A DNA stretch of 64,000 bases, from the NCBI GenBank assembly GCA_003141275.1, contig PLLM01000061.1, positions 7,131 to 71,130 on the forward strand, in the 5' to 3' direction. Of this stretch, positions 1 through 64,000 are shown piece by piece (positions within the stretch are counted from its first letter, which is position 1; each line of letters opens with the position of its first letter). The notes beneath the pieces are model-generated. The model did not search any database. It saw only the letters and a list, made by a program, of their open reading frames with translations, and was not told the DNA's origin. The stretch is from Phycisphaerales bacterium. GTDB taxonomy: Bacteria; Planctomycetota; Phycisphaerae; Sedimentisphaerales; Anaerobacaceae. The position numbers were made by a program, and so were the translations under genes.

Positions 1-558
1 TTATTAGGATGGTTGCTCGGCAACATCGTTTACTGGGCCTGCCGAAAATCCTCACCTCAGAAGGTTGACCATTTTTTCCGAAAAGGTCAGCTTTTATCGG
101 CCGCACTCTACAGCATCGGCCACGGCGGCAACGATGCGCAAAAAACCATGGGCATTATCGCCAGTTTGCTTTTTAGCGCCGGCCTCCTGGGCAAGACATT
201 TCATATTCCTTTAGTCGTAGTGCTCGCCTGCTATGCCGCTATTGCTCTGGGCACGATGCTCGGCGGCTGGCGGATTGTCAAAACAATGGGGCAGAAAGTG
301 GCAAAACTTAAACCGGTAGATGGCTTTTGCGCCGAATCCAGCGCCGCCTCGGCATTGCTGATTTCAACCGCCTTCGGCATTCCGGTTAGCACCACCCACA
401 CTATCACCGGGGCGATTATGGGAGTGGGGTCGCTCCGGCGGCTAAGCGCCGTCCACTGGGGCGTGGTCGGCAAGATACTCTGGGCATGGGTATTAACCAT
501 TCCCGCCTCCGCTCTGATTGCAGCCGTAACTTACAAATTAGCGGCAACATTCTTTTGA
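1..558 (+). CDS. PiT-family inorganic phosphate transporter, C-terminal part (5' end outside the window)
   Basis: The frame is open from base 1; the ORF-track start at 13 is just an internal TTG. Polytopic hydrophobic protein with PiT/PHO4-type signature 'SIGHGGNDAQKTMGII' and 'STTHTITGAIMGVG'. TGA stop at 556-558. Confidence 0.85.
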   Translation, partial: LLGWLLGNIVYWACRKSSPQKVDHFFRKGQLLSAALYSIGHGGNDAQKTMGIIASLLFSAGLLGKTFHIPLVVVLACYAAIALGTMLGGWRIVKTMGQKVAKLKPVDGFCAESSAASALLISTAFGIPVSTTHTITGAIMGVGSLRRLSAVHWGVVGKILWAWVLTIPASALIAAVTYKLAATFF

Positions 559-671
559 ACCCTCATCATTGTTGCGGCGTGCAGGTGCAGGTAGTTTGCT
601 TTTTTACAAAACACCGGCTATGATAACAGTGATATTTTTACTTTTTACTTTTTGATATTTGCTTTAATGAT

Positions 672-1277
672 ATGACGATTGGCTATACTGAAACCGTTAA
701 TAAACTGATTGAGGAGCTGGCTCGCCTTCCGGGCATTGGCACCAAGACCGCCGAACGGCTGGCCTTTCATATCCTCAAATCCAAACCCGCCGATGCCCTT
801 GCCCTCGCCCAGGCCATTAGCGACGTCAAAACCAAAATCAAACAGTGCAAAACTTGTTTCAACTTCGCCGAAACCGATACCTGCCCCATCTGCGCCGATA
901 CCCGCCGCGATAAAAGCCTGATATGCGTCGTCGAACAGCCCAAAGACGTCATCGTCCTCGAAAAAACAGGCCAGTGCAGATGGGTCTACCACGTCCTCGG
1001 TGGCCACATCGCACCTCTCGACGGCATTGAGCCGGCTGACCTCACTATCGACAAACTCATCGAGCGCGTCAAAGCAGGGGGCATAGAAGAAATTATTATG
1101 GCGACCAATCCCAATATGGTCGGCGACGGCACATCGCTTTATATCAGTTCGCTCCTAAAAGGCACAGGCGTCAAAATCACCCGCCTCGCCCGTGGCATCG
1201 CCACCGGTTCTACCCTCGAATACGCCAACTCCCGTATGCTCTCCGACGCCATCACTGCCCGTCAGCCATTAGAATAA
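672..1277 (+). CDS. recR: Recombination protein RecR
   Basis: 201 aa with the canonical RecR layout: HhH 'LPGIGTKTAERLAFHIL', C4 zinc finger 'CKTCFNFAETDTCPICAD', Toprim-like 'ICVVEQPKDVIVLEKTG' and C-terminal 'ITRLARGIATGSTLEYAN'. Confidence 0.95.
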   Translation: MTIGYTETVNKLIEELARLPGIGTKTAERLAFHILKSKPADALALAQAISDVKTKIKQCKTCFNFAETDTCPICADTRRDKSLICVVEQPKDVIVLEKTGQCRWVYHVLGGHIAPLDGIEPADLTIDKLIERVKAGGIEEIIMATNPNMVGDGTSLYISSLLKGTGVKITRLARGIATGSTLEYANSRMLSDAITARQPLE

Positions 1278-1357
1278 AACCACAAATCTTGCCCTGAGCG
1301 ACCTGTGGTGAGCGAAGTCGAACCAAGTCGAAGGGCAGACAACCATTGGAATAGTAG

Positions 1358-1401
1358 CACGGCCATCCGCCGCAAGGCGTCCTGTGGACTGGCCGTGTTT
1401 T
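1358..1401 (+). terminator. Possible intrinsic terminator downstream of recR
   Basis: Stem 'cacggcca' (1359-1366) pairs with 'tggccgtg' (1390-1397) and encloses a smaller GC hairpin, followed by tttt. The loop is large, so this is a weak call. Confidence 0.35.
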
Positions 1402-1586
1402 AACAATAATTTTTGTAGGGCGGGGTTTACCCCGCCTCCCGAAAGGGATACTGCGTAGAATCGAAACTTAAACGGATTAAGCGGTCTTTTTCCTGCCGCA
1501 ATTCTCCTTGCCTTTCTCGACAATTCTGAGGATAATACCAGCGAGTGAAATGGTTCCTTTAAGGTATTAAATGGGAGATTCCTATT

Positions 1587-1862
1587 ATGGCCGGCAGACA
1601 ATTCTTTCTTTTCTCCTGCATATTACTGGCTTTTCCTTTTTCTGCAAAAGCAGATGAGAAACTTGTCGAACTCGTTAAAAAAACAAAGCCCGCAGTGGTT
1701 TTGATTCAAACCTTCGACAAGGACAACAAGCCATTGGGGCAGGGCAGCGGTTTTTTTGTAAACAATAAAGGCCATATCGTTACAAACCACCACGTTCTCG
1801 AAGGTGCTTATCGCGCCACAATTAAAACTTCGTCCGGTAAGGAATATCAAGATGACCGCTGA
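1587..1862 (+). pseudogene. Signal peptide plus N-terminal stub of a trypsin-like (S1/HtrA-type) serine protease
   Basis: Signal peptide 'MAGRQFFLFSCILLAFPFSAKA' is followed by 'KPAVVLIQTF..GQGSGFFVNNKGHIVTNHHVLEGA', the region around the catalytic His of chymotrypsin-fold proteases. The ORF stops after 91 aa, and the Asp/Ser parts of the triad are not encoded anywhere downstream. Confidence 0.5.
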
Positions 1863-3129
1863 TTCAAACGATGCTCAATTACTTTACCAGAATGGCTTAA
1901 AGGAACTGGGGCAGAAAAACTACGTTGCCGCACTTACCTTTTTTCAAAAGGCGAAAGAAAAGAATCCGCAAGATGCCGATGTATGGTTCCAGCTTGGTTA
2001 TTGTTACAGCAATCTTGGCCGCTATCAGGATGCGATAGAATCCTACACTCAGGCCCTCAGAATCAAGCCGGATGATGCCAAGGCACACTATAATCTTGGC
2101 GTTGAATACGGCGATCTTAGCCGCTGGCAGGATGCGATAGAATCCTATAAGCAGGCCATAAGAATCAAGCCGGATTATACCTCGGCACACTCTAATCTCG
2201 GCGTTGCCTACGACAAACTTGGCCGCTTTCAGGATGCGATAGAATCCGATAAGCAGGCCATTAGAATCAAGCCGGATGATGCCGAGGCTCACTATAATCT
2301 TGGCCTTGCCTACCACAAACTTGGCCGCTATCAGGAGGCGATAGAATCCAATAAGCAGGCCATCAGAATCAAACCGGATTTCGCCATGGCGCACTATAAT
2401 CTTGGCAATACCTACGGCAATCTTGGCCGCTACCAGGATAAGATACAATCCTATACGCAGGCCATAAGAATCAAGCCGGATTATGCCGAGGCACACTATG
2501 GTCTTGGCTTTACCTACGGCGAACTTGGTCGTTATCAGGATGCAATAGAATCCTATAAGCAGGCCATTAAAATCAAGCCGGATTACGCCGAGGCACACTC
2601 TAATCTTGGCAACGCCTATGGCGAACTTGGCCGCTCTCAGGATGCGATAGAATCGTATAAACAGGCCATCAGAATCAAACCGGATTTAGCGGAGGCACAC
2701 TGTAATCTTGGTGCTGCCTCCGTCAAACTTGGCCGCTATAAGGATGCAGCAGAATCCTTTAAGCAGGCCATCAGAATCAATCCAGATTATGCCGAGGCAC
2801 ACAATAATCTTGGCGTTGTCTACGGCCAACTTGGCCGCTCTCAGGATGCGATAGAATCGTATAAACAGGCCATAAGAATCAAGCCGAATGATGCCGAGGC
2901 GCACTATAATCTTGGCCTTGCCTACGGCAAACTTGGCCGCTATCAGGATGCGTTAGAATCCTATAAGCAGACCATAAGAATCAAGCCGAATGATGCCGAG
3001 GCGCACTATAATCTTGGCGTTACCTATTTTTTAGCTGGCGACAAGGGTTCGGCTCTCGAAGAATATAAAATCTTAAAAACCCTGGATACCAAACAGGCAA
3101 ATAAATTGTTTAACTTGATTTATAAGTAG
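1852..3129 (+). CDS. TPR-repeat protein (about 12 tandem TPR units)
   Basis: ATG at 1852; the ORF-track start at 1804 is a GTG extension overlapping the protease stub. Consecutive 34-aa units of the type 'YQDAIESYKQAIRIKPDYAEAHYNLG'. The C-terminal tail 'GDKGSALEEYKILKTLDTKQANKLFNLIYK' is shared with 3369..4292. Confidence 0.85.
   Translation: MTADSNDAQLLYQNGLKELGQKNYVAALTFFQKAKEKNPQDADVWFQLGYCYSNLGRYQDAIESYTQALRIKPDDAKAHYNLGVEYGDLSRWQDAIESYKQAIRIKPDYTSAHSNLGVAYDKLGRFQDAIESDKQAIRIKPDDAEAHYNLGLAYHKLGRYQEAIESNKQAIRIKPDFAMAHYNLGNTYGNLGRYQDKIQSYTQAIRIKPDYAEAHYGLGFTYGELGRYQDAIESYKQAIKIKPDYAEAHSNLGNAYGELGRSQDAIESYKQAIRIKPDLAEAHCNLGAASVKLGRYKDAAESFKQAIRINPDYAEAHNNLGVVYGQLGRSQDAIESYKQAIRIKPNDAEAHYNLGLAYGKLGRYQDALESYKQTIRIKPNDAEAHYNLGVTYFLAGDKGSALEEYKILKTLDTKQANKLFNLIYK
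1975..3010. repeat. 102-bp tandem DNA repeats (one TPR unit each)
   Basis: The string 'caggatgcgatagaatcc' recurs with an exact 102-bp period (for example at 2026 and 2128), and long near-identical stretches such as 'tataagcaggccataagaatcaagccggat' recur along the array. Confidence 0.85.
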
Positions 3130-3368
3130 GTATTTCCAATCAGCCACGCTTCTACTTCTCGGCCTCGGTGCGGGGGGCTGGGACGCTAACGACCTATGAT
3201 TAACTTTGGAATTACAGAACAAAAAAAAGAAGAGCTTGCACAACGTATGCAGAAATGCAGCTTGTTCGAAGGGCCCTTTCCGCTTTTACTACTCCCGGCA
3301 AAAGAGTATAATTAAAATCGCCTTTGCAGGGTGGGGCAAAAGGCAAAGAAAGAAGGAGAATAACGGCT

Positions 3369-4292
3369 ATGCAGATTATCGGTATCATCCTTTGGGCGAT
3401 TGGTGTACTATATGCTATTGCTTGGGGCTTCATCATACGTCAGAAGGCCAAGAATGAGCAGGCTACAGAACATACATTTGAACTCCATGCGTTACTTCTT
3501 GCGGTTTCAGTAATTATCATACCAGTTCTGTCTTTGTCGCCGTTCCATTTATTATGGATGTTACCCGCATCATTCGTGATTGGTTTAGCTAGCATGATGT
3601 TCCCACTCAATCTATTATGGTTCCCTGCTTCATTATACGGTTCTTTATGGTATGTCGGGGCTACGAATCCAGGCCGCGCCTTTTATTTAGCTGGCGATTA
3701 TGCTAAGGCAATAGAATGCTATAAAGAATCCGTCCGACTGAAACCTAATTGCGCCGAGGCGCATTTTAATCTTGGATTTAGCTATAGAGATTTAGGGGAT
3801 AACGAAAAGGCAATAGAATCATTCAAAGAAGCTATCCGTATCAGGCCTGATTACGCTAAAGCTCACTATAATCTTGGCACTGCCTACCGCGAACTTGGCC
3901 GCCATCAGGAAGCTATAGAAGCCTATAAGCAGGCCCTCAGAATTGAGCCGGATGTTGCCGATGTACACTGTGGTCTTGGCATTGCCTATGGCAAACTTGG
4001 CCGCTACCAGGAGGCTATAGAAGCCTATAAACAGGCCATAATAATCGAACCAGACCAATACCTTTACTATAGACTTGCTGCTGTCTACGACAAACTTGGT
4101 CATCACCAAGAATCGTTAGAAGCTTATAAGCAGGCCACCAGAATCAAGCCGGATGATGCCTCGGCACACTTTTGTCTTGGCGCTGCTTATTTAGCAATTG
4201 GCGACAAAGGTTCAGCCCTCGAAGAATACAAAATCTTAAAAACATTGGATACCAAATTGGCAAATGGATTGTTCAACGATATTTATCAATAA
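3369..4292 (+). CDS. Membrane-anchored TPR-repeat protein, paralogue of 1852..3129
   Basis: ATG at 3369, 10 nt after AAGGAG (3353-3358). Three or four N-terminal hydrophobic segments ('MQIIGIILWAIGVLYAIAWGFII', 'LLLAVSVIIIPVLSL', and so on) are followed by about 6 TPR units and the shared tail 'GDKGSALEEYKILKTLDTKLANGLFNDIYQ'. Confidence 0.8.
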   Translation: MQIIGIILWAIGVLYAIAWGFIIRQKAKNEQATEHTFELHALLLAVSVIIIPVLSLSPFHLLWMLPASFVIGLASMMFPLNLLWFPASLYGSLWYVGATNPGRAFYLAGDYAKAIECYKESVRLKPNCAEAHFNLGFSYRDLGDNEKAIESFKEAIRIRPDYAKAHYNLGTAYRELGRHQEAIEAYKQALRIEPDVADVHCGLGIAYGKLGRYQEAIEAYKQAIIIEPDQYLYYRLAAVYDKLGHHQESLEAYKQATRIKPDDASAHFCLGAAYLAIGDKGSALEEYKILKTLDTKLANGLFNDIYQ

Positions 4293-4361
4293 GCGCCTAT
4301 GAACCCGCTGAACTTTTATTGTTCGGACTCGGTGTGATGATTATAAGAAAAAGATGGAATA

Positions 4362-5438
4362 ATGATGGCAAAGAAAAATTCAGTAAAATTAAAATATGTA
4401 ATGACTATTCCTTCGGTGGACTTCCTAAATTATGTATCAATCAAGGACTTAATACTTCTTGGGAGTAGAGATAAACGATATCAAGATTTGAAAGCGCAAA
4501 ACCCTGTATTGAAGCAATATCTGGATTCATTTAAAACGATATTTGGTGAAAAATTGAATCCATCTATAGTTGCACGCGATGAAAGTTTACCGAAGGTGGA
4601 ACCATCTCAACTGTGTGCCTTTAGAAATGCCGTAGCAATTGCCGGAGTTATAGGTTCAAGAGTGTGTTCATGTCTTAATAACAACCAAACTACAGGATTT
4701 TATTGCACAGACCTATTTGATTTTAATCCGGTAAGCGTTTCAAGCGATGGAACAGACCTTATTGCACGGACACCATTCGAAAATTCCATTTGTTGCAAAG
4801 TTGATGATTTTATTGGCCAGTCCACACCTTCGGTAATCCATCCCGAACATATTATACCGGCGTTTGATGACAAACTTATGCTTGCCTTACTTGATGTAGT
4901 CGAAAATAATTATCGCACGCTTAACAAAAAAGAATTCAAGACCAAAGTGATCCGGTCTATGGAAATGGCATACTATGCATTGAGAAATCCATTTTTAATT
5001 TTAGGAGGTCAACCTGATTTTGGAGTTCAGATGAGTATGTGGGTTTCCGCGTTTGAGGTTTTAGCCAATCCGTATAACGATGCAGGTGTGCACTTTACTG
5101 ATGTCAGTGCGATGATTAAGGCAGTACCTTGGATGGATAAGAAACTACGTCTCAAGAAATACGCGGCAGTTGGCTCTCATAAGGGTCATAAGGCTACTCT
5201 TCCAGTCCAGATATATGACCGATTATATCGCACAAGAAATGCTTATATGCATGGAAATAAGATGCGCAAAGGGGAATATGAATTTCATAAAAGAAAAGGA
5301 TGGGGCAATCTATTTTTTCAAATACCAGCACTATATCGATGCGATCTAATGCAATTATTAAATTCCAATGGATTTGGTGAGTTTCTCGTCAATTCTCAAG
5401 AACAAAAACTTTATGAGAAAGTATTGTTGTCGAAATAA
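4362..5438 (+). CDS. Hypothetical protein with a C-terminal HEPN-like R-x4-H motif
   Basis: 358-aa ORF in a visibly AT-rich stretch. Near the C-terminus, 'IYDRLYRTRNAYMHGN' contains R-N-x3-H (Rx4H), the catalytic signature shared by HEPN RNase families. No other domain recognised by eye. Confidence 0.55.
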   Translation: MMAKKNSVKLKYVMTIPSVDFLNYVSIKDLILLGSRDKRYQDLKAQNPVLKQYLDSFKTIFGEKLNPSIVARDESLPKVEPSQLCAFRNAVAIAGVIGSRVCSCLNNNQTTGFYCTDLFDFNPVSVSSDGTDLIARTPFENSICCKVDDFIGQSTPSVIHPEHIIPAFDDKLMLALLDVVENNYRTLNKKEFKTKVIRSMEMAYYALRNPFLILGGQPDFGVQMSMWVSAFEVLANPYNDAGVHFTDVSAMIKAVPWMDKKLRLKKYAAVGSHKGHKATLPVQIYDRLYRTRNAYMHGNKMRKGEYEFHKRKGWGNLFFQIPALYRCDLMQLLNSNGFGEFLVNSQEQKLYEKVLLSK

Positions 5439-5585
5439 GGCAGCAATCCGCAGGGAAATCTGTGGTCACCATTCTCATTTCTCAAGGTAATAACCGGGGA
5501 CAGCCGTTTTCTCCCTTTTGATTTTTAACTTTTCACTTCCTCCCAATTCGCCGTAGGTGTGATTTACTTCATCATTCGATATTGG

Positions 5586-6560
5586 TTATTGGACATTGGA
5601 TATTGGACATTTATCCGTCTTTTCGTCTTTCGGCCTGTGTTTCCACCTTCTGTGCAGCCACCAGTATTGACTCGGGTCTTCACGGACAAACGTCTCAATC
5701 GCCTTTGTGTATTCGGCTGTAACCCAAAGCAACGGGTCTTTCTTATTCGCCCATTCCTCAGGCATTATTATCCGCGTAACTTCTATCTCAAAGAAAAATC
5801 GGTCGTCTATCCTCCTGGCATATCCGACGACTATCGGCAGATTTTCCGTCAGCGCAAGCAACCCTATGCTTTTATAGGTGCTCGCCTTTCTCCCGAAAAA
5901 GTCAACGAAGATTCCTTTATCGCCCGCGTCCTGGTCCGCGATAAAACCGATCGTCGCCCCCGATGACGCTACTTTGCCAAAAAGCTCCGCCGCGCCTTTC
6001 TTATCGATTATTTTTTGTCCCGCCCGTTCGCGCACCCCATACAGGTATTTGCTTATATACGGGTTATCCAGTGGCCTTGCGATGCTGTAAACATTGAATC
6101 CGAAAAGACCCATCATATACCCGAGGATTTCGAAGTTGCCGTAATGTGCCCCGACCAAAATCAGCCCCTTCCCCTCTTTGCTCAGCCACTTGGCACGCTC
6201 GGTGTTTTTGAATCGCGAATACTGCCGCCAGTTGTCTTTCTTCACAAGTCGTGGCGTAAAAATCACGTCCACCGCCAGCATTACTAATTGCTCACAACTC
6301 TTCCGTCCCGTCTCCTCATACCATTGCTCGCTCTTATCAGGATAGCTCGCGCGAAGATTCTCAAGTGCCCGTTGTCTTCCTCTGGCGTAGTGCTTCCACA
6401 ACTGCCGACCAAGGAATCGGGCGAATCTCAGGTTTGTTTCAACGCTGGATAGTTGCAGTATGCCGACTAATATTCGCAGACCCGCATACCCCAGCCAGTC
6501 GAGAATGGCATTGCGTTCCTTCTTGGTCTTCTTTCTCTTGACGAATAACGGACTTGCCAT
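5586..6560 (-). CDS. Lipid A biosynthesis / lysophospholipid acyltransferase (LpxL/HtrB family)
   Basis: N-terminal membrane anchor, 'LENLRASYPDKSE', the Hx4E acyltransferase motif in 'LVGAHYGNFEILG', 'ARPLDNPYISKYL' and 'IGFIADQDAG..GIFVDFFGRKASTYKSIGLLA'. This is the typical LpxL/LpxM family pattern. Confidence 0.8.
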   Translation of the reverse strand: MASPLFVKRKKTKKERNAILDWLGYAGLRILVGILQLSSVETNLRFARFLGRQLWKHYARGRQRALENLRASYPDKSEQWYEETGRKSCEQLVMLAVDVIFTPRLVKKDNWRQYSRFKNTERAKWLSKEGKGLILVGAHYGNFEILGYMMGLFGFNVYSIARPLDNPYISKYLYGVRERAGQKIIDKKGAAELFGKVASSGATIGFIADQDAGDKGIFVDFFGRKASTYKSIGLLALTENLPIVVGYARRIDDRFFFEIEVTRIIMPEEWANKKDPLLWVTAEYTKAIETFVREDPSQYWWLHRRWKHRPKDEKTDKCPISNVQ

Positions 6561-6600
6561 AAATCAAAAATTTAGCCCCCGAATTTATTCGGGGGTTATT

Positions 6601-7431
6601 TCACATTACGTCAAGCCGTCGCAGCGTCGCCTTGGCCCATCGCATACTTCGCATCTGCGCCGCCAGCAGCAGTAGCGCTACCAGCACCCAGTAAACGCTG
6701 AATCGCAAAATCATAGATACGTATGCAATGTTGGTTTTTTGTGCCTGGCACGCTGCTATCATCTCCGTTGGCGTGAACATCGCGCCCGCGAACACCGGCG
6801 CAAACAGTAATTGCCACGGCAGCAGCAATACGACGAACGATAGCGACAAAAAGAACGCTCTCGCGATGTGATTGATTCCGCCCAGCCGCCCAATCAGCGA
6901 CACCTTCATCGCGAATAGCATTGTCAGGCAATAAAGCAGCGAACAGGGTATGAGGATAAAGTCCAGGAACCTCACGACAGCCGCTATGTGTTTTACCCGC
7001 AACCGCAGCGCAATCGTCAGCTCCACCGGTGCTGGCTGGTTCGGCTCCGCACCCATCTGCAGTGATTGCCTGGTATTCGGCTCAGCAACGGCAGCAGCAG
7101 CATTGCTGTCCATCGTGATTTCTCTGGCGGCCTCTTTGATTTTATCCTCCGCCGTCGGTGCCTCTGCCGCCAAACTGCCAATAGCGGGGCCAAGCACCAC
7201 ATTGTCGCCCTTGACTAAGTGCAGATTCATAACCCAGAACGAACCCTGCACAAGAAGCAGACTCAGCAGAATGATTAAAAACAGAAAGTTCTTCCAGAAT
7301 TTTATCGCACTTACCGCTTCGAGACAATCTGTCGTGTCGACCAGATTGCCCATCCTTGACTGTTCCTGATCCATTTGGTTTCTCCTGTCTCTGGATTCCT
7401 GTTTGTCTTCAAATTCAAAATCCATACGCAC
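6601..7431 (-). CDS. Hypothetical integral membrane protein
   Basis: 276-aa ORF with a charged N-terminus and at least 4 long hydrophobic segments ('FLFLIILLSLLLVQGSFWV', 'FILIPCSLLYCLTMLFA', 'FFLSLSFVVLLLPWQLLF', 'VYWVLVALLLLAA'). No recognisable catalytic motif. Confidence 0.55.
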   Translation of the reverse strand: MRMDFEFEDKQESRDRRNQMDQEQSRMGNLVDTTDCLEAVSAIKFWKNFLFLIILLSLLLVQGSFWVMNLHLVKGDNVVLGPAIGSLAAEAPTAEDKIKEAAREITMDSNAAAAVAEPNTRQSLQMGAEPNQPAPVELTIALRLRVKHIAAVVRFLDFILIPCSLLYCLTMLFAMKVSLIGRLGGINHIARAFFLSLSFVVLLLPWQLLFAPVFAGAMFTPTEMIAACQAQKTNIAYVSMILRFSVYWVLVALLLLAAQMRSMRWAKATLRRLDVM

Positions 7432-7533
7432 ACTCGTTTAGACGGTTAATTATATTTTCACCTTTTTTATGTAGCCGCTATTATGCCCCTGTCTATTCAT
7501 CAGTTCAAGTATTTTATTGGATATGCCTTCTGC

Positions 7534-9216
7534 CTATTGCCTGTGGTCTTGTGTCTCAGGTCTGGTGTCTGCTTTCTGTTTTTCAATCGTTTCCAGTTGT
7601 CGGCGGATATCCTCCGCCAGATTTTTGGCACCCTTGGCCCTGGCTATCTTAAGGCCTTGCCGATAATGCACCGTTGCCTCTTCAACTTTGCCCTGTTTAA
7701 CAAGTATGTTGGCGAGCAGGTAATGCACCAGCGCGGAATTATCATCGACTTCAAGCGATTTGGTGTATTGTTCGGCCGCGTCCTGGGGCCTGTTCTTCGC
7801 CGTGAATATCAACCCTTTGCAGTAATAAGCGTCCGAATAAGCCCTCGGGTGAATCTTTTTTACATACTGCGCAAGTTCAAGCAGCCGGTCGAGGTGAGGT
7901 AACGCCTCATCGAATTTTCCCTGTCTGTACAACGAGCTTGATAATTCCCCGTGCGCAAGCCACGAATCAGGGTTTTTCTTCAGCGTATCAATCCACAGCG
8001 TGTCTCTGCTGGTGTATGCCTCGCATTGCCGCCAGGTCAATATTCCCAGCGTCAGCAGTAAAACGCCCGCCGCCGAGGCGATTACGAATCTGGCGTTTTT
8101 CCCGGAGCTGCCGAAAAGCGCCGCCCCGCCCGCCGCGACAAGCGCGATAGGCCCGATACACGCCATATATTGATAGTGGTCCGCGACAAACGTATAAACA
8201 AACGTGTAAAGGGGGAAAAACCCGAGCATCGGAAACAGCATCGCCGGGAAAAACAGTAAGGTAGTTGCAGGCCCCCGGCCAATACGGCTTCGCAGCAGCC
8301 ACGCGCATACAATCGCTATAACGAAACTTACAGGCCAGCCGTATTGCCATACCGAGTGTGCGTCAATGTTCCACCGCGGATAGCTGAACGCAAGATTCAC
8401 GGGCCAGAACAGTTTCCACAGGTAAAACCATAAGGCCCTGCCCGCGATAAGCGTTTTTTCCGTGCTGCTTAAACCAAGATTAACAACTCCCATACCTTGG
8501 TGATGCCTTTCCCACCACATTACCAAAAGCCCTATACCAATCGCCATAGCGATATAAGGCACAATTTGCAGCCAGCGTTTTACGGTAACGGGCGAGCGCT
8601 TTAGCCACAATATCAAAACAAGCGCAGCGGGCAGTGTGCACGCCGTCGCCTTGCTGAAAAGCGCCAAGGCACAAAACAGCAGCGACGCCGCATACAGCAA
8701 AATCGCCTTGCGCCCCGGTTTGCCGCCGAAGACAAATTCTACCCAGCACAAAACCGACAACAACGAAAAGAACAGCATCAAAGCATTTTTTCGCTCGGTT
8801 ATCCACGCCACCGATTCGACGTTCACCGGATGCAGCGCAAAGACCGCTGCGGCGAACCACGCCCATGGTATGGACAGGCGTCTCAAAACCAGCCACAGCA
8901 GCAGGGCGTTAATACAGTGAATTGCCACGTTTACCGTATGATAGCCCGCCGGGTTAAGCCCCCACAACTGATACTCAAGGCGAAACGTTGTGTAAGTAAG
9001 CGGAAAATACTGCGACGGGGAATCCGTTGAAAACCAGATGCGATAAAGCCCGTCGGGGGCAGACAAAAGGGGGTTGGCGGTAACGTAATCGTCGTCGTCC
9101 CAGACAAAGCCGCCCTGTATCGCCGGCATATACGCCGCGAAACAGCCGGCAACGATGGCTATCGCCCCTGCCAGCAGGACTAATTTTCTTCCCGTCTTGT
9201 CTTCTACCCGTCTCAT
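7534..9216 (-). CDS. Polytopic membrane protein with C-terminal TPR repeats (TMTC/PMT_2-like glycosyltransferase-fold family)
   Basis: N-terminal 'GGFVWDDDDYVTANPLL' motif, about 10 hydrophobic spans, then TPR units ('YYCKGLIFTAKNRPQDAAEQYTKSLEVDDN', 'HYLLANILVKQGKVEEATVHYRQGLKI'). Confidence 0.75.
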   Translation of the reverse strand: MRRVEDKTGRKLVLLAGAIAIVAGCFAAYMPAIQGGFVWDDDDYVTANPLLSAPDGLYRIWFSTDSPSQYFPLTYTTFRLEYQLWGLNPAGYHTVNVAIHCINALLLWLVLRRLSIPWAWFAAAVFALHPVNVESVAWITERKNALMLFFSLLSVLCWVEFVFGGKPGRKAILLYAASLLFCALALFSKATACTLPAALVLILWLKRSPVTVKRWLQIVPYIAMAIGIGLLVMWWERHHQGMGVVNLGLSSTEKTLIAGRALWFYLWKLFWPVNLAFSYPRWNIDAHSVWQYGWPVSFVIAIVCAWLLRSRIGRGPATTLLFFPAMLFPMLGFFPLYTFVYTFVADHYQYMACIGPIALVAAGGAALFGSSGKNARFVIASAAGVLLLTLGILTWRQCEAYTSRDTLWIDTLKKNPDSWLAHGELSSSLYRQGKFDEALPHLDRLLELAQYVKKIHPRAYSDAYYCKGLIFTAKNRPQDAAEQYTKSLEVDDNSALVHYLLANILVKQGKVEEATVHYRQGLKIARAKGAKNLAEDIRRQLETIEKQKADTRPETQDHRQ

Positions 9217-9376
9217 ACCGCCATACTATATCAAAACAGGCCGCCCCTGTTTAGCCCCTTCTCGTTTGCGCCGTCCGCATCCTGCTCAAATATCTGCTTT
9301 TTTATGCAAATAGCATCTTGACTTTTTTGGGACTTAGTGCTTAATTGTCCTCATGGTGTTCCTGCAAAGGGGCATC

Positions 9377-9419
9377 GAGGGGACCTGCTTAGGGTGTGGG
9401 CGGGGCCCCTCTTTTTTTT
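9377..9419 (+). terminator. Orphan intrinsic-terminator-like hairpin plus T8
   Basis: 'gaggggacc' (9377-9385) pairs with 'ggggcccctc' (9402-9411): 8 bp with one mismatch and a 17-nt loop. It is followed directly by eight T (9412-9419). No plus-strand gene lies upstream. Confidence 0.55.
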
Positions 9420-9468
9420 CAGTTGTTCTCCCTTCTTAATTTTTAATTCTAACTTCTCAGTTCTGCGT

Positions 9469-10050
9469 TCATGCAAGGTTCAATCTCGCGAACTCGCCGT
9501 GGTATTTAATAGCGGCCCGGTCATGTGCCTTCGCGGCGTCGATTTCGTTATCAAATTGTCCTAACCATATTCTTTTACCCTGGAACCTGAGATAGGCAGT
9601 CCACTTGCCGGTTTTCTTGCTGAAACATACGCCGATAAATCGCGAAGAGGTTTTCGTCCGCGTCTTTTTTTTGTTGTAGGCGTTCTGAGCGTATGTCGCC
9701 AGGCGGAGGTTGTCCCTGCGATTATCGAGGGCATCTCCATTTTTATGGTCAACTAACAGGCCCGCAGGGGGGGTCATAATTTCCCTGTGCAAATATATGA
9801 TTTTCGAGCCACTCCAGTAATTACCCATAAACCGGATGGCCGTAAAAGATTTGCCGTTCGGTTTTGCGATCCAATAAAAATTATTCAGCCGATAGTAATC
9901 CGCCTCGTCAACAAGCGTGTATTTCCCTTCCGTCAGCACTATCCTGCGATACGTGTACCCGTATTTCCATTTCCGGTACATCACCGCTGGCCACGCGAAA
10001 ACCCTGTCCATCCATTCCGGTATCCCAATTGTTAAATTAACCCTCATCAT
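9469..10050 (-). CDS. HNH endonuclease with C-terminal AP2 DNA-binding domain (homing-endonuclease-like)
   Basis: HNH_3-type motif 'LVDHKNGDALDNRRDNLRLATYAQNAYN' is followed by the AP2/ERF-type 'FIGVCFSKKTGKWTAYLRFQGKRIWLGQFDNEIDAAKAHDRAAIKYHGEFARLN'. Confidence 0.85.
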   Translation of the reverse strand: MMRVNLTIGIPEWMDRVFAWPAVMYRKWKYGYTYRRIVLTEGKYTLVDEADYYRLNNFYWIAKPNGKSFTAIRFMGNYWSGSKIIYLHREIMTPPAGLLVDHKNGDALDNRRDNLRLATYAQNAYNKKKTRTKTSSRFIGVCFSKKTGKWTAYLRFQGKRIWLGQFDNEIDAAKAHDRAAIKYHGEFARLNLA

Positions 10051-10123
10051 TTATCCTTCTTGTCCTCGGGATTAGCTCCTTTGGTCTTCTGCCGGGGATC
10101 CACAAAACGAAATACGATATACG

Positions 10124-10156
10124 ACACGGAGCGAAGCGACGGGCCCGCTTCGGAAA
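10124..10156. repeat. 33-nt hairpin repeat, copy 1 (second copy at 18276..18308)
   Basis: 'acacggagcgaagcgacgggcccgcttcggaaa' is identical at both sites. It contains the stem cgaagcg/cgcttcg with a 7-nt loop. Confidence 0.85.
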
Positions 10157-10820
10157 GACTATCAACTACAGAGGAAAACGCTTCCTCTATAATTGGCGCA
10201 AACCGACGCCTTGCGTCGTCCTGAGCAAGGCCGATGTCGTTTCGGCCGCGTCGAAGGATCTGGCCATCGACTACCTTTCCCGTCCGCCGGAGAGATTACA
10301 CGTCTCTCTATAATTGGCGCAAATATGCGCGCTTTTGACGAAAATTCCGATTTTGGGGGTGCCTCGAAATGCACTTAAGTTGTTATGGTATAAGGAGTAG
10401 AAAATTTTTTCAGAATTTCGGATTTGGCCAAAAAACACCTGCGCGAAATCGGCGAACAAATGTATCATACAACTGTTTTATACAAGTGTTTTATGCGACT
10501 TTTTTAGTCCTGTTTTAAGTCCCTATTTCACAAGCAGTTACATCAAGAGGTCTGCGTGAAAAACGAGCAAAAAACAGGCCCAAAAATGACCCAAAAAAGG
10601 GGCTTAGCCACAGATTTCACAGATGAACACTGATCTATAACCGCTTAATAATAATGAAGTTGCGTCGTTTTTTTAATGTACCCATCCCGCCTGTTTTTTC
10701 ATGCAAAAATTCGCGCCGCAGTGAACCCGCCTTTGGCAGATTTACGCTAAAAAATGGGGGCGGGAAAAAATGGTTGCTGTCCACATTATTACTGCATTCC
10801 AGTTTTCTGTCTATTTACGT

Positions 10821-11447
10821 CTATTTTCCAGGGATGGGCCATTCGAACACAGGATTGTCAATATCAAATTTCATTTTACCTCTATCCCATACCATTTCAT
10901 ATATCCGCACTGAAACCTTTTGCGTGCCTTCTTCTTCTTTTTCTTCTGTTTTGAAAGCTTTCGGTATTACCCCGCCTACAGCGCTTACAAGCCCCGCCGT
11001 AGCTGTAATGGTTTCCGGGACCTTAGTATCCGTAGTTGCAGCAAGAGAGGTAAGCTGCCAGCCGTTAGCAAGCGTAATCTTCGTGTCGGATGTGCCGTTT
11101 CCCGGCTTAATTGTAATGCCATATTTTGTCCGCAGATCCGGCAGATAGATAATCTTTACCGAGTAACCATCTTTGTTAGTATTGGCTGTAATTGGGACTT
11201 GCTGTGTGACTTTTTCATTAATTTTAGTGCCATCCGGTTTTTCCGTTTTGGTTTCTGTGACCTTATCTTGATATTCCGTTGTCGAAATCCCACTGGTGAT
11301 AAGAAGATATGGCCTCGGCAGGTAATAAGGAATACCCGTATTCTTATCACCTAATTTTTTTACTTCGACAGATGAACCGCAGCTTGTAAGAAAAAGGGCC
11401 GGCATAACATATAACACGAGCAGGAACTTTGTAATTTTACTACACAT
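10821..11447 (-). CDS. Putative lipoprotein
   Basis: An internal ATG at 11447 gives 'MCSKITKFLLVLYVMPALFLTSCGSS', a signal peptide with lipobox L-T-S-C. The remainder is Thr/Lys-rich and beta-strand-like. The longer ORF-track start (11525) lacks a signal peptide. Confidence 0.65.
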   Translation of the reverse strand: MCSKITKFLLVLYVMPALFLTSCGSSVEVKKLGDKNTGIPYYLPRPYLLITSGISTTEYQDKVTETKTEKPDGTKINEKVTQQVPITANTNKDGYSVKIIYLPDLRTKYGITIKPGNGTSDTKITLANGWQLTSLAATTDTKVPETITATAGLVSAVGGVIPKAFKTEEKEEEGTQKVSVRIYEMVWDRGKMKFDIDNPVFEWPIPGK

Positions 11448-11618
11448 AGAACACTTCCTTTCACAAGCGGCACCTGACAACGAGTCCAGGGCAGCCCAAC
11501 ACAATTTATATTTCGACTTAGACACTTATATATAGGCGTAGAAGGGGGATTAAATGTTGATTGAAAAACCTGACAAAAAAGGGTAAAAAAGGGTCTTAAC
11601 CACGGATTAACACGGCTG

Positions 11619-11641
11619 GGAATGTCATAGCTAACGGTAGA
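11619..11641 (+). repeat. Left terminal inverted repeat of the IS
   Basis: 'ggaatgtcatagctaacggtaga'. The exact reverse complement is present at 14581-14603. Confidence 0.9.
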
Positions 11642-11697
11642 AGGAAATAAGGCCTACACTTAATATATTATGGCGTAGTATTTTACAAAGATTTAAC

Positions 11698-11724
11698 TTG
11701 CTTCCAGCCGAAATGGTGTATAAT
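11698..11724 (+). promoter_or_regulatory. Candidate sigma70-type promoter for the Panacea operon
   Basis: TTGCTT (11698-11703), a 15-nt spacer, then a consensus TATAAT (11719-11724) preceded by tg. It lies about 30 nt upstream of ATG 11752, which has a GGAAGGAAAAA leader. Confidence 0.4.
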
Positions 11725-11751
11725 GACCCAAAAGAGAGTTGGAAGGAAAAA

Positions 11752-12189
11752 ATGGCAAAACTAACTGCACAAGATGTAGCTAATTATTTCCTATCTCTTG
11801 TGGAGGAGGATTGCGGAGACGGCATATCTAATCTTAAATTACAAAAGCTCCTGTATTATGCGCAGGGTTTTAATTTGGCGATTACGGGGAAACCTCTTTT
11901 TGATGAACCTATTTTGGCTTGGCAACACGGCCCTGTTGTCCGTATTGTATGGAGACATTATAGTCTCCACGGAGCAAACCCTCTGCCAAGACCAAAAAAA
12001 TTTGACTTGAGCAAGTTTGACGCTCCAACAAAAGAATTACTCGGTGATATTTGGGAAATTTATGGGCAATTTTCTGCTTGGAAACTTAGGAGTTTAACCC
12101 ACGGTGAAAAACCGTGGATTGAAACAGAAAAAAAACAAGCAATTTCGCCTAAGTTAATGACGGCTTACTTCAAAACGCTTTTGAGCTAA
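11752..12189 (+). CDS. Panacea/DUF4065 domain protein (SocA/GepA-like antitoxin type)
   Basis: 'MAKLTAQDVANYFLSL..ISNLKLQKLLYYAQGFNLAITGKPLFDEPILAWQHGPVV..VW' is the characteristic DUF4065/Panacea N-terminal pattern. ATG at 11752 within the longer ORF-track frame. Confidence 0.8.
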   Translation: MAKLTAQDVANYFLSLVEEDCGDGISNLKLQKLLYYAQGFNLAITGKPLFDEPILAWQHGPVVRIVWRHYSLHGANPLPRPKKFDLSKFDAPTKELLGDIWEIYGQFSAWKLRSLTHGEKPWIETEKKQAISPKLMTAYFKTLLS

Positions 12190-12193
12190 TGCT

Positions 12194-12610
12194 ATGGGCG
12201 AAAAGTTTCGAAACAGGGAAACACAACAAAGCAAAAATATTACATATCAAACACACGGCGAATCAACTAATAAACTGCACCCCGCCTTTTGTCTAAGATA
12301 TTTAGAAAACTCAAAATATGGTTTCCCTAAAGGCAACAAAGATAGACAGGTTATTATTATGGGGGACATATATCAAATGTGTCAAAAACCGTGGCAAGAA
12401 ATAGTTATGACGCCAAGAAATAAAGGGGGGAAAGAACTTATAGCCCAAAACGCCATTTTAAGAACACCCCGTATGAGTATTTCTCCTGATGAACGCTATT
12501 TATCTTTTTATATTGGCGGAGACAAAGGAAGAATGGTTGGATGTCGCCGCGACAAAGTGTTTTATGTCTTTTGGTTCGACTTCGATTTTGACCTTTACGA
12601 CCACGGATGA
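12194..12610 (+). CDS. Hypothetical 138-aa protein, candidate toxin partner of the Panacea protein
   Basis: Starts 4 nt after the Panacea stop on the same strand. No family recognised by eye. C-terminal 'GRMVGCRRDKVFYVFWFDFDFDLYDHG'. Confidence 0.5.
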   Translation: MGEKFRNRETQQSKNITYQTHGESTNKLHPAFCLRYLENSKYGFPKGNKDRQVIIMGDIYQMCQKPWQEIVMTPRNKGGKELIAQNAILRTPRMSISPDERYLSFYIGGDKGRMVGCRRDKVFYVFWFDFDFDLYDHG

Positions 12611-12613
12611 CAA

Positions 12614-13609
12614 TTAAACGTTAATATCATCGGGGCTTGCCGGTGGCAATTGCTTTTGTTCCTCTTGTGGCTCTTTCCCTTTTGATTGTTTTTCCTGAGC
12701 TAATTTTTCGCTATATTCGATTAACGGCAAATCTTTCCACGGCGGAAGTGCCCTTTGTATCATTCGCTTAAAATCAGCCCAAGTCGATGCTGCTTTCATT
12801 AAAGCTGTAACGGCAAATATATGCTCTCTAAGTTTAGGATTACCAATATCATCGGTTAACCATTGGAAAAATTTACTTTTTCTTCTTCCTTTTACGTCTT
12901 TGGGGTTTTTCTTTTTTAGCTCGTCAAGGACCCCCGGTGCAAGACGTTCATATACTATATCATTTGTTAATTTGCCGACAAGAATTGGCCGTTTTACGGA
13001 AATAGGATGATACCTCCAGCCCCTCAAACGAAACAAATTTGCGTAAAAATCGTCAGGGAAAGTTTTGGCCCATTTTAGTTTTTCATCCGAAATAAACATC
13101 TCCAGTATTTCTGCAAGGGCTTGCCGAGTGCGGATATATTGATAACCAGTAGCCTCATCAACTAATGCAATAATCCCAACTTTAGCAAAAGACCTTACAA
13201 GAATTTCACATTGAGCTGCAATATGTTTTTGTTGACTGTTCAGAGTGCCTTCTTTTCTTGCTTCTAATACAACTTCGCAAATATCAGCAAGTATTGTTGC
13301 TTCAAAACCAGCCGCTTCGCCCCCAGAAGGTATTTTGAATTTAATGGGATTTGTGGTCCTGTTGTATAAGTCCTTGCTAACATAGGATTTAAGCGCATTT
13401 GTTCCCAAAAATTTAGTAAGTCGGTCCTCCCCCTTTGTGGTAGTTGTTTTGCCAGACCCACCACTACTCATATTTAGCGCAGAATACAGACCGCTTTTGA
13501 CTAATACCCTTTTCCCGTCCTCAAGAACATAGCAAGGAATTTCTACGTTGCCTATTCTTAATGGGCTATCAGGTGAACCATAAACCGCTTTTACTATTTC
13601 ATTTGCCAT
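12614..13609 (-). CDS. P63C domain-containing protein
   Basis: N-terminus 'VYGSPDSPLRIGNVEIPCYVLEDGKRVLVKSGLYSALN' matches my memory of the P63C domain family. Its start codon lies 1 nt after the transposase stop, so the two are translationally coupled. Confidence 0.7.
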   Translation of the reverse strand: MANEIVKAVYGSPDSPLRIGNVEIPCYVLEDGKRVLVKSGLYSALNMSSGGSGKTTTTKGEDRLTKFLGTNALKSYVSKDLYNRTTNPIKFKIPSGGEAAGFEATILADICEVVLEARKEGTLNSQQKHIAAQCEILVRSFAKVGIIALVDEATGYQYIRTRQALAEILEMFISDEKLKWAKTFPDDFYANLFRLRGWRYHPISVKRPILVGKLTNDIVYERLAPGVLDELKKKNPKDVKGRRKSKFFQWLTDDIGNPKLREHIFAVTALMKAASTWADFKRMIQRALPPWKDLPLIEYSEKLAQEKQSKGKEPQEEQKQLPPASPDDINV

Positions 13610-13610
13610 T

Positions 13611-14498
13611 TTATGCCGCTCCTAAACTCCTTTGAATTGTTAAACTGAACACATCCTCTTGTTCTCTGTGGTTATAACGATAACAAAATTCATCTACGTA
13701 TTTAGGCAAGTGTCTCAAGCTGACTTTGTGATACTGCCCTACAATACCTCGTTTAAGCAAAGCCCAAAACGATTCTATTGTGTTGGTATGAATATCGCCC
13801 CGGACATACCATATAGAATGGTCGATTGATTTGTGTGGTAAAATTCTGGACATACCGAGATAACTCCGATATTGGTCTGTCATCAAAATAGTGTTTTGAA
13901 TATCAACCTTTTCCCGGACAAGAGCCGAAAACTTTTTTAAGGTAAGGCGAGATTTTCCAAACACCTTTGCATAAACCTGCCCTTTTCTTTCGACCATACC
14001 GACGACTGGTATTTTGCTTGTTCCCCTGCCACATTTATGTTTTATATGCACATCTTTACCGCTACCCCGTCTGGGCTTGCCCCCGACATACGTTTCATCC
14101 ATTTCAACGATACCGCAAAGCAGATTACGATGCTCTGGCTGATACATAGCATCTCTTACCTGCATACCTATACGCCAAGCGGTGTTCCGATTGACTTTTA
14201 AGTGTCTTGCTAACTGTCGGGCCGAAATACCTTTTTTGGCGTTTAAAATTAAGGACACAGCAAGCAACCATTTTTGAAGGGGTAAACGCGTTCTATGAAA
14301 TATGGTTTTGACGGTAACGCCATAGCTGGTGTTGCAACTGTTGCAATGATAACGATGCTCTTTGGGCAGGGGTGTTTGCTTGCTCGATTTGCAGTAAGGG
14401 CAACGCGGCGTTCCTTGCCACCTGACTTTTTCTAAGTAAGCAATGCAATCGTCCTGTTTCGGAAACCTTGCGAACACTTCAAAAATATCCATTGTCAT
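13611..14498 (-). CDS. IS1595-family (ISXO2-like) DDE transposase
   Basis: N-terminal zinc-ribbon 'CPYCKS..YHCNSCNTSY', an HTH-like 'GISARQLARHLKVNRNTAWR', then the ISXO2-like core 'VEMDETYVGGK..MTDQYRSY..H..GDIHTNTIESFWALLKRGI.GQYHKVS..HLPKYVDEF.YRYN'. Confidence 0.9.
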   Translation of the reverse strand: MTMDIFEVFARFPKQDDCIAYLEKVRWQGTPRCPYCKSSKQTPLPKEHRYHCNSCNTSYGVTVKTIFHRTRLPLQKWLLAVSLILNAKKGISARQLARHLKVNRNTAWRIGMQVRDAMYQPEHRNLLCGIVEMDETYVGGKPRRGSGKDVHIKHKCGRGTSKIPVVGMVERKGQVYAKVFGKSRLTLKKFSALVREKVDIQNTILMTDQYRSYLGMSRILPHKSIDHSIWYVRGDIHTNTIESFWALLKRGIVGQYHKVSLRHLPKYVDEFCYRYNHREQEDVFSLTIQRSLGAA

Positions 14499-14580
14499 AG
14501 CCCTTAAATTCTATCTACCAGTATCTATGTAGAATTATAACCTGTGTTCGGCCAAAGTCAACAAAAATCTAAAATATTTT

Positions 14581-14603
14581 TCTACCGTTAGCTATGACAT
14601 TCC
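14581..14603 (-). repeat. Right terminal inverted repeat of the IS
   Basis: 'tctaccgttagctatgacattcc' is the reverse complement of 11619-11641. Confidence 0.9.
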
Positions 14604-14854
14604 GACACGGCTTTATAACTGCTTGTATATAAAGCACTTATATTGTTTTTTTTAACACGAAGAACACAGAGAAACACGAAGAAAAAAAATACATAAAACC
14701 TTTATCCGGCGTAGGCGGAAAATGGCCGGAGTTAAATTTATCGCGAAGCGCAGGGCAGGAATTCAAATCAAAAAGCAAATGGCAAAAGGCAAAAATGTGG
14801 TATCCCGGAGGGATGATTTTTACCGCGGCGGGAAAAAAACGGTAGCTGTTCCCA

Positions 14855-15820
14855 TTATTCCCCAATTCCAACAATATTTAAATTGCCTGCCGAGATAGTT
14901 ACAACCCTTTCCTTTGTTTTTAATAAAAAGTGGGCGTAATGTATTATGGCTTGTATATGTAAGTTATAAATTTCTAACTCGGTTTCTTTTTCTTTAATCT
15001 TTCCTATTTTTTGTACATCAACAGATTTAATGCCCTCTTTATTAGCAAGGGTATTATTGGGAGGGATCAAAGCGTTATTTGCCTCTGTAATTTTAGCAGG
15101 ATTATATCCTGAAAATTCGTTGAAGTCCTTGATATCGTTTATTCCGAGAGACATCAAATTTTCTATTCCCTCCATTCTGGATAAATACCAATCATGTGTA
15201 TTTTTGTCGATTAGTAATCTATTGAGTTTGTCTTTACTCAAGATTCTTGCATTATTTATAATCGCTGCGCCGTAAAAGTTATCTCCATATTTGTATACAC
15301 CATCTAATGTGATAGCATATCTCAATTCAATATTTCCTATTTTTGCGTGTAATCTTCTCATAAATGAATCGGAGTTATAAAACCGAACTATAGTAGCAAA
15401 TGTAAGAACAAACAAAACAGCGTGAATAGGCGTTTCCAGTATTTGAAAACCTCCGTCACCTGTGCTAATAAAATGATTATTTCGATCGATACGGTTGGCG
15501 TTATCTATATCCCCAAATTTGCGATAATGCTGAAATATATAAGAGTAATTTTCCGTTATTAACTCCCAAGTATGATTGTATATTAACGCAAATAAAGGGG
15601 GAATGAATATTTGCTTGTCTGCTGGAAATAAGCTATATTGATATATATCAATACCAACTACGGTATGTTTTTGACTTGTTAGTTTCAGTATTTCGGCCTT
15701 TTCCTCTTCTGTATATTCTTTGGGGTACTCTTCTTGTTTTTTGAATCGTACTCTCGGGAGAACGTTAAATTCAAACATTTTATTTAAAAGCTCTTTTTTT
15801 AATTCAGCGATATTTATCAT
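14855..15820 (-). CDS. Class III nucleotidyl cyclase-like (adenylate/guanylate/pyrimidine cyclase fold) protein with an unknown C-terminal domain of about 120 aa
   Basis: The palm-domain motifs occur in the right order. 'HTVVGIDIYQYS' is the metal-Asp strand (compare F.DI.GFT). 'FISTGDGGFQILE' holds the second metal Asp (compare K.IGDa). 'LRYAITLDGVYKYGDNFYGAAIINNARILS' compares with hG.v..G....d.wG..VN.AaRl. The gene is conspicuously AT-rich relative to its neighbours. Confidence 0.6.
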   Translation of the reverse strand: MINIAELKKELLNKMFEFNVLPRVRFKKQEEYPKEYTEEEKAEILKLTSQKHTVVGIDIYQYSLFPADKQIFIPPLFALIYNHTWELITENYSYIFQHYRKFGDIDNANRIDRNNHFISTGDGGFQILETPIHAVLFVLTFATIVRFYNSDSFMRRLHAKIGNIELRYAITLDGVYKYGDNFYGAAIINNARILSKDKLNRLLIDKNTHDWYLSRMEGIENLMSLGINDIKDFNEFSGYNPAKITEANNALIPPNNTLANKEGIKSVDVQKIGKIKEKETELEIYNLHIQAIIHYAHFLLKTKERVVTISAGNLNIVGIGE

Positions 15821-16137
15821 CTCTCAACCCTTGGCTAAGCAAAGCTTACTATCTTTTCTTTACCCCTGGAATAACCGGGGACACCATACTTATTTCCTTA
15901 TTATTTATAAAGCATTTACCGGACGGCAAAGTTGGTAGGCAAAGGTGCGTTTCTCTTTTTGCAGTATATTGTTAAACTGGAAAGAAAACAAGCATTTTTG
16001 TTCGCCACCAAGGCACTAAGGCACTAAGTTTTTCGACTTAAGTAAAAGACAGGACAGTGTTAATCTGTGAAATCTGTGGCTTGATTAAATCGTCAATCGA
16101 CATTCGGCAATCGGCAATTGCTTAATCCGCCTTGCCT

Positions 16138-16196
16138 GCCCCCGCGTCTCGTTTTGCGAAGCCCCGCCTTGCGGGAAGAATCAAAACGGCGGGGGG
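16138..16196. repeat. GC-rich palindromic element, copy A
   Basis: Starts with 'gcccccgcgtctcgttttg' and ends with 'aaaacggcggggg', which can pair. It encloses the small hairpin ccgc-ctt-gcgg. The same ends are found at 17099..17183. Confidence 0.6.
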
Positions 16197-16293
16197 TTGC
16201 AATTATCTTAATGGCAGGATAAAATCATTGGAAACCTGCGCCGTAAGCAGGGTATATGTGGAACAAACGCAGGATTATTCAGGAAGCGGGAAA

Positions 16294-16686
16294 ATGCGGG
16301 TAAACTATAAGATAATTCAAGCCAAAGATTTCATAAAGGCCAAACCCACCGGCCAGATAGACCTTGATGAGAGCAAAAAAATGCTCAGTCAACTTGCGCA
16401 GATGGAGGAATTAATCGGAGATCATGAGCTGCTGTTAGATTTGCGGGAAGTCCACAGCAACATGGATCATGCCGACCTGTTTGAGCTGATTCTTGAACTT
16501 GGGCGGCACAAGGAGGCATTCCGAAGTAAGATCGCCGTCATTGCAAGAGATGATGAGCAATTCAACAAAGCTGTTTTTCTGGAGATGTGCGCGAATATCG
16601 ACAAATTTACCGTTATGGCGTTCACCGATTTTGAAAAGGCAGCAAACTGGCTCCAGTCCGATGAGGGTCTGGAAGACCTGTTATAG
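16294..16686 (+). CDS. Hypothetical 130-aa protein (possibly STAS/SpoIIAA-like fold)
   Basis: ATG at 16294 after GGAAG. The upstream part of the ORF-track frame (16132-16293) runs through the GC-rich repeat and is not credible coding sequence. The fold guess rests only on the alternating beta/alpha pattern 'IDLDESKKMLSQLAQ..ELLLDLREV..ADLFELILEL..KIAVIARDDEQFN..FTDFEKAANWL'. Confidence 0.45.
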   Translation: MRVNYKIIQAKDFIKAKPTGQIDLDESKKMLSQLAQMEELIGDHELLLDLREVHSNMDHADLFELILELGRHKEAFRSKIAVIARDDEQFNKAVFLEMCANIDKFTVMAFTDFEKAANWLQSDEGLEDLL

Positions 16687-17098
16687 GCCTGCTGCCGCAA
16701 TAAAGACGTAATGTAAGCGAAACTAAAAGAGTGTTTACCACAACAGGTAAGATGGAAATTTTGGTTAAAGGAGTGTTCGCCGTTCCCGTGTAATCCGTGT
16801 CGAATCAGTGGTTAAAATTCTTCGTGTTTCTTCGTGCCTTTGTGGTGAAAAGCAGTGTTAATCTGTGTCTAAAAAAAACGCTGTACTCTCTGCGGCTAAA
16901 AATAATCCGTGTTAATCCTTTTTAATTTATGTCAGCCAGTAAATACCTAAGGTATGCCCCTATGCCTTTGGCATCCCTTACGGGAAGGGGCAGCAGACGA
17001 GATAAAGGTCTTGCGCACAAACCACGTTTGGAGCACATACCTTATCGAGTATGCTCATCCGGCTGACTAAACCTGCGGAATCTGCGAAGCCCTGCGTA

Positions 17099-17183
17099 GC
17101 CCCCGCGTCTCGTTTTGTTGGGCCTTGCCCAACCCCCGTGTCCTGCTTTCACCAGAAAGCAACGGGGGCGAAAACGGCGGGGG
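17099..17183. repeat. GC-rich palindromic element, copy B
   Basis: Same 19-nt 5' end ('gcccccgcgtctcgttttg') and same 3' end 'aaaacggcggggg' as copy A. The larger interior holds two hairpins (ttggg/cccaa and cccccgt..acggggg with tgctttc/gaaagca inside). Confidence 0.6.
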
Positions 17184-17322
17184 CGCAATCAGCGTCTAAA
17201 ATAAATCAGTGCAATCCGTGTAATCTGTGGCTAATAAAAAAACAGCGTATAGCGGACAGAAAAGACACAAGACAGCGGGCAGCGTACGAAGAAAAAATTT
17301 ATTTATTTTGCCCGGATTTTGT

Positions 17323-17350
17323 TTGACAATCGCCGTCAAACTGATATAAT
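17323..17350 (+). promoter_or_regulatory. Near-consensus sigma70-type promoter upstream of PEP-CTERM gene 17678
   Basis: TTGACA (17323-17328), a 16-nt spacer, TATAAT (17345-17350). It would give a leader of about 320 nt before ATG 17678. Confidence 0.5.
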
Positions 17351-17677
17351 GCACGCTAAGTTCGGGAGAGCGGTAACAATAATAACAGCGAGAAGAGAGG
17401 AAAGGAGCATTCTACCATCAACAAGGCCTCTCCCGCTGCCTCTGTTTCTGCATTTCTTTTAACAACTCAAGCCCTGGGTGTAAGCTGTACAACAATCGAT
17501 TTGGCCCCCGGTGGATTCACCGGGTCAAGCGCTTATTGTATCAGCAGCACTCAACAGGTCGGCGGTGGTGAAGGTTCGTCTGCAATCGGCACTTATCATT
17601 TTCATGCCTTAGAAGCAGAAGATAATAACGCCCTATGCTGAACACACATTAACCGCTTTTTTTAAAGAGTAAAAAAA

Positions 17678-18256
17678 ATGAAAAAGTTAATTTTATTTGC
17701 CATAACGTATTTGATAGTATCGCCGGCTTTGGCTCTTCCGATGTTGCCGGATGGAGTGGACGCATATTGGGCCATCAACGATGATGAAGGCCAGACAGGC
17801 CAGGCGGACGCAAAAATTATTTTCGAGAATACCGGAACAGGTTACACTTTTGGATTGTTTGATAAGAACAACAATGCAAACAAACTCGAGATGTTTACCA
17901 GTTCAAGTATTACAGGCGACAAGGCCGTGGTAACCATCCTTGGCGATGCTCCAGGTGGTATATCTTTACAGTCGGGAAACACGATTCATTTTACGGGGTG
18001 GGAAACTGCAACTTTTGCCGGAAATAATTTCGGATTTTACCTGACTACACTACAAGACGTGACATTTTACAGCGACACACTTTTAAATTCCGGCCAGATT
18101 GACCGTATGACCGCCGGTATTGTGAGTCCAGGATGTGAGTATCAATTGAGCTGGGATGGTTTTACAGTTAATGTCGAATCCGTCGCGCCAACCCCTGAAC
18201 CCGCCACGTTATTCCTTCTCACCCTCGGCGGCCTCGCCTTGCGAAAAAAGCATTAA
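17678..18256 (+). CDS. PEP-CTERM sorting-domain protein (family A paralogue, canonical PEP tail)
   Basis: Signal peptide 'MKKLILFAITYLIVSPALA'. The C-terminus 'APTPEPATLFLLTLGGLALRKKH' is a P-E-P motif, a hydrophobic span and a basic cluster at the extreme C-terminus. Confidence 0.9.
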   Translation: MKKLILFAITYLIVSPALALPMLPDGVDAYWAINDDEGQTGQADAKIIFENTGTGYTFGLFDKNNNANKLEMFTSSSITGDKAVVTILGDAPGGISLQSGNTIHFTGWETATFAGNNFGFYLTTLQDVTFYSDTLLNSGQIDRMTAGIVSPGCEYQLSWDGFTVNVESVAPTPEPATLFLLTLGGLALRKKH

Positions 18257-18275
18257 ATCGAAAATCGGCAATCGC

Positions 18276-18308
18276 ACACGGAGCGAAGCGACGGGCCCGC
18301 TTCGGAAA
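18276..18308. repeat. 33-nt hairpin repeat, copy 2
   Basis: Identical to 10124..10156. It sits between the convergent PEP-CTERM gene and hemL, so it may act as a bidirectional terminator hairpin, although it has no T-tract. Confidence 0.85.
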
Positions 18309-18315
18309 TCGACAA

Positions 18316-19623
18316 TTAGTCAATTGCCTTGAAGGCGGCTTTGGCCGCTTCGATTGTCTTTTCGATGTCCTTTTTCGAATGAGCCAGCGAAACAAACATC
18401 GCCTCATAGGCGCTTGGGGCGATATATATGCCTTGGGCGAGCATCTCCGCGAAGAACTTCTTGAACTGATGGATATCGGTTGACTTGACGTCCTCGAAAT
18501 TCCTGACGGGCCTGTCGGTAAAAAAGCAGCTCAATATCGACCCGACGCGATTGATAACAACAGGGATACCCGCGATTTCGGCCGCATCCTTCAATCCCAC
18601 AGCCAGCATCCCGGCTTTCGCCTCAAGTTTGTCGTAGCAATCGCCCTTAGCCAGTATATCGAGCGTCGCGTTCGCGGCCGCGGTAGCAACTGGGTTTCCG
18701 CTAAGCGTCCCCGCCTGATAAACCGGCCCCGTCGGCGCGAGCATATCTAAAATAGCCGTCTGTCCGCCAACCGCCGCCAGGGGCAATCCGCCCCCTATGA
18801 TTTTACCGAGACAGGTAATGTCCGCCTTGACCCCGTAAAGCTCCTGTGCCCCTCCGCGTGCGACGCGAAAACCCGTGATTACTTCGTCAAAAATCAAAAC
18901 CGCCTCCTCCGCGTCGCACAAGTCGCGGAGCATTTGCAGATAACCATCAGCAGGCGGCACAACTCCCATATTCGCAGCCACCGGCTCAACCAGGACCGCC
19001 GCGATTTGCCCCCTGTGCATCAAAAAACAGTTCTTGACCGCCTCCATATCGTTATATGGTATGACTACGGTAAGGTTCGCTATGGCAGGGGGGATGCCCG
19101 TGCTGGATGGCGACGCGAGTTCAGCCGCACCGGACCCCGCCTCGACTAATAGCGAATCGCTGTGCCCGTGATAGCAGCCCGCCATTTTGATAATCAAATC
19201 TTTTCGCTTATAGCCCCTCGCGAGCCGAATCGCCGTCATCACCGCCTCGGTCCCGCTGCTGACCAAACGCAATTTTTCAATCGACCAGAAGGCGTCGCGT
19301 ATCTTTTGCGCTAATTCGGTCTCGGCCAGCGTGGGCGCGCCGTAACTGGTTCCTTTTCTCGCTGCTCTATTTATCGCCCTTACGACCGCAGGATGGGCGT
19401 GCCCCAGAATCATCGGTCCCCACGACCCGACGTAGTCAATATAGGCGTTTCCGTCGATATCGTAAATCTTCGCCCCTTTTGCCCTGTCGATAAACAATGG
19501 TTTGAGTCCTACGCCGCCGAATGCCCGGACAGGCGAGTTCACGCCTCCCGGCAGATACCTTCTCGCCTCCGAGAATGCCTCCGCCGACCTTGGATATTCC
19601 GGCTTGCCCTTTGTCTTTCTCAT
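18316..19623 (-). CDS. hemL: Glutamate-1-semialdehyde 2,1-aminomutase
   Basis: 'YLPGGVNSPVRAFGGVG', 'SGTEAVMTAIRLARGY', 'FDEVITGFRVA' and the PLP-lysine region 'DITCLGKIIGGGLPLAAVGG'. The start is taken at ATG 19623 ('MRKTKGKPEY..'), which gives the usual HemL length. Confidence 0.95.
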   Translation of the reverse strand: MRKTKGKPEYPRSAEAFSEARRYLPGGVNSPVRAFGGVGLKPLFIDRAKGAKIYDIDGNAYIDYVGSWGPMILGHAHPAVVRAINRAARKGTSYGAPTLAETELAQKIRDAFWSIEKLRLVSSGTEAVMTAIRLARGYKRKDLIIKMAGCYHGHSDSLLVEAGSGAAELASPSSTGIPPAIANLTVVIPYNDMEAVKNCFLMHRGQIAAVLVEPVAANMGVVPPADGYLQMLRDLCDAEEAVLIFDEVITGFRVARGGAQELYGVKADITCLGKIIGGGLPLAAVGGQTAILDMLAPTGPVYQAGTLSGNPVATAAANATLDILAKGDCYDKLEAKAGMLAVGLKDAAEIAGIPVVINRVGSILSCFFTDRPVRNFEDVKSTDIHQFKKFFAEMLAQGIYIAPSAYEAMFVSLAHSKKDIEKTIEAAKAAFKAID

Positions 19624-19931
19624 TCCTGAAATCCTAATCCGCCGACCGCATATCGTCAATCGTTAATCCCGTCTTTCTAACAGTCCTGTTGCCTTTTGTG
19701 TCTCTCTGCGCTGAAATTTTTATCCTCGGTCATCAGAGATAGTCAATTTTGCAGGCAAAGCCACCCCTGCAACTGCCCATAAATCGAACACTTTATTTCC
19801 CAAAAAACAGCATCAGAAAGATTTGACATAAAAGCCAACGATGGGTTATTATGATATGATTAACTCTGTTTCGTCAAATTAATCGCCGACGCCGGCATAA
19901 CAAAAACATTAAGCAAGAAAGGAGCTTACCA

Positions 19932-20723
19932 ATGAGATTTGCTCGTCTGATAACCAACTTAACGTATATAGCAACTTTACTGGTGATAGCCGCAGGGCTG
20001 ACGGGGTGTTTCTCGTCGCATCCCAAGGATATCGAGGCATTTTTGAAACCACACCAGGTCAATGTGGCTGAGGACAAGTATGTCCTTCAGCCCCCGGACG
20101 AAATCGAGATTCATTGCGCTAAAATTCCCGAACTGAACATGCAGAAGCAGCGAATACGTCCAGACGGCAAGGTAAGCTTTGAGAACCTCGGAGAGTTTAT
20201 GGCTGCGGGGAAGACACCAGTAGAGCTTGCCGAATCAATGCAAAAACAAATATCGGCAATGTACACGCTTGTAGGCGATAAGCCAATTGATGTGCGAATA
20301 ACGGCCTATCAGAGCAAGGTCTATTACATACTGGGGCAGGTTAACGCTCCAGGTCCAAAGGTATATTCAGGACGAGACACCGTATTAACCGCGATTGCTG
20401 CAGCCCAACCCAACCCGATGGCATGGCTCGATCGAATTCAGGTTATAAGACCGTCGGCGGACGCGAGCGTAAAGCCCAAAATTTTTGAAGTGGATTTCGA
20501 CCGGATGTCGGCACACGGAGACGCCACCAAAAACGTCGTTTTGCAGGAAGGCGACGTCATATACGTGCCGCCGACGGTTCTTGCTGCTATTGCTATGAAG
20601 ATAGAAGAATTCATCCGGCCAATCGCCAGGGCTTTCACGGGTGTTAATATCGTGGAGGGCGGCACCAGAAGCCCATATGTAGGCGGAAATGAATATGGAA
20701 ATGGCGGCAATAGCAGTTACTGA
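19932..20723 (+). CDS. Polysaccharide export protein (Wza/Poly_export + SLBB type outer-membrane lipoprotein)
   Basis: Lipobox 'AAGLTGC'. Poly_export-like 'YVLQPPDEIEIHC..IRPDGKVSFENLGEFMAAGKTPVELAESM', 'VYYILGQVNAPGPKVY' and SLBB-like 'VVLQEGDVIYVPPT'. Confidence 0.85.
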   Translation: MRFARLITNLTYIATLLVIAAGLTGCFSSHPKDIEAFLKPHQVNVAEDKYVLQPPDEIEIHCAKIPELNMQKQRIRPDGKVSFENLGEFMAAGKTPVELAESMQKQISAMYTLVGDKPIDVRITAYQSKVYYILGQVNAPGPKVYSGRDTVLTAIAAAQPNPMAWLDRIQVIRPSADASVKPKIFEVDFDRMSAHGDATKNVVLQEGDVIYVPPTVLAAIAMKIEEFIRPIARAFTGVNIVEGGTRSPYVGGNEYGNGGNSSY

Positions 20724-20782
20724 AAATAGAATCAGGAAAACCTGGCAAGAATTGAAAAGCAGGATGTTTTGGGTCTGACTCG

Positions 20783-21604
20783 ATGGGAACGAGAAAAGGC
20801 ATCAAAATAATACATTTAGCCAGCACAGTTTGGTTTATTCTGTGCACGGGCTATGTGTTCATTCTGGCGCTGTGGCAGGCAGGATTCAACTGGTTAGTCA
20901 TATTCTCCCTGTCCGGATATTGGGCATTGATTATTACCTTGCTGGTCAGTTTGTATCTGTTTGCCGTTTTCAGGGGCGCCAGCCCGGTTCTCAGTATGGA
21001 GAAAGAACATCCCCTGACCAGCACTGCATATTATATGGCATTTTATGTATCGACGCCTTTTCTCGGTGCTGTTGCCGGCCTGCTGAGCATGATAGGCGAT
21101 ACGGAAGTCAGCTCACCGTTAAGCAGGATAACTATGGGAACAATCATCGCGACTTTTTTGACGTGGGTCGCTGTTGACCCGATTACGGGCCTTCTGGAGT
21201 TGTTGGCACCACAGCCGAGAAGACATCGTGCCGAACGGCTGGCGCAGGCGCGGACACAAAAACAACTCGAGCAGGAAAATCGCAAAAAAATGCTGGCTCG
21301 TTTATCCGAGCAAGAACGCGAAAATGAACGGTTGTGGAAAGAAGCGTTTGCTACACAGGCCGAACGGCTTGCAAGGTTGCTGGCCTCAGACGAAAATAAT
21401 TTCTCAAAGACCGCCGAACAGGAAGCAATCAATATAGGCGTGGAGGCATGGACAAAAGGCGGGTTGATCTGTATGCAATATCTTCGCAATATGGCAGCGG
21501 AAATTTTCAAGCAGCAGTATGGCGAACGCCAGTTTGTTGACTACATTTCCGCATGGTGGGATGGCATAGGAAGGTGGCGAAATCCGTCACAGATATTGAG
21601 ATAA
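20783..21604 (+). CDS. Hypothetical membrane protein with a C-terminal coiled-coil-like region
   Basis: Five hydrophobic spans in the first ~150 aa, then the charged segment 'RRHRAERLAQARTQKQLEQENRKKMLARLSEQERENERLWKEAF'. Confidence 0.55.
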   Translation: MGTRKGIKIIHLASTVWFILCTGYVFILALWQAGFNWLVIFSLSGYWALIITLLVSLYLFAVFRGASPVLSMEKEHPLTSTAYYMAFYVSTPFLGAVAGLLSMIGDTEVSSPLSRITMGTIIATFLTWVAVDPITGLLELLAPQPRRHRAERLAQARTQKQLEQENRKKMLARLSEQERENERLWKEAFATQAERLARLLASDENNFSKTAEQEAINIGVEAWTKGGLICMQYLRNMAAEIFKQQYGERQFVDYISAWWDGIGRWRNPSQILR

Positions 21605-21741
21605 AAGGATGATAATCATTCGCAGGAGGCGAGACGTATAAGGATCGAGGGTGACCAAGCAGATTTGGGTAATAATACTGCTGTTGCCGGTAATCGTATC
21701 TCTGGCAGCGGCAAGAAAATATTCCTTAAAACCTGGATAAC

Positions 21742-21889
21742 AGTGGGTTAATCGACTGGGTGGACCTTGAATTATTCGCTCAATACTATCTGGCGAACAG
21801 GATGGATAATAGATTCATCAACAAGCCCCCGCATCGACGCAGGCGACCTCGATATTTTGGCAGAAAACGGACTCTGGGAAAAACAATAG
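21742..21889 (+). pseudogene. Frameshifted remnant of a dockerin-like C-terminus
   Basis: Two adjacent frames read 'GLIDWVDLELFAQYYLAN' and 'IDAGDLDILAENGLWEKQ*'. These resemble the repeated C-terminal modules of the GLUG protein 60630..62288 ('DQIINFLDFAAAAENYLKQ*'). No upstream body of a gene remains. Confidence 0.3.
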
Positions 21890-21925
21890 AAACCCTGAAT
21901 CTGCCTGCAGCGGATAAACGCACGC

Positions 21926-21960
21926 AAAAAAACGGGGCTGGGGTCATAATTCCCAGCCCC
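21926..21960 (-). terminator. Intrinsic terminator of the minus-strand PEP-CTERM genes
   Basis: Perfect 9-bp stem ggggctggg/cccagcccc (21934-21942 and 21952-21960) with a 9-nt loop. On the minus strand it is followed by g+T7 (A-run at 21926-21932). It lies about 60 nt after the stop of 22022..22729. Confidence 0.7.
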
Positions 21961-22021
21961 TTTGCTTTACATCACAATTCAGACCTACTGTTCCAAACTA
22001 AACAAGCAAGATGTCAAAACG

Positions 22022-22729
22022 TCACAACGTCCTGCGTCTTCGCAGCCAGCCAACAAGGGATACCCCTATTCCACCGAGCAGAATAGCACCCGGAGCGGGA
22101 ACCGTAACAGGAACGCAAACCAACTGGTCCTGGCGATAACCTCCCTGGTACCACAGGTTCATGACTTCTACGGAGTATTCCCCGTTATTGTCTAACTTAG
22201 CATTGGCCACGCTGCCGAACTTGCCTGTGAGCAAGTTTGTGTACGCCGTAGTAAGTGAACCGCCCTCTCCTTCAAGATACCAAATTGCATTCTGGAGAGC
22301 ACCGGCACTATTACTACGGCCAGTCCCTTGAGTATATTCATAACCCTGAAGCGTTCCGTTTTGAAACTCATGGTATAGCCAGGCCGTGCCTTTAGAAATG
22401 GGATCGCCTTGAGTCCCCGCCACACCACCCTGAAACGCTCTATCACTAAACGTCACATCGTACGTAGCACCTGGGGTGAAATACTCACCAGACTCCAAGC
22501 AGAATGTCTGGAAGGAAGGGTCGTAATTGCCAATGTTCTTGGTATTACCAGAGTAGCCTGCCAAAGGATCCCAACTCCAGTCAGAAAACTTTGCAGTGAA
22601 CTCGCCCCCCCCGTTGCTATAATAGGTATACCCCGTTTGATCGTATAGTATGACTGTAGGCGAAGCGAATGCCTGTACAGCCATCAAGGCGAAAACTGCT
22701 CCTATAAACATTAATTTTTTAACATTCAT
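22022..22729 (-). CDS. PEP-CTERM sorting-domain protein (VPAPGA variant tail)
   Basis: Signal peptide 'MNVKKLMFIGAVFALMAVQAFA'. C-terminus 'VPAPGAILLGGIGVSLVGWLRRRRTL'. Confidence 0.9.
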   Translation of the reverse strand: MNVKKLMFIGAVFALMAVQAFASPTVILYDQTGYTYYSNGGGEFTAKFSDWSWDPLAGYSGNTKNIGNYDPSFQTFCLESGEYFTPGATYDVTFSDRAFQGGVAGTQGDPISKGTAWLYHEFQNGTLQGYEYTQGTGRSNSAGALQNAIWYLEGEGGSLTTAYTNLLTGKFGSVANAKLDNNGEYSVEVMNLWYQGGYRQDQLVCVPVTVPAPGAILLGGIGVSLVGWLRRRRTL

Positions 22730-22806
22730 ACTGATATCTCCTAAAGTTGTCCCTAACTCAAAGTAAGCTTCTGTTTTCTGGGATTATCCCAGGTTATTCA
22801 AATCCA

Positions 22807-23412
22807 TTACAGTGTTCTTCTCCTTCGCAGCCAACCAACAATGCTCACGCCGATGCTGCCCAGCAGAATTGCACCGGGAGCCGGAACGATTGGGTGAACA
22901 GATTCGACATTAACAATAAAATCAGGAGCCGTGCTGGGGGGGTCCCAGACCAATTGATACTCAGACCCTACTAACAGAGTATCAGCGGTCAGATGGTCAA
23001 TCAGGCCAGGATTTAAAAGGGTGTCGCTGTAAAACGTCGCCCCATCTGGCGTCGTCAGGTAATATCCGAAAGCATTTGCGGCAAATGTAGCAGTGCCCAC
23101 AACAACTGGAATAGTAGTGTCTATTGACCGTAACTGAATACCGCCAACATTACCAGTGATGGATACTACGGCTTGCTCGCCTGCAACACTTGAACTAATA
23201 AACACTGGGAGTATGTTGTTTTTATTCGACTTATCAAACAACCCAAAAGTGTCACCTGTTCCAGCATTCACAAAAACAATTTGTGCATCAGCCTGGTGTG
23301 TCGCATCGTTGATGGCCCAATATGCGTCCGCCCCATCCGGTAACGTCGGCCCAGCAAGAACTGGTGTTACCATCAGACCGACTAAAACGCTTATCAAAAG
23401 TAACTTTTTCAT
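22807..23412 (-). CDS. PEP-CTERM sorting-domain protein (family A paralogue, VPAPGA tail)
   Basis: Shares 'PTLPDGADAYWAIND..TFGLFDK..FYSDTLLNPG.IDH..SEYQL.WD' with 17678 and 56986. C-terminus 'VPAPGAILLGSIGVSIVGWLRRRRTL'. Confidence 0.9.
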   Translation of the reverse strand: MKKLLLISVLVGLMVTPVLAGPTLPDGADAYWAINDATHQADAQIVFVNAGTGDTFGLFDKSNKNNILPVFISSSVAGEQAVVSITGNVGGIQLRSIDTTIPVVVGTATFAANAFGYYLTTPDGATFYSDTLLNPGLIDHLTADTLLVGSEYQLVWDPPSTAPDFIVNVESVHPIVPAPGAILLGSIGVSIVGWLRRRRTL

Positions 23413-23503
23413 TTTTTTCCCATCCTAAATTTTTGGAAAACACTAAGTTTTCTAACGTTATTCAAATCGTTTAAACCTTAAGAAGTGTTTCGCGATTACA
23501 CTC

Positions 23504-24232
23504 CTATATGGTTTTATAAAAAGGTCTCATTTGGGAAATAGGAGGGCCTCGCGGTTTCCTGCAGAAGATGAGTGCGGGTTGAAAACAATCACTTTGCCTG
23601 GTTCCGGAAACCAGACATAATGAACTCGAATCCGGACGCGACACCGAGTTCAGTATCGCGGAATAAGACCAATGGTAATCACTGCCAGCGGCAGTGCGAA
23701 ATGCTGTGTGAGTAAAATTGACGCGGGGAATGTCCTTTTGCGAAAAGGCAAATACGTCAGCGGTATTCCGCAGAGTCAGCCCTTTGGGATAACTACGAAA
23801 CAGGTTCCCCCTTCGCTGGCTATCATCGTCTCGAGATGAGGAGACAACTGCTTGTGTCCCCGTTTGGCCAGCCAGCGACAGTCCCGCAAATCCAGCCAGC
23901 CATATTCTCCTGTCCCGTATCAGGGAAATGCATATAAATCCCACAAGTGTCAATAGTCCGCTGGCGGGAGTGGCAGGCAGTACCATCGCGGAAACAGACG
24001 TCGTCTCGCTCGCAGAAACATCCATAGTCGCCGGGTAAAGTATGGCAAGTTGACTGATTTCAGGATTATCAGCCGATGAACGATAGTAAGCAGGCGAACA
24101 TTGCTCGTTGCCGACAGCAACCTCGATAGAGGAAGAATAGAACGACTCCTCATTCGACCATGTTGGTCGAGCATCCGCGGGCAAAGCCGCATAAAGAACA
24201 GCCAGCACAAGTATACTACAACGAACAACCAC
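23504..24232 (-). CDS. Hypothetical secreted/membrane protein with an internal PEP-CTERM-like segment
   Basis: Signal peptide 'MVVRCSILVLAVLYAALPADA'. In mid-protein, 'LPATPASGLLTLVGFICISLIRDRR' looks like a sorting signal but is followed by about 125 further Ser/Arg-rich residues. Coding status is uncertain. Confidence 0.45.
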   Translation of the reverse strand: MVVRCSILVLAVLYAALPADARPTWSNEESFYSSSIEVAVGNEQCSPAYYRSSADNPEISQLAILYPATMDVSASETTSVSAMVLPATPASGLLTLVGFICISLIRDRRIWLAGFAGLSLAGQTGTQAVVSSSRDDDSQRRGNLFRSYPKGLTLRNTADVFAFSQKDIPRVNFTHTAFRTAAGSDYHWSYSAILNSVSRPDSSSLCLVSGTRQSDCFQPALIFCRKPRGPPISQMRPFYKTI

Positions 24233-24537
24233 GTTTTTCCCTGCCTCCGTGCCGTTGCCTCCAGCATCAATACATTAGACAGCACAGTTTAGCAAAATTA
24301 AACTTTGAAGTTTTTTCTCGCTGCGCCTTTAACGTTTTCCAAGAGCTCAAGTCATGCATCTTGTGGACATAATGGCAGATATATAAAAAAAGTCAATAAG
24401 AATAATGCTTAATTTAGACATCACAAATGCTTATGTCGCAGTGGCAGTTACTGGCAGGGTGAATTGAGGTACCGAAGGGCGTTTAATCGGAGCTGTCCAG
24501 AATGGTGGTTCCTTAAGAGAGAAAAACCTTGTTTTTA

Positions 24538-24912
24538 GGGCAATAATAGGAATTCGATCCCCTTAAGGAACTGCCATTCGGAGCTGTCCAGGATGCTCAT
24601 AAAGGCGTCCTGGGGTATTTGCACGGAGCCGATGTTCTTCATTCGCTTGTGGCCTTACTTTTTAATCAGTTCGCATCGCCGGCTCTCGAACAATTGCATA
24701 ATCCCGCCGATTGTGTCGGTGGTGGTGATAATTTCAAGACGAACAAACGGTTCCCTCAACTCCTCTATAGTTGTTACGTCCGGCAGGTCGGCTGGCGAAT
24801 CTATTTTCAGTGTCCTGCCGTCGGTTGTAACGACTTCGTAGCTGACGGTCGGGGCGGTTTGAACGACGTCGATATCATTTTCTCGTTCGAGGCGTTCCTG
24901 GACGATTTCCAT
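24538..24912 (-). pseudogene. lepA: Remnant of elongation factor 4 (LepA) with an internal deletion
   Basis: 24655..24912 reads 'EIVQERLERENDIDVVQTAPTVSYEVV..REPFVRLEIITTTDTIGGIMQLFESRR', which is LepA domain II/III-like. After an in-frame stop the same frame continues 'GHKRMKNIGSVQIPQDAFMSIL', which is the extreme LepA C-terminus. The GTPase domain and about 300 internal residues are absent. Confidence 0.7.
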
Positions 24913-25044
24913 ATGCAGAAGACAGGGGGTTTACATTGTGTTGTTTGGCGGGGTGTTTAGGGGGTTGACAGAGAAGGCAACGGCAATCTAACTGGCGCGG
25001 TTGTCGTAAAGCCAAGTGTTAATTAGTAATGACGGCTCACAAAT

Positions 25045-25082
25045 AAAAAAGCCATTCCTTCGGTAAGATACTCCGAAGGAAT
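25045..25082 (-). terminator. Intrinsic terminator after 25110..25691
   Basis: Perfect 10-bp stem attccttcgg/ccgaaggaat (25054-25063 and 25073-25082) with a 9-nt loop. On the minus strand it is followed by ggc+T6. Confidence 0.7.
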
Positions 25083-25109
25083 AGCTTTCACTCTCAGTCA
25101 GGCAGATGT

Positions 25110-25691
25110 TTACTCAGGTATATAACCTTTCGTTTGTTCGAGTATCTGTCCGTAGTTTTCTATTAACTGAGTGACTGTTGTACTTTGAATATTTGAAAGC
25201 CGAGTCGCCTTAAGGTCCAGCGTCATTCTTATGCTGCCGGAGCCGGTCATATAGTCCTGTTGCTGCCAGACGTCATTTCCGCTAAGACCTATGGCGGTAA
25301 ATCGCGAGAGTCCGCCTATATCTTTCAGGGAAGCATTACCACTAAGCACCATATATGTTCCTGTGGTATCGTCGAAGAAACGCAAAACCATCTTTTTGCC
25401 CCTGCCGTAATCTACCAGGATAAGCTCTGCATCGCTGGGTAATGTCGTATATTGAATTTTTCTGCCTGTTTTGGTTTCGTAATGCAGAAACTGGGTTTCC
25501 GAAATAGTTATACTGTTCGGATTTGACAGGTTGGCGTCGATTGCAAGATAGCCGCTTTCTTTTTTCATTTCGACGACGTTGTTTGCGACATCGAACTGAT
25601 GGCCGCCTATATGCGTCTTGAATATCAGTATTTCAGCCCTGGCTGGAACACAAAAAGCAAAAGCAACCATTATTGAAATAAGGTATCTCAT
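25110..25691 (-). CDS. Hypothetical secreted protein
   Basis: ATG at 25691 gives the signal peptide 'MRYLISIMVAFAFCVPARA'. Same strand and immediately downstream of the giant beta-helix protein gene. No recognisable motif. Confidence 0.65.
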   Translation of the reverse strand: MRYLISIMVAFAFCVPARAEILIFKTHIGGHQFDVANNVVEMKKESGYLAIDANLSNPNSITISETQFLHYETKTGRKIQYTTLPSDAELILVDYGRGKKMVLRFFDDTTGTYMVLSGNASLKDIGGLSRFTAIGLSGNDVWQQQDYMTGSGSIRMTLDLKATRLSNIQSTTVTQLIENYGQILEQTKGYIPE

Positions 25692-25777
25692 ATTAAGAAC
25701 CCCCTCCTTTATATTTTTCCAGAACATTCACAGCAAAACAACGCTTTTAAGTCGCCTTGCGTTCTGGTTTCTATCGT

Positions 25778-28700
25778 TTAGTATCCAACGTATAATCGAA
25801 TTAGCTCATCAGCAGTTAGAACGCGATTATAAATATGCACATCGTCAATTTTGCCGTTAAGTCCCATGTCTCTGCCAAGGCCGTTGTTGCCAATATCAGC
25901 GTGGTCGGCAAATGCCGTCAGACCCGAGTATGCCCCGCTGGCTTTGAGCACGCCGTTGACATACACGTTATAGGTCGGTTTGTTCCATGTCAGTACGATG
26001 TGGTACCATTTTTTGTTTTGAAGCCGCTGAATATTAACACTCGTCTCTTGCGAGTCGCCAAGACCCAGGCATAAGTACCCGTATTTGTCATATAACTGTA
26101 TCCTGTTGGCCGTACCTGTAACGTGACCAAAGAAATAATGTCTGGACAAAGTTTGTCTCTGGACATATACCCACATTCCGATGGTTCCTTGCTGCAGATT
26201 GAAATTTGTTGTTTTAATCTGAACTGCGTCGTTTGGAACGCTGAAGACAACTGCTCCGTTGATTTTGCCTGTTCCCCAGGTCAGGCCGTTTTTAAGGTAT
26301 CCGGTGTCTCCGCTTTCTGAGGAGTCAGAGGCAATGTCGCCACTTGTTTCATCGAATTTCCAGTATCCGATTGGCGGAGAATTGCTATCGGGCAGGTTCG
26401 TGTCTGTGACTGTAATGGCTACCTTTTCGAAGTCCATAGATGAGCCGTGCGGCGCTGCGAACTCGACTTCATACGTTCCGGCATCTGTATAGCCGGGGGT
26501 CCAGCTGAAAGTATTTGACACCAAAGACGGCAAACTCGGCAAATTACTGTCAGCCAAAGTCATTGTTGCATCAGGCCTTGTTCTTATGGTGAAGCTTAGT
26601 TCATTACCTTCAGCCACAGTTTTATCGCCAATTGGGAGGAACATAAGGGCCAAATTGGAGATTTCCGTTGCCATCAGAGCCCGGTTGTATATGCGCACTT
26701 CATCAATAAGTCCTTGAAATCCTTCGGTGCGTGAGGTGGCATTGCCGGTGTTTCCAATGTCCGCCAGGTTGCTCAAAAGTGTCAGACCGGTATAGGTTCC
26801 GGTTGCGCTTAATGAACCATTCACATATACAGTGTAATTTGTGCCGTCCCAGCTAAGGGTGATGTGATACCATGTTTGAGGGGACAGAAGCTGTATGCCG
26901 GTTTTAAGCAGGTGATTATTACCCATACCAACGCAAAGGTACCCGTTGTCCGTGTATAATTGTATCAGGTTTGCCTCGCTTTCGTCGCTGTGCCCGAAAA
27001 TATACTGTGTGCCGAGCATGCTCGTTCCGTTAATCCATAGCGAGACAGTGCCCTGGACAGCGTTCCAGTCGGTCGTCGAGATTTGAACGGCATCGTCGCC
27101 GCCGCCAAGGTTTGCTTCCTGCTGGCCGGTGCGCTGAGCGCCATTTATGTAATATCCGGTGTTGTTATGTCCAGAACTGTCTACGACGTAGCTGCTGCCG
27201 GCGTCGCCGAATACGTAGTAGCTCACAAGCCCCGAATTGTATGTATATCTAACGCTTGTCTTCGGCATCGGGTTGCCCGCAACATCCTTGACATTAACCA
27301 CATTCAGGGTATAAGTTTTGCCGTCCGTGTGCATATCTGTGTATAATGTAACTCTATTATATCCTGTTTCGAGCCACAAGGAATTTATTTTAAGGCTATC
27401 ACTCAATCCGTAATTGCCGGCGCTGCCAGCCGACGCCCCGTCGAGGGGTTCGCTGAATTGTATTTCGACGGAACTTTCTGTAGCGGTTACCGAAATTATC
27501 GATGGCGGTGTTATATCGGCAGCTAGTTCCTCGACTGTAATGACAACCGTATCAGTATCGGTAAGTCCGCTATTGTCTGTGACCAGCAACGTGATTATAT
27601 GCCGACCGATTGACAGAGCTACGGTGGGATTGGCACCTACGGCAATCTGGCTGCCTCCTTCAGTCCATACATAACTCACAATGCTGCCGCTGGAGTGCGA
27701 ACCGTCAAGAGTTACGGATGCGGCGCCGCTAACTGAAGCGGTTAACGGCTGGTCCGGTCCAGCATCAGCGATTGGCGGATTATTACTGGGCTGTGAGCCC
27801 ACATACTCGTAGCATCCGGCATCCGGCGAGGAATCGCGGGAATTACCGAGAATATCAGTTGCCGGATAATTCGCAGGGTCGCCATGCCCAACTCCTAAAC
27901 TGGTTGCCGAAGCGTGGTGAAAATCTCCATTTTGATAATTGGCAAAAATGCCCGTAAATAACGGGACATTCCAGTCGTTCCAGTTATAGTCGGAATGCAG
28001 GACAATATCATTTGAGCCGCAAATAGAGGTGGTTCCATAATAGCCCCGGTTATAGATGTTATAGTTGCTGTATACCTGGTCTATATTTGTTCCAATGCTG
28101 ACCATACTTATTATATTGTTATATACCTTGATATTTTTTGAGGCCTGAATAGTGAGTTTGCCAATCAGGATGTTATTTCTGAAAACAAGTCCGTCTATTC
28201 CTAATATTCTTACTGTGCTATCGCTTTCGTCTTCCCCATCGATGTAATGGTTCCAGAACAAGTTGTTTTCGACGAGGAAATTATGGCCGCCAATGCCATT
28301 CGTATTACCCCAAGAAGAGCCATCCGGCCACAATTGCATAATCTGGTCGTCGCTTGTATCTCTGGTAGGATGAGAGCAATCGTATAGTTGATTGTTTCTG
28401 ATAGTTAGATTGGAGGTGTTCTGAGAATCTAAAACCTGGATAAGGTCGGTGTGAACAGAACTTCTCCATTCATAGACCACATTTGAGGGCTGGCCGCCAT
28501 TTGCTATGGATTTTTTAAGGGTTATTTGTGTCGGCGTTATAGAAGAAATTGTAACATCATGGTCTCCGGTATTGACATTTGTTCCCGATACTACATACAG
28601 CTCCATCTGGTCCCCTGTCCAGTCGATAGGTTCATTAACGCCCCAGGCGGCATTAGGGTTTGTCATTACGGTGCCGTTTGCATTCCAGGTTGTTTTAGTA

Positions 28701-29515
28701 GGCGTTTCTGAGAGAGTTGCGACATAAACTTGTGCATCGTGCAGGTTGTTATTTGTTACAAGTAAAGGCCCATTCCCGCCAGATATGCCTATTCCGGCGT
28801 CTGCGCTCGTGTAATTGACTTCATTATATGCGACTGTGCCCTTGACGCAGCCGACATAAATACCAACGTTCTGCACCTGATTGACGATGTTGTGCATAAC
28901 GTTAAAGTCATCAGCGCCGGTTCTGAAATTGATGCCATAAACGAACCCGTCATATCGACCAGAACCATTGCCATGCAACCTGCAATACTCAATAGATATA
29001 TCTGTTGTGCCGTAATCTCCCCATCCATAAATGCCATTAGTTGTATATTTTGCGCCTTGACCGACTATATTAAGATGCTGAAGTTTTACATGGGCGGAAT
29101 TTCTCATATCAACAGCAAATGTTATGTTCTGTGTGGGCTTTATAGCAAATCCATCGAAAATCAAATAAGTGTTGAATCTTTTGTTTTGGTTATTTAATGA
29201 TATATACGTGAGTTCAGGCGTATTCCCGCTTGCGGCACGATAAGTTACCCAGTCCGTTCTATCTGTGTTTGTTTCACTATAAGTTCCGTAAGAGCCATTC
29301 GCTACAATCACGGTATCTCCGCTGGTTACAGTCGCTTGAGCTTTAGAAAGTGTCCGCCATGCAGTTCCAACGGATAATCCGTCCGTATTATCACTCCCAT
29401 TTGTTGCGTCAAGATAATAGGTAGCCGCAGTTGCCGTGTTATTCGCCGCGAGCTGGCAGAAGGAAAAAGCAATCGTAAGACAGAGCGTGAATTGCTTCCA
29501 AGAATGCCTATGCAT
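25778..29515 (-). CDS. Giant secreted protein: right-handed beta-helix region + PKD-like + Ig-like + two LamG (concanavalin-A-like) domains
   Basis: Signal peptide from ATG 29515 ('MHRHSWKQFTLCLTIAFSFCQLAANNTATA'). The beta-helix-type repeats are rich in N/G/I ('NNILIGKLTIQASKNIKVYNNIISMVSIG'). The PKD-like segment is 'PPIADAGPDQPLTASVSGAASVTLDGSHS..ITLLVTDNSGLTDTDTVVITV'. Two LamG_3-type modules end in 'GLIDEVRIYNRAL' and 'GKIDDVHIYNRVLTADEL'. Upstream starts up to 29632 are possible. Confidence 0.85.
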   Translation of the reverse strand: MHRHSWKQFTLCLTIAFSFCQLAANNTATAATYYLDATNGSDNTDGLSVGTAWRTLSKAQATVTSGDTVIVANGSYGTYSETNTDRTDWVTYRAASGNTPELTYISLNNQNKRFNTYLIFDGFAIKPTQNITFAVDMRNSAHVKLQHLNIVGQGAKYTTNGIYGWGDYGTTDISIEYCRLHGNGSGRYDGFVYGINFRTGADDFNVMHNIVNQVQNVGIYVGCVKGTVAYNEVNYTSADAGIGISGGNGPLLVTNNNLHDAQVYVATLSETPTKTTWNANGTVMTNPNAAWGVNEPIDWTGDQMELYVVSGTNVNTGDHDVTISSITPTQITLKKSIANGGQPSNVVYEWRSSVHTDLIQVLDSQNTSNLTIRNNQLYDCSHPTRDTSDDQIMQLWPDGSSWGNTNGIGGHNFLVENNLFWNHYIDGEDESDSTVRILGIDGLVFRNNILIGKLTIQASKNIKVYNNIISMVSIGTNIDQVYSNYNIYNRGYYGTTSICGSNDIVLHSDYNWNDWNVPLFTGIFANYQNGDFHHASATSLGVGHGDPANYPATDILGNSRDSSPDAGCYEYVGSQPSNNPPIADAGPDQPLTASVSGAASVTLDGSHSSGSIVSYVWTEGGSQIAVGANPTVALSIGRHIITLLVTDNSGLTDTDTVVITVEELAADITPPSIISVTATESSVEIQFSEPLDGASAGSAGNYGLSDSLKINSLWLETGYNRVTLYTDMHTDGKTYTLNVVNVKDVAGNPMPKTSVRYTYNSGLVSYYVFGDAGSSYVVDSSGHNNTGYYINGAQRTGQQEANLGGGDDAVQISTTDWNAVQGTVSLWINGTSMLGTQYIFGHSDESEANLIQLYTDNGYLCVGMGNNHLLKTGIQLLSPQTWYHITLSWDGTNYTVYVNGSLSATGTYTGLTLLSNLADIGNTGNATSRTEGFQGLIDEVRIYNRALMATEISNLALMFLPIGDKTVAEGNELSFTIRTRPDATMTLADSNLPSLPSLVSNTFSWTPGYTDAGTYEVEFAAPHGSSMDFEKVAITVTDTNLPDSNSPPIGYWKFDETSGDIASDSSESGDTGYLKNGLTWGTGKINGAVVFSVPNDAVQIKTTNFNLQQGTIGMWVYVQRQTLSRHYFFGHVTGTANRIQLYDKYGYLCLGLGDSQETSVNIQRLQNKKWYHIVLTWNKPTYNVYVNGVLKASGAYSGLTAFADHADIGNNGLGRDMGLNGKIDDVHIYNRVLTADELIRLYVGY

Positions 29516-29994
29516 GAGCCGATCCCTCAACTGGACAGTTGTTCCTGTGGTTACCATATTAAGCACCTGTTTCGAGTAAGAGTAAATAAGCATAACAATG
29601 TAAAATCTAACAATAAATCGATAGAATGACAAATGCCGGGGGGGAATTCAGCGATAATTCGGGGCTCTTGGCCGAAAAATAAGTTTTTTGTTGAGCACAA
29701 GGAAGTATTATAATGTGTCGAATAGATAAAGTCAAGCATATTATCGGAACTTGCCGTGAATAACTGTTTTTTTACTTTTTGCCAAAATTTGCCTTGAAAA
29801 AGAGCTTGCCAACTAGAATATAACAAGTTATTCTGAGACCTCGAGAGTCGGCCCGTGTTTTTTTATGAATATCCGTGTTTTTTGGCTCAATAAAAGATTT
29901 TGTGGGTTTTTAGAGTGCTACTTTGGGGTTGCTCCGTTTGGCGTATTTATTTGAAAATAGGCAATCGAGGGAACCTGTGAGGGTTTTCAGGCAT

Positions 29995-30741
29995 ATGCGC
30001 GGTGCCGCGGGCAAAACGCCGGTATGGTTTGCCTGGATTCTGGCCGTTTTGCTGCTGATATCCGGGGGTGTCGCCTATCGTGTTTTGGGGCACAAATTAA
30101 AGCTTATTGGGGAAAAGCCGACTGCGCTTCCTGTTCCTCTGAGTGACTTCCCCATACAGTTTGGCAATTGGGTCGGCAGTGAAATGCCCATTCCCGCTAC
30201 TACGAAGGAGTATATGGAGAGGAATTTTGCGGATGATTTCTTCAGCCGGAGATACGTTAATTCTGTTGACAAGATATGGGTGGACATATACGTAGTATAT
30301 TGCTCAACCAAACCTGGCGGGATGCTCGGGCATCGTCCTAGCGTGTGTTATCCGGCGAACGGGTGGTTGCAAGAGACGACCGAAAAATCACAGTTTACTT
30401 CGCAAAAGGGCCGACAAATAGACTGTCTCGTACAGAGATTCCGCCAGCCGGCACCTGCGATTGGCGAGGTTGTTGTCTTGAACTTCTATGTTCGCAATGG
30501 CCAAATTACAATCAACGAAGGCGATTTCGAGGGTCTGTTGGGCCGCAAGTTCAATATTACCAGAGACCCGAGTCGATACGTGGCTCAGGTTCAGATAAGC
30601 TCTGTGCTGGAAAGTTCGGTAAGAAAGGCCGCTGGGGAGATAACCGACATCATACTTGACTTTCTACCCGACAAGAACAGTAAAGTCAGTGCGGCGGGAT
30701 TTATCCGGACTTCCGGCGGTAACGTCAAAAGCGACGAGTGA
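29995..30741 (+). CDS. Exosortase-associated EpsI-family protein
   Basis: ATG 29995 gives a TM anchor 'VWFAWILAVLLLISGGVAY', then 'LSDFPIQFGNWVGSEMPIP..ADDFFSRRYVN....IWVDIYVVYCSTKPGGMLGHRPSVCYPANGW'. This is the typical EpsI (DUF3485) pattern. Confidence 0.8.
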   Translation: MRGAAGKTPVWFAWILAVLLLISGGVAYRVLGHKLKLIGEKPTALPVPLSDFPIQFGNWVGSEMPIPATTKEYMERNFADDFFSRRYVNSVDKIWVDIYVVYCSTKPGGMLGHRPSVCYPANGWLQETTEKSQFTSQKGRQIDCLVQRFRQPAPAIGEVVVLNFYVRNGQITINEGDFEGLLGRKFNITRDPSRYVAQVQISSVLESSVRKAAGEITDIILDFLPDKNSKVSAAGFIRTSGGNVKSDE

Positions 30742-30837
30742 TACTAAGAAGAACTGAGGGCAGTCGGGTAAGCAGGAGGTTGCATTTGCCTTTTAATGTA
30801 ACCCACGGGGACGGAGTTTAAGCGAAGCGGAAAAACA

Positions 30838-32178
30838 TTGATTTTGTTCGATAAATTACGCAAAGCCGTTTCAGATAAAATCATTCTGACACAAGGCGAT
30901 GGCCTCAAGGCCCGGAGTGCTCGTAGTTCGTTAATACTGGCATCGGGCGTTTTTTTTGAAAGAGTCGTTGGTCTTGTTCGCAATATGATTCTTGCCAGAA
31001 TGCTGGCACCTGAGAATTTTGGCCTTATGGCCATTGTGCTGGCGGTAATGGCCGTATTGGAATCTTTTACTGATATTGGTATAAAGCAGTCGGTTATCTA
31101 TAATCAGGAAGGCAACAAGAAGGAGTATCTTAATGTTATATGGTGGATACAGATACTACGTGCTGCCGGCATATTTATTACAGCGTTTCTAATAGCTCCG
31201 GTCATCTGTCGTTTTTATGGTAAACCGGAACTACTCAATCTGCTCAGAATTTCATTTCTGGTCGTTGTGTTCAATGGATTGACTAGCCCGTGTTTATATC
31301 TGCTGGACAAAGAATTCCGATTTGTTAAGTCGTTATGCCTGATACAGGGCAGTTCAATAATCGGAACGATGGCATCAATAGGGCTGGCTTTATATATGCG
31401 AAATGTATGGGCTTTAGTAATAGGGCAGGTCGGACAGAGCGCCGTGCAATGCCTGTTATCCAATATTTATTGTCCATTTATACCAACTCTTAATTTTGAC
31501 CGAAAATACCTCAGGGAAGTTTTAAGTTTTGGGAGAGGAATGGCTGGATTGTCATTTTTAACAGTGATTGCAATGGAGACTGATATTTTTGTGATGGGAA
31601 AGCTTTTGCCTTCTGCTCAGGTGGGAATGTATGCCTTGGCTCTTACACTGGCACAGCAGCCGAGGTTTTTATTTTCTCAGACAATCGGCCGGGTTTTACT
31701 GCCTGCATTTGCGGAGAAACAGAACGACAAAACGGCATTGCGAAATGCTGTTGTAACAATACTTAAAAATATGTTGCTAATTGGCGTACCGCTGTCGATT
31801 CTGGTCGCATTTGGCTCAAAAATTATATTGTCTGTCGTTTACGGGGCTCAATTTAGTGCGGTTGCCGTTCCATTTACATTATTGTGTTTTGCCACGCTGT
31901 TTAATGCTCAGGCTATTGTATTAGCTCAGGTGTATATTGGGATGGGGCTGCCTTACCTGCACCGACGTTACGTCACTCTTATTGCCGGATTGATTGTCAT
32001 CCTGATGTATCCGGTGATAAAGTGGTTCGGCCTCAGCGGTGCGGCGGGCGTTCTGCTATTTTCACATATTATAGGGGTCTTTATGCAGATTGTTTGGATG
32101 AAAAATGTAATAGGCATTAGAATGAAGGATTATATCTATTGTTGGTTGCCTTTTCGCCTATCACCAATTAGGAATTAA
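30838..32178 (+). CDS. Wzx-type polysaccharide flippase (MOP/Polysacc_synt_3 family)
   Basis: TTG start. About 12-14 hydrophobic spans. N-terminal 'ERVVGLVRNMILARMLAPENFGLMAIVLAV' is typical of oligosaccharide flippases. Confidence 0.8.
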   Translation: MILFDKLRKAVSDKIILTQGDGLKARSARSSLILASGVFFERVVGLVRNMILARMLAPENFGLMAIVLAVMAVLESFTDIGIKQSVIYNQEGNKKEYLNVIWWIQILRAAGIFITAFLIAPVICRFYGKPELLNLLRISFLVVVFNGLTSPCLYLLDKEFRFVKSLCLIQGSSIIGTMASIGLALYMRNVWALVIGQVGQSAVQCLLSNIYCPFIPTLNFDRKYLREVLSFGRGMAGLSFLTVIAMETDIFVMGKLLPSAQVGMYALALTLAQQPRFLFSQTIGRVLLPAFAEKQNDKTALRNAVVTILKNMLLIGVPLSILVAFGSKIILSVVYGAQFSAVAVPFTLLCFATLFNAQAIVLAQVYIGMGLPYLHRRYVTLIAGLIVILMYPVIKWFGLSGAAGVLLFSHIIGVFMQIVWMKNVIGIRMKDYIYCWLPFRLSPIRN

Positions 32179-32355
32179 TGTGTTGGTGGATAAATTTGGC
32201 CGTAATATGATTTTTTGTGTTCCTGTGTGGTTGTGATATGCCGTTGCGTTTTAATTCCGATATAATGGCGAAACGCAACTTGTGCACATAAAGGGCTTGG
32301 TGACACTATCAATTCCGAAACATCACCTAAAGAGAATGATGCGATAGATGTATGT

Positions 32356-33633
32356 TTGCTTGGGGCTCAGTTAGACGTAGGCAATCAGGGTTGTCGCGCT
32401 CTTGCCGCTTCTCTTGTAAAACTTATTATAGATAACAGGCCGAACGCCAGAATCTATTTGCTTTATGGGAATCGAACCGGCGGAGCTCTAAAATTGCGCG
32501 TATCGGGGAAAATTGTTGAGGTGGAGATGGTTAATTTCCGTCTTTCTCCGAGGGGCGCATTACGCGAACATTTACTCTGGGTTCTATTTCTGGCGTGTAT
32601 TTGTCGCTTGATGCCGATTACAACTATTAGAAACTGGATTGTGCGTTCGAATCAACGGTTGAGAGTTTTGATGGCGGCTGATTTTGTGGGAGATATAAGG
32701 GCAGGCGACAGTTTTAGTGATATTTATGGGGTGCGAAGGTTCCTTTTTGGAATTATTCCCAGTATTATCGCAATTCTTATGCGAAAAAAACTTGTTTTGC
32801 TGCCCCAGACTTACGGGCCGTTTAAATCAAAAGTTTCAAAACAAGCTGCGCGGTTTGTAATGAGGAGGGCCGTGAAACTTTATTCTCGTGATCGGGATAG
32901 TATAGAGTTAGTGCACGAGATGCTGGGCGAACAGGATAAGCGCAAGAGCGTACAGTTTTGCCCGGATGTTGCATTTGTTTTGGAATCTGTTTTGCCGGAA
33001 AATCCGGATATACAACCAGAACTGAACAGGGAGTCCAATATTCCGCTGATCGGATTTAATATAAGCTCAATGTTATACAGGGAAGGGTATACCGGCAACA
33101 ATGAGTATGGACTCATGTTTAACTACAAAGAGTTTGTACATATACTACTCCGGGATTTGATGGAACGAACGAACGCGCATGTTTTGCTGGTTCCGCACGA
33201 GTACTTTCTGTATAAGATTGGCAGTCAGGAATGCAATGAAATTCATATATCCGAGAAAGAACGCGAGTCAACGGACAAGAAATATCATGACAGGATTCAT
33301 TTGGTAAAACGAGAGTATAATCAGAATGAGATTAAAGGGATTATTGGGCTTTGTGATTTCTTCGTTGGGTCTCGTATGCATGCGTGCATTGCAGCACTTT
33401 CGCAGTGTATCCCGGCAGTGGGAATTGCTTACAGCAAGAAGTTTCATGGGGTTTTCGAGAGTATCGGCTTGAGCGACTGTGTTGCCGATGCGAGGACCAG
33501 CACCAAAGATGAATTACTGGGGAAAATCATTTCGTCGTTTGAGAAAAGAGAATTCATTCGAAATCATCTGATGCGCACTATACCTTCCATTCAACGTGAA
33601 ATTCAGAATATCTTCAGAAATATATATTATTGA
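32356..33633 (+). CDS. Polysaccharide pyruvyl transferase family protein (N-terminus possibly clipped by a frameshift)
   Basis: '[24 protein letters not shown]' (N-terminal Rossmann strand and loop) and C-terminal '[33 protein letters not shown]' are typical of WcaK/CsaB-like pyruvyl transferases. The first canonical start, TTG 32356, lies inside the conserved first strand. Confidence 0.75.
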
Positions 33634-33641
33634 CTGGTCTA

Positions 33642-34301
33642 ATGCTGCTGTCTAAATTATTTTTCAAACTGTATGCCCTGAAAAGCGAGAGGATGAGGAA
33701 AGTTATTCTGACTTTGGTGTCAAGGTTTGAAGGCGGACAGATGCATTCGGAAACACTGCGGGCAATATTTTCAAAGTATCACAATATTGAAATTGGAATG
33801 TACAGTTATGGCGGGTGTTTTAATCTGGATCATATTCGACCTTTTACCAAAATAGGCAGATATTGTTCGTTTGCTGAAAATGTATATGTATATAACGCAA
33901 ACCACCCTTTTGACCGCAAATCGGCTCACCCATTTTTCTATGACCCTTCACTTGGTTACGTTGGAACCGAACAAATATTGCGAAGAGGTATTGAGATAGG
34001 AAATGACGTGTGGGTTGGCCAGAATGTTATAATTTTGCCGAGTGTCACGCAAATCGGTGATGGCGCCGTTATTGGGGCCGGCACGGTAGTAACCAAGAAT
34101 GTGCCGGATTTTGCGGTGGTTGTGGGCAATCCTGGCAGGGTGATTAAATACAGGTTTACCGAAGATACCATACAACAATTGAAGCAGGAACGATGGTGGG
34201 ATAAAGACATTGATGATTTGCGGGAAAATTTAGATGCTTTTACGCATCGTTATAATGTTCCGTTTGATAACGCAAAGGAGCCGAATACCACGGGCACATG
34301 A
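33642..34301 (+). CDS. Hexapeptide-repeat O-acetyltransferase (CatB/Vat-like xenobiotic acyltransferase family)
   Basis: '[25 protein letters not shown]' followed by LbH repeats '[54 protein letters not shown]'. Confidence 0.8.
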
Positions 34302-34435
34302 TCCGTTCGCAAGCGTTAAATAACTGCGGCAGTGACTCAATATTAACCAGTTTAACCCAAAAATAGTTCCTTGTGTACATCCTGTAATGCCGGCTATCAA
34401 GCAATTAACAGCGTGACGGCAAAAGCGGCGGTGGC

Positions 34436-35368
34436 ATGATATTTATGTTAGAAAATAAGGCCAAACTACTTCTTAAAAGGTTACGTTATCTGATTCAGCG
34501 TTGGGTTGTTGCTCCTTTGCAGCCAAAATCGTTCAGAGATGAATACCAATTTTTTACTCAAATAAAATCTATGGCGTATGATGATACTGCATATAAAGAG
34601 GCATTATTGCGGAGCAGAAGTCATCAGGTGGACAAAGTTCTGACATTTGAGAATTTTGTGGCCAGGAATGGGATGTTACCCGGTATCAAAGAATTACTGC
34701 AGGAGGTGTTAGAAAGTCAGGACCATGATGATGCTACGGTTAATTGGTGCAGGCAGGTTCTTGCCGAATATCAGGAACGGGCAACGGGCAGCCGACCAGT
34801 GGAAACGACGTTTGACCTGCTTTATGATGCCGAATCCAGGCGAATGTTGAAAAGTATAATAGAGAATCGCAGGAGCATACGCAGCTTTACACAACAACCT
34901 ATATTGAAAGAAGATATAAATGAAATTCTTGCTTCCGGCCTGTGGGCGCCAACCGGATGCAATAGGCAGATGATTAACTATCTTGTGCTCGACGATAAGG
35001 AAGATATGAAATTTTGCCAGAAGATGGCAGGAGAGACATATCCTTTTCCGTCTGAGGCCCCGATTTGCGTCGTAATTCTTGTGGACCCGAGAGTATATGC
35101 ATTGCCTGGACATAGGCACATGGCATATTTGGAAACAGGCGCTGCTGTTCAAAATATGCTGCTGACCGCGCGGGTGCTTGGTATTGGAGGATGTTGGCTG
35201 TTCTGGCAGGATGCAGCGCCTAAACATTCGGAATTTCTGTCGCGGTTCAAACTTCAGCCATGGTTGCTTCCGGTTGCGCTGGTATGCTTTGGATATCCGG
35301 CAGCGGTTCCAAAGTTCCCTCCGTATCGGAAGGCGCTTTCGAAATGTGTGTACTATCCCGGAAAATAG
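34436..35368 (+). CDS. Nitroreductase-family protein with an N-terminal extension of about 140 aa
   Basis: 'IENRRSIRSFTQQPILKEDINEILASGLWAPTGCNRQ' and 'GAAVQNMLLTARVLGIGGCW' are nitroreductase-fold signatures. Confidence 0.75.
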   Translation: MIFMLENKAKLLLKRLRYLIQRWVVAPLQPKSFRDEYQFFTQIKSMAYDDTAYKEALLRSRSHQVDKVLTFENFVARNGMLPGIKELLQEVLESQDHDDATVNWCRQVLAEYQERATGSRPVETTFDLLYDAESRRMLKSIIENRRSIRSFTQQPILKEDINEILASGLWAPTGCNRQMINYLVLDDKEDMKFCQKMAGETYPFPSEAPICVVILVDPRVYALPGHRHMAYLETGAAVQNMLLTARVLGIGGCWLFWQDAAPKHSEFLSRFKLQPWLLPVALVCFGYPAAVPKFPPYRKALSKCVYYPGK

Positions 35369-35543
35369 AAGCCATTTTATGACATGTTTTTTGCCTCGTG
35401 GGTAATGCTTGTCAATAAATTAAAAGGCCGCCAAATTTTCCTGGTATATGTAACAATGCTGGTTTTTAGTAAGCCGGATAATTATTGTTGGTTGTGATAT
35501 ATTTGTCAAAGCGGATGAACACGTCAGATGGTGGGAATTACCA

Positions 35544-36218
35544 GTGGTAACAAGTAGGGCGAAAGTATTGAACCTGACATTTCATGGTATTGGAGAACGC
35601 CCTAATGGTGAACACGAGGACGAAGCGAGTATATGGTTAAGTGTCGAGCAATTCAACTTTGTCCTGGATTTTATCAAGGGGCGCCAGGATATATTTATTA
35701 CGTTCGATGACGGGAACAAATCGGATGTTGAGATTGCCCTTCCCTTACTCTTGAAACGTGGAATTAAAGCGGCATTTTTTGTTTGCCCCGGAAATTTTGG
35801 TTCGTCTGGTTATTTGACAGGGGAAGATGTGCATAGCCTGTCGCGGGCCGGGATGATTATTGGTTCTCACGGGATGCATCATCGTGACTGGAGACAATTG
35901 AAAAACGAAGAATTGATGGGCGATTTGCGGGTATCCAGAGAGATTCTTGAAAAGGAAACAGAACAACCTATTTCGTACGTTGCGTGTCCCGGCGGTTCGT
36001 ATGACAGGCGGGTGCTGAATTATCTCAAGAAAGCCGGATATGAGAGGGTATATACCAGTGATACCGGCTATTCAAGACCGGATGCTTTTCTGCAGGCCAG
36101 AAATACAATCCATTCAAATATCAATCCGGATTTGCTGCGACGAATAATCGAGCAGCGTACATGGAATTCTGCGGGTTTTATTCGTGTGGTTAAAAAATGT
36201 ATTAAACGATGGTGTTAG
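35544..36218 (+). CDS. Polysaccharide deacetylase-family protein (divergent NodB-like)
   Basis: GTG start. 'LNLTFHGIG', 'ITFDDGNKSDVEIALPLLLKRGIKAAFFV' and 'GSHGMHH' are the NodB-homology motif positions. Confidence 0.7.
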   Translation: MVTSRAKVLNLTFHGIGERPNGEHEDEASIWLSVEQFNFVLDFIKGRQDIFITFDDGNKSDVEIALPLLLKRGIKAAFFVCPGNFGSSGYLTGEDVHSLSRAGMIIGSHGMHHRDWRQLKNEELMGDLRVSREILEKETEQPISYVACPGGSYDRRVLNYLKKAGYERVYTSDTGYSRPDAFLQARNTIHSNINPDLLRRIIEQRTWNSAGFIRVVKKCIKRWC

Positions 36219-36244
36219 CCCCGTAATCGGCAAAATATAAAAAT

Positions 36245-37597
36245 ATGCAGCCGTTAACATTAGTCATTTCGCTTATTGGTTCTGTCCTGGTGCTGTTTTT
36301 GCAGCCGGCCAAGGCATTTGCTGTTTACATAATCACGCTTTTATTTTACCCCACATTTCTGGTTCTCCCGCTTGGAACATTGAATTTTAAGGCGGGGAGG
36401 ATTGTTGTTTTAGTGTTATTACTGCGTTGTCTGGCAAATACCAGAATCAGAAGCTCTTTCAAGTTGTCTGTGATTGATAAGTGGTTTTTTGCCGGTACCG
36501 GCGTTGCAATGATAGTGCCCTTTTTTTCCTATCACATTCCATTCATGCAATTATTGGCGAGCAAGTGCGGCGAGTTAATGGATACGTTGCTTGCATATCT
36601 GGTTGCCAGATTTTGTATCAGGGACCGATTCTCATTTGTAACTGCCATGAAATGGATTGGTATGGCGATTATACCACTGGCTTTGTTGGGAGTAGTTGAA
36701 TCGTGCACTGCATGGATGCCTTTTGTTCCATTGAGACAATATTGTCCGTGGGACACAAAGGCGCTGGTAATTACGGACCGCTCAGGATTTTTCAGGGCAA
36801 CGGGACCGTCAGGCCATCCAATTACGTTTGGTGCATCTTTTGCAATGTTCGCCCCTCTAATTTACTGTTTAAGACATCATGGCGGGATTTCAAAAAACTT
36901 ATGCTATCTGATGACAGTAATGGCTGTTCTTGGGACACTGAGCAGTATGTCCAGCGGGCCATGGATGCTGCTTCTGGTTATTATTGTCTGTTTGGTACTC
37001 GAAAATTATAAGAAATGGATTAAACCGCTTATTATTTTCGGCGTTGTTTTCCTTATCGTTGTAGCTGTAATCAGCAACAGGCCATTCTATCACGTGGTTG
37101 CTACTTATGCCAATCCGCTTGGCGGCACTGGATGGCATCGTGCGAGGTTAATAGATTTGTCTATAGAGCATTTCAACGAGTGGTGGCTGATGGGTTATGG
37201 GGAGCAAGACCCGGGGTGGGGTGAGGAATTGGGAAATAGCTGGACGGATATAACAAATCAGTATATTGCAAACGGAGTTATGTATGGCATTGCAGGAGTT
37301 ATTACCTTTGTAGGCACTTTGGTGGCTTCTCTCATGATGATAATACGATGCTATAAAACGGAGAAAGAATATACGGCAAAATCCATCTTTTGGGCCTTAG
37401 GCTGCATGATTATAGGTTTTATGATAGCATTTAACTCGTTTACACTGTTTGCACAGTCAGGTACGCTTTTTATATGTATGTTGGGTATTACTGCGTCGTT
37501 GTCGAGTTTTACTTTGTTGCCTCATCTTGCGAATGGAAAGGTACTGGCACAGAGAATGCAGTTTGCAATCAATAATATTGAAAGCATGAGAAAATAA
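36245..37597 (+). CDS. O-antigen ligase/polymerase (Wzy-like) family membrane protein
   Basis: 450 aa, more than 10 hydrophobic spans. A large central loop has 'GFFRATGPSGHPITFGASFAM', resembling the Wzy_C/O-antigen ligase signature region. Confidence 0.7.
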   Translation: MQPLTLVISLIGSVLVLFLQPAKAFAVYIITLLFYPTFLVLPLGTLNFKAGRIVVLVLLLRCLANTRIRSSFKLSVIDKWFFAGTGVAMIVPFFSYHIPFMQLLASKCGELMDTLLAYLVARFCIRDRFSFVTAMKWIGMAIIPLALLGVVESCTAWMPFVPLRQYCPWDTKALVITDRSGFFRATGPSGHPITFGASFAMFAPLIYCLRHHGGISKNLCYLMTVMAVLGTLSSMSSGPWMLLLVIIVCLVLENYKKWIKPLIIFGVVFLIVVAVISNRPFYHVVATYANPLGGTGWHRARLIDLSIEHFNEWWLMGYGEQDPGWGEELGNSWTDITNQYIANGVMYGIAGVITFVGTLVASLMMIIRCYKTEKEYTAKSIFWALGCMIIGFMIAFNSFTLFAQSGTLFICMLGITASLSSFTLLPHLANGKVLAQRMQFAINNIESMRK

Positions 37598-37726
37598 TAT
37601 TTATGGCAAAGGTATTATTTTTTTTTTTCAAACGCGATATAGGGATGGCCAAAAGCATAATTTACAGAAAAAATATTACTTGATCAATGGTATGTTATCC
37701 ACAGTTTTTAAGATTATGGTATAGCA

Positions 37727-38506
37727 ATGTGTGATGTGAAGAAAGAGAAGGGTTTTTATGATAAAGAATACAGCCAAAGCCGATATGCTGTTGAATTGGG
37801 TGAACAGCATGCTGCTTATGTAGCGCTTAAAAACTTCATTGTTAAATATCGGTTATGCGACAAGAGATGTCTTGAAGTAGGGTGTGGGCGAGGTTTTTTT
37901 CAAGACTTAGTCGAAGACTATACCGGGGTTGATTTGTCAGATTCTGTTAGGCAAAACCTACATAAGCCTTTTTACCAGACCTCTGCAACTGAATTACCTT
38001 TTGGGAATGATGAGTTTGACGCCATATGGTCGGTATATACGCTCGAACACATTCCAGAGCCAGAGAAAGCTTTAACGGAAATGCGTCGAGTTTTGAAACC
38101 TGGGGGCTTAATTTTCTTGAAACCAGCTTGGCAATGCAGGCCCTGGGCTGCATCTGGATTCTCGGTTCGGCCTTACAAAGATTTTGATTTGAGGGGTAAA
38201 CTTGTAAAGGCTTCAATACCTATTAGAAATTCTATCTTATTTCGGTCTCTGTATGTTTTCCCCAGAAGAATAGTAAGAAGTTTTGTGTATGTTCGTGGCA
38301 AAGCCCATACGAAATTCGCATACAAGCAACTGAATCCTAACTATGACCATTATTGGCAGCCTGACTCAGATGCCGTAAATTCGATGGACCCTTATGAAGC
38401 CGTGTTATGGTTTATCTCTCGCGGTGACACCTGTCTATCTTATACGAACTTTCTATCAAGGTTTTTTGTTAAAACAGGTGCCGTAATATTCCGAATAATG
38501 AAGTGA
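37727..38506 (+). CDS. Class I SAM-dependent methyltransferase
   Basis: Motif I 'CLEVGCGRGFF', 'LPFGNDEFDAIWSVYTLEHI' and 'LKPGGLIFL' match the Methyltransf_11 pattern. Confidence 0.8.
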   Translation: MCDVKKEKGFYDKEYSQSRYAVELGEQHAAYVALKNFIVKYRLCDKRCLEVGCGRGFFQDLVEDYTGVDLSDSVRQNLHKPFYQTSATELPFGNDEFDAIWSVYTLEHIPEPEKALTEMRRVLKPGGLIFLKPAWQCRPWAASGFSVRPYKDFDLRGKLVKASIPIRNSILFRSLYVFPRRIVRSFVYVRGKAHTKFAYKQLNPNYDHYWQPDSDAVNSMDPYEAVLWFISRGDTCLSYTNFLSRFFVKTGAVIFRIMK

Positions 38507-38513
38507 TACTATA

Positions 38514-39557
38514 ATGAATTATGATGTTGTTATCGCCACACGCAACCGCCCCGAGGCACTAAAGGTTTCGATTCCCCTCATTCTCAACCAGAACCGTGCT
38601 CCTCGAAAGCTGGTTATTGTTGATTCAAGCGACGACTGCGAGCGAGTGAATAGAACTGTTACTAAAATTATGGCTGATTCTCCGGTAAAATTGGAAATCA
38701 CGAATTCTGAAGCCAATTCGGCGCAACAGCGCAATATTGGACTAAAGTATGTGGAATCACCGGTAGTGATGTTTCCTGATGATGATTCTTTGTGGTGGCC
38801 CGGTGTTGCTGAAGCAATAATGCGTATCTATGAGCGAGACGAAAACGGCGATATCGGCGGCGTGTCTGCCGACTTAATTAAATTATGTCCCCCGCAGGCG
38901 CATCTTGAGATAAATTCTGAAAACAAAATGCTGTTTAAAGATCGATTGCGTCAACGAATTTCGGGGCTAAGGCATATACTGAATTGCAGAATCGGCTCTG
39001 ACCCTATGTATATTCTGGGACAGTCATTTTGGAAAAACAGTGATGTTCCTGGTTGGATGGTCGATGAAAATGCTTCATTAACAGAATATATGGCTGGTTG
39101 TAGAATGTCATTTCGTACAGATGCAATCCGGTCGGTTGGTGGTTTTGATCAAGACCTTGGAGCATTTGTTGGCTGGGCAGCTTACGAGGACGCAGCAGCT
39201 AGTTTTGCTGTGATGTCAAGAAGAGCTTTGGTAACTGCTCATAACGCTAAAGTGTGCCATTACACATTTCCAAGTCAGCGTGGCGGAGGTTTTGAACTGG
39301 GTTTTATCAATCAGTTCAATCGTGCTTACGTAATATGTCGGTACTCACCACCATGTTCGACTGCTCGTCGAGCGCTCAAAAAGTTTGGACATTATAAGGC
39401 GCTGCAATATCTTTTAGGCATTAAAAACAGATTTGGGCGGGATAGAATAAGAGGGCACCTAAAAGCATTACGAGCTATGAAGGTGTTATTAGAGTCCCCT
39501 CCTGAATGCTTGCGAGACCGTTATTTAGAACAATGCCAAAAGAACTTAAAAGGTTAG
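38514..39557 (+). CDS. Family 2 glycosyltransferase
   Basis: 'YDVVIATRNRPEALKVSIPLILNQ', 'LVIVDSSDD' and 'VVMFPDDDSLW' (DxD region). Confidence 0.8.
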   Translation: MNYDVVIATRNRPEALKVSIPLILNQNRAPRKLVIVDSSDDCERVNRTVTKIMADSPVKLEITNSEANSAQQRNIGLKYVESPVVMFPDDDSLWWPGVAEAIMRIYERDENGDIGGVSADLIKLCPPQAHLEINSENKMLFKDRLRQRISGLRHILNCRIGSDPMYILGQSFWKNSDVPGWMVDENASLTEYMAGCRMSFRTDAIRSVGGFDQDLGAFVGWAAYEDAAASFAVMSRRALVTAHNAKVCHYTFPSQRGGGFELGFINQFNRAYVICRYSPPCSTARRALKKFGHYKALQYLLGIKNRFGRDRIRGHLKALRAMKVLLESPPECLRDRYLEQCQKNLKG

Positions 39558-39559
39558 TA

Positions 39560-39736
39560 TCAATGGTAACATCTTCAATGCTTGGAAAGCCGGTTATTTG
39601 CACAGATTGCACTGCCGTTAGGGATTATGTCACTGATGAGGTTAACGGCCTTCTTGTTAAAAATGGATTACGATGTAGTTATATTGATAAAGTTGTGACG
39701 GCACTTGTTACAAATAGTAAAGTATCGAGAGAATAG
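39560..39736 (+). pseudogene. C-terminal fragment of a GT1/GT4-type glycosyltransferase
   Basis: 'MLGKPVICTDCTAVRDYVTDEVNGLLVKNG' matches the conserved GT4 C-terminal block (G.PVI.T..GG..E.V.DG.NGLLV). The roughly 300 aa that should precede it are missing, and the frame overlaps the end of the GT2 gene. Confidence 0.55.
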
Positions 39737-39738
39737 TA

Positions 39739-40491
39739 ATGGGGATTTTATCGTTTGTTATCTGGGTGATGGCGATTATTGGATTTGGCTGTGCAGTTAT
39801 ATTCTGCTATTTTGTTTTACCATGGCTTTATGGCAGATGGCAAAGGGTATCGCTTAAGCTATTGGCCGTTAAAACTAAATCGGTTGTGTTTACCTTCGAT
39901 GACGGCCCGAGTGATGTTACTCCTGATGTTCTCGCTGTTTTGCGCCAATATAATGTCAAGGCCACTTTTTTTCTGGGCGGAGCAAGAATAGCGGGCCGGG
40001 AAAGTATTGTCAGACAAATAGTGGCTGAGGGACATGAAATTGGTTCGCACACGTATAGCCATTTACATCAATGGTATGTTTCGCCGATATCTGGAATCAG
40101 AGATATTAAACGCGGGTGGCAGGCTATAGATAATGCGATGGAAATCCAAAATGGTAAATACCCGTTCCGGCCGCCATACGGCAAACTTAATCTTCTGACC
40201 CTGTTGTATTTGTGGGCAAAGAGAGTCCCTGTGATTTTTTGGACAACAGATTCACGAGATATAGCAGGCATCGTGGATTTCGATAGTCAAAGGAATGCGA
40301 TGTTAATCAAAAAGGAAGGTGGTACAGTTATATTGGCCCATGACTATACGGTAAAGACAAAAGACAGGATTATTCCATCATTGTGTGCATCTATTATGGC
40401 CGCAAGAGAAATGGGAATGGCAGTAAGAACCATTTCAGAATTGCGTGCTATTCGCCGGGTTAATAATTTGTCAGATAAAAAGAACATCTGA
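39739..40491 (+). CDS. Polysaccharide deacetylase (NodB homology domain)
   Basis: TM anchor, then 'VVFTFDDGPSDVTPDVLAVLRQYNVKATFFL', 'GHEIGSHTYSH' and 'RPPYGK'. These are the canonical CE4 motifs. Confidence 0.85.
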   Translation: MGILSFVIWVMAIIGFGCAVIFCYFVLPWLYGRWQRVSLKLLAVKTKSVVFTFDDGPSDVTPDVLAVLRQYNVKATFFLGGARIAGRESIVRQIVAEGHEIGSHTYSHLHQWYVSPISGIRDIKRGWQAIDNAMEIQNGKYPFRPPYGKLNLLTLLYLWAKRVPVIFWTTDSRDIAGIVDFDSQRNAMLIKKEGGTVILAHDYTVKTKDRIIPSLCASIMAAREMGMAVRTISELRAIRRVNNLSDKKNI

Positions 40492-41672
40492 TGCGTCTGC
40501 CCAACGAATATAAGGTCAGTATCGCAAAGAGTATAGATGAAATCGAAGCAATTCGTTCGATATGGGAAGAGTTGCAGAGCAGTGAACCCCGTCCCGTAAT
40601 TAATGCCGATATTGACAGGTATCTTTCTGTTGTCCGGGCGATTGGAGATAAAGCACAACCTTATATTATGCTTATTAAAAAAGATGGTTGCCCGGCCGCA
40701 ATGGCAATCTGTCTTTTCCACAAAGAATGGCCGTTAAAGCTGACATTCGGATATAAAGCATTTTTTAGTCCGACGGTACGATGTTTGGAAGTTGTATATG
40801 GAGGCGCTATTGGATGTTTAAACGATGACATAAGCGAGACGCTTGTCAGGGAGTTGATGAAGGTCTTGCGTCGTAATGAAGCTGATGTAGTGCGATTTAA
40901 CCATTTAGAAACCGATTCCTGTGTTTTTAAGTCATCCCGGGAAATACCAGGCATTTTAACGAGAGGCCATTTTCAGAGGAAAGAATGTCACTGGTCGATG
41001 TTGATTCCGGAAAATATAGACCTGTTTTACAAAACGCTTTCAAAGAAACACAGAGGCAATATAAAGCGAACGGCGAATAAGCTGTACAATGAGTTTGCCG
41101 GGCAGATAAATATAGTTACTTACACTAAAGAAGACGAGCTGGATGATGCGATAAAAGCGGTTTCTCAGATTTCCCGTTCAACATATCAGTATGGATTGGG
41201 TAGCGGTTTTGTAGATAATTCCTGGACGCGGGAGCTTTTAACGACAGCGGCAAGATGTGGTTGGCTTCGCATGTCGGTGCTTTTTGTGAATCAGCAACCA
41301 TGTGCTTTTCAAATTGGTTTGCGATATGGTGAGCAGTATATGCTGGATCAAATTGGATTTGACCCTAAATGGGGCAGGTATGAAGTCGGAACGATATTGT
41401 TTGTCAAAGTGTTGGAGGATATTTGTGCCGATAAGTATATGAAGTGTATTGACTATGGTTTTGGTGATGCCGAATACAAACGCAGCTATGGCGACAAACA
41501 ATGGCAGGAGGTGTCTGTTCATATTTATGCGACAAAACCATACCCTGTATTTCTCAATATGTTACAGTCGGCAATCGCTGGGTTTAATATAGGTGTTCAT
41601 AATATCCTTGAGTCGATTGGGTTGGCGGGACGGATAAAACGCTACTGGAGGGGGCGTCTCAGTAAATCATGA
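40491..41672 (+). CDS. FemAB-like / GNAT (Acetyltransf_6, CelD-like) protein of the kind associated with PEP-CTERM EPS loci
   Basis: 393 aa. ATG overlaps the previous stop (ATGA-type junction at 40489-40493). C-terminal half 'GWLRMSVLFVNQQPCAFQIGLRYGEQYMLDQIGFDP.W..YEVGTILF' resembles the BioF2-like/CelD acetyltransferase fold. Assigned by pattern only. Confidence 0.65.
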   Translation: MRLPNEYKVSIAKSIDEIEAIRSIWEELQSSEPRPVINADIDRYLSVVRAIGDKAQPYIMLIKKDGCPAAMAICLFHKEWPLKLTFGYKAFFSPTVRCLEVVYGGAIGCLNDDISETLVRELMKVLRRNEADVVRFNHLETDSCVFKSSREIPGILTRGHFQRKECHWSMLIPENIDLFYKTLSKKHRGNIKRTANKLYNEFAGQINIVTYTKEDELDDAIKAVSQISRSTYQYGLGSGFVDNSWTRELLTTAARCGWLRMSVLFVNQQPCAFQIGLRYGEQYMLDQIGFDPKWGRYEVGTILFVKVLEDICADKYMKCIDYGFGDAEYKRSYGDKQWQEVSVHIYATKPYPVFLNMLQSAIAGFNIGVHNILESIGLAGRIKRYWRGRLSKS

Positions 41673-41769
41673 CGGCGATTCGGAAACAGATGAGCCGTTA
41701 TCTGAAATATGATATGTGTTGTAGTTAAACATTCGGGTTTGTAAAGGCGGCATCACAAACATAATTTTT

Positions 41770-42723
41770 GTGGGGAATGAACAACCATTGTTTGATGTCA
41801 GTGCTGTAATTGTCAGTTGGAATGCCAGAGGGCATCTCGTTAATTGCCTGAATTCTCTTTTGGCTAACAAAAGGGGTAGATGTGAGATTATCGTAGTTGA
41901 CAATAATTCAACGGATGGCAGTCCTGAGATGGTGGAAAGCCAGTTTCCCCAGGTTAAACTAATAAGAAACAAGGAGAATTTAGGTTTTGCCAAGGCTAAT
42001 AATATTGGAATTCGGGTATGCACTGGTCGGTATATCTGTCTAATAAATTCCGATGTGATTGTGCTGGATGGCTGCATTGATAAATTGATGGAATTTATGG
42101 ATAAGAACCAGTTGGCCGGGATGGCGGGGCCGAGGATTCTCAATCCCGATCACACTTTACAGTTTAGCTGTTTTCATTTTCCCGGTATAAGAAATAATCT
42201 TTCTCAAGCACTTGGGCTGAACAAGCTGTTTCCGAAATCGTCTTTTTTTTCGGAACAAACAATGAAGTATTGGCCGCATGACTGCGAGCGAAAAGTTGAT
42301 GTGCTAAACGGCTGTTTTTGGATGGTGCGTCGCAAAGCAATGGACCAAGTCGGTCTTCTTGATGAAAATTTCTTTTTCTATGGTGAAGATATCGACTGGT
42401 GCAAAAGATTTAACGACGCCGGCTGGGAAGTTAAGTTCTATCCCGGAGCCGAGGCCATTCATTTTGGCGGGGCAAGCTCAGGTAATGCGCCCATAAGATT
42501 TTACATCGAGATGCAAAAGGCCGACTTGCAATATTGGAGAAAGCATCACGGCAGGTTAGGCCGATCGGCTTATTGGATGATAATTCTGCTGCGTCAGCTG
42601 GTACGGTTGCCTGTATATGTCCTGGTTTACATTTTTCTACACGGTGCGCGAAGCAACGCGGTTTTTAAGATGAAACGAAGTATTGCCTGCATTCGCTGGC
42701 TTTTTGGGACACGCAAGATATGA
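41770..42723 (+). CDS. Family 2 glycosyltransferase
   Basis: GTG start. 'VSAVIVSWNARGHLVNCLNSLL', 'IIVVDNNSTDGS', 'GFAKANNIGI', 'LNSDV' and 'GCFWMVRRKA...VG.LDENFFFYGEDIDWC.R' (rhamnosyltransferase-like GT2). Confidence 0.85.
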   Translation: MGNEQPLFDVSAVIVSWNARGHLVNCLNSLLANKRGRCEIIVVDNNSTDGSPEMVESQFPQVKLIRNKENLGFAKANNIGIRVCTGRYICLINSDVIVLDGCIDKLMEFMDKNQLAGMAGPRILNPDHTLQFSCFHFPGIRNNLSQALGLNKLFPKSSFFSEQTMKYWPHDCERKVDVLNGCFWMVRRKAMDQVGLLDENFFFYGEDIDWCKRFNDAGWEVKFYPGAEAIHFGGASSGNAPIRFYIEMQKADLQYWRKHHGRLGRSAYWMIILLRQLVRLPVYVLVYIFLHGARSNAVFKMKRSIACIRWLFGTRKI

Positions 42724-42748
42724 CGTTTGTTTTCTTTCGAGATATAGC

Positions 42749-43621
42749 ATGAAAACGCGATATGTTTTGGTAACTCCCGTACACAATGAGCAGCAGTTGC
42801 TTGATCAGGTAATTGCATCCGTTGTTTCCCAAACGATTTTACCCGGGAAGTGGTTTATTGTGGATGATGGCTCTACAGACGACTCACCTAATATTATAAA
42901 ACGGTACGAAAATAAATATGCCTTTATTTCTTACCTTCGGTTTGATGAACATTGCCAGGAAAGTTACTATAGTCGCAGGGTTTCTGTGGTTCTGCATGGG
43001 ATTGAGGCTGCCAAGAATCTGGAATACGATTTTCTGGGGGTATTGGATGGTGATATTACTTTAGAGAAGACATATTATGAAGCGATTCTGCAGGAATTTG
43101 AACGAAATACAAAGCTCGGAATTGCTTCTGGGATTTATGTAAATAAATGCGGCGACAGCCTCCAATCCGTTTTAATAGATGCTAACCATACTCCCGGGGG
43201 CATTCAGATGTTCAGACGGCAATGTTATGAAAAAATTGGAGGATATATACCACAGAGGTACGGAGGTGATGATTCGTGTGCTGAAATCATGGCTCGGATG
43301 CGCGGATGGCAGACACGGTCATTTTCAAAGTATCGGGTGATTCATCATCGGCCTACGGGAACAATAGGTGGTGCAAGCATAATTCGTGCAAGATTTCGCC
43401 AGGGATTGGCAGAATACGGCGTTGCAACTCATCCACTGTTCATGGTGGCCAAATCTATACGCCGCGCGGTTCTGGAAAAACCATATTTCATAGGCAGCAT
43501 CTCCAGACTTTTCGGATTCCTGTATGGTTATTGCCTGCGAGAAGAAAGAAAATTTCCCCCCGAGGCTATACGTTTTGTTCGAAAAGAACAGATGAGAAGA
43601 TTGTTTGGCCGGGCTATATGA
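42749..43621 (+). CDS. Family 2 glycosyltransferase
   Basis: ATG 42749 ('MKTRYVLVTPVHNEQQLLDQVIASVVSQT'), then 'WFIVDDGSTDDS' and 'LDGDITL'. Confidence 0.8.
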   Translation: MKTRYVLVTPVHNEQQLLDQVIASVVSQTILPGKWFIVDDGSTDDSPNIIKRYENKYAFISYLRFDEHCQESYYSRRVSVVLHGIEAAKNLEYDFLGVLDGDITLEKTYYEAILQEFERNTKLGIASGIYVNKCGDSLQSVLIDANHTPGGIQMFRRQCYEKIGGYIPQRYGGDDSCAEIMARMRGWQTRSFSKYRVIHHRPTGTIGGASIIRARFRQGLAEYGVATHPLFMVAKSIRRAVLEKPYFIGSISRLFGFLYGYCLREERKFPPEAIRFVRKEQMRRLFGRAI

Positions 43622-44085
43622 ACAAAAAAAATAATATTAAAATCTGTGTGGCATGTTCGACGGGTGGGCACATGGTACAGGCGAAACAGCTTGCGCCGGT
43701 TTATGAGAAGTATGACCATTTCTTTTTTACGTTCTCCGGCGGCGTTGCGGATGAGATGAAGAAGACCGAGCGTGTTCGTTCTATTCCTAATATAGTCAGG
43801 CGTAACCCCATATCCTGGATTGTTGGAGCGGTGCTGTCAGGATATGCAGTCCTTGTGGAAAGGCCTGATGTGGTTATTTCGACGGGCGCCGGAATAGTAG
43901 TGTACTTTTGCGTATTTGCGAAATTACTCGGGGCAAAACTGATATTCATTGAAAGTATGGCACGTGTCGAACGGCCCACTTTAACGGGTCGACTTCTATA
44001 TCCATTTTCAGATTTGTTCATAGTGCAATGGCCGGATTTGCTGAAGTATTTTCCCGGAGCAAAATACATGGGGAGATTGTTTTGA
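43618..44085 (+). CDS. Alg14-like membrane-anchoring subunit of a split glycosyltransferase (PssD/Cps14F type)
   Basis: ATG 43618 overlaps the GT2 stop. 'KICVACSTGGHMVQAKQL', 'RPDVVISTGAGIVVYFC..AKLLGAKLIFIESMARVERPTLTGRLLYPFSDLFIVQWPDL'. The long ORF-track N-terminal extension (43306-43617) is just the overlap with the preceding gene. Confidence 0.8.
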   Translation: MNKKNNIKICVACSTGGHMVQAKQLAPVYEKYDHFFFTFSGGVADEMKKTERVRSIPNIVRRNPISWIVGAVLSGYAVLVERPDVVISTGAGIVVYFCVFAKLLGAKLIFIESMARVERPTLTGRLLYPFSDLFIVQWPDLLKYFPGAKYMGRLF

Positions 44086-44576
44086 TATTTCTAACCGTAG
44101 GTACATGGAGAAGCGGCTACAACCGGCTTGTCAGAGCGATAGATGAACTAATAATCGCAGGAGTTATTACCGAGGAAGTTATCGCCCAGACCGGCTACGG
44201 TTCATATAAGCCGGGGAATATGATGATGATAGAGTTTTGTTCGCCGAGTGAATTCGGGAAGCTGGTCTCTGAAGCCAGGTTTGTAATATCCCATGCCGGT
44301 ATGGGGACAATAATAGAAACCGTCCGGCTGCACAAACCGCTTATTGTTGTCCCTCGCCAAAGTTCGCTGGGAGAAGTTGACAACGACCATCAGTTCACCA
44401 CTGCGAAACGGCTGGAAGCAGAGGGCAAAATACTCGTAGCTTATGAGGTATCTGAATTACCTGTCAAACTTGAGCAAGCAAGGACTTTTGTTCCTGTGAA
44501 TAGCCGAGCATCTGAAGATATCCTTCGGGCGGTCGAGGAAGTAATCGAGGCCGTGGCCGCAAAAAGGGGCAGTTAA
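44082..44576 (+). CDS. Alg13-like catalytic subunit of a split glycosyltransferase (PssE/Cps14G, Glyco_tran_28_C type)
   Basis: TTG 44082 overlaps the previous stop (TTGA). 'IFLTVGT', 'FVISHAGMGTIIETVRLHKPLIVVPR...GEVDNDHQ'. Confidence 0.8.
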   Translation: MIFLTVGTWRSGYNRLVRAIDELIIAGVITEEVIAQTGYGSYKPGNMMMIEFCSPSEFGKLVSEARFVISHAGMGTIIETVRLHKPLIVVPRQSSLGEVDNDHQFTTAKRLEAEGKILVAYEVSELPVKLEQARTFVPVNSRASEDILRAVEEVIEAVAAKRGS

Positions 44577-44602
44577 TAGAAAGAGCTTTTTCTGGGTAGA
44601 TA

Positions 44603-45181
44603 GTGAAATTTTGGCCTTACAGGATTCTGAAAAGGGATGACGATGGCATCAGGGCTGACTTGGACAGCATAATGCAGCATTTTGCCGCGAAAGGATTTAC
44701 TTTTGACACGATTGTCTTTGTTCCCAACGCTGGACTCTATTTGAGCAAGCTCTTCGTCGGAATGTTTGACAATTCATTTGAAGTAAATTTCGTCACAGTC
44801 AGAAGAGCTTCAACTGTGACAAAGGGTAATCCAGCCAAGAAATTTATCTTCAAAAGAGAATGGCTTTCCAATCTTATGAGGCATATGGAGGTGCTGATAA
44901 GACTCGTGAAGTTTAAGCTCGGAATAAAACAGAAAATGGAGGCAAAACTTGAAATAGGATTCAATGTTACAGATAAAAGAGTTCTGGTCATAGACGACTC
45001 GGTGGATACCGGAACAACGCTGCGTCTGGTGAAATCCGCTCTTTTAAAGAAAGGTGCTGGTTCCGTAGATACAGCGTGTATTTCAAACCACTTGCTGCCT
45101 GATAAGGTTTGCGTCGACTATGCTGTTTACACCTATGCGTTATTGAGAACCAGGAATTCCAGAGATTATGATGCGGTCTGA
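44603..45181 (+). CDS. Phosphoribosyltransferase-fold protein
   Basis: GTG start. PRPP-binding loop 'KRVLVIDDSVDTGTTLRLV'. 192 aa, no other domain. Confidence 0.7.
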   Translation: MKFWPYRILKRDDDGIRADLDSIMQHFAAKGFTFDTIVFVPNAGLYLSKLFVGMFDNSFEVNFVTVRRASTVTKGNPAKKFIFKREWLSNLMRHMEVLIRLVKFKLGIKQKMEAKLEIGFNVTDKRVLVIDDSVDTGTTLRLVKSALLKKGAGSVDTACISNHLLPDKVCVDYAVYTYALLRTRNSRDYDAV

Positions 45182-45755
45182 TAACCTCAATGTTTTTGAC
45201 TTTGACGGAACACTGGTCAAGGTCAACAGTTTCAAAAAAATAAACAAGCGGTTTTTGGTAACGCTGATAGCGAAGTTTAAGATAATATTTTTTATTAGGA
45301 TGGCCGCTTTATATGTTATACGCAAATGTGGCTTTATTTCTCATCTTGCGTTTAAACGGCAAGTTGTGAATATCTTTGAGCAGACTCTGACTGAACAGGA
45401 GAAGAAACATATCTGTCAGGCGGTTTTTGACGAGCATGTTAATCCGTCTGTTTTTCAGAGGATGATTGATATGGATAATTGCATTATATGCACAACGGCG
45501 CCATTTGCATATATGTCCAGGCTGTCTTTCGGAAAGGATGTTGTCATAATAAGCTCTTTAGATTCAGCAAACAGTTTTCCGGACAAAGGTAATTTTGGGC
45601 CCGCCAAAGTTGTAAATCTAAAGGCGTACTTTAAAGATAAAAATATTCAGGTGGCCAATTTTTTTACCGACAACAGGGTCGATGACTATGCTCTAATAGA
45701 TTTGTGCCAAAACGCCTTCATTGTGGAAGGCGATACTATAAAAAAGATAAAGTGA
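45168..45755 (+). CDS. HAD-superfamily hydrolase/phosphatase-like protein
   Basis: Overlaps the PRTase gene by 14 nt. N-terminal HAD motif I 'NVFDFDGTLVKVNSF' and late acidic motif 'FFTDNRVDDYALID'. Confidence 0.65.
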   Translation: MMRSDNLNVFDFDGTLVKVNSFKKINKRFLVTLIAKFKIIFFIRMAALYVIRKCGFISHLAFKRQVVNIFEQTLTEQEKKHICQAVFDEHVNPSVFQRMIDMDNCIICTTAPFAYMSRLSFGKDVVIISSLDSANSFPDKGNFGPAKVVNLKAYFKDKNIQVANFFTDNRVDDYALIDLCQNAFIVEGDTIKKIK

Positions 45756-45758
45756 TGT

Positions 45759-47711
45759 ATGTTGCGCATGGAAAGTATTAAAGCCATAATTCTTGCAGGA
45801 AAACACGATTTTGGGCGTTGCCCCATAGCATCTCGTTTACCTGCGGCTTTGTGGCCGGTGATGGGCAAACCCTCGCTGGAACGTATTATTGTTGGTCTGG
45901 CAGAGCAGGGGATAAGGGATATTACGGTCTGTTGCAGCGGAGACCGCGTTCTGTTGCAGGAATCAATTGATGTGCCGCAAATTAACGGGAATATCAGGTT
46001 TCTTGATGAGCCGTTGCCGATGGGCACAGCTGGGTCTATTCGCGATGCTGCCAACGGCGAAAAAAATGATTTGCTCGTCATATTTCCCGCTGATATGGTG
46101 TGCCCGCCTGATATCAGCTTGTTAATAGCCGCCCATCGTGATCAGGCAGCAGACTTGACTGTAGTGCTCAATCCAGCATCAAGCGGTAATGATGAAAAAG
46201 GCGATGTGGCCAATATTTATATCTGCAATCCGGATGTGCCGGAATATATTCCGGCGGAAGGATATCATGATATCAAAGAAAGTTTAATACCGGAACTGGT
46301 TAGAGTCGGCAAACATGTGGGTTATACCGTATTACCACATTGTGCCGGCAATTTCCGCGATGGGCAGGGATACTTGCGTGCGGTGGCAAATTATCTTGGA
46401 AAAGGACCGTCATTGAATGACGAGATACCTTCTCTTCGTCGTAATAATGAGCGGTGCTTATGGCTTGATGATGAGGCTGAGGTGGACCCATCTGCGAGAT
46501 TTTTTGGTCCCGTGGTTTTGATGGCTGGTGCCAGAGTAGCCAAAGGCGCAGTTATTTTCGGGCCGAGCATCATAGGTCGAAAATGTAGCATCGGTAGCGA
46601 CAGTGTTGTTATGAATAGCGTGCTTTGGGATACCGCCGGCATAGATGAAAATTGTGAAGTTCGGAATTGTCTGCTTGATTACGGTGTTAATATTGCCAGC
46701 GATACGGTTGTTAGTAACAGAATCATTCCTTTTAAAAAAAACTCAGTTATCGCGCGAGGAGGAATTAGGGCATTGAAATTCGGCAGGAAGACAGCAAGTG
46801 ATTTGTGTGCCAGATTTTACGGCGATTCAGCTTTGCCGGGGCCGTTAATCGCCCTAAAAACCGTAGGGCTCGCTGGGACCGTCATAGTCGCTGCGTTTAT
46901 ATGGTCCTATTGGTCGGGGATAGTAGACCTTTGGAGTGTCTGGCAGCGCAGTGACGAATACTCCAGCGGATTACTTGTCCCTTTCCTTGCGGGTTATATT
47001 TTATGGTCAAGGCGGGAACAGTTCAAATCCATTCCGATAAGACCATCATTGTGGGGTGGTCTTGCGCTATTATTTGCCGGCATATTAAGGTTATTCGGCT
47101 TGTTTTTTCTATATGGGTCTGCGGAACGATTCTCTATAGTTCTCAGTATCGCAGCGATTGTTCTGTTTATCTTGGGCTGGCAGTTTTTCAAAAAAGCAAC
47201 CACCGTATTGCTGTTTCTTTGCTTAATGTTACCCTGGCCACATAGTGTTCAGTCGGCTGTTGCACTACCTTTACAACAGTGGTCAACTTCATCAGCGGCA
47301 TTTTGCCTTGAAATAATGGGCTACGATGTTATTAAGGAAGGCAATGTCATACATATCGGCCAAACAAGTGTGGCCGTAGCCGAGGCCTGTAACGGTCTGC
47401 GTATGGTCACGGCATTTTTTGTAATCAGCGCCCTGGTTGTAATGCTGGTAAGACGGAAATGGTGGGAGAAACAGGTCGTCATGACATCCAGTTTGCCTAT
47501 CGCACTGCTATGCAATACAATACGGTTGACGGTTACGGCGATGGCTTTCACTGTCCTTAAGGGTGATTACTGGGAAAAAATGTTCCACGATTTTGGCGGT
47601 TACGCTATGATGCCGCTGGCCCTGGCGGCGGTAATAGGGGAATTTTGGCTGTTGGGCCTGCTTACAGTGAGGCCAGACGAAAAAAGCTCAATAATTATCA
47701 CCCGAGGATAA
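45759..47711 (+). CDS. Fusion protein: NDP-sugar pyrophosphorylase-like domain + left-handed beta-helix + exosortase (EpsH/Xrt family)
   Basis: The first ~230 aa have a nucleotidyltransferase-fold pattern ('KAIILAGKHDFGRCPIASRLPAALWPVMGKP', 'PMGTAGSIRDA', 'LLVIFPADMV'). The LbH segment is 'GARVAKGAVIFGPSIIGRKCSIGSDSVVMNSVLWDTAGIDENCEVRNCLL'. The C-terminal ~300 aa are polytopic with exosortase catalytic motifs 'VAEACNGLRM' (Cys), 'LLCNTIRLT' (Arg) and 'FHDFGGY' (His). Confidence 0.85.
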   Translation: MLRMESIKAIILAGKHDFGRCPIASRLPAALWPVMGKPSLERIIVGLAEQGIRDITVCCSGDRVLLQESIDVPQINGNIRFLDEPLPMGTAGSIRDAANGEKNDLLVIFPADMVCPPDISLLIAAHRDQAADLTVVLNPASSGNDEKGDVANIYICNPDVPEYIPAEGYHDIKESLIPELVRVGKHVGYTVLPHCAGNFRDGQGYLRAVANYLGKGPSLNDEIPSLRRNNERCLWLDDEAEVDPSARFFGPVVLMAGARVAKGAVIFGPSIIGRKCSIGSDSVVMNSVLWDTAGIDENCEVRNCLLDYGVNIASDTVVSNRIIPFKKNSVIARGGIRALKFGRKTASDLCARFYGDSALPGPLIALKTVGLAGTVIVAAFIWSYWSGIVDLWSVWQRSDEYSSGLLVPFLAGYILWSRREQFKSIPIRPSLWGGLALLFAGILRLFGLFFLYGSAERFSIVLSIAAIVLFILGWQFFKKATTVLLFLCLMLPWPHSVQSAVALPLQQWSTSSAAFCLEIMGYDVIKEGNVIHIGQTSVAVAEACNGLRMVTAFFVISALVVMLVRRKWWEKQVVMTSSLPIALLCNTIRLTVTAMAFTVLKGDYWEKMFHDFGGYAMMPLALAAVIGEFWLLGLLTVRPDEKSSIIITRG

Positions 47712-47757
47712 AGAACCGATATAGTAAATAGAAATGTTTTCAATATGAGAGTGCTGA

Positions 47758-50028
47758 ATGGATGAATTGACGCGATATGAAGCTGGAATGCTAGGACCTG
47801 TTATCCAGGGAATGCCACCTTTTCCGGAGCCGGCTGGGCCGAATGTATTCGATATGCTTGCCACAGTTCTGCTCCGCCGGTGGCGAGCAGCTGTGATTGT
47901 ATTTGCCGTAATATGTTGCACTGGTTTGTCTGTAATATGGCTGATTCTAAAGCCTGTCTGTGAGGTGACTGGCGCGATAAAGGTAGCTCCCATTCTGTCG
48001 AACATTCTGACTGGTGAGGCGGACAGAGGTGATATATCGAATTACCAGAGTTTTATGAACACGCAGGTCGAGATGATAATCAGCGGTCCGGTAATCGAGA
48101 GGGCTGCGGATGATTTGGCTACCAAGAATCTGCCTTTTTTCAATGCTAAAGCTTCGACCTTAATCAAAAAGCTGCAAAGCGAATTCCGCGGTTATTCGAC
48201 ACGTTCGGATTACGCGGCAAAGTTGAAAGAAGCCATAAATGATGGTTTTATTACCATAACGAACAGTCGGAATACAGAGTTAATTAAGATAACAATGGCA
48301 GATGATCGGCCGGAGGATGCGCGTCAAATAGTTGACGCCTTCATTCGCGCCTATATGGCGATGGAAGGTATCAAGTCCACGCAGGACGAGGACCAGAAAT
48401 TGAATGTGTTGGAAGCTGAAAGAAGAACATTGGCAGAGAAATTAGAAACCCAGCGAGAATCGATTCGGAAGTTGGCTGAGGAATACGGCACTGTTACTTT
48501 GGATGGTCGGCAAAATATGATGTTGCAGCGCGTCGCAAGTTTGCTGGCGGAATTGACAAAGGTCGAAGCACAACGGATTAGCCTTGAGGCCAGAATTCAG
48601 GTGCTTGAGCAGGGTAAAGGGCAAGGTGTGCCGGAAGAGCGGCTCAACAAACGTAACGAACGCATTAATGCCGACCCTGCAGTTCAGGAACTTGTTCGCA
48701 GTATTGTTCGGTTGGAGGAAGACCTCATCGCTGCAAGACAATTTATGACACCAGAAAATCCTCTGTTGAAACAAAAAGAGGAGTTTGTAGAATCTTTCGG
48801 GAAACGCCTCGAGGAAAAACGCCGGGAGGAAGCGAACGATATTGGCAAGAACGAGCTTCAAAATTCTCGTGCGCAACTTGAAGAAACTGCTGCCTATGAA
48901 AAACTGCTGCGAGAGAAACTCGCTGCCGAGGACGATCAGACAATACAAATCGGGCGAAAGCAATTGTCGATTCAGGATATGCAATATCAGCTTGGACTGG
49001 AAAAAGAAATGTACGATACGGTCACGAAGCGTGTCCAGGAGCTTGAAATGGAGCGCAAGCGGCCAGCGAGAGTAAGTGTCGCTTATAACGCCGATATTGC
49101 GAATATTCGTGACAAACGTATCAAGTACTCAGCAGCGGTTGTCTTCGCCGCGATTGCTGGCGGAATAGGGCTGGCCTTGCTGAAGGACAAGATGGATCCG
49201 AGTTTGCGGTCACCGGAAGATATTACTAGGCTTCTCGGTGTCAGAATAATTGGGACAACTACAAACCAGGAGACCGTTGAAAAAGCCCTGCTCCCGAGAC
49301 AGTTGACCGAGGATTACCAGACAATCCGTGCCAACCTCGGATTGCTCGACGGCGGCGGAATGCCGAAAAAACTGGTCGTTACCAGCGCCGGAATGCGCGA
49401 CGGCAAAACCACTTTCTCCGTTAATCTCGCCACCAGTTTGAGCAGGTCAGGTCGCAAGGTGCTGCTGATAGATGGTGATTTGAGGAAGCCGGACATCGGA
49501 CGTTTACTGAACGTCCCAAGAGATATGAGACGTCTGTTAGACGTGCTTATGGGCAGCCCTGCCGATGACTCCGCCATTGCAATTGTTTCGCCGGGTCTGC
49601 ACGTCCTTGCATCGGATTCACAAAATACGGTTGACCCTTATGAGTTATTGGTATTGCCAAGTACAGTGTCGCTTATAGATAATCTTTCGGAAAGATATGA
49701 CCATGTGATTATCGATACACCTCCTGTTCTGGCGTTTCCCGATGCGCTTATATTGGCCAAAATCGCCGGCGCAGTAATACTCGCGAGCTTTGCCGGGCGT
49801 ACTTCAGGCCCGGACCTTAAGGAAACAAAAGACAGATTGGCTCAGATTAACGTCAGGATACTTGGAACGGTTATGGGCAATGTCCACCTTGGTCATACTT
49901 ATTATCGTTATGGATACCACTATTACGCACAGGGCGGCAGACCAGGAAGAGACAGCAGGAGAAACGGCATAAATCCGATGTTGTTGTCTGATAAACCACA
50001 GGATGACTCGGACAAACCGACGTCCTGA
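47758..50028 (+). CDS. Polysaccharide co-polymerase / tyrosine autokinase (Wzc/GumC-EpsG type)
   Basis: Wzz-type N-terminal TM plus a long coiled-coil periplasmic region plus a second TM. CpsD/CapB-like ATPase with Walker A 'TSAGMRDGKTTFSVNLA', 'LLIDGDLRKP' and 'VIIDTPP'. C-terminal Tyr cluster 'HTYYRYGYHYY'. Confidence 0.9.
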   Translation: MDELTRYEAGMLGPVIQGMPPFPEPAGPNVFDMLATVLLRRWRAAVIVFAVICCTGLSVIWLILKPVCEVTGAIKVAPILSNILTGEADRGDISNYQSFMNTQVEMIISGPVIERAADDLATKNLPFFNAKASTLIKKLQSEFRGYSTRSDYAAKLKEAINDGFITITNSRNTELIKITMADDRPEDARQIVDAFIRAYMAMEGIKSTQDEDQKLNVLEAERRTLAEKLETQRESIRKLAEEYGTVTLDGRQNMMLQRVASLLAELTKVEAQRISLEARIQVLEQGKGQGVPEERLNKRNERINADPAVQELVRSIVRLEEDLIAARQFMTPENPLLKQKEEFVESFGKRLEEKRREEANDIGKNELQNSRAQLEETAAYEKLLREKLAAEDDQTIQIGRKQLSIQDMQYQLGLEKEMYDTVTKRVQELEMERKRPARVSVAYNADIANIRDKRIKYSAAVVFAAIAGGIGLALLKDKMDPSLRSPEDITRLLGVRIIGTTTNQETVEKALLPRQLTEDYQTIRANLGLLDGGGMPKKLVVTSAGMRDGKTTFSVNLATSLSRSGRKVLLIDGDLRKPDIGRLLNVPRDMRRLLDVLMGSPADDSAIAIVSPGLHVLASDSQNTVDPYELLVLPSTVSLIDNLSERYDHVIIDTPPVLAFPDALILAKIAGAVILASFAGRTSGPDLKETKDRLAQINVRILGTVMGNVHLGHTYYRYGYHYYAQGGRPGRDSRRNGINPMLLSDKPQDDSDKPTS

Positions 50029-50085
50029 GATACGAAGGTTTGTTGCCGGCAGAACAATCCCACAAAGTTCTTACACGGATAATGT

Positions 50086-51750
50086 ATGCATTTGGTAGTC
50101 GTTCACAACTCCAATAGTTCAGGTGAAAACAGTTCAGATTCCCTGCTGCTATTGGCGTTCTCAGGCGGGTTGGTGACGGACGCCGTTGTCGGCAGAATAT
50201 CCGAATACTATGGTTTGCACAGGGATAATCTGACCTTTGCGATACCTGAAGAATGGAAACGGGCCGGTGGTGTTTCGAACCAGGGTGTCCTGTTTTACGA
50301 TGGCAAAGTACCTTTACTCCAGCATCGCTATGCACCCAGCAGCAAATCGTGGTATGTAATTTCGGATGGCAGATTTTTTGCTCAAACCGACCTGCAATTG
50401 TTATATGAGACGATAGCTCGAATTAATTCCGATGTTGTGGTTGTCGATGTTGAGCCGTGTCTGAAGGCCGGCTGTGAAAAAGTCCTTACCGACTCGCATA
50501 AAAATCTTGTCGGTATTCGTCTGTTGTATGCAGACGTTGTTCAGCCGGCGCCGATTCCTTCTGACTGGCCGCATCACCTTTTTATTCGCTCCAGTATTAT
50601 CAGCCGGCTTTTCAAAGATGGGACTCTGCCCGCAACCTTCAGTGAGTTTCTGAATGGATGCCGTTCAATCTCTGCGAATATTACAGGTATTGGCATAGGA
50701 GGCCTGACGCTGGATTTAAATACTGAACAGGGATTGCTTTCAATGTTGCCCGGCGGGTTGGGAAGAAAGGCGAATTCACAGAGCAATTATCCGGCGAACG
50801 AGAAGTGGATTCATAACAACGATATAAGTATATCGGCTGATGCCCGGCTGTTTGGTAAAATTGCCTTTGGTCGAAATGTTACTATCGGCGCAAATGCGAT
50901 TATCGCAGGTCCGGCAGTGATTGCCGATGGCGCCAATATAGCCGACAAGGCGGTCATACGGAATTGTATCATCGGTCCAGGTGTTTCTGTGCCTGCCGGC
51001 TGCGTCCTTCAGAACCGTGTCATTGTGGCTTCATCCCGGATAGCAAGTCAATTCTGTGACGCCGTGAGCAAAAATGTTAGCCGCAATCTGCAAGATGGCA
51101 GTTCCTTCCTGAGTCGCTATAGGATGTGGCCGATATTTTCCTATGCCAGATGCATAAAAAGAATCGCGGATATTATTATAGCGACAAGTGTGCTTGTTGT
51201 TTTCGTTCCCATCCTGCCGTTCGTCGCCCTGGCGGTTAAGCTTGGCTCGCAGGGGCCGGTCTTTTTCAAAGATATGCGACAGGGGCTGCATGGCAAACCT
51301 TTTGCCTGTCTAAAGTTCAGGACAATGCTTGTCGGCGCCGATGCAATGCAGGAAAAATTAAGGGCGCTCAATGAAGCGGACGGGCCTCAGTTTGTGATTT
51401 CTGATGACCCCAGGATGAGCAGGGTCGGGCGGTTTTTGCGAGAAACATACATAGATGAAATTCCTCAGTTCTTGTCAATTTTACTTGGTCATATGAGCGT
51501 TGTTGGCCCAAGACCATCCCCGGAATCAGAGAACGTCCTTTGCCCGTTCTGGCGGGACGCTCGATTGTCGGTCAGGCCTGGTCTGACGGGACTTTGGCAG
51601 GTTTGCAGAACGCGTCAGCCGATGAAGGATTTCCAGGAATGGATACACTACGACATCGAATACGTCAGGAATCTTTCGATAGGGCTTGACCTGTGGATAT
51701 GCTGGCAGACGGCCAAAAAAATGTTCGTTAATTTCGTTCGTCAATTCTAA
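50086..51750 (+). CDS. Fusion protein: degenerate nucleotidyltransferase-like region + left-handed beta-helix + bacterial sugar transferase (priming polyprenyl-phosphate glycosyl-1-phosphate transferase)
   Basis: The C-terminal ~200 aa are 'RIADIIIATSVLVVFVPILPFVALAVKLGSQGPVFFKDMRQGLHGKPFACLKFRTM', 'DPRMSRVGRFLRETYIDEIPQFLSILLGHMSVVGPRP' and 'RPGLTGLWQV', the classic WbaP/EpsB family core. They are preceded by LbH repeats 'FGRNVTIGANAIIAGPAVIADGANIADKAVIRNCIIGPGVSVPAGCVLQNRVIV' and a ~230-aa N-terminal region of unclear function. Confidence 0.85.
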   Translation: MHLVVVHNSNSSGENSSDSLLLLAFSGGLVTDAVVGRISEYYGLHRDNLTFAIPEEWKRAGGVSNQGVLFYDGKVPLLQHRYAPSSKSWYVISDGRFFAQTDLQLLYETIARINSDVVVVDVEPCLKAGCEKVLTDSHKNLVGIRLLYADVVQPAPIPSDWPHHLFIRSSIISRLFKDGTLPATFSEFLNGCRSISANITGIGIGGLTLDLNTEQGLLSMLPGGLGRKANSQSNYPANEKWIHNNDISISADARLFGKIAFGRNVTIGANAIIAGPAVIADGANIADKAVIRNCIIGPGVSVPAGCVLQNRVIVASSRIASQFCDAVSKNVSRNLQDGSSFLSRYRMWPIFSYARCIKRIADIIIATSVLVVFVPILPFVALAVKLGSQGPVFFKDMRQGLHGKPFACLKFRTMLVGADAMQEKLRALNEADGPQFVISDDPRMSRVGRFLRETYIDEIPQFLSILLGHMSVVGPRPSPESENVLCPFWRDARLSVRPGLTGLWQVCRTRQPMKDFQEWIHYDIEYVRNLSIGLDLWICWQTAKKMFVNFVRQF

Positions 51751-51780
51751 TGGACCGGCATTGGCCGGGAAGGTGTACCG

Positions 51781-54700
51781 ATGGGAAAAAGATACTTTAA
51801 CTGGAAATTGGCTGTTGTGCTTCTAATGGGGCTGGCGGTGCTTGCTGCCACTGCTTTCGGGCTGCGGCACTGGCAGCGGAGCAGGAGGGCCTCTCAGGGG
51901 CTTTTGCTTGGCAACAAGGCATACAGCGAAAGCAGATGGTATGAGTCGGCTAATCAGTTCGGACGGTATTTGGGCGTGTCACCGGACGATATTCCCATTT
52001 TGCTCAAGTATGCTGATTCACATCTAAAGATTAGGCCTTTGAAATCCGGTAATGTTCAACAGGCAATAGCAGCCTATCGAACCATCCTGCGGCTGGAACC
52101 GGGGTATATAGAAGCGGCTTTAAGATTGTCCGAGGTATATCTTGGTCTTAATCAGGCGGCGGAAGCTGAGCAGGTTGCAGCAAGGGCGCTTCAATCTGCT
52201 CAATCTGTTGAATTGCGGAGGAGGTTGGCATTTGCCCTGGCGGTGCAGCGGAAATTCACCGTTGCGGCAAATGAGCTTGAAAACATCATCAAAGATAATC
52301 CTAATGATGTTCAGTCATACGAGATTATAGGAAAGCTCGCTGAGCAGCGGCCCCAGGATTTCAACATACCTGCGCAGTTCTGGTTCGATGAGGCGGTTAA
52401 GAAAAATCCGTCTTCAGCACAGGCGTTCATTATTCGAGGCGCATATAACCTTCGCCGGGGAGAAAGGGCTCAGGCGGTGGCTGATTTTAACGATGCTGCC
52501 AAAAAAGATTTGAGTGACCCTAATATCAGGCTGCAACTTGCCAGCCAGCTCGTTATAGCGGGGGATTTAGAGCAGGCCCGCAGGCATCTCGATATTGTCG
52601 TTGGCCAAAATCCGTCCAGCCAGGACTTGTGGCGCATCTGGGTGCAGCTTGCTAAAAAGTCCGGCGATACATCATTGATGCTTGAAGTTGCTGATAATGG
52701 TCTAAAATCGCTTTCATTGCAGCCGTGGGATTTTATGCCACTGGCCGTAGAGATATATATACGGGGTGGCCGGCTCGATAAAGCGGCCGATTGTCTTTTA
52801 CGGTTGCACCAAAAAGATATTAATCCTCCTGCGACTGCATTCCTCGATGGGCTGCTGGCAGAAGCCAAAGGTCAAGGTTACGAAGCTGTCGGATACTGGC
52901 AAAAAGCAATGGACTTAGGTGCCGAGCCGGCCAATGTGCGAATTATGCTTGCACGCGAATTATCGAACCTTGGCGATACACTGTCGGCGATTAAACAGTT
53001 GCGTGCGCTGGTATCCGAACAGCCAAGTCATTTTAGGGCAAGGATCGAGTTGGCCAAATTGCTTGGCGATATCGGCAGATGGGGCGAGTCGTTGGAACAT
53101 GCCAAGACTGCTCTCCAGATTTCGCCGCAGGACGCCGATGCAATTTTTACTTACGCCCGTGCCGGGGTAAACTTGATGACTGGTAAAACCGCCGGTTACA
53201 ACTCAGTATCTGCCAAAGAGCTTGAGGAATATCTGCGCAAGCTTGACGATGTTACAGGTGGTCAGGTTGATGTGAAGCTTTTGGAAGTGCAGTTGGCGGT
53301 GAATATAGCTGATTTCAATCGAGCCGAGCTCTTGCTCGGTCAGCTCAAAAAGGAATATCCTTTGGATATTAGAGTTGTTTTTGCAAAGACGAAATTACTC
53401 GTCTCGCAGGGCAAGACCGGCGAAGCTATCGCCCTGTTGACCGAGGCGGTTGACAAGTCGCCGGATTCGGTCGTTTTAGTAAAAACTCTTGCTGGTCTGT
53501 TGTTGGCCCAGGACACGAAGCAGCAGTGCGAAGAGGTGGTTAGTCGGGCTATGGCTAACAGCCGGGAACCCTCCATAAAAAGGCAATTTGGTTTGTTATT
53601 GGCCAGCTTGTACGCGAACTGGAATGAAGAAACGAAGCGATGTGATTTGCTCGCGCAGCTTAGCGACAAGTTTCCCGATGATATCCCTGTATTGCGTACA
53701 ATGCTTACTTGTCAAACTGTTTTGAGGGATTTGACCAGAGCACAAAAATTTGTCGATAGAATCAAGAACATTGAAGGCGAAAAGGGCTGGCAATGGCGAT
53801 ACGAACAGGCAAGGGTCTGGTTTGCTCAAGAGGATTTCAATTCCACCTATCCTCAGCTCGTGTTACTGCTTAAGGAAAATCTTCTGGATAATCCAGACAA
53901 CCAGGTCAGCCGAATGTTGCTGGCAGCAGCCTATGAAAGGGCAGGGGATATGCGCCTGGCGGTTGCGACTTACGAGGAAGTACTGAACCATTCGCCTGAA
54001 GATGTCAGAGTTATGGTTATTACCGCCGGTGCTTTGTATAAGGCAAATGAATACGACCGTGCCGACCAGATACTCCGGAGGGCGGCTGAAAACAGAATTG
54101 AAAATCCCGAACTGAAACGGCTGCAACTTCGAAGTTTCATCAGGCGAGGAGAGATTGATTCAGCCGGTACGGTTCTTGAAGACCTTCTCACGGCTGATCC
54201 GAACAATCAGTCAATTGGTTTATCGCTTGTGTTTCTGCAAATGCGGCAGGGACGGCTTGATGAAGCAGAAAAGACACTTGACGCCTTGAACATTGGTGAT
54301 TCGAATTCATTATCAGCAGCTGCCGCTCGGGTGGAACTGAATATCCGTCAGGGCAAAACAGCTGATGCAATCAAGATATGCGATAACATGGTCGCAAAGC
54401 TAAATAACGCTTCGTCGCTCGTTTTGCGGGCGAGGACCTTTGCATTGCTCGGACAGAACGATAAGGCACAAACCGATTTAGAACAGGCCGTGTCCGCCGA
54501 ACCGAACAATGTCGAAGTGTGGCTGGCCAAAAGTGACTTCTATCGTTCTATAAATCATATCGATAAATCCATTGAGGATGTGCGACATGCTTTAATTATT
54601 AGCCCGACGGACCTCATGGCACAGAAACGTGCGATTCTGCTTTACCTGGTAAGCTCCAATTCGGCTATGCGTCGAGAAGGAATGTCGCTTCTTGAAAATG

Positions 54701-55956
54701 CCTTGAAGGCGAATCCGCAGGATATGGAATTGCGGCTGTATAAAGCTCGTCTGCTGATTTCGCAGGGTACGTTACCTTCCCTGGAAGGAGCTAAAAGTAT
54801 CCTTGAAACTGTAACTGAACAGCAGCCGTTAAGCAGCGAGGCATGGCAGCTTCTCGCTGAAGTCGCCACAAGACAGGGACAATCCGCCAGGGCGACGGAT
54901 ATCACTCTTAGAGGTCTTGCCTACCGCCCCAATGACAAGGGCTTATTGTTGCTGAGGGCAAAACTTTTGAAAGATCGGTCACCGATGCTTGCCGTTCCAA
55001 TTTTCCGCACCCTGCTGGAAATGGAACCAAATGATTCCGAGATGACGGCCTATCTTGCCGAGACGTATATCGACGCGGGAGAGTATGGACAGGCGATGAC
55101 TTTGCTCAAGTCGCGGCTGGGTATGCAAAATACACCTGCGGCCGAGCGACGGCTGAAGATTGCCCTTGCTACGGCGACGTACAAGCTCGGCAATACAGAT
55201 GATGCGGAAAAGACGCTGGATGCTCTGCAGCAATCGTTGCCTGATGACCCTTTGCCTTTACTCGCTAAGATCCGACTGCTTAAAAGCGATAAAATGTGGG
55301 ACCAAATAAACCAAGCGGTAATAAGCTGGTGCCAATCGCATCCTAACGATGTAAATGTACCTCTGGTTGTGGCTAATAACCTAGCCGGCAGCCAAGAATA
55401 TGAACTGAAAAAAATAGCGGAAGATTTGCTCGGGCGAATCTTGCGGCAAAATCCGGATTCTCGCGGGGCGATATACTCGCTTGCGACGCTGCTTCAGGCA
55501 ACGGGTCGTTCCGCCGAAGCCGCCAAGCTTTATCAGCGTTTCCTTTTGCTGGATCCCAATAACGTCACCGCTGTTAATAATCTCGCATGGATTCTTTGCG
55601 AGGACCAGAGCCAGTATCAACAAGCTCTGGAACTGGCTGAAAAAGGACTTGCAAAAGAGCCAAATTATGTTGACCTGCTCGATACTCGCGGTGTGGTCTA
55701 TTATCGGCTCGGCCGTTTTGAACGTGCAGTTGAAGACCTGTCTCGGTGTATTAATCTTTACCCCGAGCGTTCGCAATCGCTTGTAGCTTCATACTTTCAC
55801 CTGGCAAGAGCATTGGCGAAGCTTGGGCAAATCAGCCAGGCCGTTGACAATCTTAAAAAGGCCCTTGATTTGAATAATTCGGCAGGGGGGCTAACCGCCT
55901 CCGATTTGACTGAGGCTAGACAGCTTCTCCAAAAGCTGTCGGAAGGAGGCAGTTAA
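51781..55956 (+). CDS. 1391-aa membrane-anchored TPR-repeat protein (PrsT-like PEP-CTERM-system TPR protein, greatly extended)
   Basis: N-terminal anchor 'WKLAVVLLMGLAVLAATAFGL', then TPR-like helical repeats along the whole length ('AIAAYRTILRLEPGYIEAALRLSEVYL', 'ALELAEKGLAKEPNYVDLLDTRGVVYYRLGRFERAVEDLSRCINLYP'). Position and architecture match the TPR component described for PEP-CTERM/EpsH loci. Confidence 0.8.
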   Translation: MGKRYFNWKLAVVLLMGLAVLAATAFGLRHWQRSRRASQGLLLGNKAYSESRWYESANQFGRYLGVSPDDIPILLKYADSHLKIRPLKSGNVQQAIAAYRTILRLEPGYIEAALRLSEVYLGLNQAAEAEQVAARALQSAQSVELRRRLAFALAVQRKFTVAANELENIIKDNPNDVQSYEIIGKLAEQRPQDFNIPAQFWFDEAVKKNPSSAQAFIIRGAYNLRRGERAQAVADFNDAAKKDLSDPNIRLQLASQLVIAGDLEQARRHLDIVVGQNPSSQDLWRIWVQLAKKSGDTSLMLEVADNGLKSLSLQPWDFMPLAVEIYIRGGRLDKAADCLLRLHQKDINPPATAFLDGLLAEAKGQGYEAVGYWQKAMDLGAEPANVRIMLARELSNLGDTLSAIKQLRALVSEQPSHFRARIELAKLLGDIGRWGESLEHAKTALQISPQDADAIFTYARAGVNLMTGKTAGYNSVSAKELEEYLRKLDDVTGGQVDVKLLEVQLAVNIADFNRAELLLGQLKKEYPLDIRVVFAKTKLLVSQGKTGEAIALLTEAVDKSPDSVVLVKTLAGLLLAQDTKQQCEEVVSRAMANSREPSIKRQFGLLLASLYANWNEETKRCDLLAQLSDKFPDDIPVLRTMLTCQTVLRDLTRAQKFVDRIKNIEGEKGWQWRYEQARVWFAQEDFNSTYPQLVLLLKENLLDNPDNQVSRMLLAAAYERAGDMRLAVATYEEVLNHSPEDVRVMVITAGALYKANEYDRADQILRRAAENRIENPELKRLQLRSFIRRGEIDSAGTVLEDLLTADPNNQSIGLSLVFLQMRQGRLDEAEKTLDALNIGDSNSLSAAAARVELNIRQGKTADAIKICDNMVAKLNNASSLVLRARTFALLGQNDKAQTDLEQAVSAEPNNVEVWLAKSDFYRSINHIDKSIEDVRHALIISPTDLMAQKRAILLYLVSSNSAMRREGMSLLENALKANPQDMELRLYKARLLISQGTLPSLEGAKSILETVTEQQPLSSEAWQLLAEVATRQGQSARATDITLRGLAYRPNDKGLLLLRAKLLKDRSPMLAVPIFRTLLEMEPNDSEMTAYLAETYIDAGEYGQAMTLLKSRLGMQNTPAAERRLKIALATATYKLGNTDDAEKTLDALQQSLPDDPLPLLAKIRLLKSDKMWDQINQAVISWCQSHPNDVNVPLVVANNLAGSQEYELKKIAEDLLGRILRQNPDSRGAIYSLATLLQATGRSAEAAKLYQRFLLLDPNNVTAVNNLAWILCEDQSQYQQALELAEKGLAKEPNYVDLLDTRGVVYYRLGRFERAVEDLSRCINLYPERSQSLVASYFHLARALAKLGQISQAVDNLKKALDLNNSAGGLTASDLTEARQLLQKLSEGGS

Positions 55957-55957
55957 G

Positions 55958-56347
55958 ATGTCCCTATCCTCAAAGAAACCAGATAATGTAGAAAACAATC
56001 ACGGCTCATCATCTAACGTTCGATTGCCGGTTCGTATCCTGGATGATACTCAATGGCTTTTCATTCGCAAAAGCTTTCGTATGAGCCCGCGTGAGTTGAT
56101 TGTTGCAAAGTTTGTTTGTGGCGGACTGAGTAATGAAGAAATTGCAACCCGATTGGGCATTAAAACGGCAACTATAAAAACGCACTTGCGTAATATTTAT
56201 CGGCGAATACGCGTGCAGCGAAAACTTGATATGCTGCTTACGTTTCTTGACCAAAGTGCTAAATATTCAGGTACTCGTTCAGATGTACCCATAAACGCTG
56301 TTGATGCCCCGACTATACGCAAAATTGGCAATAAAACCGGCCGTTAG
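55958..56347 (+). CDS. LuxR/GerE-family helix-turn-helix transcriptional regulator (no receiver domain)
   Basis: 'MSPRELIVAKFVCGGLSNEEIATRLGIKTATIKTHLRNIYRRIRVQRKLDML' is the GerE HTH. The ATG lies 1 nt after the stop of the TPR gene. Confidence 0.85.
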   Translation: MSLSSKKPDNVENNHGSSSNVRLPVRILDDTQWLFIRKSFRMSPRELIVAKFVCGGLSNEEIATRLGIKTATIKTHLRNIYRRIRVQRKLDMLLTFLDQSAKYSGTRSDVPINAVDAPTIRKIGNKTGR

Positions 56348-56569
56348 TTCAATCGCACTTTTCATTTCCCTTTGTTCTTTCTTCATCAGGCATTCCCTAT
56401 ATTACCACATAGGCGTTTCTTTGTTATATGACATCCAAAATGTTAAAGCCCATCAATAATTCTTCTTGTAAAATACCACTAATAAGTTACTTCAAATAGG
56501 GTAGAATGTGCGTTTTTTATCAAATATTAAGGGATAACTCAGCAATAAAAAAAACGGACGGTTTCCCCC

Positions 56570-56599
56570 TTGACAAAGTAGGGTATTTTAAGCTAGAAT
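56570..56599 (+). promoter_or_regulatory. Candidate sigma70-type promoter upstream of PEP-CTERM genes 56986/57659
   Basis: TTGACA (56570-56575), an 18-nt spacer, TAGAAT (56594-56599). It would give a leader of about 380 nt. Confidence 0.45.
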
Positions 56600-56985
56600 C
56601 ATACGTAAGGTTTGGTAGCCAGGGAAGGGATCCCACTGATGTGCTGGCATTTAGCAATCTGGTGCGGATTTGCATTTGGGCTACCTATTAAAACGAGAAA
56701 CTGTTTTGCTTAGCTGTGCCGTCTAAAGTCTGGAGGCGACGGCACGGAGGCGGAGAAGAACGTGGTTAGTAGCTTTATAGTTGTTTGTATTGGCTGTGGC
56801 ATTATTCTTGCCTTTTTGCGCGATGAATTTCAATCCGCGCGGTCAGGTAAGACATTATTTGGCCGGTCATCTTCTGTGTATGTCTGTGAGATATCCCCAG
56901 AATATTCTGAGTGTGTTCGTGGAACACCTCTTGGCGTGTGAATTAATTAACAGTAAACTTTAAAATTTAGGAAGGGGTAAAAATT

Positions 56986-57624
56986 ATGAAAAAGTTGGTT
57001 TTAGTGGCCGTAATGGCTTTGATGGTATCACCGGTTTTGGCTTTTCCGACGTTGCCAGATGGAGCGGATGCCTATTGGGCCATCAACGATGCGACGGGCC
57101 AGGCTGATGCAAGAATTATTTTCGAGAATACTGGAACAGGTTACACTTTCGGGATATTTGATAAGAATAACATCGCAAACAAACTCGAGGTGTTTACTAG
57201 TTCAAGTGTTACAGGCGACGCAGCCGTGGTAACCATCCTTGGCGATGTTTCAGGTGGTATATCTTTACAGTCGGGAAACACGACTCATTTTGCGGGGTGG
57301 GAAACCGCAACTTTTGCCGGAAATGCTTTCGGATATTACCTGACTACACCACAAGACGTGACATTTTATAGCGACACACTTTTAAATCCTGGCGAGATTG
57401 ACCATATGACCGCCGGTATTGTGAATCCAGGGTCTGAGTATCAATTAACCTGGGACGCTGGCCTTGTAGGCGACGACTTTATAGGCATCACGGCTAATAC
57501 CTCTAACTCTTTTGTTGCCAATGTAGAATCCGTTCACCCGGTTGTTCCCGCTCCCGGTGCAGTTCTGCTGGGCAGTATTGGTGTCAGCCTTGTCGGCTGG
57601 TTAAGAAGAAAGAACACAATATAA
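56986..57624 (+). CDS. PEP-CTERM sorting-domain protein (family A paralogue, VPAPGA tail)
   Basis: Signal peptide 'MKKLVLVAVMALMVSPVLA'. The body is near-identical to 17678..18256. C-terminus 'VPAPGAVLLGSIGVSLVGWLRRKNTI'. Confidence 0.9.
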   Translation: MKKLVLVAVMALMVSPVLAFPTLPDGADAYWAINDATGQADARIIFENTGTGYTFGIFDKNNIANKLEVFTSSSVTGDAAVVTILGDVSGGISLQSGNTTHFAGWETATFAGNAFGYYLTTPQDVTFYSDTLLNPGEIDHMTAGIVNPGSEYQLTWDAGLVGDDFIGITANTSNSFVANVESVHPVVPAPGAVLLGSIGVSLVGWLRRKNTI

Positions 57625-57658
57625 AAAACTAACGAAATATTTTTTTAGGAGGTTTAAA

Positions 57659-58273
57659 ATGATGCAAAGGTTATTAATGGTTTTATTGGTTCTCGCGGCA
57701 ATTGGTACCGTGAACGCCAATGTAACAAAGGAGACAGGTGCAATCGCGGATATGACCGACGGTTCGGCATATGCATGGAACATCGCATGCGGCCCGCTTG
57801 CGTCAGGCGAAACCATCACTGGCGCCACCTTGACGTTCACCAACCTCAAGGATGTAGATTACGGTTCCCTCGACAAATTCTACACCAATCTGTTGGATAA
57901 CCATGTAACCGCAGCCAATGGTTGGGTTAGAGCTGGTGGCGATACAGACCCATATTATTGGTATGGGACGCCGACAGGCGTAGGTGACTACTTTACTGGT
58001 AATAACACCCCGAACGTACTGGTAGGCACATATACCCCAACGAACAACAATGCTATTAGTTTCAGTTATAACATAGACGCTACAACATTAGCAAACTACA
58101 TGGCTGATGGTCAAATCGCATTTGGGTTCGACCCGGACTGCGAATGGACCGTGGACAACATTAAATTTACGCTGTCCACCACGACTAACACCGTTCCGGC
58201 TCCTGGCGCTATGCTGCTGGGCGGCATTGGCGTGAGTATTGTCGGCTGGCTCAAACGTCGCAGAGCGCTATAA
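57659..58273 (+). CDS. PEP-CTERM sorting-domain protein (VPAPGA tail)
   Basis: RBS AGGAGG upstream. Signal peptide 'MMQRLLMVLLVLAAIGTVNA'. C-terminus 'VPAPGAMLLGGIGVSIVGWLKRRRAL'. Confidence 0.9.
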   Translation: MMQRLLMVLLVLAAIGTVNANVTKETGAIADMTDGSAYAWNIACGPLASGETITGATLTFTNLKDVDYGSLDKFYTNLLDNHVTAANGWVRAGGDTDPYYWYGTPTGVGDYFTGNNTPNVLVGTYTPTNNNAISFSYNIDATTLANYMADGQIAFGFDPDCEWTVDNIKFTLSTTTNTVPAPGAMLLGGIGVSIVGWLKRRRAL

Positions 58274-58306
58274 TATCGGCGAGTTTTTTAGTAACGAGTA
58301 AACCAT

Positions 58307-58354
58307 AAACTCCCTTTCTGCGGGATAAATCCGCAGCGAGGGAGTTTCTTTTTT
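58307..58354 (+). terminator. Intrinsic terminator after the PEP-CTERM gene pair
   Basis: Outer stem aaactccct/agggagttt (58307-58315 and 58339-58347), inner stem ctgcgg/ccgcag, then a T-rich run (tttcttttttt). Confidence 0.75.
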
Positions 58355-58545
58355 AGTTTTCACAGGCAAGAGTGTGCTCTGGGCTGGAGCCGTTTCAGGA
58401 AAAACTAAAAATGCCCCTGATTTTTGGAACATTTGTATTTACGCAAAGGGAAGTTTTGATATAATCCGGTTATTAATGAGGGAACGGATAATTCGGGACA
58501 GCGGATTTATAAAAGTAAGGATTATTATTTTTGGAAGGCACACTA

Positions 58546-60471
58546 ATGAAACGGTTAGTTTTGACAATTCTAATTGCCGCGGGTTTAACATCAATTGCCG
58601 CCGCCAAATACTCCGGCGGGACAGGTACTTCCAGTGACCCGTACCGAATTGCCACAGCCGGGGACCTGCTGGCGCTGGCGGCGGATACAGCCGACTATGA
58701 TGCAAATTTTGTTCTTACGGCGGATATTAACCTTGCCGGCTATACCTTTATAGCCGCTGTAATTGCGCCGGATTCGGATAGTTCGGATGTTTCTTTCAAC
58801 GGCACGAAATTTACCGGTATTTTTGACGGCGCGGGGAAACAAATAGCCAATATGACCATCGACTGCGATGGGGTCGATCACATCGGCCTGTTCGGAGATA
58901 CCGTCGTCGGCAGTGAGATAAAAAACCTGCGACTGAAAAATTTCAGCATCAACGCCGGAGACAATTCAATTTGTATAGGCGGGCTGGCCGGGGAAACCGC
59001 AGGCTATATCCGCAACTGCTTCTCGGAAGGCAATATTATCGGAGATAGTAATTCCTCATATATCGGCGGGCTTGTGGGGGTGGAAGTTAATGATGGCAAT
59101 ATCATCGATTCGTATTCCGTAGGCACCATCACTGGCGGTAATGATTCGAATTATATCGGCGGGCTTGTGGGAGGTATCTACTACAATGGCAATATCCGCA
59201 GGTGTTTTTCGACAAGCGATATTACCGGCGGAAATAATGGTTCATACATCGGTGGTCTGGTGGGAGACAACTATTTAGGCAGTATCGCAAATTGTTTCTC
59301 GACGGGGATCCTTACAAGCGAAACTAATTACTTTAGTGTCGGCGGTCTGGTAGGAAGAAACTTCTGGGGTTCTATCGAAAACTGCTACTCAACAGATGAG
59401 GTATCTGCTGGGGTTACTAAAGCCGACCTCGGCGGATTGGTTGGGACTGATTTAGGTTACATGGGCGTTATCTCTGACAGCTATTTCCTGGATATCGCGG
59501 GGCCTAACAACAATATTGGATTGCTGTTAACAGATATTCAAATGAAGCAGCAGGCGAGTTTCACAGGGTGGGACTTTGTCAATGTCTGGAAAATATCTGA
59601 AGGTACCGGATACCCCAAACTCTTATGGCAGCTAAGCCCTCAGGTGAAAAAATGCAGCATTACGGCGGGCAGCAAGAAAAATACCGACAAGATTTCATTT
59701 TCGGGCACGATGAGTGCAACAGCGGATGACTTCAATGACGCCAATAACTCCAGCGTCGCCAATTTTGTCGAGGTTACAATCAGCGATGAGAATTCTGAGG
59801 ATATGGACCCCTGTGTTTTTACCTTCCCCGTCAACAGCAAGACATTCAAGAAGGGCAAATTCAAAAGCACGATAACCAGTAAACCTTTGAAGATGTCTTT
59901 CGCTTTCGATACCAAGAAGAAGACGTTTTCCTTCTCAGCGACAAATGTTGACCTCACGGGGCTTTCCTGCCCGGTTGGTATTGAGATAAAAGTTGGAGAT
60001 TGGACAGGGACAGCCGAAGTGAATGAAGCGATAGTCAACGGCAAGAAACCGATACCGATTAATCTTTTGATGGACGTCAAAAACTCTCTGCGAGTCGATA
60101 AGTCAAAATTCACAAAGAAATTAAGCGTTATCACCCAGTTGTCCGTCAGCGGCGGGTTCTCGGTGGGAGACCTTGGCGATGCGAATATGGCCGACACTAA
60201 TTCTGTCGCCGAGTTGGCCGGGCAAACCTTTACGATACCGAAGGGAAATTTCAAGGCCAACAAAAAGGGTGACAAATTCACCTGCTCGAAGGTGAAATTA
60301 TATGATGATTCTTTCAACCTTATAGGGATTGCCTCTGCGACGTTTAATTTCAGCAAATGCACTTTTACGCTGACGATTAAGAATACCAATTTCCCAGCCG
60401 ATGCCGGCGACACGGATTTTGGAATTACTTTCGCGAGTTTCATCGGAAGCGACGAAGTTAAGCTGCCTTAG
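58546..60471 (+). CDS. Secreted GLUG-motif repeat protein
   Basis: ATG 58546 gives the signal peptide 'MKRLVLTILIAAGLTSIAAA'. 'KYSGGTGTSSDPYRIATAGDLLALA' is followed by about 8 repeats containing 'IGGLVG' (GLUG motif). The C-terminal half is Lys/Thr-rich and beta-like. Confidence 0.8.
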   Translation: MKRLVLTILIAAGLTSIAAAKYSGGTGTSSDPYRIATAGDLLALAADTADYDANFVLTADINLAGYTFIAAVIAPDSDSSDVSFNGTKFTGIFDGAGKQIANMTIDCDGVDHIGLFGDTVVGSEIKNLRLKNFSINAGDNSICIGGLAGETAGYIRNCFSEGNIIGDSNSSYIGGLVGVEVNDGNIIDSYSVGTITGGNDSNYIGGLVGGIYYNGNIRRCFSTSDITGGNNGSYIGGLVGDNYLGSIANCFSTGILTSETNYFSVGGLVGRNFWGSIENCYSTDEVSAGVTKADLGGLVGTDLGYMGVISDSYFLDIAGPNNNIGLLLTDIQMKQQASFTGWDFVNVWKISEGTGYPKLLWQLSPQVKKCSITAGSKKNTDKISFSGTMSATADDFNDANNSSVANFVEVTISDENSEDMDPCVFTFPVNSKTFKKGKFKSTITSKPLKMSFAFDTKKKTFSFSATNVDLTGLSCPVGIEIKVGDWTGTAEVNEAIVNGKKPIPINLLMDVKNSLRVDKSKFTKKLSVITQLSVSGGFSVGDLGDANMADTNSVAELAGQTFTIPKGNFKANKKGDKFTCSKVKLYDDSFNLIGIASATFNFSKCTFTLTIKNTNFPADAGDTDFGITFASFIGSDEVKLP

Positions 60472-60629
60472 TCGTCTGTTTTGTCGTCGGCGTATTTTCG
60501 GAAGTGGTTGACTTCTGAGTGGGTGAGGAGGCGGAATATTTTCATGATAATAAGTATATCTGCTCGGCCGGAGGCGGACAATGACAATAAACATCCGAAA
60601 CACGGGGGAGGATAAAATATGATTTACAG

Positions 60630-62288
60630 TTACTGCTTGAGATAATTTTCCGCAGCGGCCGCGAAGTCAAGGAAATTTATAATCTGGTCGCCTCGAAAAG
60701 CGGGAGCGATATCGCATTGACCTGCCCCGTTAGTGAGCCATCGGTTTATAAAAACAGATAAATCCATTTCATCGATAACGCCGTCGCCGCCTTCGGGCCA
60801 TATATCGCATCGCGGGTTCCAGCCGGTCATACCTCGTTTTGTTTTCCACGCCCTGCTAATAACAGCCCAATCCTGAAAATTAACTATCCCATTGCCTCTG
60901 TAGGGATATATATCCATGCTGGCTTGTTTTGTTAACCAATGGTCACAAAGCAGGGCAATGTCCAAAATATCCACTCCATCGGGGCATATCCAATCACCCT
61001 TATACAACTTTTCCCAGCTCAACCTGGGATAGTTCATTCCCTCGCAAATGGTCCAGGGGTTTATTTGGCTGCCCGGGGCCTCGCCTGCAAATTGCCATCC
61101 GGCCTTTGTGTATGTATTTTCCGTCATTAATTCGGCTTCGGAGGCATTGTCTTTTGAAAATGACGCTGTTACCGTTCCACTGTCTGCAAAACCGACAAGA
61201 TTGCCCATCTGGTCGGCATTCGGAGTCATATTAGCAACGGCGTAACACCTCGAAATAGTTCCTCCATCATATAGAAGTCCAACCAGTCCGCCGACGCAAT
61301 AACTTCCCGTGACCATTCCCTGCGAATAGCAGTCAAGAACATCGCCTGCGTTTCGTCCCACGAGTCCGCCTGTCTGCTGGTGCCCGGTTACGGTTGCTAT
61401 CGCGTAACTGCATTTCACCACGCCGCGAGAAGTTCCTACCAGGCCGGCCACCTTGTCTCCGCAGCCGGTAATACTTCCCTTCACGTAGCAATTCACAATC
61501 TGGCCGTCGTTATCGCCTGCTAGTCCGCCCATATCACAGCCCTGGCCATACACAATGCCGGAAAATGAGCAATTCTGCATGATGTTGCCGCTGTGGTAAC
61601 TGGTAATGCCGCCGATACCTGTAGCGCCATAAACAGTTGTTTCTACAGTACAATTTGTGATTGCCCCGCCTAAGTTGTATCCAACCAGACCGCCGACGTT
61701 GTTGCTGCCCCGTATTACGCCTCCTTCGACGCTGCATCCTGTAACGGTTCCGCTTCTTAATTTGCCTGCGATTGTCCCAGTGTACATTGATCCTAACCCG
61801 TTAATGTTCGGATTGACCAGAGTCAGGTCCTTTATCAATGCTCCTTTGCCGAGGACGTATCCGAATAGCCCGGTGAAATCATGTCCAACGTGTGAAACAT
61901 TCAGGTTAATGATTCTTTTTTTGTTGCCGTCGAAGACGCCCTTAAAGGGCTTTGAAGTATAGGGGTCCCACAGCAGATACCCGATAATCGGAAATGCGCC
62001 GGGGGTGTTTGAATCGCTCATATTGACATCAGACATCAATAAGAAGTGTTTGTCCCAGTCGTCGGGGTTGTTGCCTATCTGCACCAAATCTTCAGGGGTG
62101 AAAATAAGAAATGGATTATTGCTGTCGCCGTTTCCGCCGCCGTATTTTCCGCTTGCGGCGCCAGCGCAGACCAACACCGCCATCATCATCAGACAAATCA
62201 GGCAATTTCTTCGATTCTTGTTCGCAATGCCTACTGCTTCTCGCCTGATATGCCGCCAGCCGCAATTCCCGCGATTGCAAAACATCAC
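60630..62288 (-). CDS. Secreted GLUG-motif repeat protein with three dockerin-like C-terminal modules
   Basis: 'KYGGGNGDSNNPFLIFTPEDLVQIG' is followed by repeats with 'VGGLVG', 'GGLAG' and 'TGGLVG'. The C-terminus has 'DIYPYRGNGIVNFQDWAVISRAW', 'DIWPEGGDGVIDEMDLSVFINRWL' and 'DIAPAFRGDQIINFLDFAAAAENYL', which look like Ca-binding dockerin-type loops. The exact start is uncertain. Confidence 0.8.
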   Translation of the reverse strand: MMFCNRGNCGWRHIRREAVGIANKNRRNCLICLMMMAVLVCAGAASGKYGGGNGDSNNPFLIFTPEDLVQIGNNPDDWDKHFLLMSDVNMSDSNTPGAFPIIGYLLWDPYTSKPFKGVFDGNKKRIINLNVSHVGHDFTGLFGYVLGKGALIKDLTLVNPNINGLGSMYTGTIAGKLRSGTVTGCSVEGGVIRGSNNVGGLVGYNLGGAITNCTVETTVYGATGIGGITSYHSGNIMQNCSFSGIVYGQGCDMGGLAGDNDGQIVNCYVKGSITGCGDKVAGLVGTSRGVVKCSYAIATVTGHQQTGGLVGRNAGDVLDCYSQGMVTGSYCVGGLVGLLYDGGTISRCYAVANMTPNADQMGNLVGFADSGTVTASFSKDNASEAELMTENTYTKAGWQFAGEAPGSQINPWTICEGMNYPRLSWEKLYKGDWICPDGVDILDIALLCDHWLTKQASMDIYPYRGNGIVNFQDWAVISRAWKTKRGMTGWNPRCDIWPEGGDGVIDEMDLSVFINRWLTNGAGQCDIAPAFRGDQIINFLDFAAAAENYLKQ

Positions 62289-62773
62289 CCTTTACGGCTC
62301 CTTCCGGCAATACTATTGGTACCACTTACCCCCAACAATTTTTCCCCATTTTTTACCCCCCAACCATCATTATACGAAAGCCCTATAACATAATACGCTA
62401 ATGCAAGACCGTAAGTCAAATAAATCTCGCAAAATTCGTATAAAAACGGCTTTTGCAGACGAATTCCCTCAATATGGCAAGGTATAGCTTCTACGTCATC
62501 AGCCCAAATGAGACAGCAAAGATGCCCGTTTTGGTTGACGTTTTTGGCTTCCGATTTCGGTTACCTTTGAGTTAAACTCTTTTCTGTTTTCAATCGTTAA
62601 GTATTTAGGAAAGCTAATCTTACAAGCAGCTTATTTTGCTGAATTGGTCGGCTTCCTTATGGTTCCGCGGTATGATTACTACGCTGGGAGCGTCTTGTAT
62701 GGGCTTTTGAAGTTATACAGGAGGGCGGCTGGGGTGAATATTTTTACAGTACGGGTTCGAGTAGTTTCAAGAG

Positions 62774-62803
62774 TTGACAGTGGCTGTCGGAAGTTGTTAT
62801 ACT
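62774..62803 (+). promoter_or_regulatory. Sigma70-type promoter in front of the tRNA-Arg fragment
   Basis: TTGACA (62774-62779), an 18-nt spacer, TATACT (62798-62803), about 20 nt upstream of tRNA position 1 (62823). Confidence 0.55.
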
Positions 62804-62822
62804 CAAACGACTTAAGATTAAA

Positions 62823-62863
62823 GCGCCCGTAGCTCAGCTGGATAGAGCAACGGATTTCTAATC
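62823..62863 (+). tRNA. Truncated tRNA-Arg(UCU): 5' half only, ending in the 3' strand of the anticodon stem
   Basis: The sequence reads GCGCCCG (acceptor), TA, GCTC-AGCTGGATA-GAGC (D arm), A, ACGGA (anticodon stem), TTTCTAA (loop, anticodon TCT), TC. The expected continuation (C)CGT plus variable loop, T arm and acceptor 3' strand is absent; the sequence continues ttgatatgacc. Confidence 0.75.
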
Positions 62864-62923
62864 TTGATATGACCTATCGCCATTACCCCAAAAATGCGGT
62901 TTTCAAATCGCCATAGCGGTTTT

Positions 62924-62953
62924 TCTGTTCGTCTCTGTTCGTCTCTGTTCGTA
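62924..62953. repeat. Three tandem 10-bp repeats (tctgttcgtc x2 + tctgttcgta)
   Basis: Read directly at 62924-62933, 62934-62943 and 62944-62953. They lie between the tRNA fragment and the 3' end of the integrase gene, so they could be arm-type recombinase or accessory-factor binding sites. Confidence 0.8.
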
Positions 62954-62993
62954 AGTTTTCGCATAATATATGTAAGTGGGACTATAAGTTTTT

Positions 62994-63998
62994 TTATCCG
63001 GCTTTCACTAATGTTTGTTTACTTTCAGACGCGCCAAAATCCGGCAGGGATTCAACCGCCTGCGCTTCCTGTCCGACAAGCGTATGCGTGTAAATTCCCA
63101 TCGTTAGTTCGATTGTGCTGTGTCTCATTATGCTTTGGGCCGTCTTTGGGTGAACGCCAGCCGCTGCCAGTAATGTCCCGCAAGTATGCCTAAGGCAATG
63201 AAAGTCCGCATAGCGTCCCGCCGCGTCCTGATAATCAATCTTTGCGTCTTTCAAATCCTCTTTGAGCATATCGGCGGTTCTATACGGCGTATTGAACGCC
63301 TGCTCTGTCGGCAGCTTGCCCGCAAGATATTGTTTTAACTCTAATGCCGTATCGCGCCTAAGCGGCAAAGTGCTTTCCTTTTTGTTTTTGGAATACGCAG
63401 CCGATACCGTTACTGTTAAATTCTCAAAGTCAAACGACGACGTTTTCAAGCTGTGCAATTCACTCCGTCTAAGCCCGCTTTCGGCGGCAAGACGATACAA
63501 TAAAGCCCTTGTAGCTCCGGTCATACCGAATCTAAACGGCCCGGCCTTCGTCGTTACCAAAAGCCGCCTGATTTCGTCCGGCCCTAATCCCCGTCGCTGG
63601 TGTCGCTGGTCTAATTTTGCATTAAGCCCCTTCAAGTGTCTTATCGGTGATTCGCCTGACCGTCCCTGTTCTATCATCCAGTTAGCGAACATTTTTAACG
63701 CCGTCAGATATGCGTTAGACCTGCGATAACCAATCCCGCCTTCTTTTTTGTCCCTTAACTCTTTCAGGTATGCTTCGACTTTGACGGCTGATATATCCGT
63801 CCAGTAGCTAAACCCACAACCGGCAGCGATAATCTTTACCGCGCTCATCGTCTCTTTGATATACTGCCCGCTGCGATTCCGCGCTTCAAGGGACTTTCGG
63901 TAATCCTCGACGTTCTCTGATAACGCCTTGCCGATGTTCGCCCTGTCTGGCGCAAGTATCCCGACTTTTACAAGCCGGTTTCTCAAATCCGAATCCAT
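62994..63998 (-). CDS. Tyrosine-type site-specific recombinase (phage integrase family)
   Basis: Catalytic signature: 'ESGLRRSELHSLK' (Arg I), 'DFHCLRHTCGTLLAAAG' (H-x-x-R) and 'MRHSTIELTMGIYTH' (His and the Tyr nucleophile). The ATG lies at 63998, 2 nt from the window edge, so the true start could lie outside. Confidence 0.9.
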   Translation of the reverse strand: MDSDLRNRLVKVGILAPDRANIGKALSENVEDYRKSLEARNRSGQYIKETMSAVKIIAAGCGFSYWTDISAVKVEAYLKELRDKKEGGIGYRRSNAYLTALKMFANWMIEQGRSGESPIRHLKGLNAKLDQRHQRRGLGPDEIRRLLVTTKAGPFRFGMTGATRALLYRLAAESGLRRSELHSLKTSSFDFENLTVTVSAAYSKNKKESTLPLRRDTALELKQYLAGKLPTEQAFNTPYRTADMLKEDLKDAKIDYQDAAGRYADFHCLRHTCGTLLAAAGVHPKTAQSIMRHSTIELTMGIYTHTLVGQEAQAVESLPDFGASESKQTLVKAG

Positions 63999-64000
63999 TG

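Follow-up and report, generated by a model that had tools for sequence, protein, structure and literature searches.

The stretch of DNA analysed here, referred to as the window, is 64 kb long and contains an IS1595-family element of 2,987 bp (11618-14604). Its terminal inverted repeats, GGGAATGTCATAGCTAACGGTAGAA at the distal or cargo-side end (11618-11642, plus strand) and CGGAATGTCATAGCTAACGGTAGAA at the transposase-proximal end (14580-14604, minus strand), are complementary at 24 of 25 positions. The original prediction described inverted repeats of 23 bp, and the 23-mer GGAATGTCATAGCTAACGGTAGA does occur exactly twice in the window, at 11619-11641 (plus strand) and 14581-14603 (minus strand). 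The perfect match extends to 24 bp (11619-11642 and 14580-14603). A search that tolerated up to three mismatches returned the same two copies only, with none expected by chance. The ends differ in a single terminal position, so that the transposase-proximal end reads CGGAATG and the distal one GGGAATG. Because the ends of related elements read CGGAAT..., and the distal repeat is homologous to the CGGAAT(G/T)TC.. ends of these relatives, the true termini must be 11618 and 14604.

The element is flanked by exact copies of the 8-mer ACACGGCT, at 11610-11617 on the left and 14605-14612 on the right. With the termini assigned as above, this target-site duplication directly abuts the element, for which a length of 2,987 bp follows. 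The duplication had been placed one base outside the ends; the positions of the 8-mer stand, whereas the gap does not. By itself, the 8-mer is not rare, with four copies in the window compared to 1.45 expected. However, the probability that it abuts both element ends by chance is about 1.5e-5 for one fixed register. The significance of ACACGGCT thus rests on its position against both ends, and not on its rarity. The relatives also have exact 8-bp duplications, and the observations support the view that the whole 2,987 bp came in as one inserted unit.

It could be objected that there is no transposon, and that the 23-bp sequences are members of a dispersed repeat family with the 8-mer present by coincidence. 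The core motif TAATCYGTG is indeed locally enriched (six copies in the window, of which five at 16.06-17.23 kb, versus 0.85 expected) and reaches the left flank, and there are the four occurrences of ACACGGCT. Nevertheless, the limitation of the 23-mer to two copies, even with three mismatches, and the presence, at 18 other loci, of homologous ends around transposase-P63C units that have 8-bp duplications of their own rule out a dispersed repeat, and make the objection as a whole vanishingly improbable. The related suggestion that the element had inserted inside a copy of a local repeat, gtgttaatc[ct]gtgg, is marginal. The motif exists, in three copies with at most one mismatch in the window, but the duplication overlaps the copy at 11600-11613 by 4 nt only.

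The transposase gene is located on the minus strand, at 13611-14498 (or 14492), and encodes a protein of 295 amino acids counted from 14498, or 293 amino acids counted from the ATG at 14492. The protein combines a zinc ribbon, a helix-turn-helix and a DDE domain. It matches PF12762 (8.2e-33), the zinc ribbon profile PF12760 (8.6e-10) and NF033547 (191 bits versus a cutoff of 75, with 215/215 profile positions aligned), in agreement with the prediction of an IS1595-family transposase. It covers 100% of its homologues, and is full length. Residues C31, C34, C50, C53, D132, D206, E240, K247 and R248, which are invariant in 28 homologues, are all kept, including the E240-x6-K247-R248 arrangement. 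An N-terminal zinc ribbon is found in all IS1595 subgroups except IS1016. Together with the catalytic domain, the inverted repeats and the 8-bp duplication, it places the element in the IS1595 family. PGAP and JGI annotations label the homologues just as 'IS1595 family transposase', and the best plasmid-borne named relative, ISPepr2, is 38% identical. The interval that separates the transposase start from the inverted repeat contains a sigma-70-like promoter match (14534-14561, minus strand; TTGACT-16 nt-TATAAT) that agrees with the consensus in 11 of 12 positions. Since such sites are no more frequent in the region overall than expected by chance, the position of this one is suggestive, but not proof.

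The transposase gene is followed on the same strand by a gene for a P63C-domain protein of 331 amino acids (12614-13609). The prediction that its ATG is located 1 nt past the transposase stop agrees with the gene calls. The protein matches PF10546 (2.7e-36) with 124.5 bits, compared to a gathering score of 26.1, over the full 93/93 of the profile, and phrog_2384 at 3e-107. The PF10546 match is present in all 54 aligned homologues. In contrast, no Bro-N/KilA-N Pfam domain was matched in any of the 54, even at E<=1, and no defence match was found by PADLOC. The AF2 model (pLDDT 80.6) has no match in a PDB fold search, but it resembles the model of p63 from Myxococcus phage Mx8 in BFVD (E 2e-8). 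Foldseek matches to BRO, antirepressor (Ant-like) and KilA proteins among viral models are weak (E 3e-3 to 0.8, low TM scores). We suggest that the N-terminal half of the protein is Bro-N/KilA-N-like, and that the P63C half is helical. The Bro-type regulator domains were reportedly defined by Iyer, Koonin and Aravind in 2002. The PF10546 match and the predicted fold link the protein to Mx8 p63. Unlike the regulatory genes of phages, however, its gene occupies the second position in an operon headed by an IS transposase.

The remaining two genes of the element are on the plus strand. The first encodes a Panacea/SocA-like antitoxin-domain protein of 145 amino acids (11752-12189), if it starts at the ATG at 11752; gene callers chose 11713 as the start (158 amino acids). 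The protein matches PF13274/DUF4065 (2.1e-19; 70.9 bits versus a cutoff of 25.7) and phrog_1281 (2e-47). The match to the SocA profile NF047745 is confined to residues 7-81 and, at 63.3 bits, is far under the cutoff of 190, so that the protein is not a SocA equivalog. Four nucleotides past its stop begins orf138 (12194-12610), which encodes a small protein of 138 amino acids and is a candidate toxin partner. The orf138 product matches phrog_8366 at 7e-20, and belongs to a family of 558 representative clusters (at E<=1e-3), all of about 135-145 amino acids. Searches of Pfam, NCBIfam, PADLOC and the PDB gave no match and no recognisable toxin family or fold; the AF2 model is unusable (pLDDT 38). 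A variant with a 30-nt in-frame deletion in orf138 exists in the population. The Panacea pair had been described as a divergent two-gene operon. The pair is confirmed, but its orientation is better described as convergent with P63C, since the stops of orf138 and P63C are only 3 nt apart.

The presence of genes beyond the transposase was thus correctly predicted, but their joint description as a three-gene cargo is not supported. Homologues were scored on a large scale (more than 7,700 for the transposase, more than 6,400 for P63C). Among 26 relatives from at least eight phyla with transposase identity of at least 48%, about 24 carry a homologue of P63C immediately downstream of the transposase. 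Nineteen related elements, also from at least eight phyla, could be delimited by their common CGGAAT(G/T)TC.. ends, and 17-18 of them have exact 8-bp duplications. In about 10 of 18 elements the two genes share 4 nt (ATGA), and six others have a gap of 0-2 nt at the junction. In the minimal elements L054, L008 and L051 (1,978, 1,984 and 1,996 bp, respectively), the transposase and P63C genes are the only ones within the inverted repeats and duplications. When P63C homologues were sampled irrespective of the transposase (58-78% identity), four out of four were located behind a transposase or a transposase remnant.

If a one-gene IS1595 element had gained P63C and the Panacea pair as three unrelated passengers, all three genes would lie between the inverted repeats, as they do. 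Moreover, passengers have been documented in IS1595-family elements (Siguier 2009, cited by PMC11891212), and a secondary source ascribes a single transposase gene to family members (PMC8101967). However, such an origin does not explain why P63C is fixed behind the transposase in close relatives across phyla, mostly with the 4-nt overlap, why it is the sole extra gene of the minimal 2-kb elements, or why the Panacea pair is missing from 30 of 31 related genomic loci. An artefact due to sampling of few recent descendants is unlikely, because the P63C divergence of 45-78% extends over at least eight phyla. We therefore regard three independent passengers as very improbable. Judged from gene order and junctions, the P63C gene is a regular companion of the transposase throughout this clade, to which it is linked by translational coupling, and not incidental cargo. 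The only true passengers at this locus are the Panacea gene and orf138.

A role for P63C in serving the element is less certain. The gene could be an ancient, self-sufficient passenger, of selfish, regulatory or conflict-related nature (e.g. anti-repressor-like or RM-associated), that was captured once or exchanged repeatedly, while the transposase alone moves the element. P63C might then be retained for a benefit to the host or to the retention of the element. Full-length P63C homologues (42-50% identity) are also found alone, without an IS1595 transposase, on small plasmids and prophages, beside RM, Abi or methyltransferase genes. A DNA methyltransferase gene follows directly after P63C in four of the IS relatives and in a Methylorubrum plasmid. 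The identities of the two core proteins are mosaic among elements (85% for the transposase and 45% for P63C in L055, but 68% and 78% in L051), which speaks against tight co-evolution of the two in a transposition complex. P63C is missing beside more distant transposases (at most 53% identity), for example in L025, which has a duplication; it is thus dispensable for the IS1595 family as a whole. A passenger of ISNha5 termed 'transcription regulator' (PMC11891212) would also fit. On the other hand, P63C is nearly always retained at a fixed position, it is translationally coupled to the transposase across phyla, and it is kept even in the smallest elements, which is more typical of a gene that serves the element than of free cargo. 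The absence of a PADLOC match for P63C also does not favour a defence gene. On balance, we consider the ancient passenger to be a credible, but rather unlikely, origin.

In contrast to the core, the stretch between P63C and the distal inverted repeat acts as a cargo slot, the content of which varies among relatives. Type II DNA methyltransferases, some of them fused to HNH or Mrr nucleases, are found in L006, L015, L016 and L035, a RAMA/PDC-S14-like protein in L007, and an NYN/HEC-09-like protein in L055. L049 and L056 carry other Panacea pairs. L056 has the same four-gene layout in a diverged lineage (66-70% amino acid identity), with 70% identity for the Panacea protein and 68% for its partner. 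The same partner also follows the Panacea gene in L057.

The element had been called recent and probably still mobile. Its ends and ORFs are intact as claimed, but mobility is unproven. Contigs with the exact proteins, from at least six assemblies, all have the same filled site, no second copy was detected in the 64-kb window, and no empty site in the JGI metagenomes. Mobility of this copy can thus be inferred from its intact parts only, and present-day activity should be regarded as plausible. The single copy and single site, the lack of an empty site, and the different terminal bases (G versus C) of the two ends would all be consistent with a fixed, immobilised relic that is kept for its TA or P63C genes. 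However, 24 bp of the inverted repeats match perfectly, the duplication is exact, both core ORFs are full length and all invariant residues are kept. Relatives whose inverted repeats match each other no better, or less well, exist in multiple copies, and metagenome sampling of one population is incapable of proving that an element does not move. An alphaproteobacterial MAG contains at least seven copies of a related element with different duplications. We therefore doubt that the element is a relic, without dismissing the idea.

Insertion sequences of this type are not without precedent. The term 'transporter IS' (tIS) was reportedly defined by Siguier, Gagnevin and Chandler in 2009. In the ISNha5 subgroup, elements of 3.4-7.9 kb carry passenger genes and have the end motif CGGnnTT and a DDE(R/K) signature. 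The element described here may fit this subgroup by description, with its zinc ribbon and ISXO2-like DDE domain, 8-bp duplication, CGGnnT(T/G) ends, DDE...K/R signature and extra genes downstream of the transposase. It differs in size (2,987 bp) and in its CGGAATG ends, although the ends of many relatives read CGGAATT; the minimal relatives are only about 2.0 kb long. As expected for a transporter IS, Panacea and orf138 are enclosed by the inverted repeats, and one copy of the duplication stands on either side of the entire element. Passenger-bearing IS1595 elements such as ISNha5 are already known, and ISNha5 is cited in PMC11891212 as having a 'transcription regulator' passenger. The latter could well be a P63C/Bro-like gene. 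In the searchable literature, the conserved transposase-P63C operon is not described, and no paper names the second gene of IS1595 elements as P63C or treats it as a coupled core gene. The closest parallels may be IstB of IS21, TnpB/orf2 of IS66 and TnpB of IS200/IS605, which are also co-transcribed, often overlapping, clade-conserved second ORFs within inverted repeats. The parallel is an analogy only, since IstB (an AAA+ protein), the IS66 accessory proteins and TnpB have no sequence or fold relation to P63C.

The toxins that accompany the hyperpromiscuous antitoxin domain Panacea come from many families (Kurata et al. 2022, PMC8832971). Like PanAT modules and the SocAB type VI TA system, the pair described here combines a PF13274 protein with a conserved small partner 4 nt downstream, in a bicistronic arrangement on a mobile element. 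Unlike in PanAT modules, the candidate toxin (orf138/phrog_8366) has no counterpart among the known toxin families or the entries of Pfam and the PDB. Unlike in SocAB, the Panacea protein is far under the SocA equivalog cutoff.

Taken together, the data make it quite probable that the element is an intact transporter IS of the IS1595 family, with a transposase-P63C core and a variable slot that here holds a Panacea/orf138 TA-like pair. The core operon would be read from the promoter-like site just inside the transposase-proximal inverted repeat, and the P63C protein would probably be produced through termination-reinitiation coupling. From what is known of the family, the transposase is expected to bind the 24-25-bp CGGAAT... 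repeats, and to integrate the whole unit by staggered cuts 8 bp apart, which would give rise to the ACACGGCT duplication. With low to moderate confidence, we suggest that P63C most likely works for the element as a DNA-binding protein, in an accessory or regulatory role. Panacea and orf138 most likely form a toxin-antitoxin module, for addiction or abortive defence, that is moved with the IS and would stabilise it at its landing site.

A more far-reaching interpretation is tentative. P63C could be a hitherto unrecognised accessory or regulatory protein that a very large IS1595 clade requires for its function, the clade a shuttle for conflict systems with a defined slot, and orf138 a new family of Panacea-neutralised toxins. 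The clade comprises thousands of members, nearly all from uncultivated bacteria. Roles that can be imagined for a required P63C factor include binding of ends or target, control of transposase expression, and sensing of the cell state. The cargo of a shuttle would consist of RM/methyltransferase, NYN, RAMA and Panacea TA genes.

On its own, the locus is an ordinary, well-preserved, passenger-carrying IS, and confident annotation of the window is possible. More can be learned from the wider pattern than from the single locus, and the transposase-P63C operon is the part worth following. A huge, mostly environmental IS1595 clade retains a coupled P63C gene, and swaps methyltransferase/RM, nuclease-domain and toxin-antitoxin genes downstream of it. 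The orf138 family may represent a new toxin that is neutralised by Panacea, and is a testable candidate in this respect. A role of P63C in transposition, if it exists, would make it an IS accessory protein of a new kind, and a function could then be assigned to the P63C domain. If P63C plays no part in transposition, the elements would still illustrate how small insertion sequences spread defence and addiction modules between phyla.

The element is a single unit bounded by inverted repeats and inserted with an 8-bp duplication. The 23-mer GGAATGTCATAGCTAACGGTAGA occurs at exactly two sites in the window, 11619-11641 (+) and 14581-14603 (-), and no such match is expected by chance even with up to three mismatches. 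Perfect complementarity extends over 24 bp (11619-11642 against 14580-14603), and the 8-mer ACACGGCT is found at 11610-11617 and 14605-14612. The inverted repeat and the flanking 8-mers are thus as described in the original prediction. The spacing of one base between repeat and 8-mer is also seen, but this base belongs to the element, because the ends of its relatives read CGGAAT.... It is the true terminal base (CGGAATG at the transposase-proximal and GGGAATG at the distal end, one terminal mismatch), and the element therefore spans 11618-14604 (2,987 bp), with the duplication abutting directly. The motif TAATCYGTG is present six times in the window (0.85 expected), once at 11601-11609 and in a group of five copies in intergenic DNA at 16061-17229, with AATC[CT]GTG repeats nearby.

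All four genes previously described inside the element were found. The transposase (13611-14498, -) belongs to the IS1595 family, with matches to PF12762 and PF12760 and an NF033547 score of 191 bits (cutoff 75). The ATG of the P63C gene (12614-13609, -) lies 1 nt past the transposase stop codon. On the opposite strand, a Panacea-domain gene (11752-12189, +) is followed after a 4-nt gap by an ORF of 138 aa (orf138, 12194-12610, +). The transposase aligns to its relatives end to end, and keeps the four zinc-ribbon cysteines and residues D132, D206, E240, K247 and R248, which are invariant or nearly so among 28 homologues. The 8-bp duplication, CGGnnT(T/G) ends and DDE-K/R signature agree with features of the ISNha5 subgroup, to which the element may belong. 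From what is known of the family, the DDE transposase would bind the terminal repeats and integrate with 8-bp staggered cuts. A strong sigma-70-like site (TTGACT-16-TATAAT, 14561 to 14534, -), located inside the inverted repeat and ahead of the transposase gene, may drive the transposase-P63C operon, and translation of P63C would be coupled to transposase termination.

The core of the element is the transposase-P63C operon. A transposase scan of one genome per species returned 31 loci. Of the 26 loci where the transposase is at least 48% identical, about 24 encode a P63C homologue (34-54% identity, tblastn) immediately 3' of it. P63C-bearing loci are found in Pirellulales, delta- and alphaproteobacteria, Nitrospirae, Terriglobia, Halieaceae, Ignavibacteriae, Bacteroidales and Omnitrophota. 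We delimited 19 elements, including that of the window. All have inverted repeats of the CGGAAT(G/T)TC.. type (consensus CGGAATtTCCTAG), with the P63C gene always located within them. The 8-bp duplication is exact in 17 of the 19, and an 18th (L022) has it after a boundary shift of 1 nt. The smallest elements (L054, 1,978 bp; L008, 1,984 bp; L051, 1,996 bp) contain the transposase and P63C genes and no other. Conversely, when four P63C homologues (58-78% identity) were picked irrespective of the transposase, all four were found behind a transposase or a truncated remnant of one. In view of this fixed place in relatives and minimal elements, P63C belongs to the conserved core of the IS clade and is not the incidental cargo that was assumed when the element was credited with a three-gene cargo.

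At the transposase-P63C junction, stop and start codons share a 4-nt ATGA overlap in about ten elements and are separated by a gap of 0-2 nt in six; the distance is wider in only two. Programmed frameshifting of the IS1 type, which would fuse transposase and P63C, was considered and rejected, because the relative frames vary between elements (4-nt overlap, or gaps of 0, 1, 2 or 42 nt).

The P63C protein is modeled with confidence (mean pLDDT 80.6, and mostly above 90 for residues 10-145). It has no similar fold among PDB structures (best E 0.5), and the sequence has no match among PDB sequences. Among viral models, it matches Mx8 p63 (2e-8), after which the P63C domain is named, and, weakly, BRO, antirepressor and KilA proteins. 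Pfam Bro-N or KilA-N domains were not found in any of 54 P63C homologues. The protein falls into phrog_2384, which has no assigned function, and has no match in PADLOC. We favor a role as a DNA-binding or regulatory factor that would serve the element.

The main alternative, which has real support, is that P63C was captured long ago as a selfish or regulatory gene, is exchangeable, and is linked to methyltransferases. It is supported by P63C homologues of 42-50% identity that stand alone on small plasmids and prophages, near genes for methyltransferase, restriction, Abi and partition functions. It is also supported by mosaic identities. Compared to the window, L055 has a transposase of 85% identity, the closest of all, and a P63C of 45%, and L051 has a transposase of 68% identity and the closest P63C of all, at 78%. 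Modules are thus shuffled, which implies that related elements recombine at the gene junction or close to it. The third point is the repeated adjacency of P63C and methyltransferase genes. In four of the IS relatives (L015, L006, L016 and L035), the next gene after P63C, on its strand, encodes an N6/N4 DNA methyltransferase, and in L015 the two genes overlap. The pair is also present, without a transposase, on the unrelated Methylorubrum plasmid pMPPM01 (L036, 35183-39028). There may thus be a functional link between P63C and methyltransferases. P63C can also outlive the transposase, because an intact P63C gene at L061:3591-4954 / L062 follows only the N-terminal 133 transposase codons (zinc-ribbon/HTH), with the catalytic half deleted. 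The element-serving role nevertheless remains our preferred reading.

The slot that separates the end of the P63C gene from the distal inverted repeat is variable. The Panacea gene and orf138 are absent from 30 or 31 of the 31 genomic relatives, and in elements above 2 kb the contents of the slot differ. The slot holds a Type II N6/N4 DNA methyltransferase in L015, the same type of enzyme with a convergent ORF without assigned function in L006, a methyltransferase-HNH fusion in L016, and a methyltransferase fused to an Mrr-type nuclease in L035. A RAMA-domain/PDC-S14-like protein is encoded in L007 and L034, an NYN/HEC-09-like protein in L055, and small ORFs without assigned function in several other elements. 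In L013 and L017, a 178-aa cargo gene is broken by a nested ISAs1-like insertion (L013:8005-10182) of about 2.1 kb, with a DDE_Tnp_1/DDE_Tnp_1_assoc transposase that has a DruA-like N-terminal region. The four-gene layout of the window is found in L056, at 66-70% amino acid identity (50% for P63C) and with a Panacea gene in the slot. A decayed relative, L049:2082-4388 (JGI contig Ga0187886_1007839), retains one inverted-repeat end with a 21-bp core identical to that of the window, whereas its P63C gene is reduced to the last 49 codons. Its slot contains a different Panacea gene (193 aa, 24% identity) and a 101-aa ORF. About 0.7 kb outside its inverted repeat, a stretch is 67% identical to the HNH/AP2 gene region of the window (9479-9789), which hints at a similar neighborhood in a distant relative. 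Given the variable slot, the window's element is one variant of a modular transporter IS, with two passenger genes.

The Panacea protein has a clear PF13274 domain, and scores far under the SocA equivalog cutoff. Panacea is a documented antitoxin domain that partners many unrelated toxins (PMC8832971). The orf138 family (phrog_8366) comprises about 558 representative clusters of 135-145-aa proteins. Searches of Pfam, NCBIfam, PADLOC and PDB did not identify a match, and the AF2 model, built from four sequences, is of unusable quality. Most likely, the pair acts as a toxin-antitoxin module, with orf138 as the putative toxin, that moves together with the IS and stabilizes it. L057 (JGI 3300037086), equivalent to 11830-13011 of the window, is an otherwise nearly identical population variant of the same locus, in which orf138 (P0241, 128 aa) lacks residues 62-71 due to a 30-nt in-frame deletion. 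This may be an allele of an attenuated putative toxin.

Intact ends and ORFs, together with an exact duplication, are what a recent or active element would show. The window contains no second copy of any element part. The original prediction had suggested looking for copies with other 8-bp flanks and for an empty site. All contigs with the exact transposase, P63C or flanking proteins in ENA, JGI and Logan assemblies represent the same filled site, and a pattern scan of JGI metagenomes for the empty-site junction gave no matches. The activity of this copy is therefore unproven. A pattern scan for the inverted repeat returned only L049 and a solo inverted-repeat-like sequence, GGAATGTCCTAGCTAACGGTA, at L048 and L050 (JGI Ga0114972_10091858 and Ga0078894_10060356), with transposase, P63C and Panacea homologues absent from the 1.2-1.6 kb to its left and right. 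This sequence may mark the cargo side of an unknown relative, or it may be an orphan end. The plasmid collection contains no DNA relative of the element, and its best transposase matches (at most 42% identity) lack a neighboring P63C gene.

A related IS is present in at least seven copies with different duplications in one alphaproteobacterial MAG (CBDCME01). Two of the loci in this MAG, L012 and L017, have reciprocally swapped 8-bp flanks (ACGCAAAA / ACCGAGGT), as expected from either recombination between two copies or an assembly chimera. Another related IS, L020, lies within a palindromic flank (5864-5891 and 8646-8673; AACCCCC..CCCCCCTTT / AAAGGGGGG..GGGGGTT), and its target was therefore a hairpin-forming sequence resembling a terminator or REP.

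Around the window's element, a 33-bp direct repeat, ACACGGAGCGAAGCGACGGGCCCGCTTCGGAAA, which is perfect, sharp-edged and contains a hairpin, occurs in only two copies, at 10124-10156 and 18276-18308. One copy lies right behind the 3' end of an aminotransferase gene, and the other a short way upstream of an HNH/AP2 gene. The pair encloses 8.15 kb with a low-GC stretch (33-43%, about 10.25-16 kb), the IS and hypothetical genes; no integrase was seen. They look like att-type ends of an integrated islet, or REP-type hairpins.

Knowledge of passenger-carrying IS1595-family elements goes back to Siguier et al. 2009, and a transcription regulator is cited as the passenger of ISNha5 (PMC11891212). In one secondary account, members of the family have a single transposase gene (PMC8101967). 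A literature search did not identify a paper linking IS1595 with P63C or Bro-type proteins; 'P63C' alone mostly returned crystallography and p63 papers, and the domain is barely discussed. The finding is real and was mostly well read from the sequence, with the correction that P63C is core and that the cargo is the Panacea pair only. The element is a further example of the known passenger-carrying IS1595 elements, and the part worth following is the clade-wide transposase-P63C operon with its slot for conflict genes.

Follow-up and report, generated by a model that had tools for sequence, protein, structure and literature searches.

The window, by which we mean the whole analysed stretch of 64,000 nucleotides, contains an IS1595-family element of about 2,987 bp that carries passenger genes (11618..14604, ends ±1 nt). 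Inverted repeats and a target-site duplication mark both of its boundaries. The left terminal inverted repeat (GGGAATGTCATAGCTAACGGTAGAA) lies at 11618..11642 on the forward strand, the right one at 14580..14604 on the reverse strand. Over 24 nt the repeats are perfect (GGAATGTCATAGCTAACGGTAGAA; 11619-11642 forward, 14580-14603 reverse), and they extend to 25 nt if one terminal mismatch is allowed. This 24-mer occurs just twice in the window, once per strand, when none would be expected by chance. Directly outside the repeats the 8 bp ACACGGCT occur twice, at 11610..11617 and, in identical form, at 14605..14612. For eight out of eight letters to agree by chance at a fixed position, the probability is about 1.5e-5, and a target-site duplication of 8 bp is a trait of the IS1595 family (ISfinder). 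The G+C content of the element is 38-40%, versus 47-55% in the wider flanks.

The element carries four genes. The first two, panA (11752..12189, 145 aa) and panT (12194..12610, 138 aa), lie on the forward strand. On the reverse strand are a gene for a P63C-domain protein of 331 aa (12614..13609; Pfam PF10546, E 2.7e-36; phrog_2384, E 3.4e-107) and one for an IS1595-family DDE transposase of 295 aa (13611..14498). The transposase has a zinc ribbon (PF12760, E 8.6e-10) and a DDE domain (PF12762, E 8.2e-33), and scores 191 bits against NCBIfam model NF033547, which has a cut-off of 75. The P63C gene is convergent with panT, with 3 nt between the two stop codons, and begins 1 nt past the stop of the transposase gene. 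A consensus scan finds a candidate transposase promoter on the reverse strand (TTGACT-16 nt-TATAAT, 11/12 matches, 14534..14561), which falls within the right IS end and precedes the transposase start at 14498. The preliminary description of this DNA had the panA-panT pair riding on an IS, and the inverted repeats, the 8-bp duplication and the IS1595 transposase confirm it.

The four-gene unit recurs in a metagenome contig (L001) at 50-70% amino-acid identity. The ends of this copy are cut off, and its P63C gene again begins 1 nt past the transposase stop. A search of the metagenome contigs with the P63C protein yielded nine loci, none of which has a transposase or PanAT nearby. Hence, the four-gene composite is restricted to the window, L020 and L001. 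An exact search of the genome and metagenome contigs for the inverted-repeat 24-mer gave zero matches and thus no other insertion site. Contigs from four peat runs contain the same element junctions and no empty-site joint. There is also a near-identical copy of the element whose toxin gene has an in-frame deletion. Separately, we considered a distant PanAT pair beside an IS1595 transposase (L009) as another case of IS cargo and rejected it, as no inverted repeats enclose both. The L009 transposase is probably part of a simple IS of its own (inverted repeats 2031-2048/3167-3184, 78% complementary).

The panA-panT unit

The product of panA is a standalone Panacea (DUF4065) protein. Pfam model PF13274 (SocA_Panacea) matches residues 30-122 with an E value of 2.1e-19 and 70.9 bits (cut-off 25.7), which bears out the preliminary assignment of the gene to DUF4065/Panacea. 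The LKLQKLLYYAQGF..AWQHGPV motif is present in the ORF, phrog_1281 matches the protein with an E value of 2.3e-47, and Panacea is the only domain it contains. Against the NCBIfam SocA equivalog NF047745 the protein reaches 63.3 bits, below the cut-off of 190, and the alignment covers only the N-terminal half. PanA shares 70% identity with the PanA of L001 and 41-52% with the PanAs that adjoin other members of the panT family. The likely start, judging from the sequence, is the ATG at 11752. A GGAAGGA Shine-Dalgarno-like motif lies a few bases 5' of it, and the resulting 145 aa compare with 142-149 aa in the relatives. The TTG at 11698 was considered as a start and rejected, given the ribosome-binding site and the homologue lengths that speak for 11752.

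Only 4 nt separate the stop codon of panA (TAA, 12187-12189) from the ATG of panT at 12194, and panT is probably translationally coupled to panA. Both ORFs and the motifs quoted for them in the preliminary description, which had proposed a two-gene unit, were recovered as described. The same description had proposed a shared promoter. The sequence in question, TTGCTT-15 nt-TATAAT, is there (11698..11724, forward strand; TTGCTT at 11698-11703, TATAAT at 11719-11724), but its 15-nt spacer is suboptimal and falls outside the 16-18-nt rule of our scanning tool, and the consensus scan missed it. Promoter-like sites around panAT are also not enriched, with 8 found versus 8.4 expected in shuffled sequences. 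Because of the suboptimal spacer and a site frequency no higher than in the shuffles, this candidate promoter is plausible rather than established. The peat study also yielded metatranscriptome contigs, which leave panAT uncovered; this is uninformative on expression.

Conservation of the gene neighbourhood, which had been proposed as a check, was found throughout: a Panacea gene lies directly upstream of homologues of the 138-aa protein in nine of the nine loci with upstream DNA (the window, L001, L002/L003, L004, L005, L006, which is a fragment, L007, L009 and L010). They were found in metagenomes, from peat and elsewhere, and in phages of E. coli and Salmonella. Kurata and colleagues define two-gene systems by a gap of at most 100 nt and by conservation across taxa; here the gap is 4 nt and the arrangement is conserved in all nine loci. 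In addition, panT lies directly downstream of panA, which is the gene order (A|T) of PanT cluster T1. The identities of PanA and PanT to their respective relatives drop in parallel (70/68, 52/29, 51/33, 43/33 and 41/24%). Both genes are under purifying selection, with a dN/dS of 0.12 for PanA and of 0.11-0.19 for PanT (0.11 versus L001).

PanT and cluster T1

The product of panT has no match in Pfam, NCBIfam or PADLOC, a word-indexed protein search retrieves only three close relatives, and a search of the genome contigs with an alignment of the close relatives finds no relative. Because the word-indexed search gave so few, an exhaustive profile search was needed to see the full size of the family. 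With an HMM of the panT family, we found 558 representatives at E≤1e-3 and 97 at E≤1e-10, counted after clustering at 50%. Their lengths range from 94 to 151 aa among the 150 listed of the 558. The motifs CLRYLENSKYGF and VFYVFWFDFDFDLYDHG, which had been singled out in the 138-aa ORF, are present in it, and phrog_8366, a family of unknown function, matches the product with an E value of 6.8e-20.

One member of this family is YP_006560566.1 of Salmonella phage vB_SemP_Emek, where we located the gene pair by tblastn and annotation. The family profile that contains panT aligns with YP_006560566.1 at an hhalign probability of 100% and an E value of 2.1e-46, and a direct tblastn search of Emek with the window protein gives an E value of 7e-13. 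In Dataset S1 and Table S1 of Kurata et al. (PNAS 2022, PMC8832971), YP_006560566.1 is entered as pT1/T1 and predicted to act as an "mRNase". The same study assigns 217 of its 1,268 predicted pairs to pT1, which makes T1 the joint-largest class of PanA partners. By these matches in sequence, panT belongs to PanT cluster T1, a class of partners that had been catalogued before. In the text of the NetFlax paper (PMC10440598) no named node can be identified for the family. As a side observation, in the RefSeq E. coli prophages that we examined the T1 ORF beside the "Panacea domain-containing protein" is unannotated.

The preliminary description had called the partner of PanA unrecognisable and a candidate for a new toxin family. 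One could still argue that the 138-aa protein founds a toxin family not seen before, since it matches nothing in Pfam, NCBIfam, PADLOC or the PDB sequences and all of its relatives go by the database name "hypothetical protein". A family of 558 cluster representatives that corresponds to phrog_8366 and includes a listed T1 member leaves this reading with next to no credibility. We rejected it on the T1 listing of the Emek protein and the hhalign match to the panT family.

Predicted fold and candidate active site

The AlphaFold model of the window protein has a pLDDT of 90.5, and that of a second family member (P0060) a pLDDT of 91.0. All of the top 19 Foldseek matches of the window model in the PDB are toxins of the RelE/ParE superfamily, among them HigB (5ycl_B, probability 0.85), aRelE (1wmi), YoeB (2a6r), YafQ and ParE. 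The best match of P0060 is aRelE (1wmi_A, E 0.014, probability 1.00, TM 0.62); its TM score to S. aureus YoeB is 0.67, and nearly all of its top 50 matches are RelE/ParE toxins or RelE-like domains. Comparing an AlphaFold model with Foldseek had been suggested as a check on the protein, and it does return RelE/ParE toxins as neighbours, but only at the level of the fold: the best E value is 0.014, neither model has a PDB match at E≤1e-3, and TM scores range from 0.45 to 0.67. Foldseek against the viral models in BFVD returned nothing significant or informative.

Sequence searches for the same relationship were negative. For 102 members of the panT family Pfam returns only noise, and none of its RelE-, ParE-, HigB-, YoeB- and YafQ-type models has a hit even at E≤1. 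Two family profiles find nothing at E≤10 among the PDB sequences, and hhalign yields no meaningful alignment of the family profile with E. coli RelE, YoeB, HigB and YafQ or with P. vulgaris HigB (approximate sequences were used for these). The structure models lend moderate support to a fold of the RelE/ParE superfamily, the most likely one for the T1 protein.

In the predicted topology, a strand leads into two helices and a four-stranded sheet, and about 30 disordered, basic residues form an N-terminal tail ahead of them. The conserved residues of the family are P30, F32, W67, G79, E81, G116, R118, D129, Y135 and H137. Five of the polar ones are near-invariant, namely E81 (98/101), R118 (89/101), D129 (100/101), Y135 (98/101) and H137 (94/101). 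In its Y-x-H, the C-terminus is reminiscent of those of YoeB and P. vulgaris HigB, where H83/Y84 and Y91/H92, respectively, are catalytic. Position 106 is Arg in 89% of the family and, unlike in most of T1, Tyr in the clade of the window protein. Hence, the activity of this clade may differ from that of the family.

Possible roles of the pair on the element

We consider it reasonably probable that panA and panT are cargo of an IS1595-family element and form a toxin-antitoxin-like pair of type II (PanAT), in which a RelE-fold mRNA endonuclease of class T1 is neutralised by PanA. PanT would then most likely be a translation-dependent mRNA endonuclease, as its predicted fold suggests, with E81, R118, D129, Y135 and H137 forming the active site. 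The standalone PanA would neutralise it by direct binding, which is how standalone Panacea antitoxins act (PMC10440598). On the IS, the pair may impose a penalty for loss of the element (addiction), serve as defence cargo of the abortive-infection type, or do both.

Such a pair resembles several known systems. Like the T1 pair of Emek (YP_006560565.1/YP_006560566.1), it has a standalone PanA of about 145-149 aa as its first gene and a homologous partner of about 135-140 aa within a few nucleotides downstream. The window PanA is 52% identical to that of Emek, whereas identity between the partner and the phage T1 members is only about 27-30%. With the ribosome-dependent mRNA endonucleases RelE, YoeB, HigB and YafQ, its best neighbours in the PDB, PanT shares the predicted strand, two helices and antiparallel sheet, the conserved acidic, basic and aromatic/His residues with the C-terminal Y-x-H, and a gene position 3' of the antitoxin gene. 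It differs from these toxins in being about 40-50 residues longer, with the basic disordered N-terminus, in an insert at about residues 84-101 with a conserved P93 and D99, and in its antitoxin, which is a Panacea protein and not RelB, YefM, HigA or DinJ. Unlike the RelE/ParE types, it also lacks a profile match to any RelE/ParE-type Pfam family or PDB sequence. Another system with a Panacea domain on the antitoxin side is SocAB, a type VI toxin-antitoxin system of Caulobacter crescentus. SocA works as an adaptor for ClpXP, while direct binding of the toxin is the rule in other PanAs; the window PanA falls far short of the SocA equivalog cut-off (63 versus 190 bits) and its partner is not SocB, which is cluster T10 in Kurata's scheme (PMC8832971).

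The carrier has parallels of its own. Phage T1 pairs sit at a prophage moron locus, unlike the window pair, which is carried by an IS1595-family element. Insertion sequences of this family that hold passenger genes are reportedly known as transporter IS from the work of Siguier, Gagnevin and Chandler (2009). Our element is like them in its zinc ribbon and DDE transposase, terminal inverted repeats, 8-bp duplication and extra genes inside, and unlike other IS1595 passengers its cargo is PanAT plus a P63C gene coupled to the transposase gene. In the literature that we searched, there was no description of a PanAT and P63C combination on an IS1595-family element. In Tn3-family transposons, too, toxin-antitoxin pairs are built in as passengers (Lima-Mendez et al., mBio 2020, PMC7157771), and there, as here, a type II-like pair lies between the ends of the element and is conserved along with it. 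Unlike these transposons, the element is a DDE IS of about 3 kb without a resolvase or res site, and its toxin-antitoxin class is PanAT.

At the level of the family, the published toxicity data are mixed. Of the three T1 members expressed in E. coli, the one from C. cadaveris was toxic and was not neutralised by its own PanA, and the other two (Salmonella phage Emek, E. coli MOD1) were non-toxic (Kurata et al., PMC8832971). Because two of three are non-toxic and the toxic one was not rescued, no T1 pair can yet count as a validated, true toxin-antitoxin system. The annotated Emek ORF begins 62 nt inside panA, which gives it about 21 extra N-terminal residues; by our own reasoning, this extension may have compromised the non-toxic construct.

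One could argue from these data that the pair is no classical addiction pair at all. It might be a conditional defence or exclusion module in which T1 is harmless until PanA senses a trigger such as phage infection, carried on the IS as defence cargo as it is in P22-like prophages. We find this unlikely, although it deserves to be taken seriously. In P22-like E212, in Emek and in E. coli UMNK88 the pair lies between DNA-transfer genes and mnt/arc/ant, a position that we take to be the sieA-type moron locus of P22. The two non-toxic members fit a conditional effector, and Panacea has been proposed to be a sensor domain (Ernits et al., PMC10440598). That proposal mainly concerns multidomain PanAs, while ours is a standalone Panacea protein, and neither PanA nor PanT is matched by any PADLOC model. 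Moreover, one T1 member is toxic on its own, and the non-toxic constructs may be compromised, as reasoned above for Emek. The lack of toxicity in most of the tested members would also suit a T1 protein with a RelE/ParE fold that is not an RNase, such as a ParE-like gyrase poison or a non-enzymatic binder. ParE structures are indeed among the Foldseek matches (8c26_A and 6xrw_C for the window model, 6n90_B for P0060). The best and most numerous fold matches belong to the RNase branch of RelE, YoeB, HigB and YafQ, and the acidic, basic and aromatic residues E81, R118, Y135 and H137 are near-invariant. Such a conserved set is typical of the RNase members and not of ParE. Since the label of T1 in the source catalogue is also "mRNase" (PMC8832971), a function other than that of an RNase seems very unlikely to us.

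A more intimate link to the element would be that PanAT, perhaps together with P63C, is part of the transposition module, for example by slowing growth or raising retention around transposition. The four genes nearly fill the element, their order and spacing are kept in the copy that is 50-70% identical, and in both copies the P63C gene follows 1 nt after the transposase stop. A precedent has been proposed for the toxin-antitoxin pairs in Tn3-family transposons (PMC7157771). The associations of the parts argue against such a module: a PanAT pair that is 72% identical at the protein level (L021) is followed by another gene and not by P63C, P63C homologues of about 50% identity occur elsewhere without a transposase or PanAT nearby, and phages and chromosomes commonly have this class of PanAT without any IS. 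We regard this role as less probable still than a non-RNase T1.

Our preferred reading remains that of a RelE-fold T1 toxin and its Panacea antitoxin as cargo of the IS. The locus does not hold a new toxin family; its PanT is a divergent T1 protein within a cleanly bounded and very compact IS1595-family element. The mechanism of T1 has so far only been predicted, and the element is a convenient test of whether T1 proteins have RelE-like RNase activity and of why small IS carry them. Its merits as a test case are a diverged sister copy with all four genes, a near-identical copy whose toxin gene carries an in-frame deletion, and a clear fold prediction.

A bolder version, which we think rather doubtful, is that a lineage of IS1595 elements has long kept both PanAT of class T1 and a transposase-coupled gene for a P63C DNA-binding protein, and that T1 is a RelE-fold effector that depends on a trigger. 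If this were true, the IS would be a self-mobilising miniature defence or addiction island. It would also be a natural system in which to learn what the joint-largest, and unvalidated, class of PanT proteins does.

A Panacea operon on an IS1595-family element

Both open reading frames of the pair lie where the preliminary description had placed them, and its reading as a two-gene operon is correct: the panA stop codon (TAA, 12187-12189, forward strand) is followed after four bases by the ATG of the 138-aa panT (12194..12610, forward strand). The frame 11698..12189 contains an internal ATG at 11752, with a GGAAGGA ribosome-binding motif a few bases upstream, and from this ATG PanA is 145 aa long (relatives, 142-149 aa). 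The first gene does belong to DUF4065/Panacea, as had been claimed, matching PF13274 (SocA_Panacea) with an E-value of 2.1e-19 and scoring 70.9 bits, where the gathering score is 25.7. Since this match is above the gathering score and that to the NCBIfam SocA equivalog (63 bits) is far under its cut-off of 190, we regard PanA as a Panacea protein and not as SocA itself. The promoter proposed for the pair, TTGCTT-15 nt-TATAAT, is literally in the sequence, but its spacer is short and promoter-like sites in the region are not commoner than in shuffles. As a candidate panAT promoter it is a plausible guess.

The pair had also been described as cargo of an insertion sequence, and indeed it is enclosed, with an IS1595 transposase, by inverted repeats and an 8-bp direct repeat. 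The window contains two copies of the 24-mer GGAATGTCATAGCTAACGGTAGAA (11619-11642, forward; 14580-14603, reverse), where none is expected by chance, and the direct repeat ACACGGCT lies directly outside them (11610-11617 and 14605-14612). Eight base pairs is the typical duplication length of the IS1595 family. The transposase (13611..14498, reverse strand) has the zinc ribbon and the DDE domain of the IS1595 type and matches NCBIfam NF033547 with 191 bits (cut-off 75); a good promoter-like site inside the right end of the element, TTGACT-16-TATAAT, is its promoter candidate. The fourth gene encodes a P63C domain (12614..13609, reverse strand; PF10546, E 2.7e-36), with 3 nt between its end and the panT stop. 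The element, about 2,987 bp in size, thus packs four genes as two convergent operons.

A diverged copy on a contig from another JGI metagenome (L001) has all four genes, their order and spacing unchanged, with amino-acid identities of 70% for PanA, 68% for PanT, 50% for P63C and 66% for the transposase. Hence, the cargo is old in this IS lineage. In both diverged copies the P63C gene starts 1 nt past the transposase stop (L001:849-1778 and 1780-2529), which suggests translational coupling, and an accessory DNA-binding role of the P63C gene in transposition is possible. The panAT and P63C modules can also occur separately: a PanAT locus with 72% protein identity (L021) has another downstream gene, and nine loci with P63C homologues (L011-L019) have neither a transposase nor PanAT nearby. 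The window sequence was recovered from peat metagenomes, and peat contigs from four runs span the element and both junctions. Because no empty-site form was found among the element contigs of these runs, and an exact search of two public contig collections with the inverted-repeat 24-mer gave 0 matches, present-day mobility of the element is unproven.

The IS shares a 5.5-kb stretch of low G+C (33-44%) with a 234-aa and a 321-aa ORF. A REP-like repeat (AGCCACAGATTTCACAGAT...) has three copies in this region, at 10606-10632 (forward), 16055-16081 (reverse) and 17214-17232 (reverse), two of which form a 27-nt inverted pair, 96% complementary, around the stretch. Many contigs in several runs break off at 10603-10641, the behaviour that a multi-copy repeat should produce, and the IS target site at 11600-17 (ccacggattaacacggct) is similar to the repeat. 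The 321-aa ORF (14855-15820, reverse) lies directly right of the IS at 33-36% G+C and has no match in Pfam, NCBIfam or PADLOC, only a weak one to phrog_23933 (E 1e-3). Just outside this low-G+C island, a gene at 9469-10050 (reverse) encodes a 193-aa protein of homing-endonuclease-type architecture, with HNH endonuclease (PF13392) and AP2 DNA-binding (PF00847) domains. The window derives from an uncultured peat bacterium and, farther along (30838-50028), has a polysaccharide/exosortase locus whose neighbours are very rich in TPRs. This locus includes Polysacc_synt_3, a Wzy_C-like protein, an exosortase EpsH-nucleotidyl transferase fusion and a chain-length-determinant-type ATPase.

Membership of PanT in the T1 cluster

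PanT has no match in Pfam, NCBIfam or PADLOC; it aligns along its full length with phrog_8366, a family of phage proteins without known function (E 6.8e-20). A word-indexed search returned three close relatives only, all from JGI metagenomes. An exhaustive HMM search with an alignment of these relatives returned 558 cluster representatives at E<=1e-3 and 97 at E<=1e-10; the 150 that were listed of the 558 match end to end and are 94-151 aa long. In phage genomes, tblastn finds the P22-like Escherichia phages E212 and EC.P3 and, with the E212 protein as query, Salmonella phage vB_SemP_Emek, phage phiv205-1 and seven Pseudomonas phages. The Emek homologue (YP_006560566.1) neighbours a Panacea protein (YP_006560565.1), and hhalign aligns it to the family profile, with the window PanT as first sequence, at a probability of 100% (E 2.1e-46). 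The Emek pair is listed as pT1/T1 in Dataset S1 of Kurata et al. 2022 (PMC8832971). Hence, the partner, a candidate new toxin family in the preliminary description, is no new family. The pT1 label is carried by 217 of 1,268 predicted PanAT pairs, and only the MqsR cluster pT2 is comparable, with 218 (PMC8832971). PanT belongs to the joint-largest catalogued PanT class, as a divergent member that shares 27-33% identity with most relatives.

The synteny with Panacea genes holds wherever a locus includes DNA upstream of the panT homologue. A Panacea gene, confirmed by Pfam, lies directly upstream in the window, in L001, in phage E212 and the E. coli prophage of UMNK88 (L002/L003), in Emek (L004) and in the further loci L005, L006 (a fragment), L007, L009 and L010; in E212 and Emek the panT homologue is directly 3' of it. 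PanA and PanT identities to the window pair drop in parallel (70/68, 52/29, 51/33, 43/33 and 41/24%), a pattern that co-evolving partners would be expected to show. Comparison of the window with L001 gives a dN/dS of 0.11 (PanT) and 0.12 (PanA), values that are rough because synonymous sites are near saturation. Purifying selection acts on both genes.

In E212-like P22-type E. coli prophages, RefSeq annotates a 'Panacea domain-containing protein' (UMNK88 NC_017641.1 and 33 other RefSeq genomes). The intact 140-aa T1 ORF directly 3' of it (L003:6456-6878) is unannotated in 8 listed of the 34 matching genomes, so annotation-based gene-neighbourhood surveys miss these pairs. One distant PanAT(T1) pair (L005:2946-4435) adjoins a divergently oriented ParE_toxin gene with a TraY/RHH-like partner; together they make up a small toxin-antitoxin cluster, next to which lies a gyrA/parC-like gene. 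Downstream of another (L009:849-3184) come a DUF3892 gene and a transposase of the IS1595 family, which shares 35% identity with that of the window. Judging from weak inverted repeats at 2031-2048/3167-3184, this transposase probably has a simple IS of its own, and the pair is probably not its cargo.

Predicted fold and conserved residues of PanT

From its motif pattern, PanT was expected to have RelE/ParE topology ahead of the structural comparison. The AlphaFold2 model, computed with the family alignment (mean pLDDT 90.5, pTM 0.78), starts with a disordered basic tail (residues 1-29), followed by a strand (31-33), two helices (49-63, 67-72) and four further strands (80-83, 102-107, 112-119, 122-129). 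Foldseek against the PDB places RelE/ParE-superfamily toxins at all of ranks 1-19, including HigB, archaeal RelE, YoeB, RelK, YafQ, ParE and HP0894, with weak statistics (best E 0.12, probability 0.85). A model of P0060, a shorter family member (115 aa; pLDDT 91.0), matches archaeal RelE 1wmi_A (E 0.014, probability 1.00, TM 0.62) and S. aureus YoeB (TM 0.67), and nearly all of its top 50 PDB matches are RelE/ParE toxins or RelE-like domains, for example Cami1. At the sequence level, 102 family members gave zero matches to Pfam toxin families at E<=1, family profile searches of PDB sequences were empty, and hhalign of the family profile against single, approximate RelE, YoeB, HigB and YafQ sequences gave nothing. 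Given this structural likeness and the absence of a sequence-level link, we file PanT by its predicted fold, as a protein that would work like a RelE-type toxin, and not as a demonstrated member of a RelE/ParE sequence family.

In an alignment of 101 family sequences, G79 and G116 are invariant (101/101), followed by W67 and D129 (100 each), E81 and Y135 (98 each), F32 (97), H137 (94), P30 (93), F123 (92), and R118 and P93 (89 each). The near-invariant E81, R118, D129, Y135 and H137 are the obvious candidates for active-site residues, and the C-terminal Y-x-H appears to resemble the C-terminal catalytic residues of YoeB and P. vulgaris HigB. A caution on this mechanistic reading comes from R106, which is present in 89% of the family, whereas the four members of the window's clade all have Tyr there.

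A contig from a different peat sample (L020) equals window positions 11830-13011 over 1,152 bases but for a single in-frame deletion of 30 nt in panT (window ~12377-12406; gene L020:365-751, corresponding to 12194-12610). The deletion takes out residues 62-71, including the virtually invariant W67, and has an ATG triplet on either side. The allele could be a natural one that inactivates the toxin, with the type of lesion expected if PanT is costly; seen on a single contig, it could also be an assembly artefact.

Role of the pair on the element

The reading with most support is that of a type II-like PanAT pair with a RelE-fold partner. PanA is a bare Panacea domain and would neutralise PanT by direct binding, as published work suggests for standalone PanAs (PMC10440598). 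Once PanA is lost or inactivated, PanT would halt translation, and this arrest would help the IS to be retained (addiction), make the pair defence cargo, or both. The tested T1 members have "mRNase" as predicted mode of action (Table S1, PMC8832971), and T1 of C. cadaveris is toxic, with no neutralisation by its PanA (PMC8832971).

The main rival sees T1 proteins as conditional effectors that do no harm before a trigger. It draws on the T1 proteins of E. coli MOD1 and phage Emek, neither of which is toxic in E. coli (PMC8832971). However, the annotated Emek ORF used for cloning begins 62 nt inside panA and has about 21 N-terminal residues more than the family, an extension that may have contributed to the non-toxic result. 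The same rival also draws on P22-like prophages and phages, where the pair has the DNA-transfer (ejection) genes on one side and the mnt/arc/ant immunity region on the other (L003:5210-11350, L004:1211-5339). This is presumably the sieA-type moron locus, and such a position suggests a role in lysogen benefit or exclusion.

For the type II-like PanAT pair, the class is already catalogued and its mechanism still predicted. A compact IS1595 composite with a diverged sister copy and a deletion allele is a reasonable test case for PanAT(T1), not a discovery.

Follow-up and report, generated by a model that had tools for sequence, protein, structure and literature searches.

Does the solitary AT-rich gene that lies beside an insertion sequence (IS) in this planctomycete contig encode the signal generator of a Pycsar-like anti-phage system, as the original prediction proposed, or an enzyme that works alone? 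The window, by which we mean the whole stretch of DNA that was analysed, spans 64,000 nucleotides. The gene had been placed at 14638–15820; a 321-aa ORF with an ATG start is present at the upper end of this interval, but a boundary at 14638 also takes in a separate, TTG-initiated ORF, and the feature was redrawn as follows:

14855..15820, minus strand: gene for a 321-aa divergent class III cyclase-homology-domain (CHD) protein, supported by the ORF, its homologues, an AF2 model, and Foldseek.
14638..14874, minus strand: 78-aa TTG-initiated ORF that runs into the gene at its 3' end; considered spurious and left outside the feature.

The AT-richness ascribed to the gene holds, with a GC content of 0.323 vs. 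0.459 in the window and 0.405 in the island (9469–16000) that contains it. Gene GC lies 0.13–0.23 below that of the flanks in the window and in three related loci (L002, L084, and L086), which argues for horizontal origin; family genes in Bacteroidota have the GC of their flanks. We propose that the planctomycete genome gained this single AT-rich gene, now part of a small island, by horizontal transfer. When the gene flanks were scanned with Rfam, nothing credible appeared. The 321-aa protein was described as having no sensor, membrane, or receiver domain, in keeping with Pfam and NCBIfam scans that found no transmembrane (TM), signal, or sensor domains; it thereby differs from class III cyclases such as Ma1120, Rv1900c, CyaB, Cya2, CyaC, and RhoGC in having no regulatory domain. 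On balance, we regard the gene as likely to encode a single-domain cytosolic enzyme that has the fold of class III nucleotidyl cyclases, belongs to a sequence-isolated family, and works alone.

The fold is the principal evidence for this reading. The AF2 model of the protein (pLDDT 89.1, pTM 0.89) has 105 Foldseek matches in the PDB at E <= 0.001, and the best 50 of these 105 are all class III adenylyl or guanylyl cyclase domains (best E 6e-7; target TM 0.53–0.73 among the matches listed), at approximately 10% identity in the structural alignments; the best matches in a viral library are cyclase-domain proteins too. The model follows the CHD order beta1-alpha1-beta2-beta3-alpha2-beta4-beta5-alpha4-beta6-alpha5-beta7-beta8, with the conserved residues at the expected elements, so that the family shares with class III cyclases both the fold and the order of secondary-structure elements, although it is out of reach of any sequence profile tried. 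The C-terminal region of about 120 residues, previously taken for an unknown domain, for the most part completes the cyclase domain, and the whole protein is modelled as one compact unit. In the model, these residues form beta6, a helical insert (206–262), a long hairpin (263–296) that occupies the place of the canonical beta7–beta8 hairpin, and an extra strand (304–311); pLDDT drops to 53–78 at residues 297–321. The helical insert, the long hairpin, the extra C-terminal strand, and a GNLN..G tail are additions relative to class III cyclases. In some PycC enzymes, too, C-terminal beta structures that are specific to a clade lie near the active site (PMC11224242). The elements of the domain that bear conserved residues are:

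15632..15664, minus strand: residues 53–63, VVGIDIYQYSL, the end of beta1 with D58 and the D-I-x-x-[Y/F]-[S/T] phosphate loop (DSSP strand 51–59).
15437..15472, minus strand: residues 117–128, FISTGDGGFQIL, the beta2–beta3 hairpin with D122 (strands 117–119 and 123–128).
15206..15325, minus strand: residues 166–205, beta4 with R167, the beta4–beta5 arm, helix alpha4 (G184-x-x-I-I-N-N-A-R192), and D197-x-L-N-R201 leading into beta6.
14933..15034, minus strand: residues 263–296, the long beta-hairpin, whose turn bears invariant K278 (strands 263–277 and 280–296).
14858..14932, minus strand: residues 297–321, the family-specific extra strand (304–311) and the C-terminal motif G312-N313-L-N315-x-x-G318.

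Conservation was computed on 236 full-length family members with 26–70% identity to the query. The three motif blocks on which the cyclase call was originally based all exist (VVGIDIYQYS at 53–62; ISTGDGGFQILE at 117–128; and LRYAITLDG...AAIINNARILS...LNRLLID at 166–205), and because they coincide with invariant columns of the family alignment they are not chance resemblances. Five residues are 100% conserved (D58, G121, D122, G123, and G184) and six are 99% conserved (R167, R192, K278, D197, R201, and Y62); lower values are found for I118 (92% Ile), S63 (89%), N190 (86%), N181 (83%), and N189 (70%), and the C-terminal motif is again nearly constant (G312 98%, N313 97%, N315 97%, G318 95%). 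As far as residue conservation can indicate, this near-invariant catalytic set points to selection on catalysis. The model, the Foldseek matches, and the invariance of the catalytic residues together uphold the class III call, including both of the proposed metal-binding Asp residues.

D58 and D122 are the proposed first and second metal-binding Asp, respectively. Judging by their position in the fold, residues 53–63 would correspond to the canonical F-x-D-I-x-G-F-T motif, and K278 may be the counterpart of the canonical triphosphate-binding Lys in the 'KGK' hairpin. The family and class III cyclases have in common an Asp at the end of beta1, an Asp in the beta2–beta3 turn, an Arg at the start of beta4, an alpha4 Arg eight residues after a Gly, and a Lys in the C-terminal hairpin. 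R192 is eight residues past G184, as in canonical enzymes, and a local hhalign alignment of the family with three real cyclase domains, which were pulled from the PDB with a consensus as bait, sets G184..R192 on the canonical G-x-x-V-N-x-x-x-R helix, albeit at an E of 0.61 that is not significant; global mode gave a nonsense alignment. The canonical Asn of N-x-x-x-R aligns with I188, and the N189/N190 of the family represent a shift of one or two residues.

Under the cyclase reading, two copies of the protein would pair head to tail, as other class III cyclases do. Two divalent metal ions would be coordinated by D58, which ends beta1, and D122, which lies in the beta2–beta3 turn; R167, R192, and K278 would hold the triphosphate, and an NTP would be converted to a 3',5'-cyclic NMP with release of pyrophosphate. 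The protein is probably an active, divergent, stand-alone nucleotidyl cyclase.

Several features depart from the class III pattern, and speak in themselves against a cyclase: the shifted Asn, a D58–D122 distance of 64 residues vs. the usual 44, and the absence from the family of the base-specifying Lys/Asp (ATP) or Glu/Cys-type (GTP) pair. Four residues ahead of D122, where canonical enzymes have the specificity Lys/Glu, the family has I118, and 11 residues ahead of R192 it has N181. The residues at the base-specifying positions (G56, I118, T120, and N181) fit no adenine, guanine, uracil, or cytosine code. Additionally, D197, R201, W211, E220, G312, and N313 are invariant residues with no canonical counterpart.

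These departures would also suit a palm-domain enzyme that catalyses something else, for instance the synthesis of dinucleotides or oligonucleotides by which GGDEF or Cas10/mCpol proteins are known, or other nucleotidyl transfer; the helical insert and extra strand could likewise belong to such an enzyme. GGDEF and Cas10/mCpol proteins have palm-type folds related to that of the query and likewise carry a metal-binding acidic residue on a beta-hairpin, and the TGDGGF hairpin is superficially like GGDEF. Nevertheless, we consider such a reaction unlikely: no GGDEF or Cas10 protein is among the best 50 of the 105 structural matches, Pfam gave no GGDEF match for the query or for 37 members, and the alpha4 G-x-x-x-x-x-x-x-R, the beta4 Arg, and the hairpin Lys make up the class III triphosphate-binding set, of which the alpha4 G...R helix and the hairpin Lys set the query apart from GGDEF and Cas10/mCpol. 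A catalytically inactive pseudo-cyclase with a nucleotide-binding or scaffolding role appears highly improbable. The failure of sequence profiles and the non-canonical Asn and specificity residues could mean that cyclase chemistry was lost, but two Asp and three basic residues are essentially invariant in the 236 members, down to 26% identity, which is the opposite of what degenerate cyclase domains display.

Approximately 974 homologues of the 321-aa protein were found, none of which carries a Pfam domain. Their distribution across phyla is patchy. No sequence profile supports a relationship to canonical cyclases. Pfam Guanylate_cyc (PF00211) matched neither the query at E <= 1 nor any of the 37 members at E <= 10, and NCBIfam and PADLOC scans of the query gave no matches, PycC models included; cyclase, GGDEF, and PycC profiles thus gave the query no significant match, which is one of two outcomes seen here that the original prediction had itself named as refuting it, the other being homologues that lack partner genes. 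When the 37 members were scanned one by one with Pfam and PADLOC, no recurring family appeared, and a single member touched the PADLOC PycC model (E 0.002). The PHROGs scan of the query returned phrog_23933 alone (E 0.0011), a family of unknown function, and phmmer and profile hmmsearch of PDB sequences yielded nothing relevant to the query. A family profile search of 1.84 billion representatives found only 313 proteins, so it stops short of canonical cyclases; none of these enzymes were found among the DNA sequences searched. Judged by these searches, the approximately 1,000 proteins constitute a sequence-isolated family that was not annotated before.

There is precedent for such a family in DUF2652, which comprises cyclase-like proteins of Actinobacteria, Bacteroidetes, and Proteobacteria (Ramakrishnan et al., 2016; PMC4886424). 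Its members, likewise cytosolic, single-domain, and class III cyclase-like, stayed cryptic to all but remote-homology methods and keep the metal-binding Asp residues. DUF2652 proteins have Glu-Lys/Arg at the specificity positions vs. Ile/Asn in the query family. DUF2652 was rejected as the identity of the family, given that its Pfam model failed to match the query and all of the 37 members.

The genomic setting of the gene in the window was described correctly. The stand-alone AT-rich gene does lie in an island (9469–16000) next to a real IS, delimited by inverted repeats and a target-site duplication, and with the IS removed the next gene on the same strand is the lipoprotein gene (10821..11447/11525). 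The elements concerned are:

11618..14604, minus strand: IS1595-family element of 2,987 bp, 242 bp downstream of the gene, recognised by inverted repeats, target-site duplication, and transposase.
13611..14498, 12614..13609, and 11698..12610: IS cargo, namely the transposase, a P63C gene, and a SocA/Panacea pair, respectively (P63C, SocA_Panacea, and phrog_8366 matches).
10821..11447, minus strand: lipoprotein gene with the lipobox FLTSC; an ORF that is not a conserved partner.

The IS has 25-nt terminal inverted repeats and a perfect 8-bp target-site duplication (ACACGGCT) at 11610–11617 and 14605–14612. Its transposase matches DDE_Tnp_IS1595 (PF12762, 8e-33), a zinc ribbon (PF12760, 9e-10), and NF033547 (191 bits vs. 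a cut-off of 75). The neighbours of the gene in the window are the IS1595 transposase, P63C, SocA/Panacea, the lipoprotein, and a SpoIIAA-like protein. The IS1595 element is context and not a functional partner of the cyclase gene, and would have inserted downstream after that gene was acquired. A 27-nt inverted repeat at 10606/16055 was entertained as the ends of a cassette holding the cyclase and lipoprotein genes, and was dismissed as a dispersed repeat with four copies.

A Pycsar-like system, in which a cyclic nucleotide made upon infection activates an effector (novel, lost, or separated by the IS), would fit this setting of an AT-rich gene whose island also holds an IS and a toxin–antitoxin pair, as well as the class III fold with its intact metal-binding aspartates. 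The query family shares with PycC, the pyrimidine cyclases (clades A–F) that are paired with PycTM/PycTIR receptors (Tal et al., 2021; PMC11224242; PMC13069673), the character of a small stand-alone class III-type cyclase with no sensor domain, and with Pycsar an accessory-region location in the window and in related non-Bacteroidota genomes. The contact of one of the 37 members with the PycC model adds to the likeness. At the specificity positions, however, the query has G56/I118/T120 where EaPycC has F100/R142/Q144, and the query itself matches no PADLOC model.

Partner genes across the homologues are decisive. In Pycsar, a receptor/effector gene adjoins the cyclase gene and encodes a cyclic-nucleotide-binding domain (CNBD) fused to TM or TIR (PMC11224242). 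The query family, in contrast, has no CNBD-TM or CNBD-TIR receptor gene alongside in the loci examined: a CRP-seeded jackhmmer search found no CNBD-like ORF in the window or in 89 loci, the annotated contexts of family members contain no TIR or cNMP_binding, and no conserved TM effector adjoins the family gene in the window or in other loci. Inspection of the genes downstream of homologues thus gave no TIR, TM, or cNMP-binding effector. No neighbour of the family gene is conserved in 80 genome loci, and in 14 non-Bacteroidota loci the only protein in common is the family gene product itself. The effector candidates put forward for the window fare no better. Among 86 other family loci, none holds a homologue of the lipoprotein or of the 78-aa ORF; the ORF has no family match, and its homologues are identical copies of the same contig only. 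The C-terminal part of the protein belongs to the cyclase domain in the AF2 model. Loss of an effector need not be invoked, since in the loci examined the family never has one. The nearest approach to a partner is a small two-TM protein (c4) directly upstream in 28 of the 80 loci, all in one Bacteroidota clade, and an order of TM gene then cyclase gene is known in Pycsar (PMC13069673). It was rejected as a PycTM-like effector because it is clade-restricted, has no CNBD, and is dispensable, being missing from sister loci with the same synteny (L015, L027, L029, L036, L044, L059, and L060). A 319-aa gene downstream in locus L090 was likewise discarded as a tandem paralogue, as it has no family similarity and a weak AbiU2-HEPN match. 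Furthermore, many members are found in housekeeping contexts, unlike Pycsar, with the Bacteroidota members set stably among housekeeping genes in clade-wide synteny. The Pycsar reading is already largely refuted by gene context, and we regard it as very unlikely.

Because no receptor or effector is encoded alongside in the genomes examined, either the favoured stand-alone cyclase makes a product that is sensed in trans or it acts on its own. The latter could take the form of a one-gene defence or addiction module, in which the solitary cyclase is the effector and, when triggered, might drain an NTP pool or produce a non-canonical cyclic nucleotide that is toxic, and which spreads via toxin–antitoxin (TA) or defence islands. 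TA, defence-like, or mobile genes lie within approximately three genes of the family gene in nine of 10 sampled non-Bacteroidota contexts: SocA/Panacea with an IS; Pol-beta/HEPN; CopG-like; YopA/HSDR_N; AbiU2-like HEPN with HNH; integrase/excisionase; RES/PDDEXK; PIN/Fic/Y1 with IS transposases; and XRE/HigB. In the tenth (L086), housekeeping genes predominate, and a restriction-enzyme gene is found about 6 kb off. Any enrichment of such neighbours is anecdotal. A gene that is AT-rich relative to its hosts, patchy across phyla, and devoid of a sensor domain would suit such a module, whereas the stable housekeeping synteny of the Bacteroidota members would not. Family relatives are absent from phage genomes, plasmids, and 2.9 million viral contigs (the last by a pattern-seeded search), and defence models match neither the query (PADLOC) nor the 37 members, bar the one PycC contact. 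We consider a one-gene module unlikely. Equally doubtful is the more specific proposal that a self-sufficient receptor-less cyclase protects against phage or stabilises islands, having moved repeatedly from low-GC Bacteroidota-like donors to TA/defence islands of Planctomycetota, Spirochaetota, and Desulfobacterota.

To find a stand-alone cyclase beside an IS, within an AT-rich island, is insufficient for a Pycsar call; the partner test across homologues decides, and here it fails. The class III cyclase superfamily gains a well-defined family of approximately 1,000 divergent stand-alone members that are invisible to Pfam, NCBIfam, and PADLOC, and a profile model of the family would improve annotation. 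With a complete predicted catalytic set and a non-canonical base code, its enzymes are candidates for making an unrecognised or unassigned cyclic nucleotide, both in Bacteroidota and in several phyla that have been little studied.

The gene under study is a genuine open reading frame (ORF), as claimed in the original prediction, although the lower coordinate assigned to it there (14638) is the end of a separate, overlapping ORF:

14855..15820, minus strand: cyclase-fold gene, ATG start, 321 aa
Lower coordinate 14638: 78-aa ORF, TTG start, overlapping the 3′ end of the cyclase-fold gene

The gene is AT-rich, as had been noted (its GC of 0.323 is below both the window-wide 0.459 and the 0.405 of the low-GC stretch 9469-16000), and neither a known RNA family nor a convincing terminator was found in its flanks. 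Searches of the 321-aa query against Pfam, NCBIfam, and PADLOC gave no matches, and PHROGs gave a single marginal match, to a family of unknown function. No relevant chain was found among PDB sequences, either by phmmer or by a family-built profile; 37 members scanned singly against Pfam (E ≤ 10) yielded no recurrent family, and a PADLOC model for PycC, the Pycsar cyclase, was touched by one of the 37 (E 0.002). The family profile recovered only 313 matches (E ≤ 0.001) from 1.84 billion representative proteins and did not reach canonical cyclases. Profile–profile comparison with real cyclase domains (Cya2, CyaB, and CyaC, fetched by baiting the PDB) was not significant (E 0.61), its sole local alignment placing G184…R192 on the canonical G-x-x-V-N-x-x-x-R helix. 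The cyclase or palm-domain match sought for the original prediction is therefore absent at the sequence-profile level (Pfam, NCBIfam, PADLOC, PDB). The three cyclase-like sequence blocks were all found, and the same columns are invariant in the 37-sequence family alignment (G56/D58, G121-D122-G123, and R167…G184…N190/R192…D197/R201); they are therefore conserved features, which excludes chance resemblance.

Structure prediction bore out the cyclase-fold assignment. In an AlphaFold2 model generated from the family alignment (mean pLDDT 89.1, pTM 0.89, no segments below 50), the order of secondary-structure elements is that of the class III cyclase homology domain, with each conserved residue at the expected element:

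D58: end of β1, strand 51-59
D122: turn between strands 117-119 and 123-128
R167: start of β4
R192: on helix 185-196
K278: turn of hairpin 263-277/280-296

We take D58 and D122 to be the class III metal-binding aspartate positions, and R167, R192, and K278 to be the basic trio holding the triphosphate. Past D58, the loop D-I-Y-x-Y-S resembles the canonical D-I-x-G-F-T loop of class III cyclases in keeping its aromatic and hydroxyl residues. Foldseek returned 105 matches in the PDB (E ≤ 0.001; best E 6e-7), of which the top 50 listed are all (50/50) class III adenylyl or guanylyl cyclase catalytic domains (Ma1120, Rv1900c, Rv1625c, CyaB, Cya2, CyaC, RhoGC, soluble guanylate cyclase, and Rv1264), with target-normalised TM-scores of 0.53–0.73 and ~10% identity; among predicted viral structures, too, cyclase-domain proteins matched best. 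The ~120 C-terminal residues, previously regarded as an unknown domain, are not separate: by both model and conservation they form one compact unit with the cyclase fold, comprising β6, a family-specific helical insert (206-262; conserved W211, F212, and E220), the long hairpin bearing K278, and one extra strand (304-311) that, with a conserved GNLN..G tail, closes the protein.

Across 236 full-length members (26–70% identity to the query), D58, G121, D122, G123, and G184 are 100% conserved, and R167, R192, D197, R201, and K278 are 99% conserved. Conservation of this kind is typical of an active enzyme and not of a decayed pseudo-cyclase. A pseudo-enzyme, or a palm domain with a different chemistry, is less likely because the top 50 structural matches listed are to class III domains only and the catalytic set is invariant. 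The best-supported reading is a solitary, cytosolic, catalytically competent class III cyclase-fold enzyme, for which class III chemistry is reasonably probable. Such an enzyme would probably work as a homodimer and would make a cyclic NMP from an NTP via two-metal catalysis, releasing pyrophosphate.

The family departs from characterized cyclases at several positions. A variable loop (92-116) runs between D58 and D122, which are spaced by 64 residues; in the PycC enzymes EaPycC and AnPycC the corresponding distance is 44 (PMC11224242). The canonical Asn column falls on I188 in the query, the family carrying N189/N190 instead; where canonical cyclases have the base-specifying pair Lys/Asp or Glu/Cys, the query has I118 and N181, and the CTP-specifying residues F100/R142/Q144 of EaPycC (PMC11224242) are equivalent to G56/I118/T120. 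The substrate cannot be predicted from these base-specifying positions.

There are 974 homologues (E ≤ 0.001), nearly all of 300–325 aa; they are devoid of Pfam domains, and every named one is called “hypothetical.” A one-genome-per-species scan gave 248 relatives, and the ORFs of the best 80 loci (mostly Bacteroidales and Lentimicrobium) were clustered, with recurrent neighbors confirmed using Pfam. Synteny around the family gene in these 80 loci is constant inside clades and different from clade to clade:

Lentimicrobium-type genomes: between shikimate dehydrogenase and NAD(P)H-hydrate repair enzyme
Another clade: flanked by DnaG primase on one side and by an aminotransferase, then inorganic pyrophosphatase, on the other
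Other clades: beside ZnuA and an ABC ATPase, or beside further unrelated genes

At Bacteroidota-type loci the GC of the family gene equals that of its flanks, which, together with the within-clade synteny, is consistent with a gene that has long been inherited vertically in a housekeeping setting. In Draconibacterium-type loci (L039, L042, L043, L065, L069, and L070, L-numbers denoting loci around members elsewhere), the pyrophosphatase lies two genes downstream on the same strand, past the aminotransferase; this proximity, confined to one clade, may be more than coincidence, since pyrophosphate is a by-product of cyclases. Directly upstream of the family gene in 28 of the 80 loci (Lentimicrobium clade, within L003-L073) is c4, a small protein (~180 aa) with two transmembrane helices and a β-rich C-terminal tail, encoded by a same-strand gene of ~540 bp at a distance of 4–20 bp (e.g., L030:7381-7923). 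Sister loci of identical synteny lack c4, which has no cyclic-nucleotide-binding domain, no defense-model match, and no Pfam/PADLOC identity save a sub-threshold DUF2244 match. Two loci, L018 (labelled Omnitrophica WOR_2; neighbors of the family gene ordered exactly as in Lentimicrobium, 0.34 GC) and L045 (labelled Hyphomicrobiales; 0.33 GC), have the appearance of Bacteroidota contigs wrongly binned into MAGs of other taxa; the true taxonomic spread is therefore probably narrower than record titles imply.

The window protein belongs to a different branch (50–71% identity among closest relatives), which occurs in Spirochaetia, Phycisphaerae/Planctomycetota, Desulfobaccales, Wallbacteria, and unbinned metagenome contigs. 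Across ten contexts of this branch the neighbors are never alike, and are often toxin–antitoxin, defense-like, or mobile genes:

Window: IS1595 with SocA/Panacea and P63C
L084: Pol-beta/HEPN fusion
L086: chiefly housekeeping genes
L087: CopG-like pair
L088: YopA and HSDR_N
L090: weak AbiU2-type HEPN and HNH
L091: integrase, excisionase, DUF5906
L092: RES and PDDEXK_3
L093: PIN and Fic, plus Y1, IS110, and IS21 genes
L094: XRE and HigB

All-against-all comparison of 14 such loci found nothing in common except the family gene, the GC of which is 0.13–0.23 below that of its flanks in the window, L002, L084, and L086. No member turned up among 2.9 million viral contigs, 50,697 phage genomes, or 72,556 plasmids. 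Downstream of a 66%-identical relative (L090:7027-8567), two same-strand genes encode proteins with weak matches, one of 319 aa to an AbiU2-type HEPN domain and one of 187 aa to HNH/PtuB-like nucleases, a possible defense pair unlike the neighbors at every other locus.

Within the window, the neighborhood has been reshaped by an insertion sequence:

11618-14604: IS1595-family element, 2,987 bp, with 25-nt terminal inverted repeats
11610-11617 and 14605-14612: perfect 8-bp target-site duplication, ACACGGCT

Besides its transposase it carries three passengers: P63C (phrog_2384), a SocA/Panacea-domain protein, and the 138-aa partner of the latter (phrog_8366). Given this cargo, the 3-kb element would thus be an IS mobilising a putative toxin–antitoxin pair. 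Its insertion point, 242 bp downstream from the end of the cyclase-fold gene, lies between that gene and the lipoprotein gene (10821..11447, minus strand); the pre-insertion order originally proposed, with the lipoprotein gene next after the cyclase-fold gene, is therefore right. A 27-nt inverted repeat (96% complementary; 10606-10632 and 16055-16081) was considered as the ends of a cassette around these two genes and rejected, as it belongs to a short intergenic repeat, AGCCACAGATTTCACAGAT(G/T)AACACTG, which consists of three CACAGAT-like heptads and is present in four copies:

10606-10632, plus strand
11598-11617, plus strand, degenerate; the IS1595 target
16055-16081, minus strand
~17210-17232, minus strand

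The copies lie within 7 kb in both orientations, with two exact 17-mers vs. 0.1 expected, and may serve to bind a protein or represent a REP-like element. At the opposite edge of the low-GC island is an HNH endonuclease–AP2 DNA-binding fusion of the homing-endonuclease type (9469-10050, minus strand), and a divergently transcribed 184-aa ORF (16132-16686, plus strand) matches SpoIIAA-like/STAS below threshold (E 5e-4, 21 bits vs. a cut-off of 25); this ORF was not seen next to family members elsewhere, and homologues of the SpoIIAA-like, HNH–AP2, and P63C genes and of the SocA pair are absent near other members.

Pycsar systems pair a PycC cyclase with a receptor that joins a cyclic-nucleotide-binding domain to a membrane or TIR module (PMC11224242; PMC13069673). 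The PycC profile, receptor, and operon features of the Pycsar-like system first envisaged were all examined and none was found, and the gene should therefore not be filed as Pycsar. Neither candidate effector, the lipoprotein or the 78-aa ORF, has a homologue near any other family member, and no CRP-like cyclic-nucleotide-binding ORF was detected in the window or in 89 loci (jackhmmer seeded with a CRP bait, three iterations); no receptor is encoded in cis. Low GC and contexts resembling islands hint at a possible one-gene role in defense or addiction for the non-Bacteroidota branch, whereas the Bacteroidota branch points to a housekeeping signaling role; a self-sufficient one-gene cyclase conflict module is, in our estimation, improbable.

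There are precedents for cryptic cyclase-like families, such as DUF2652 (PMC4886424), which is separate from the present family. The solitary cyclase-fold enzyme described here does not represent a novel type of system. Its family is a variant form of a known kind of enzyme, unannotated and isolated in sequence, with its own insertions and non-canonical specificity positions, and merits its own family model.
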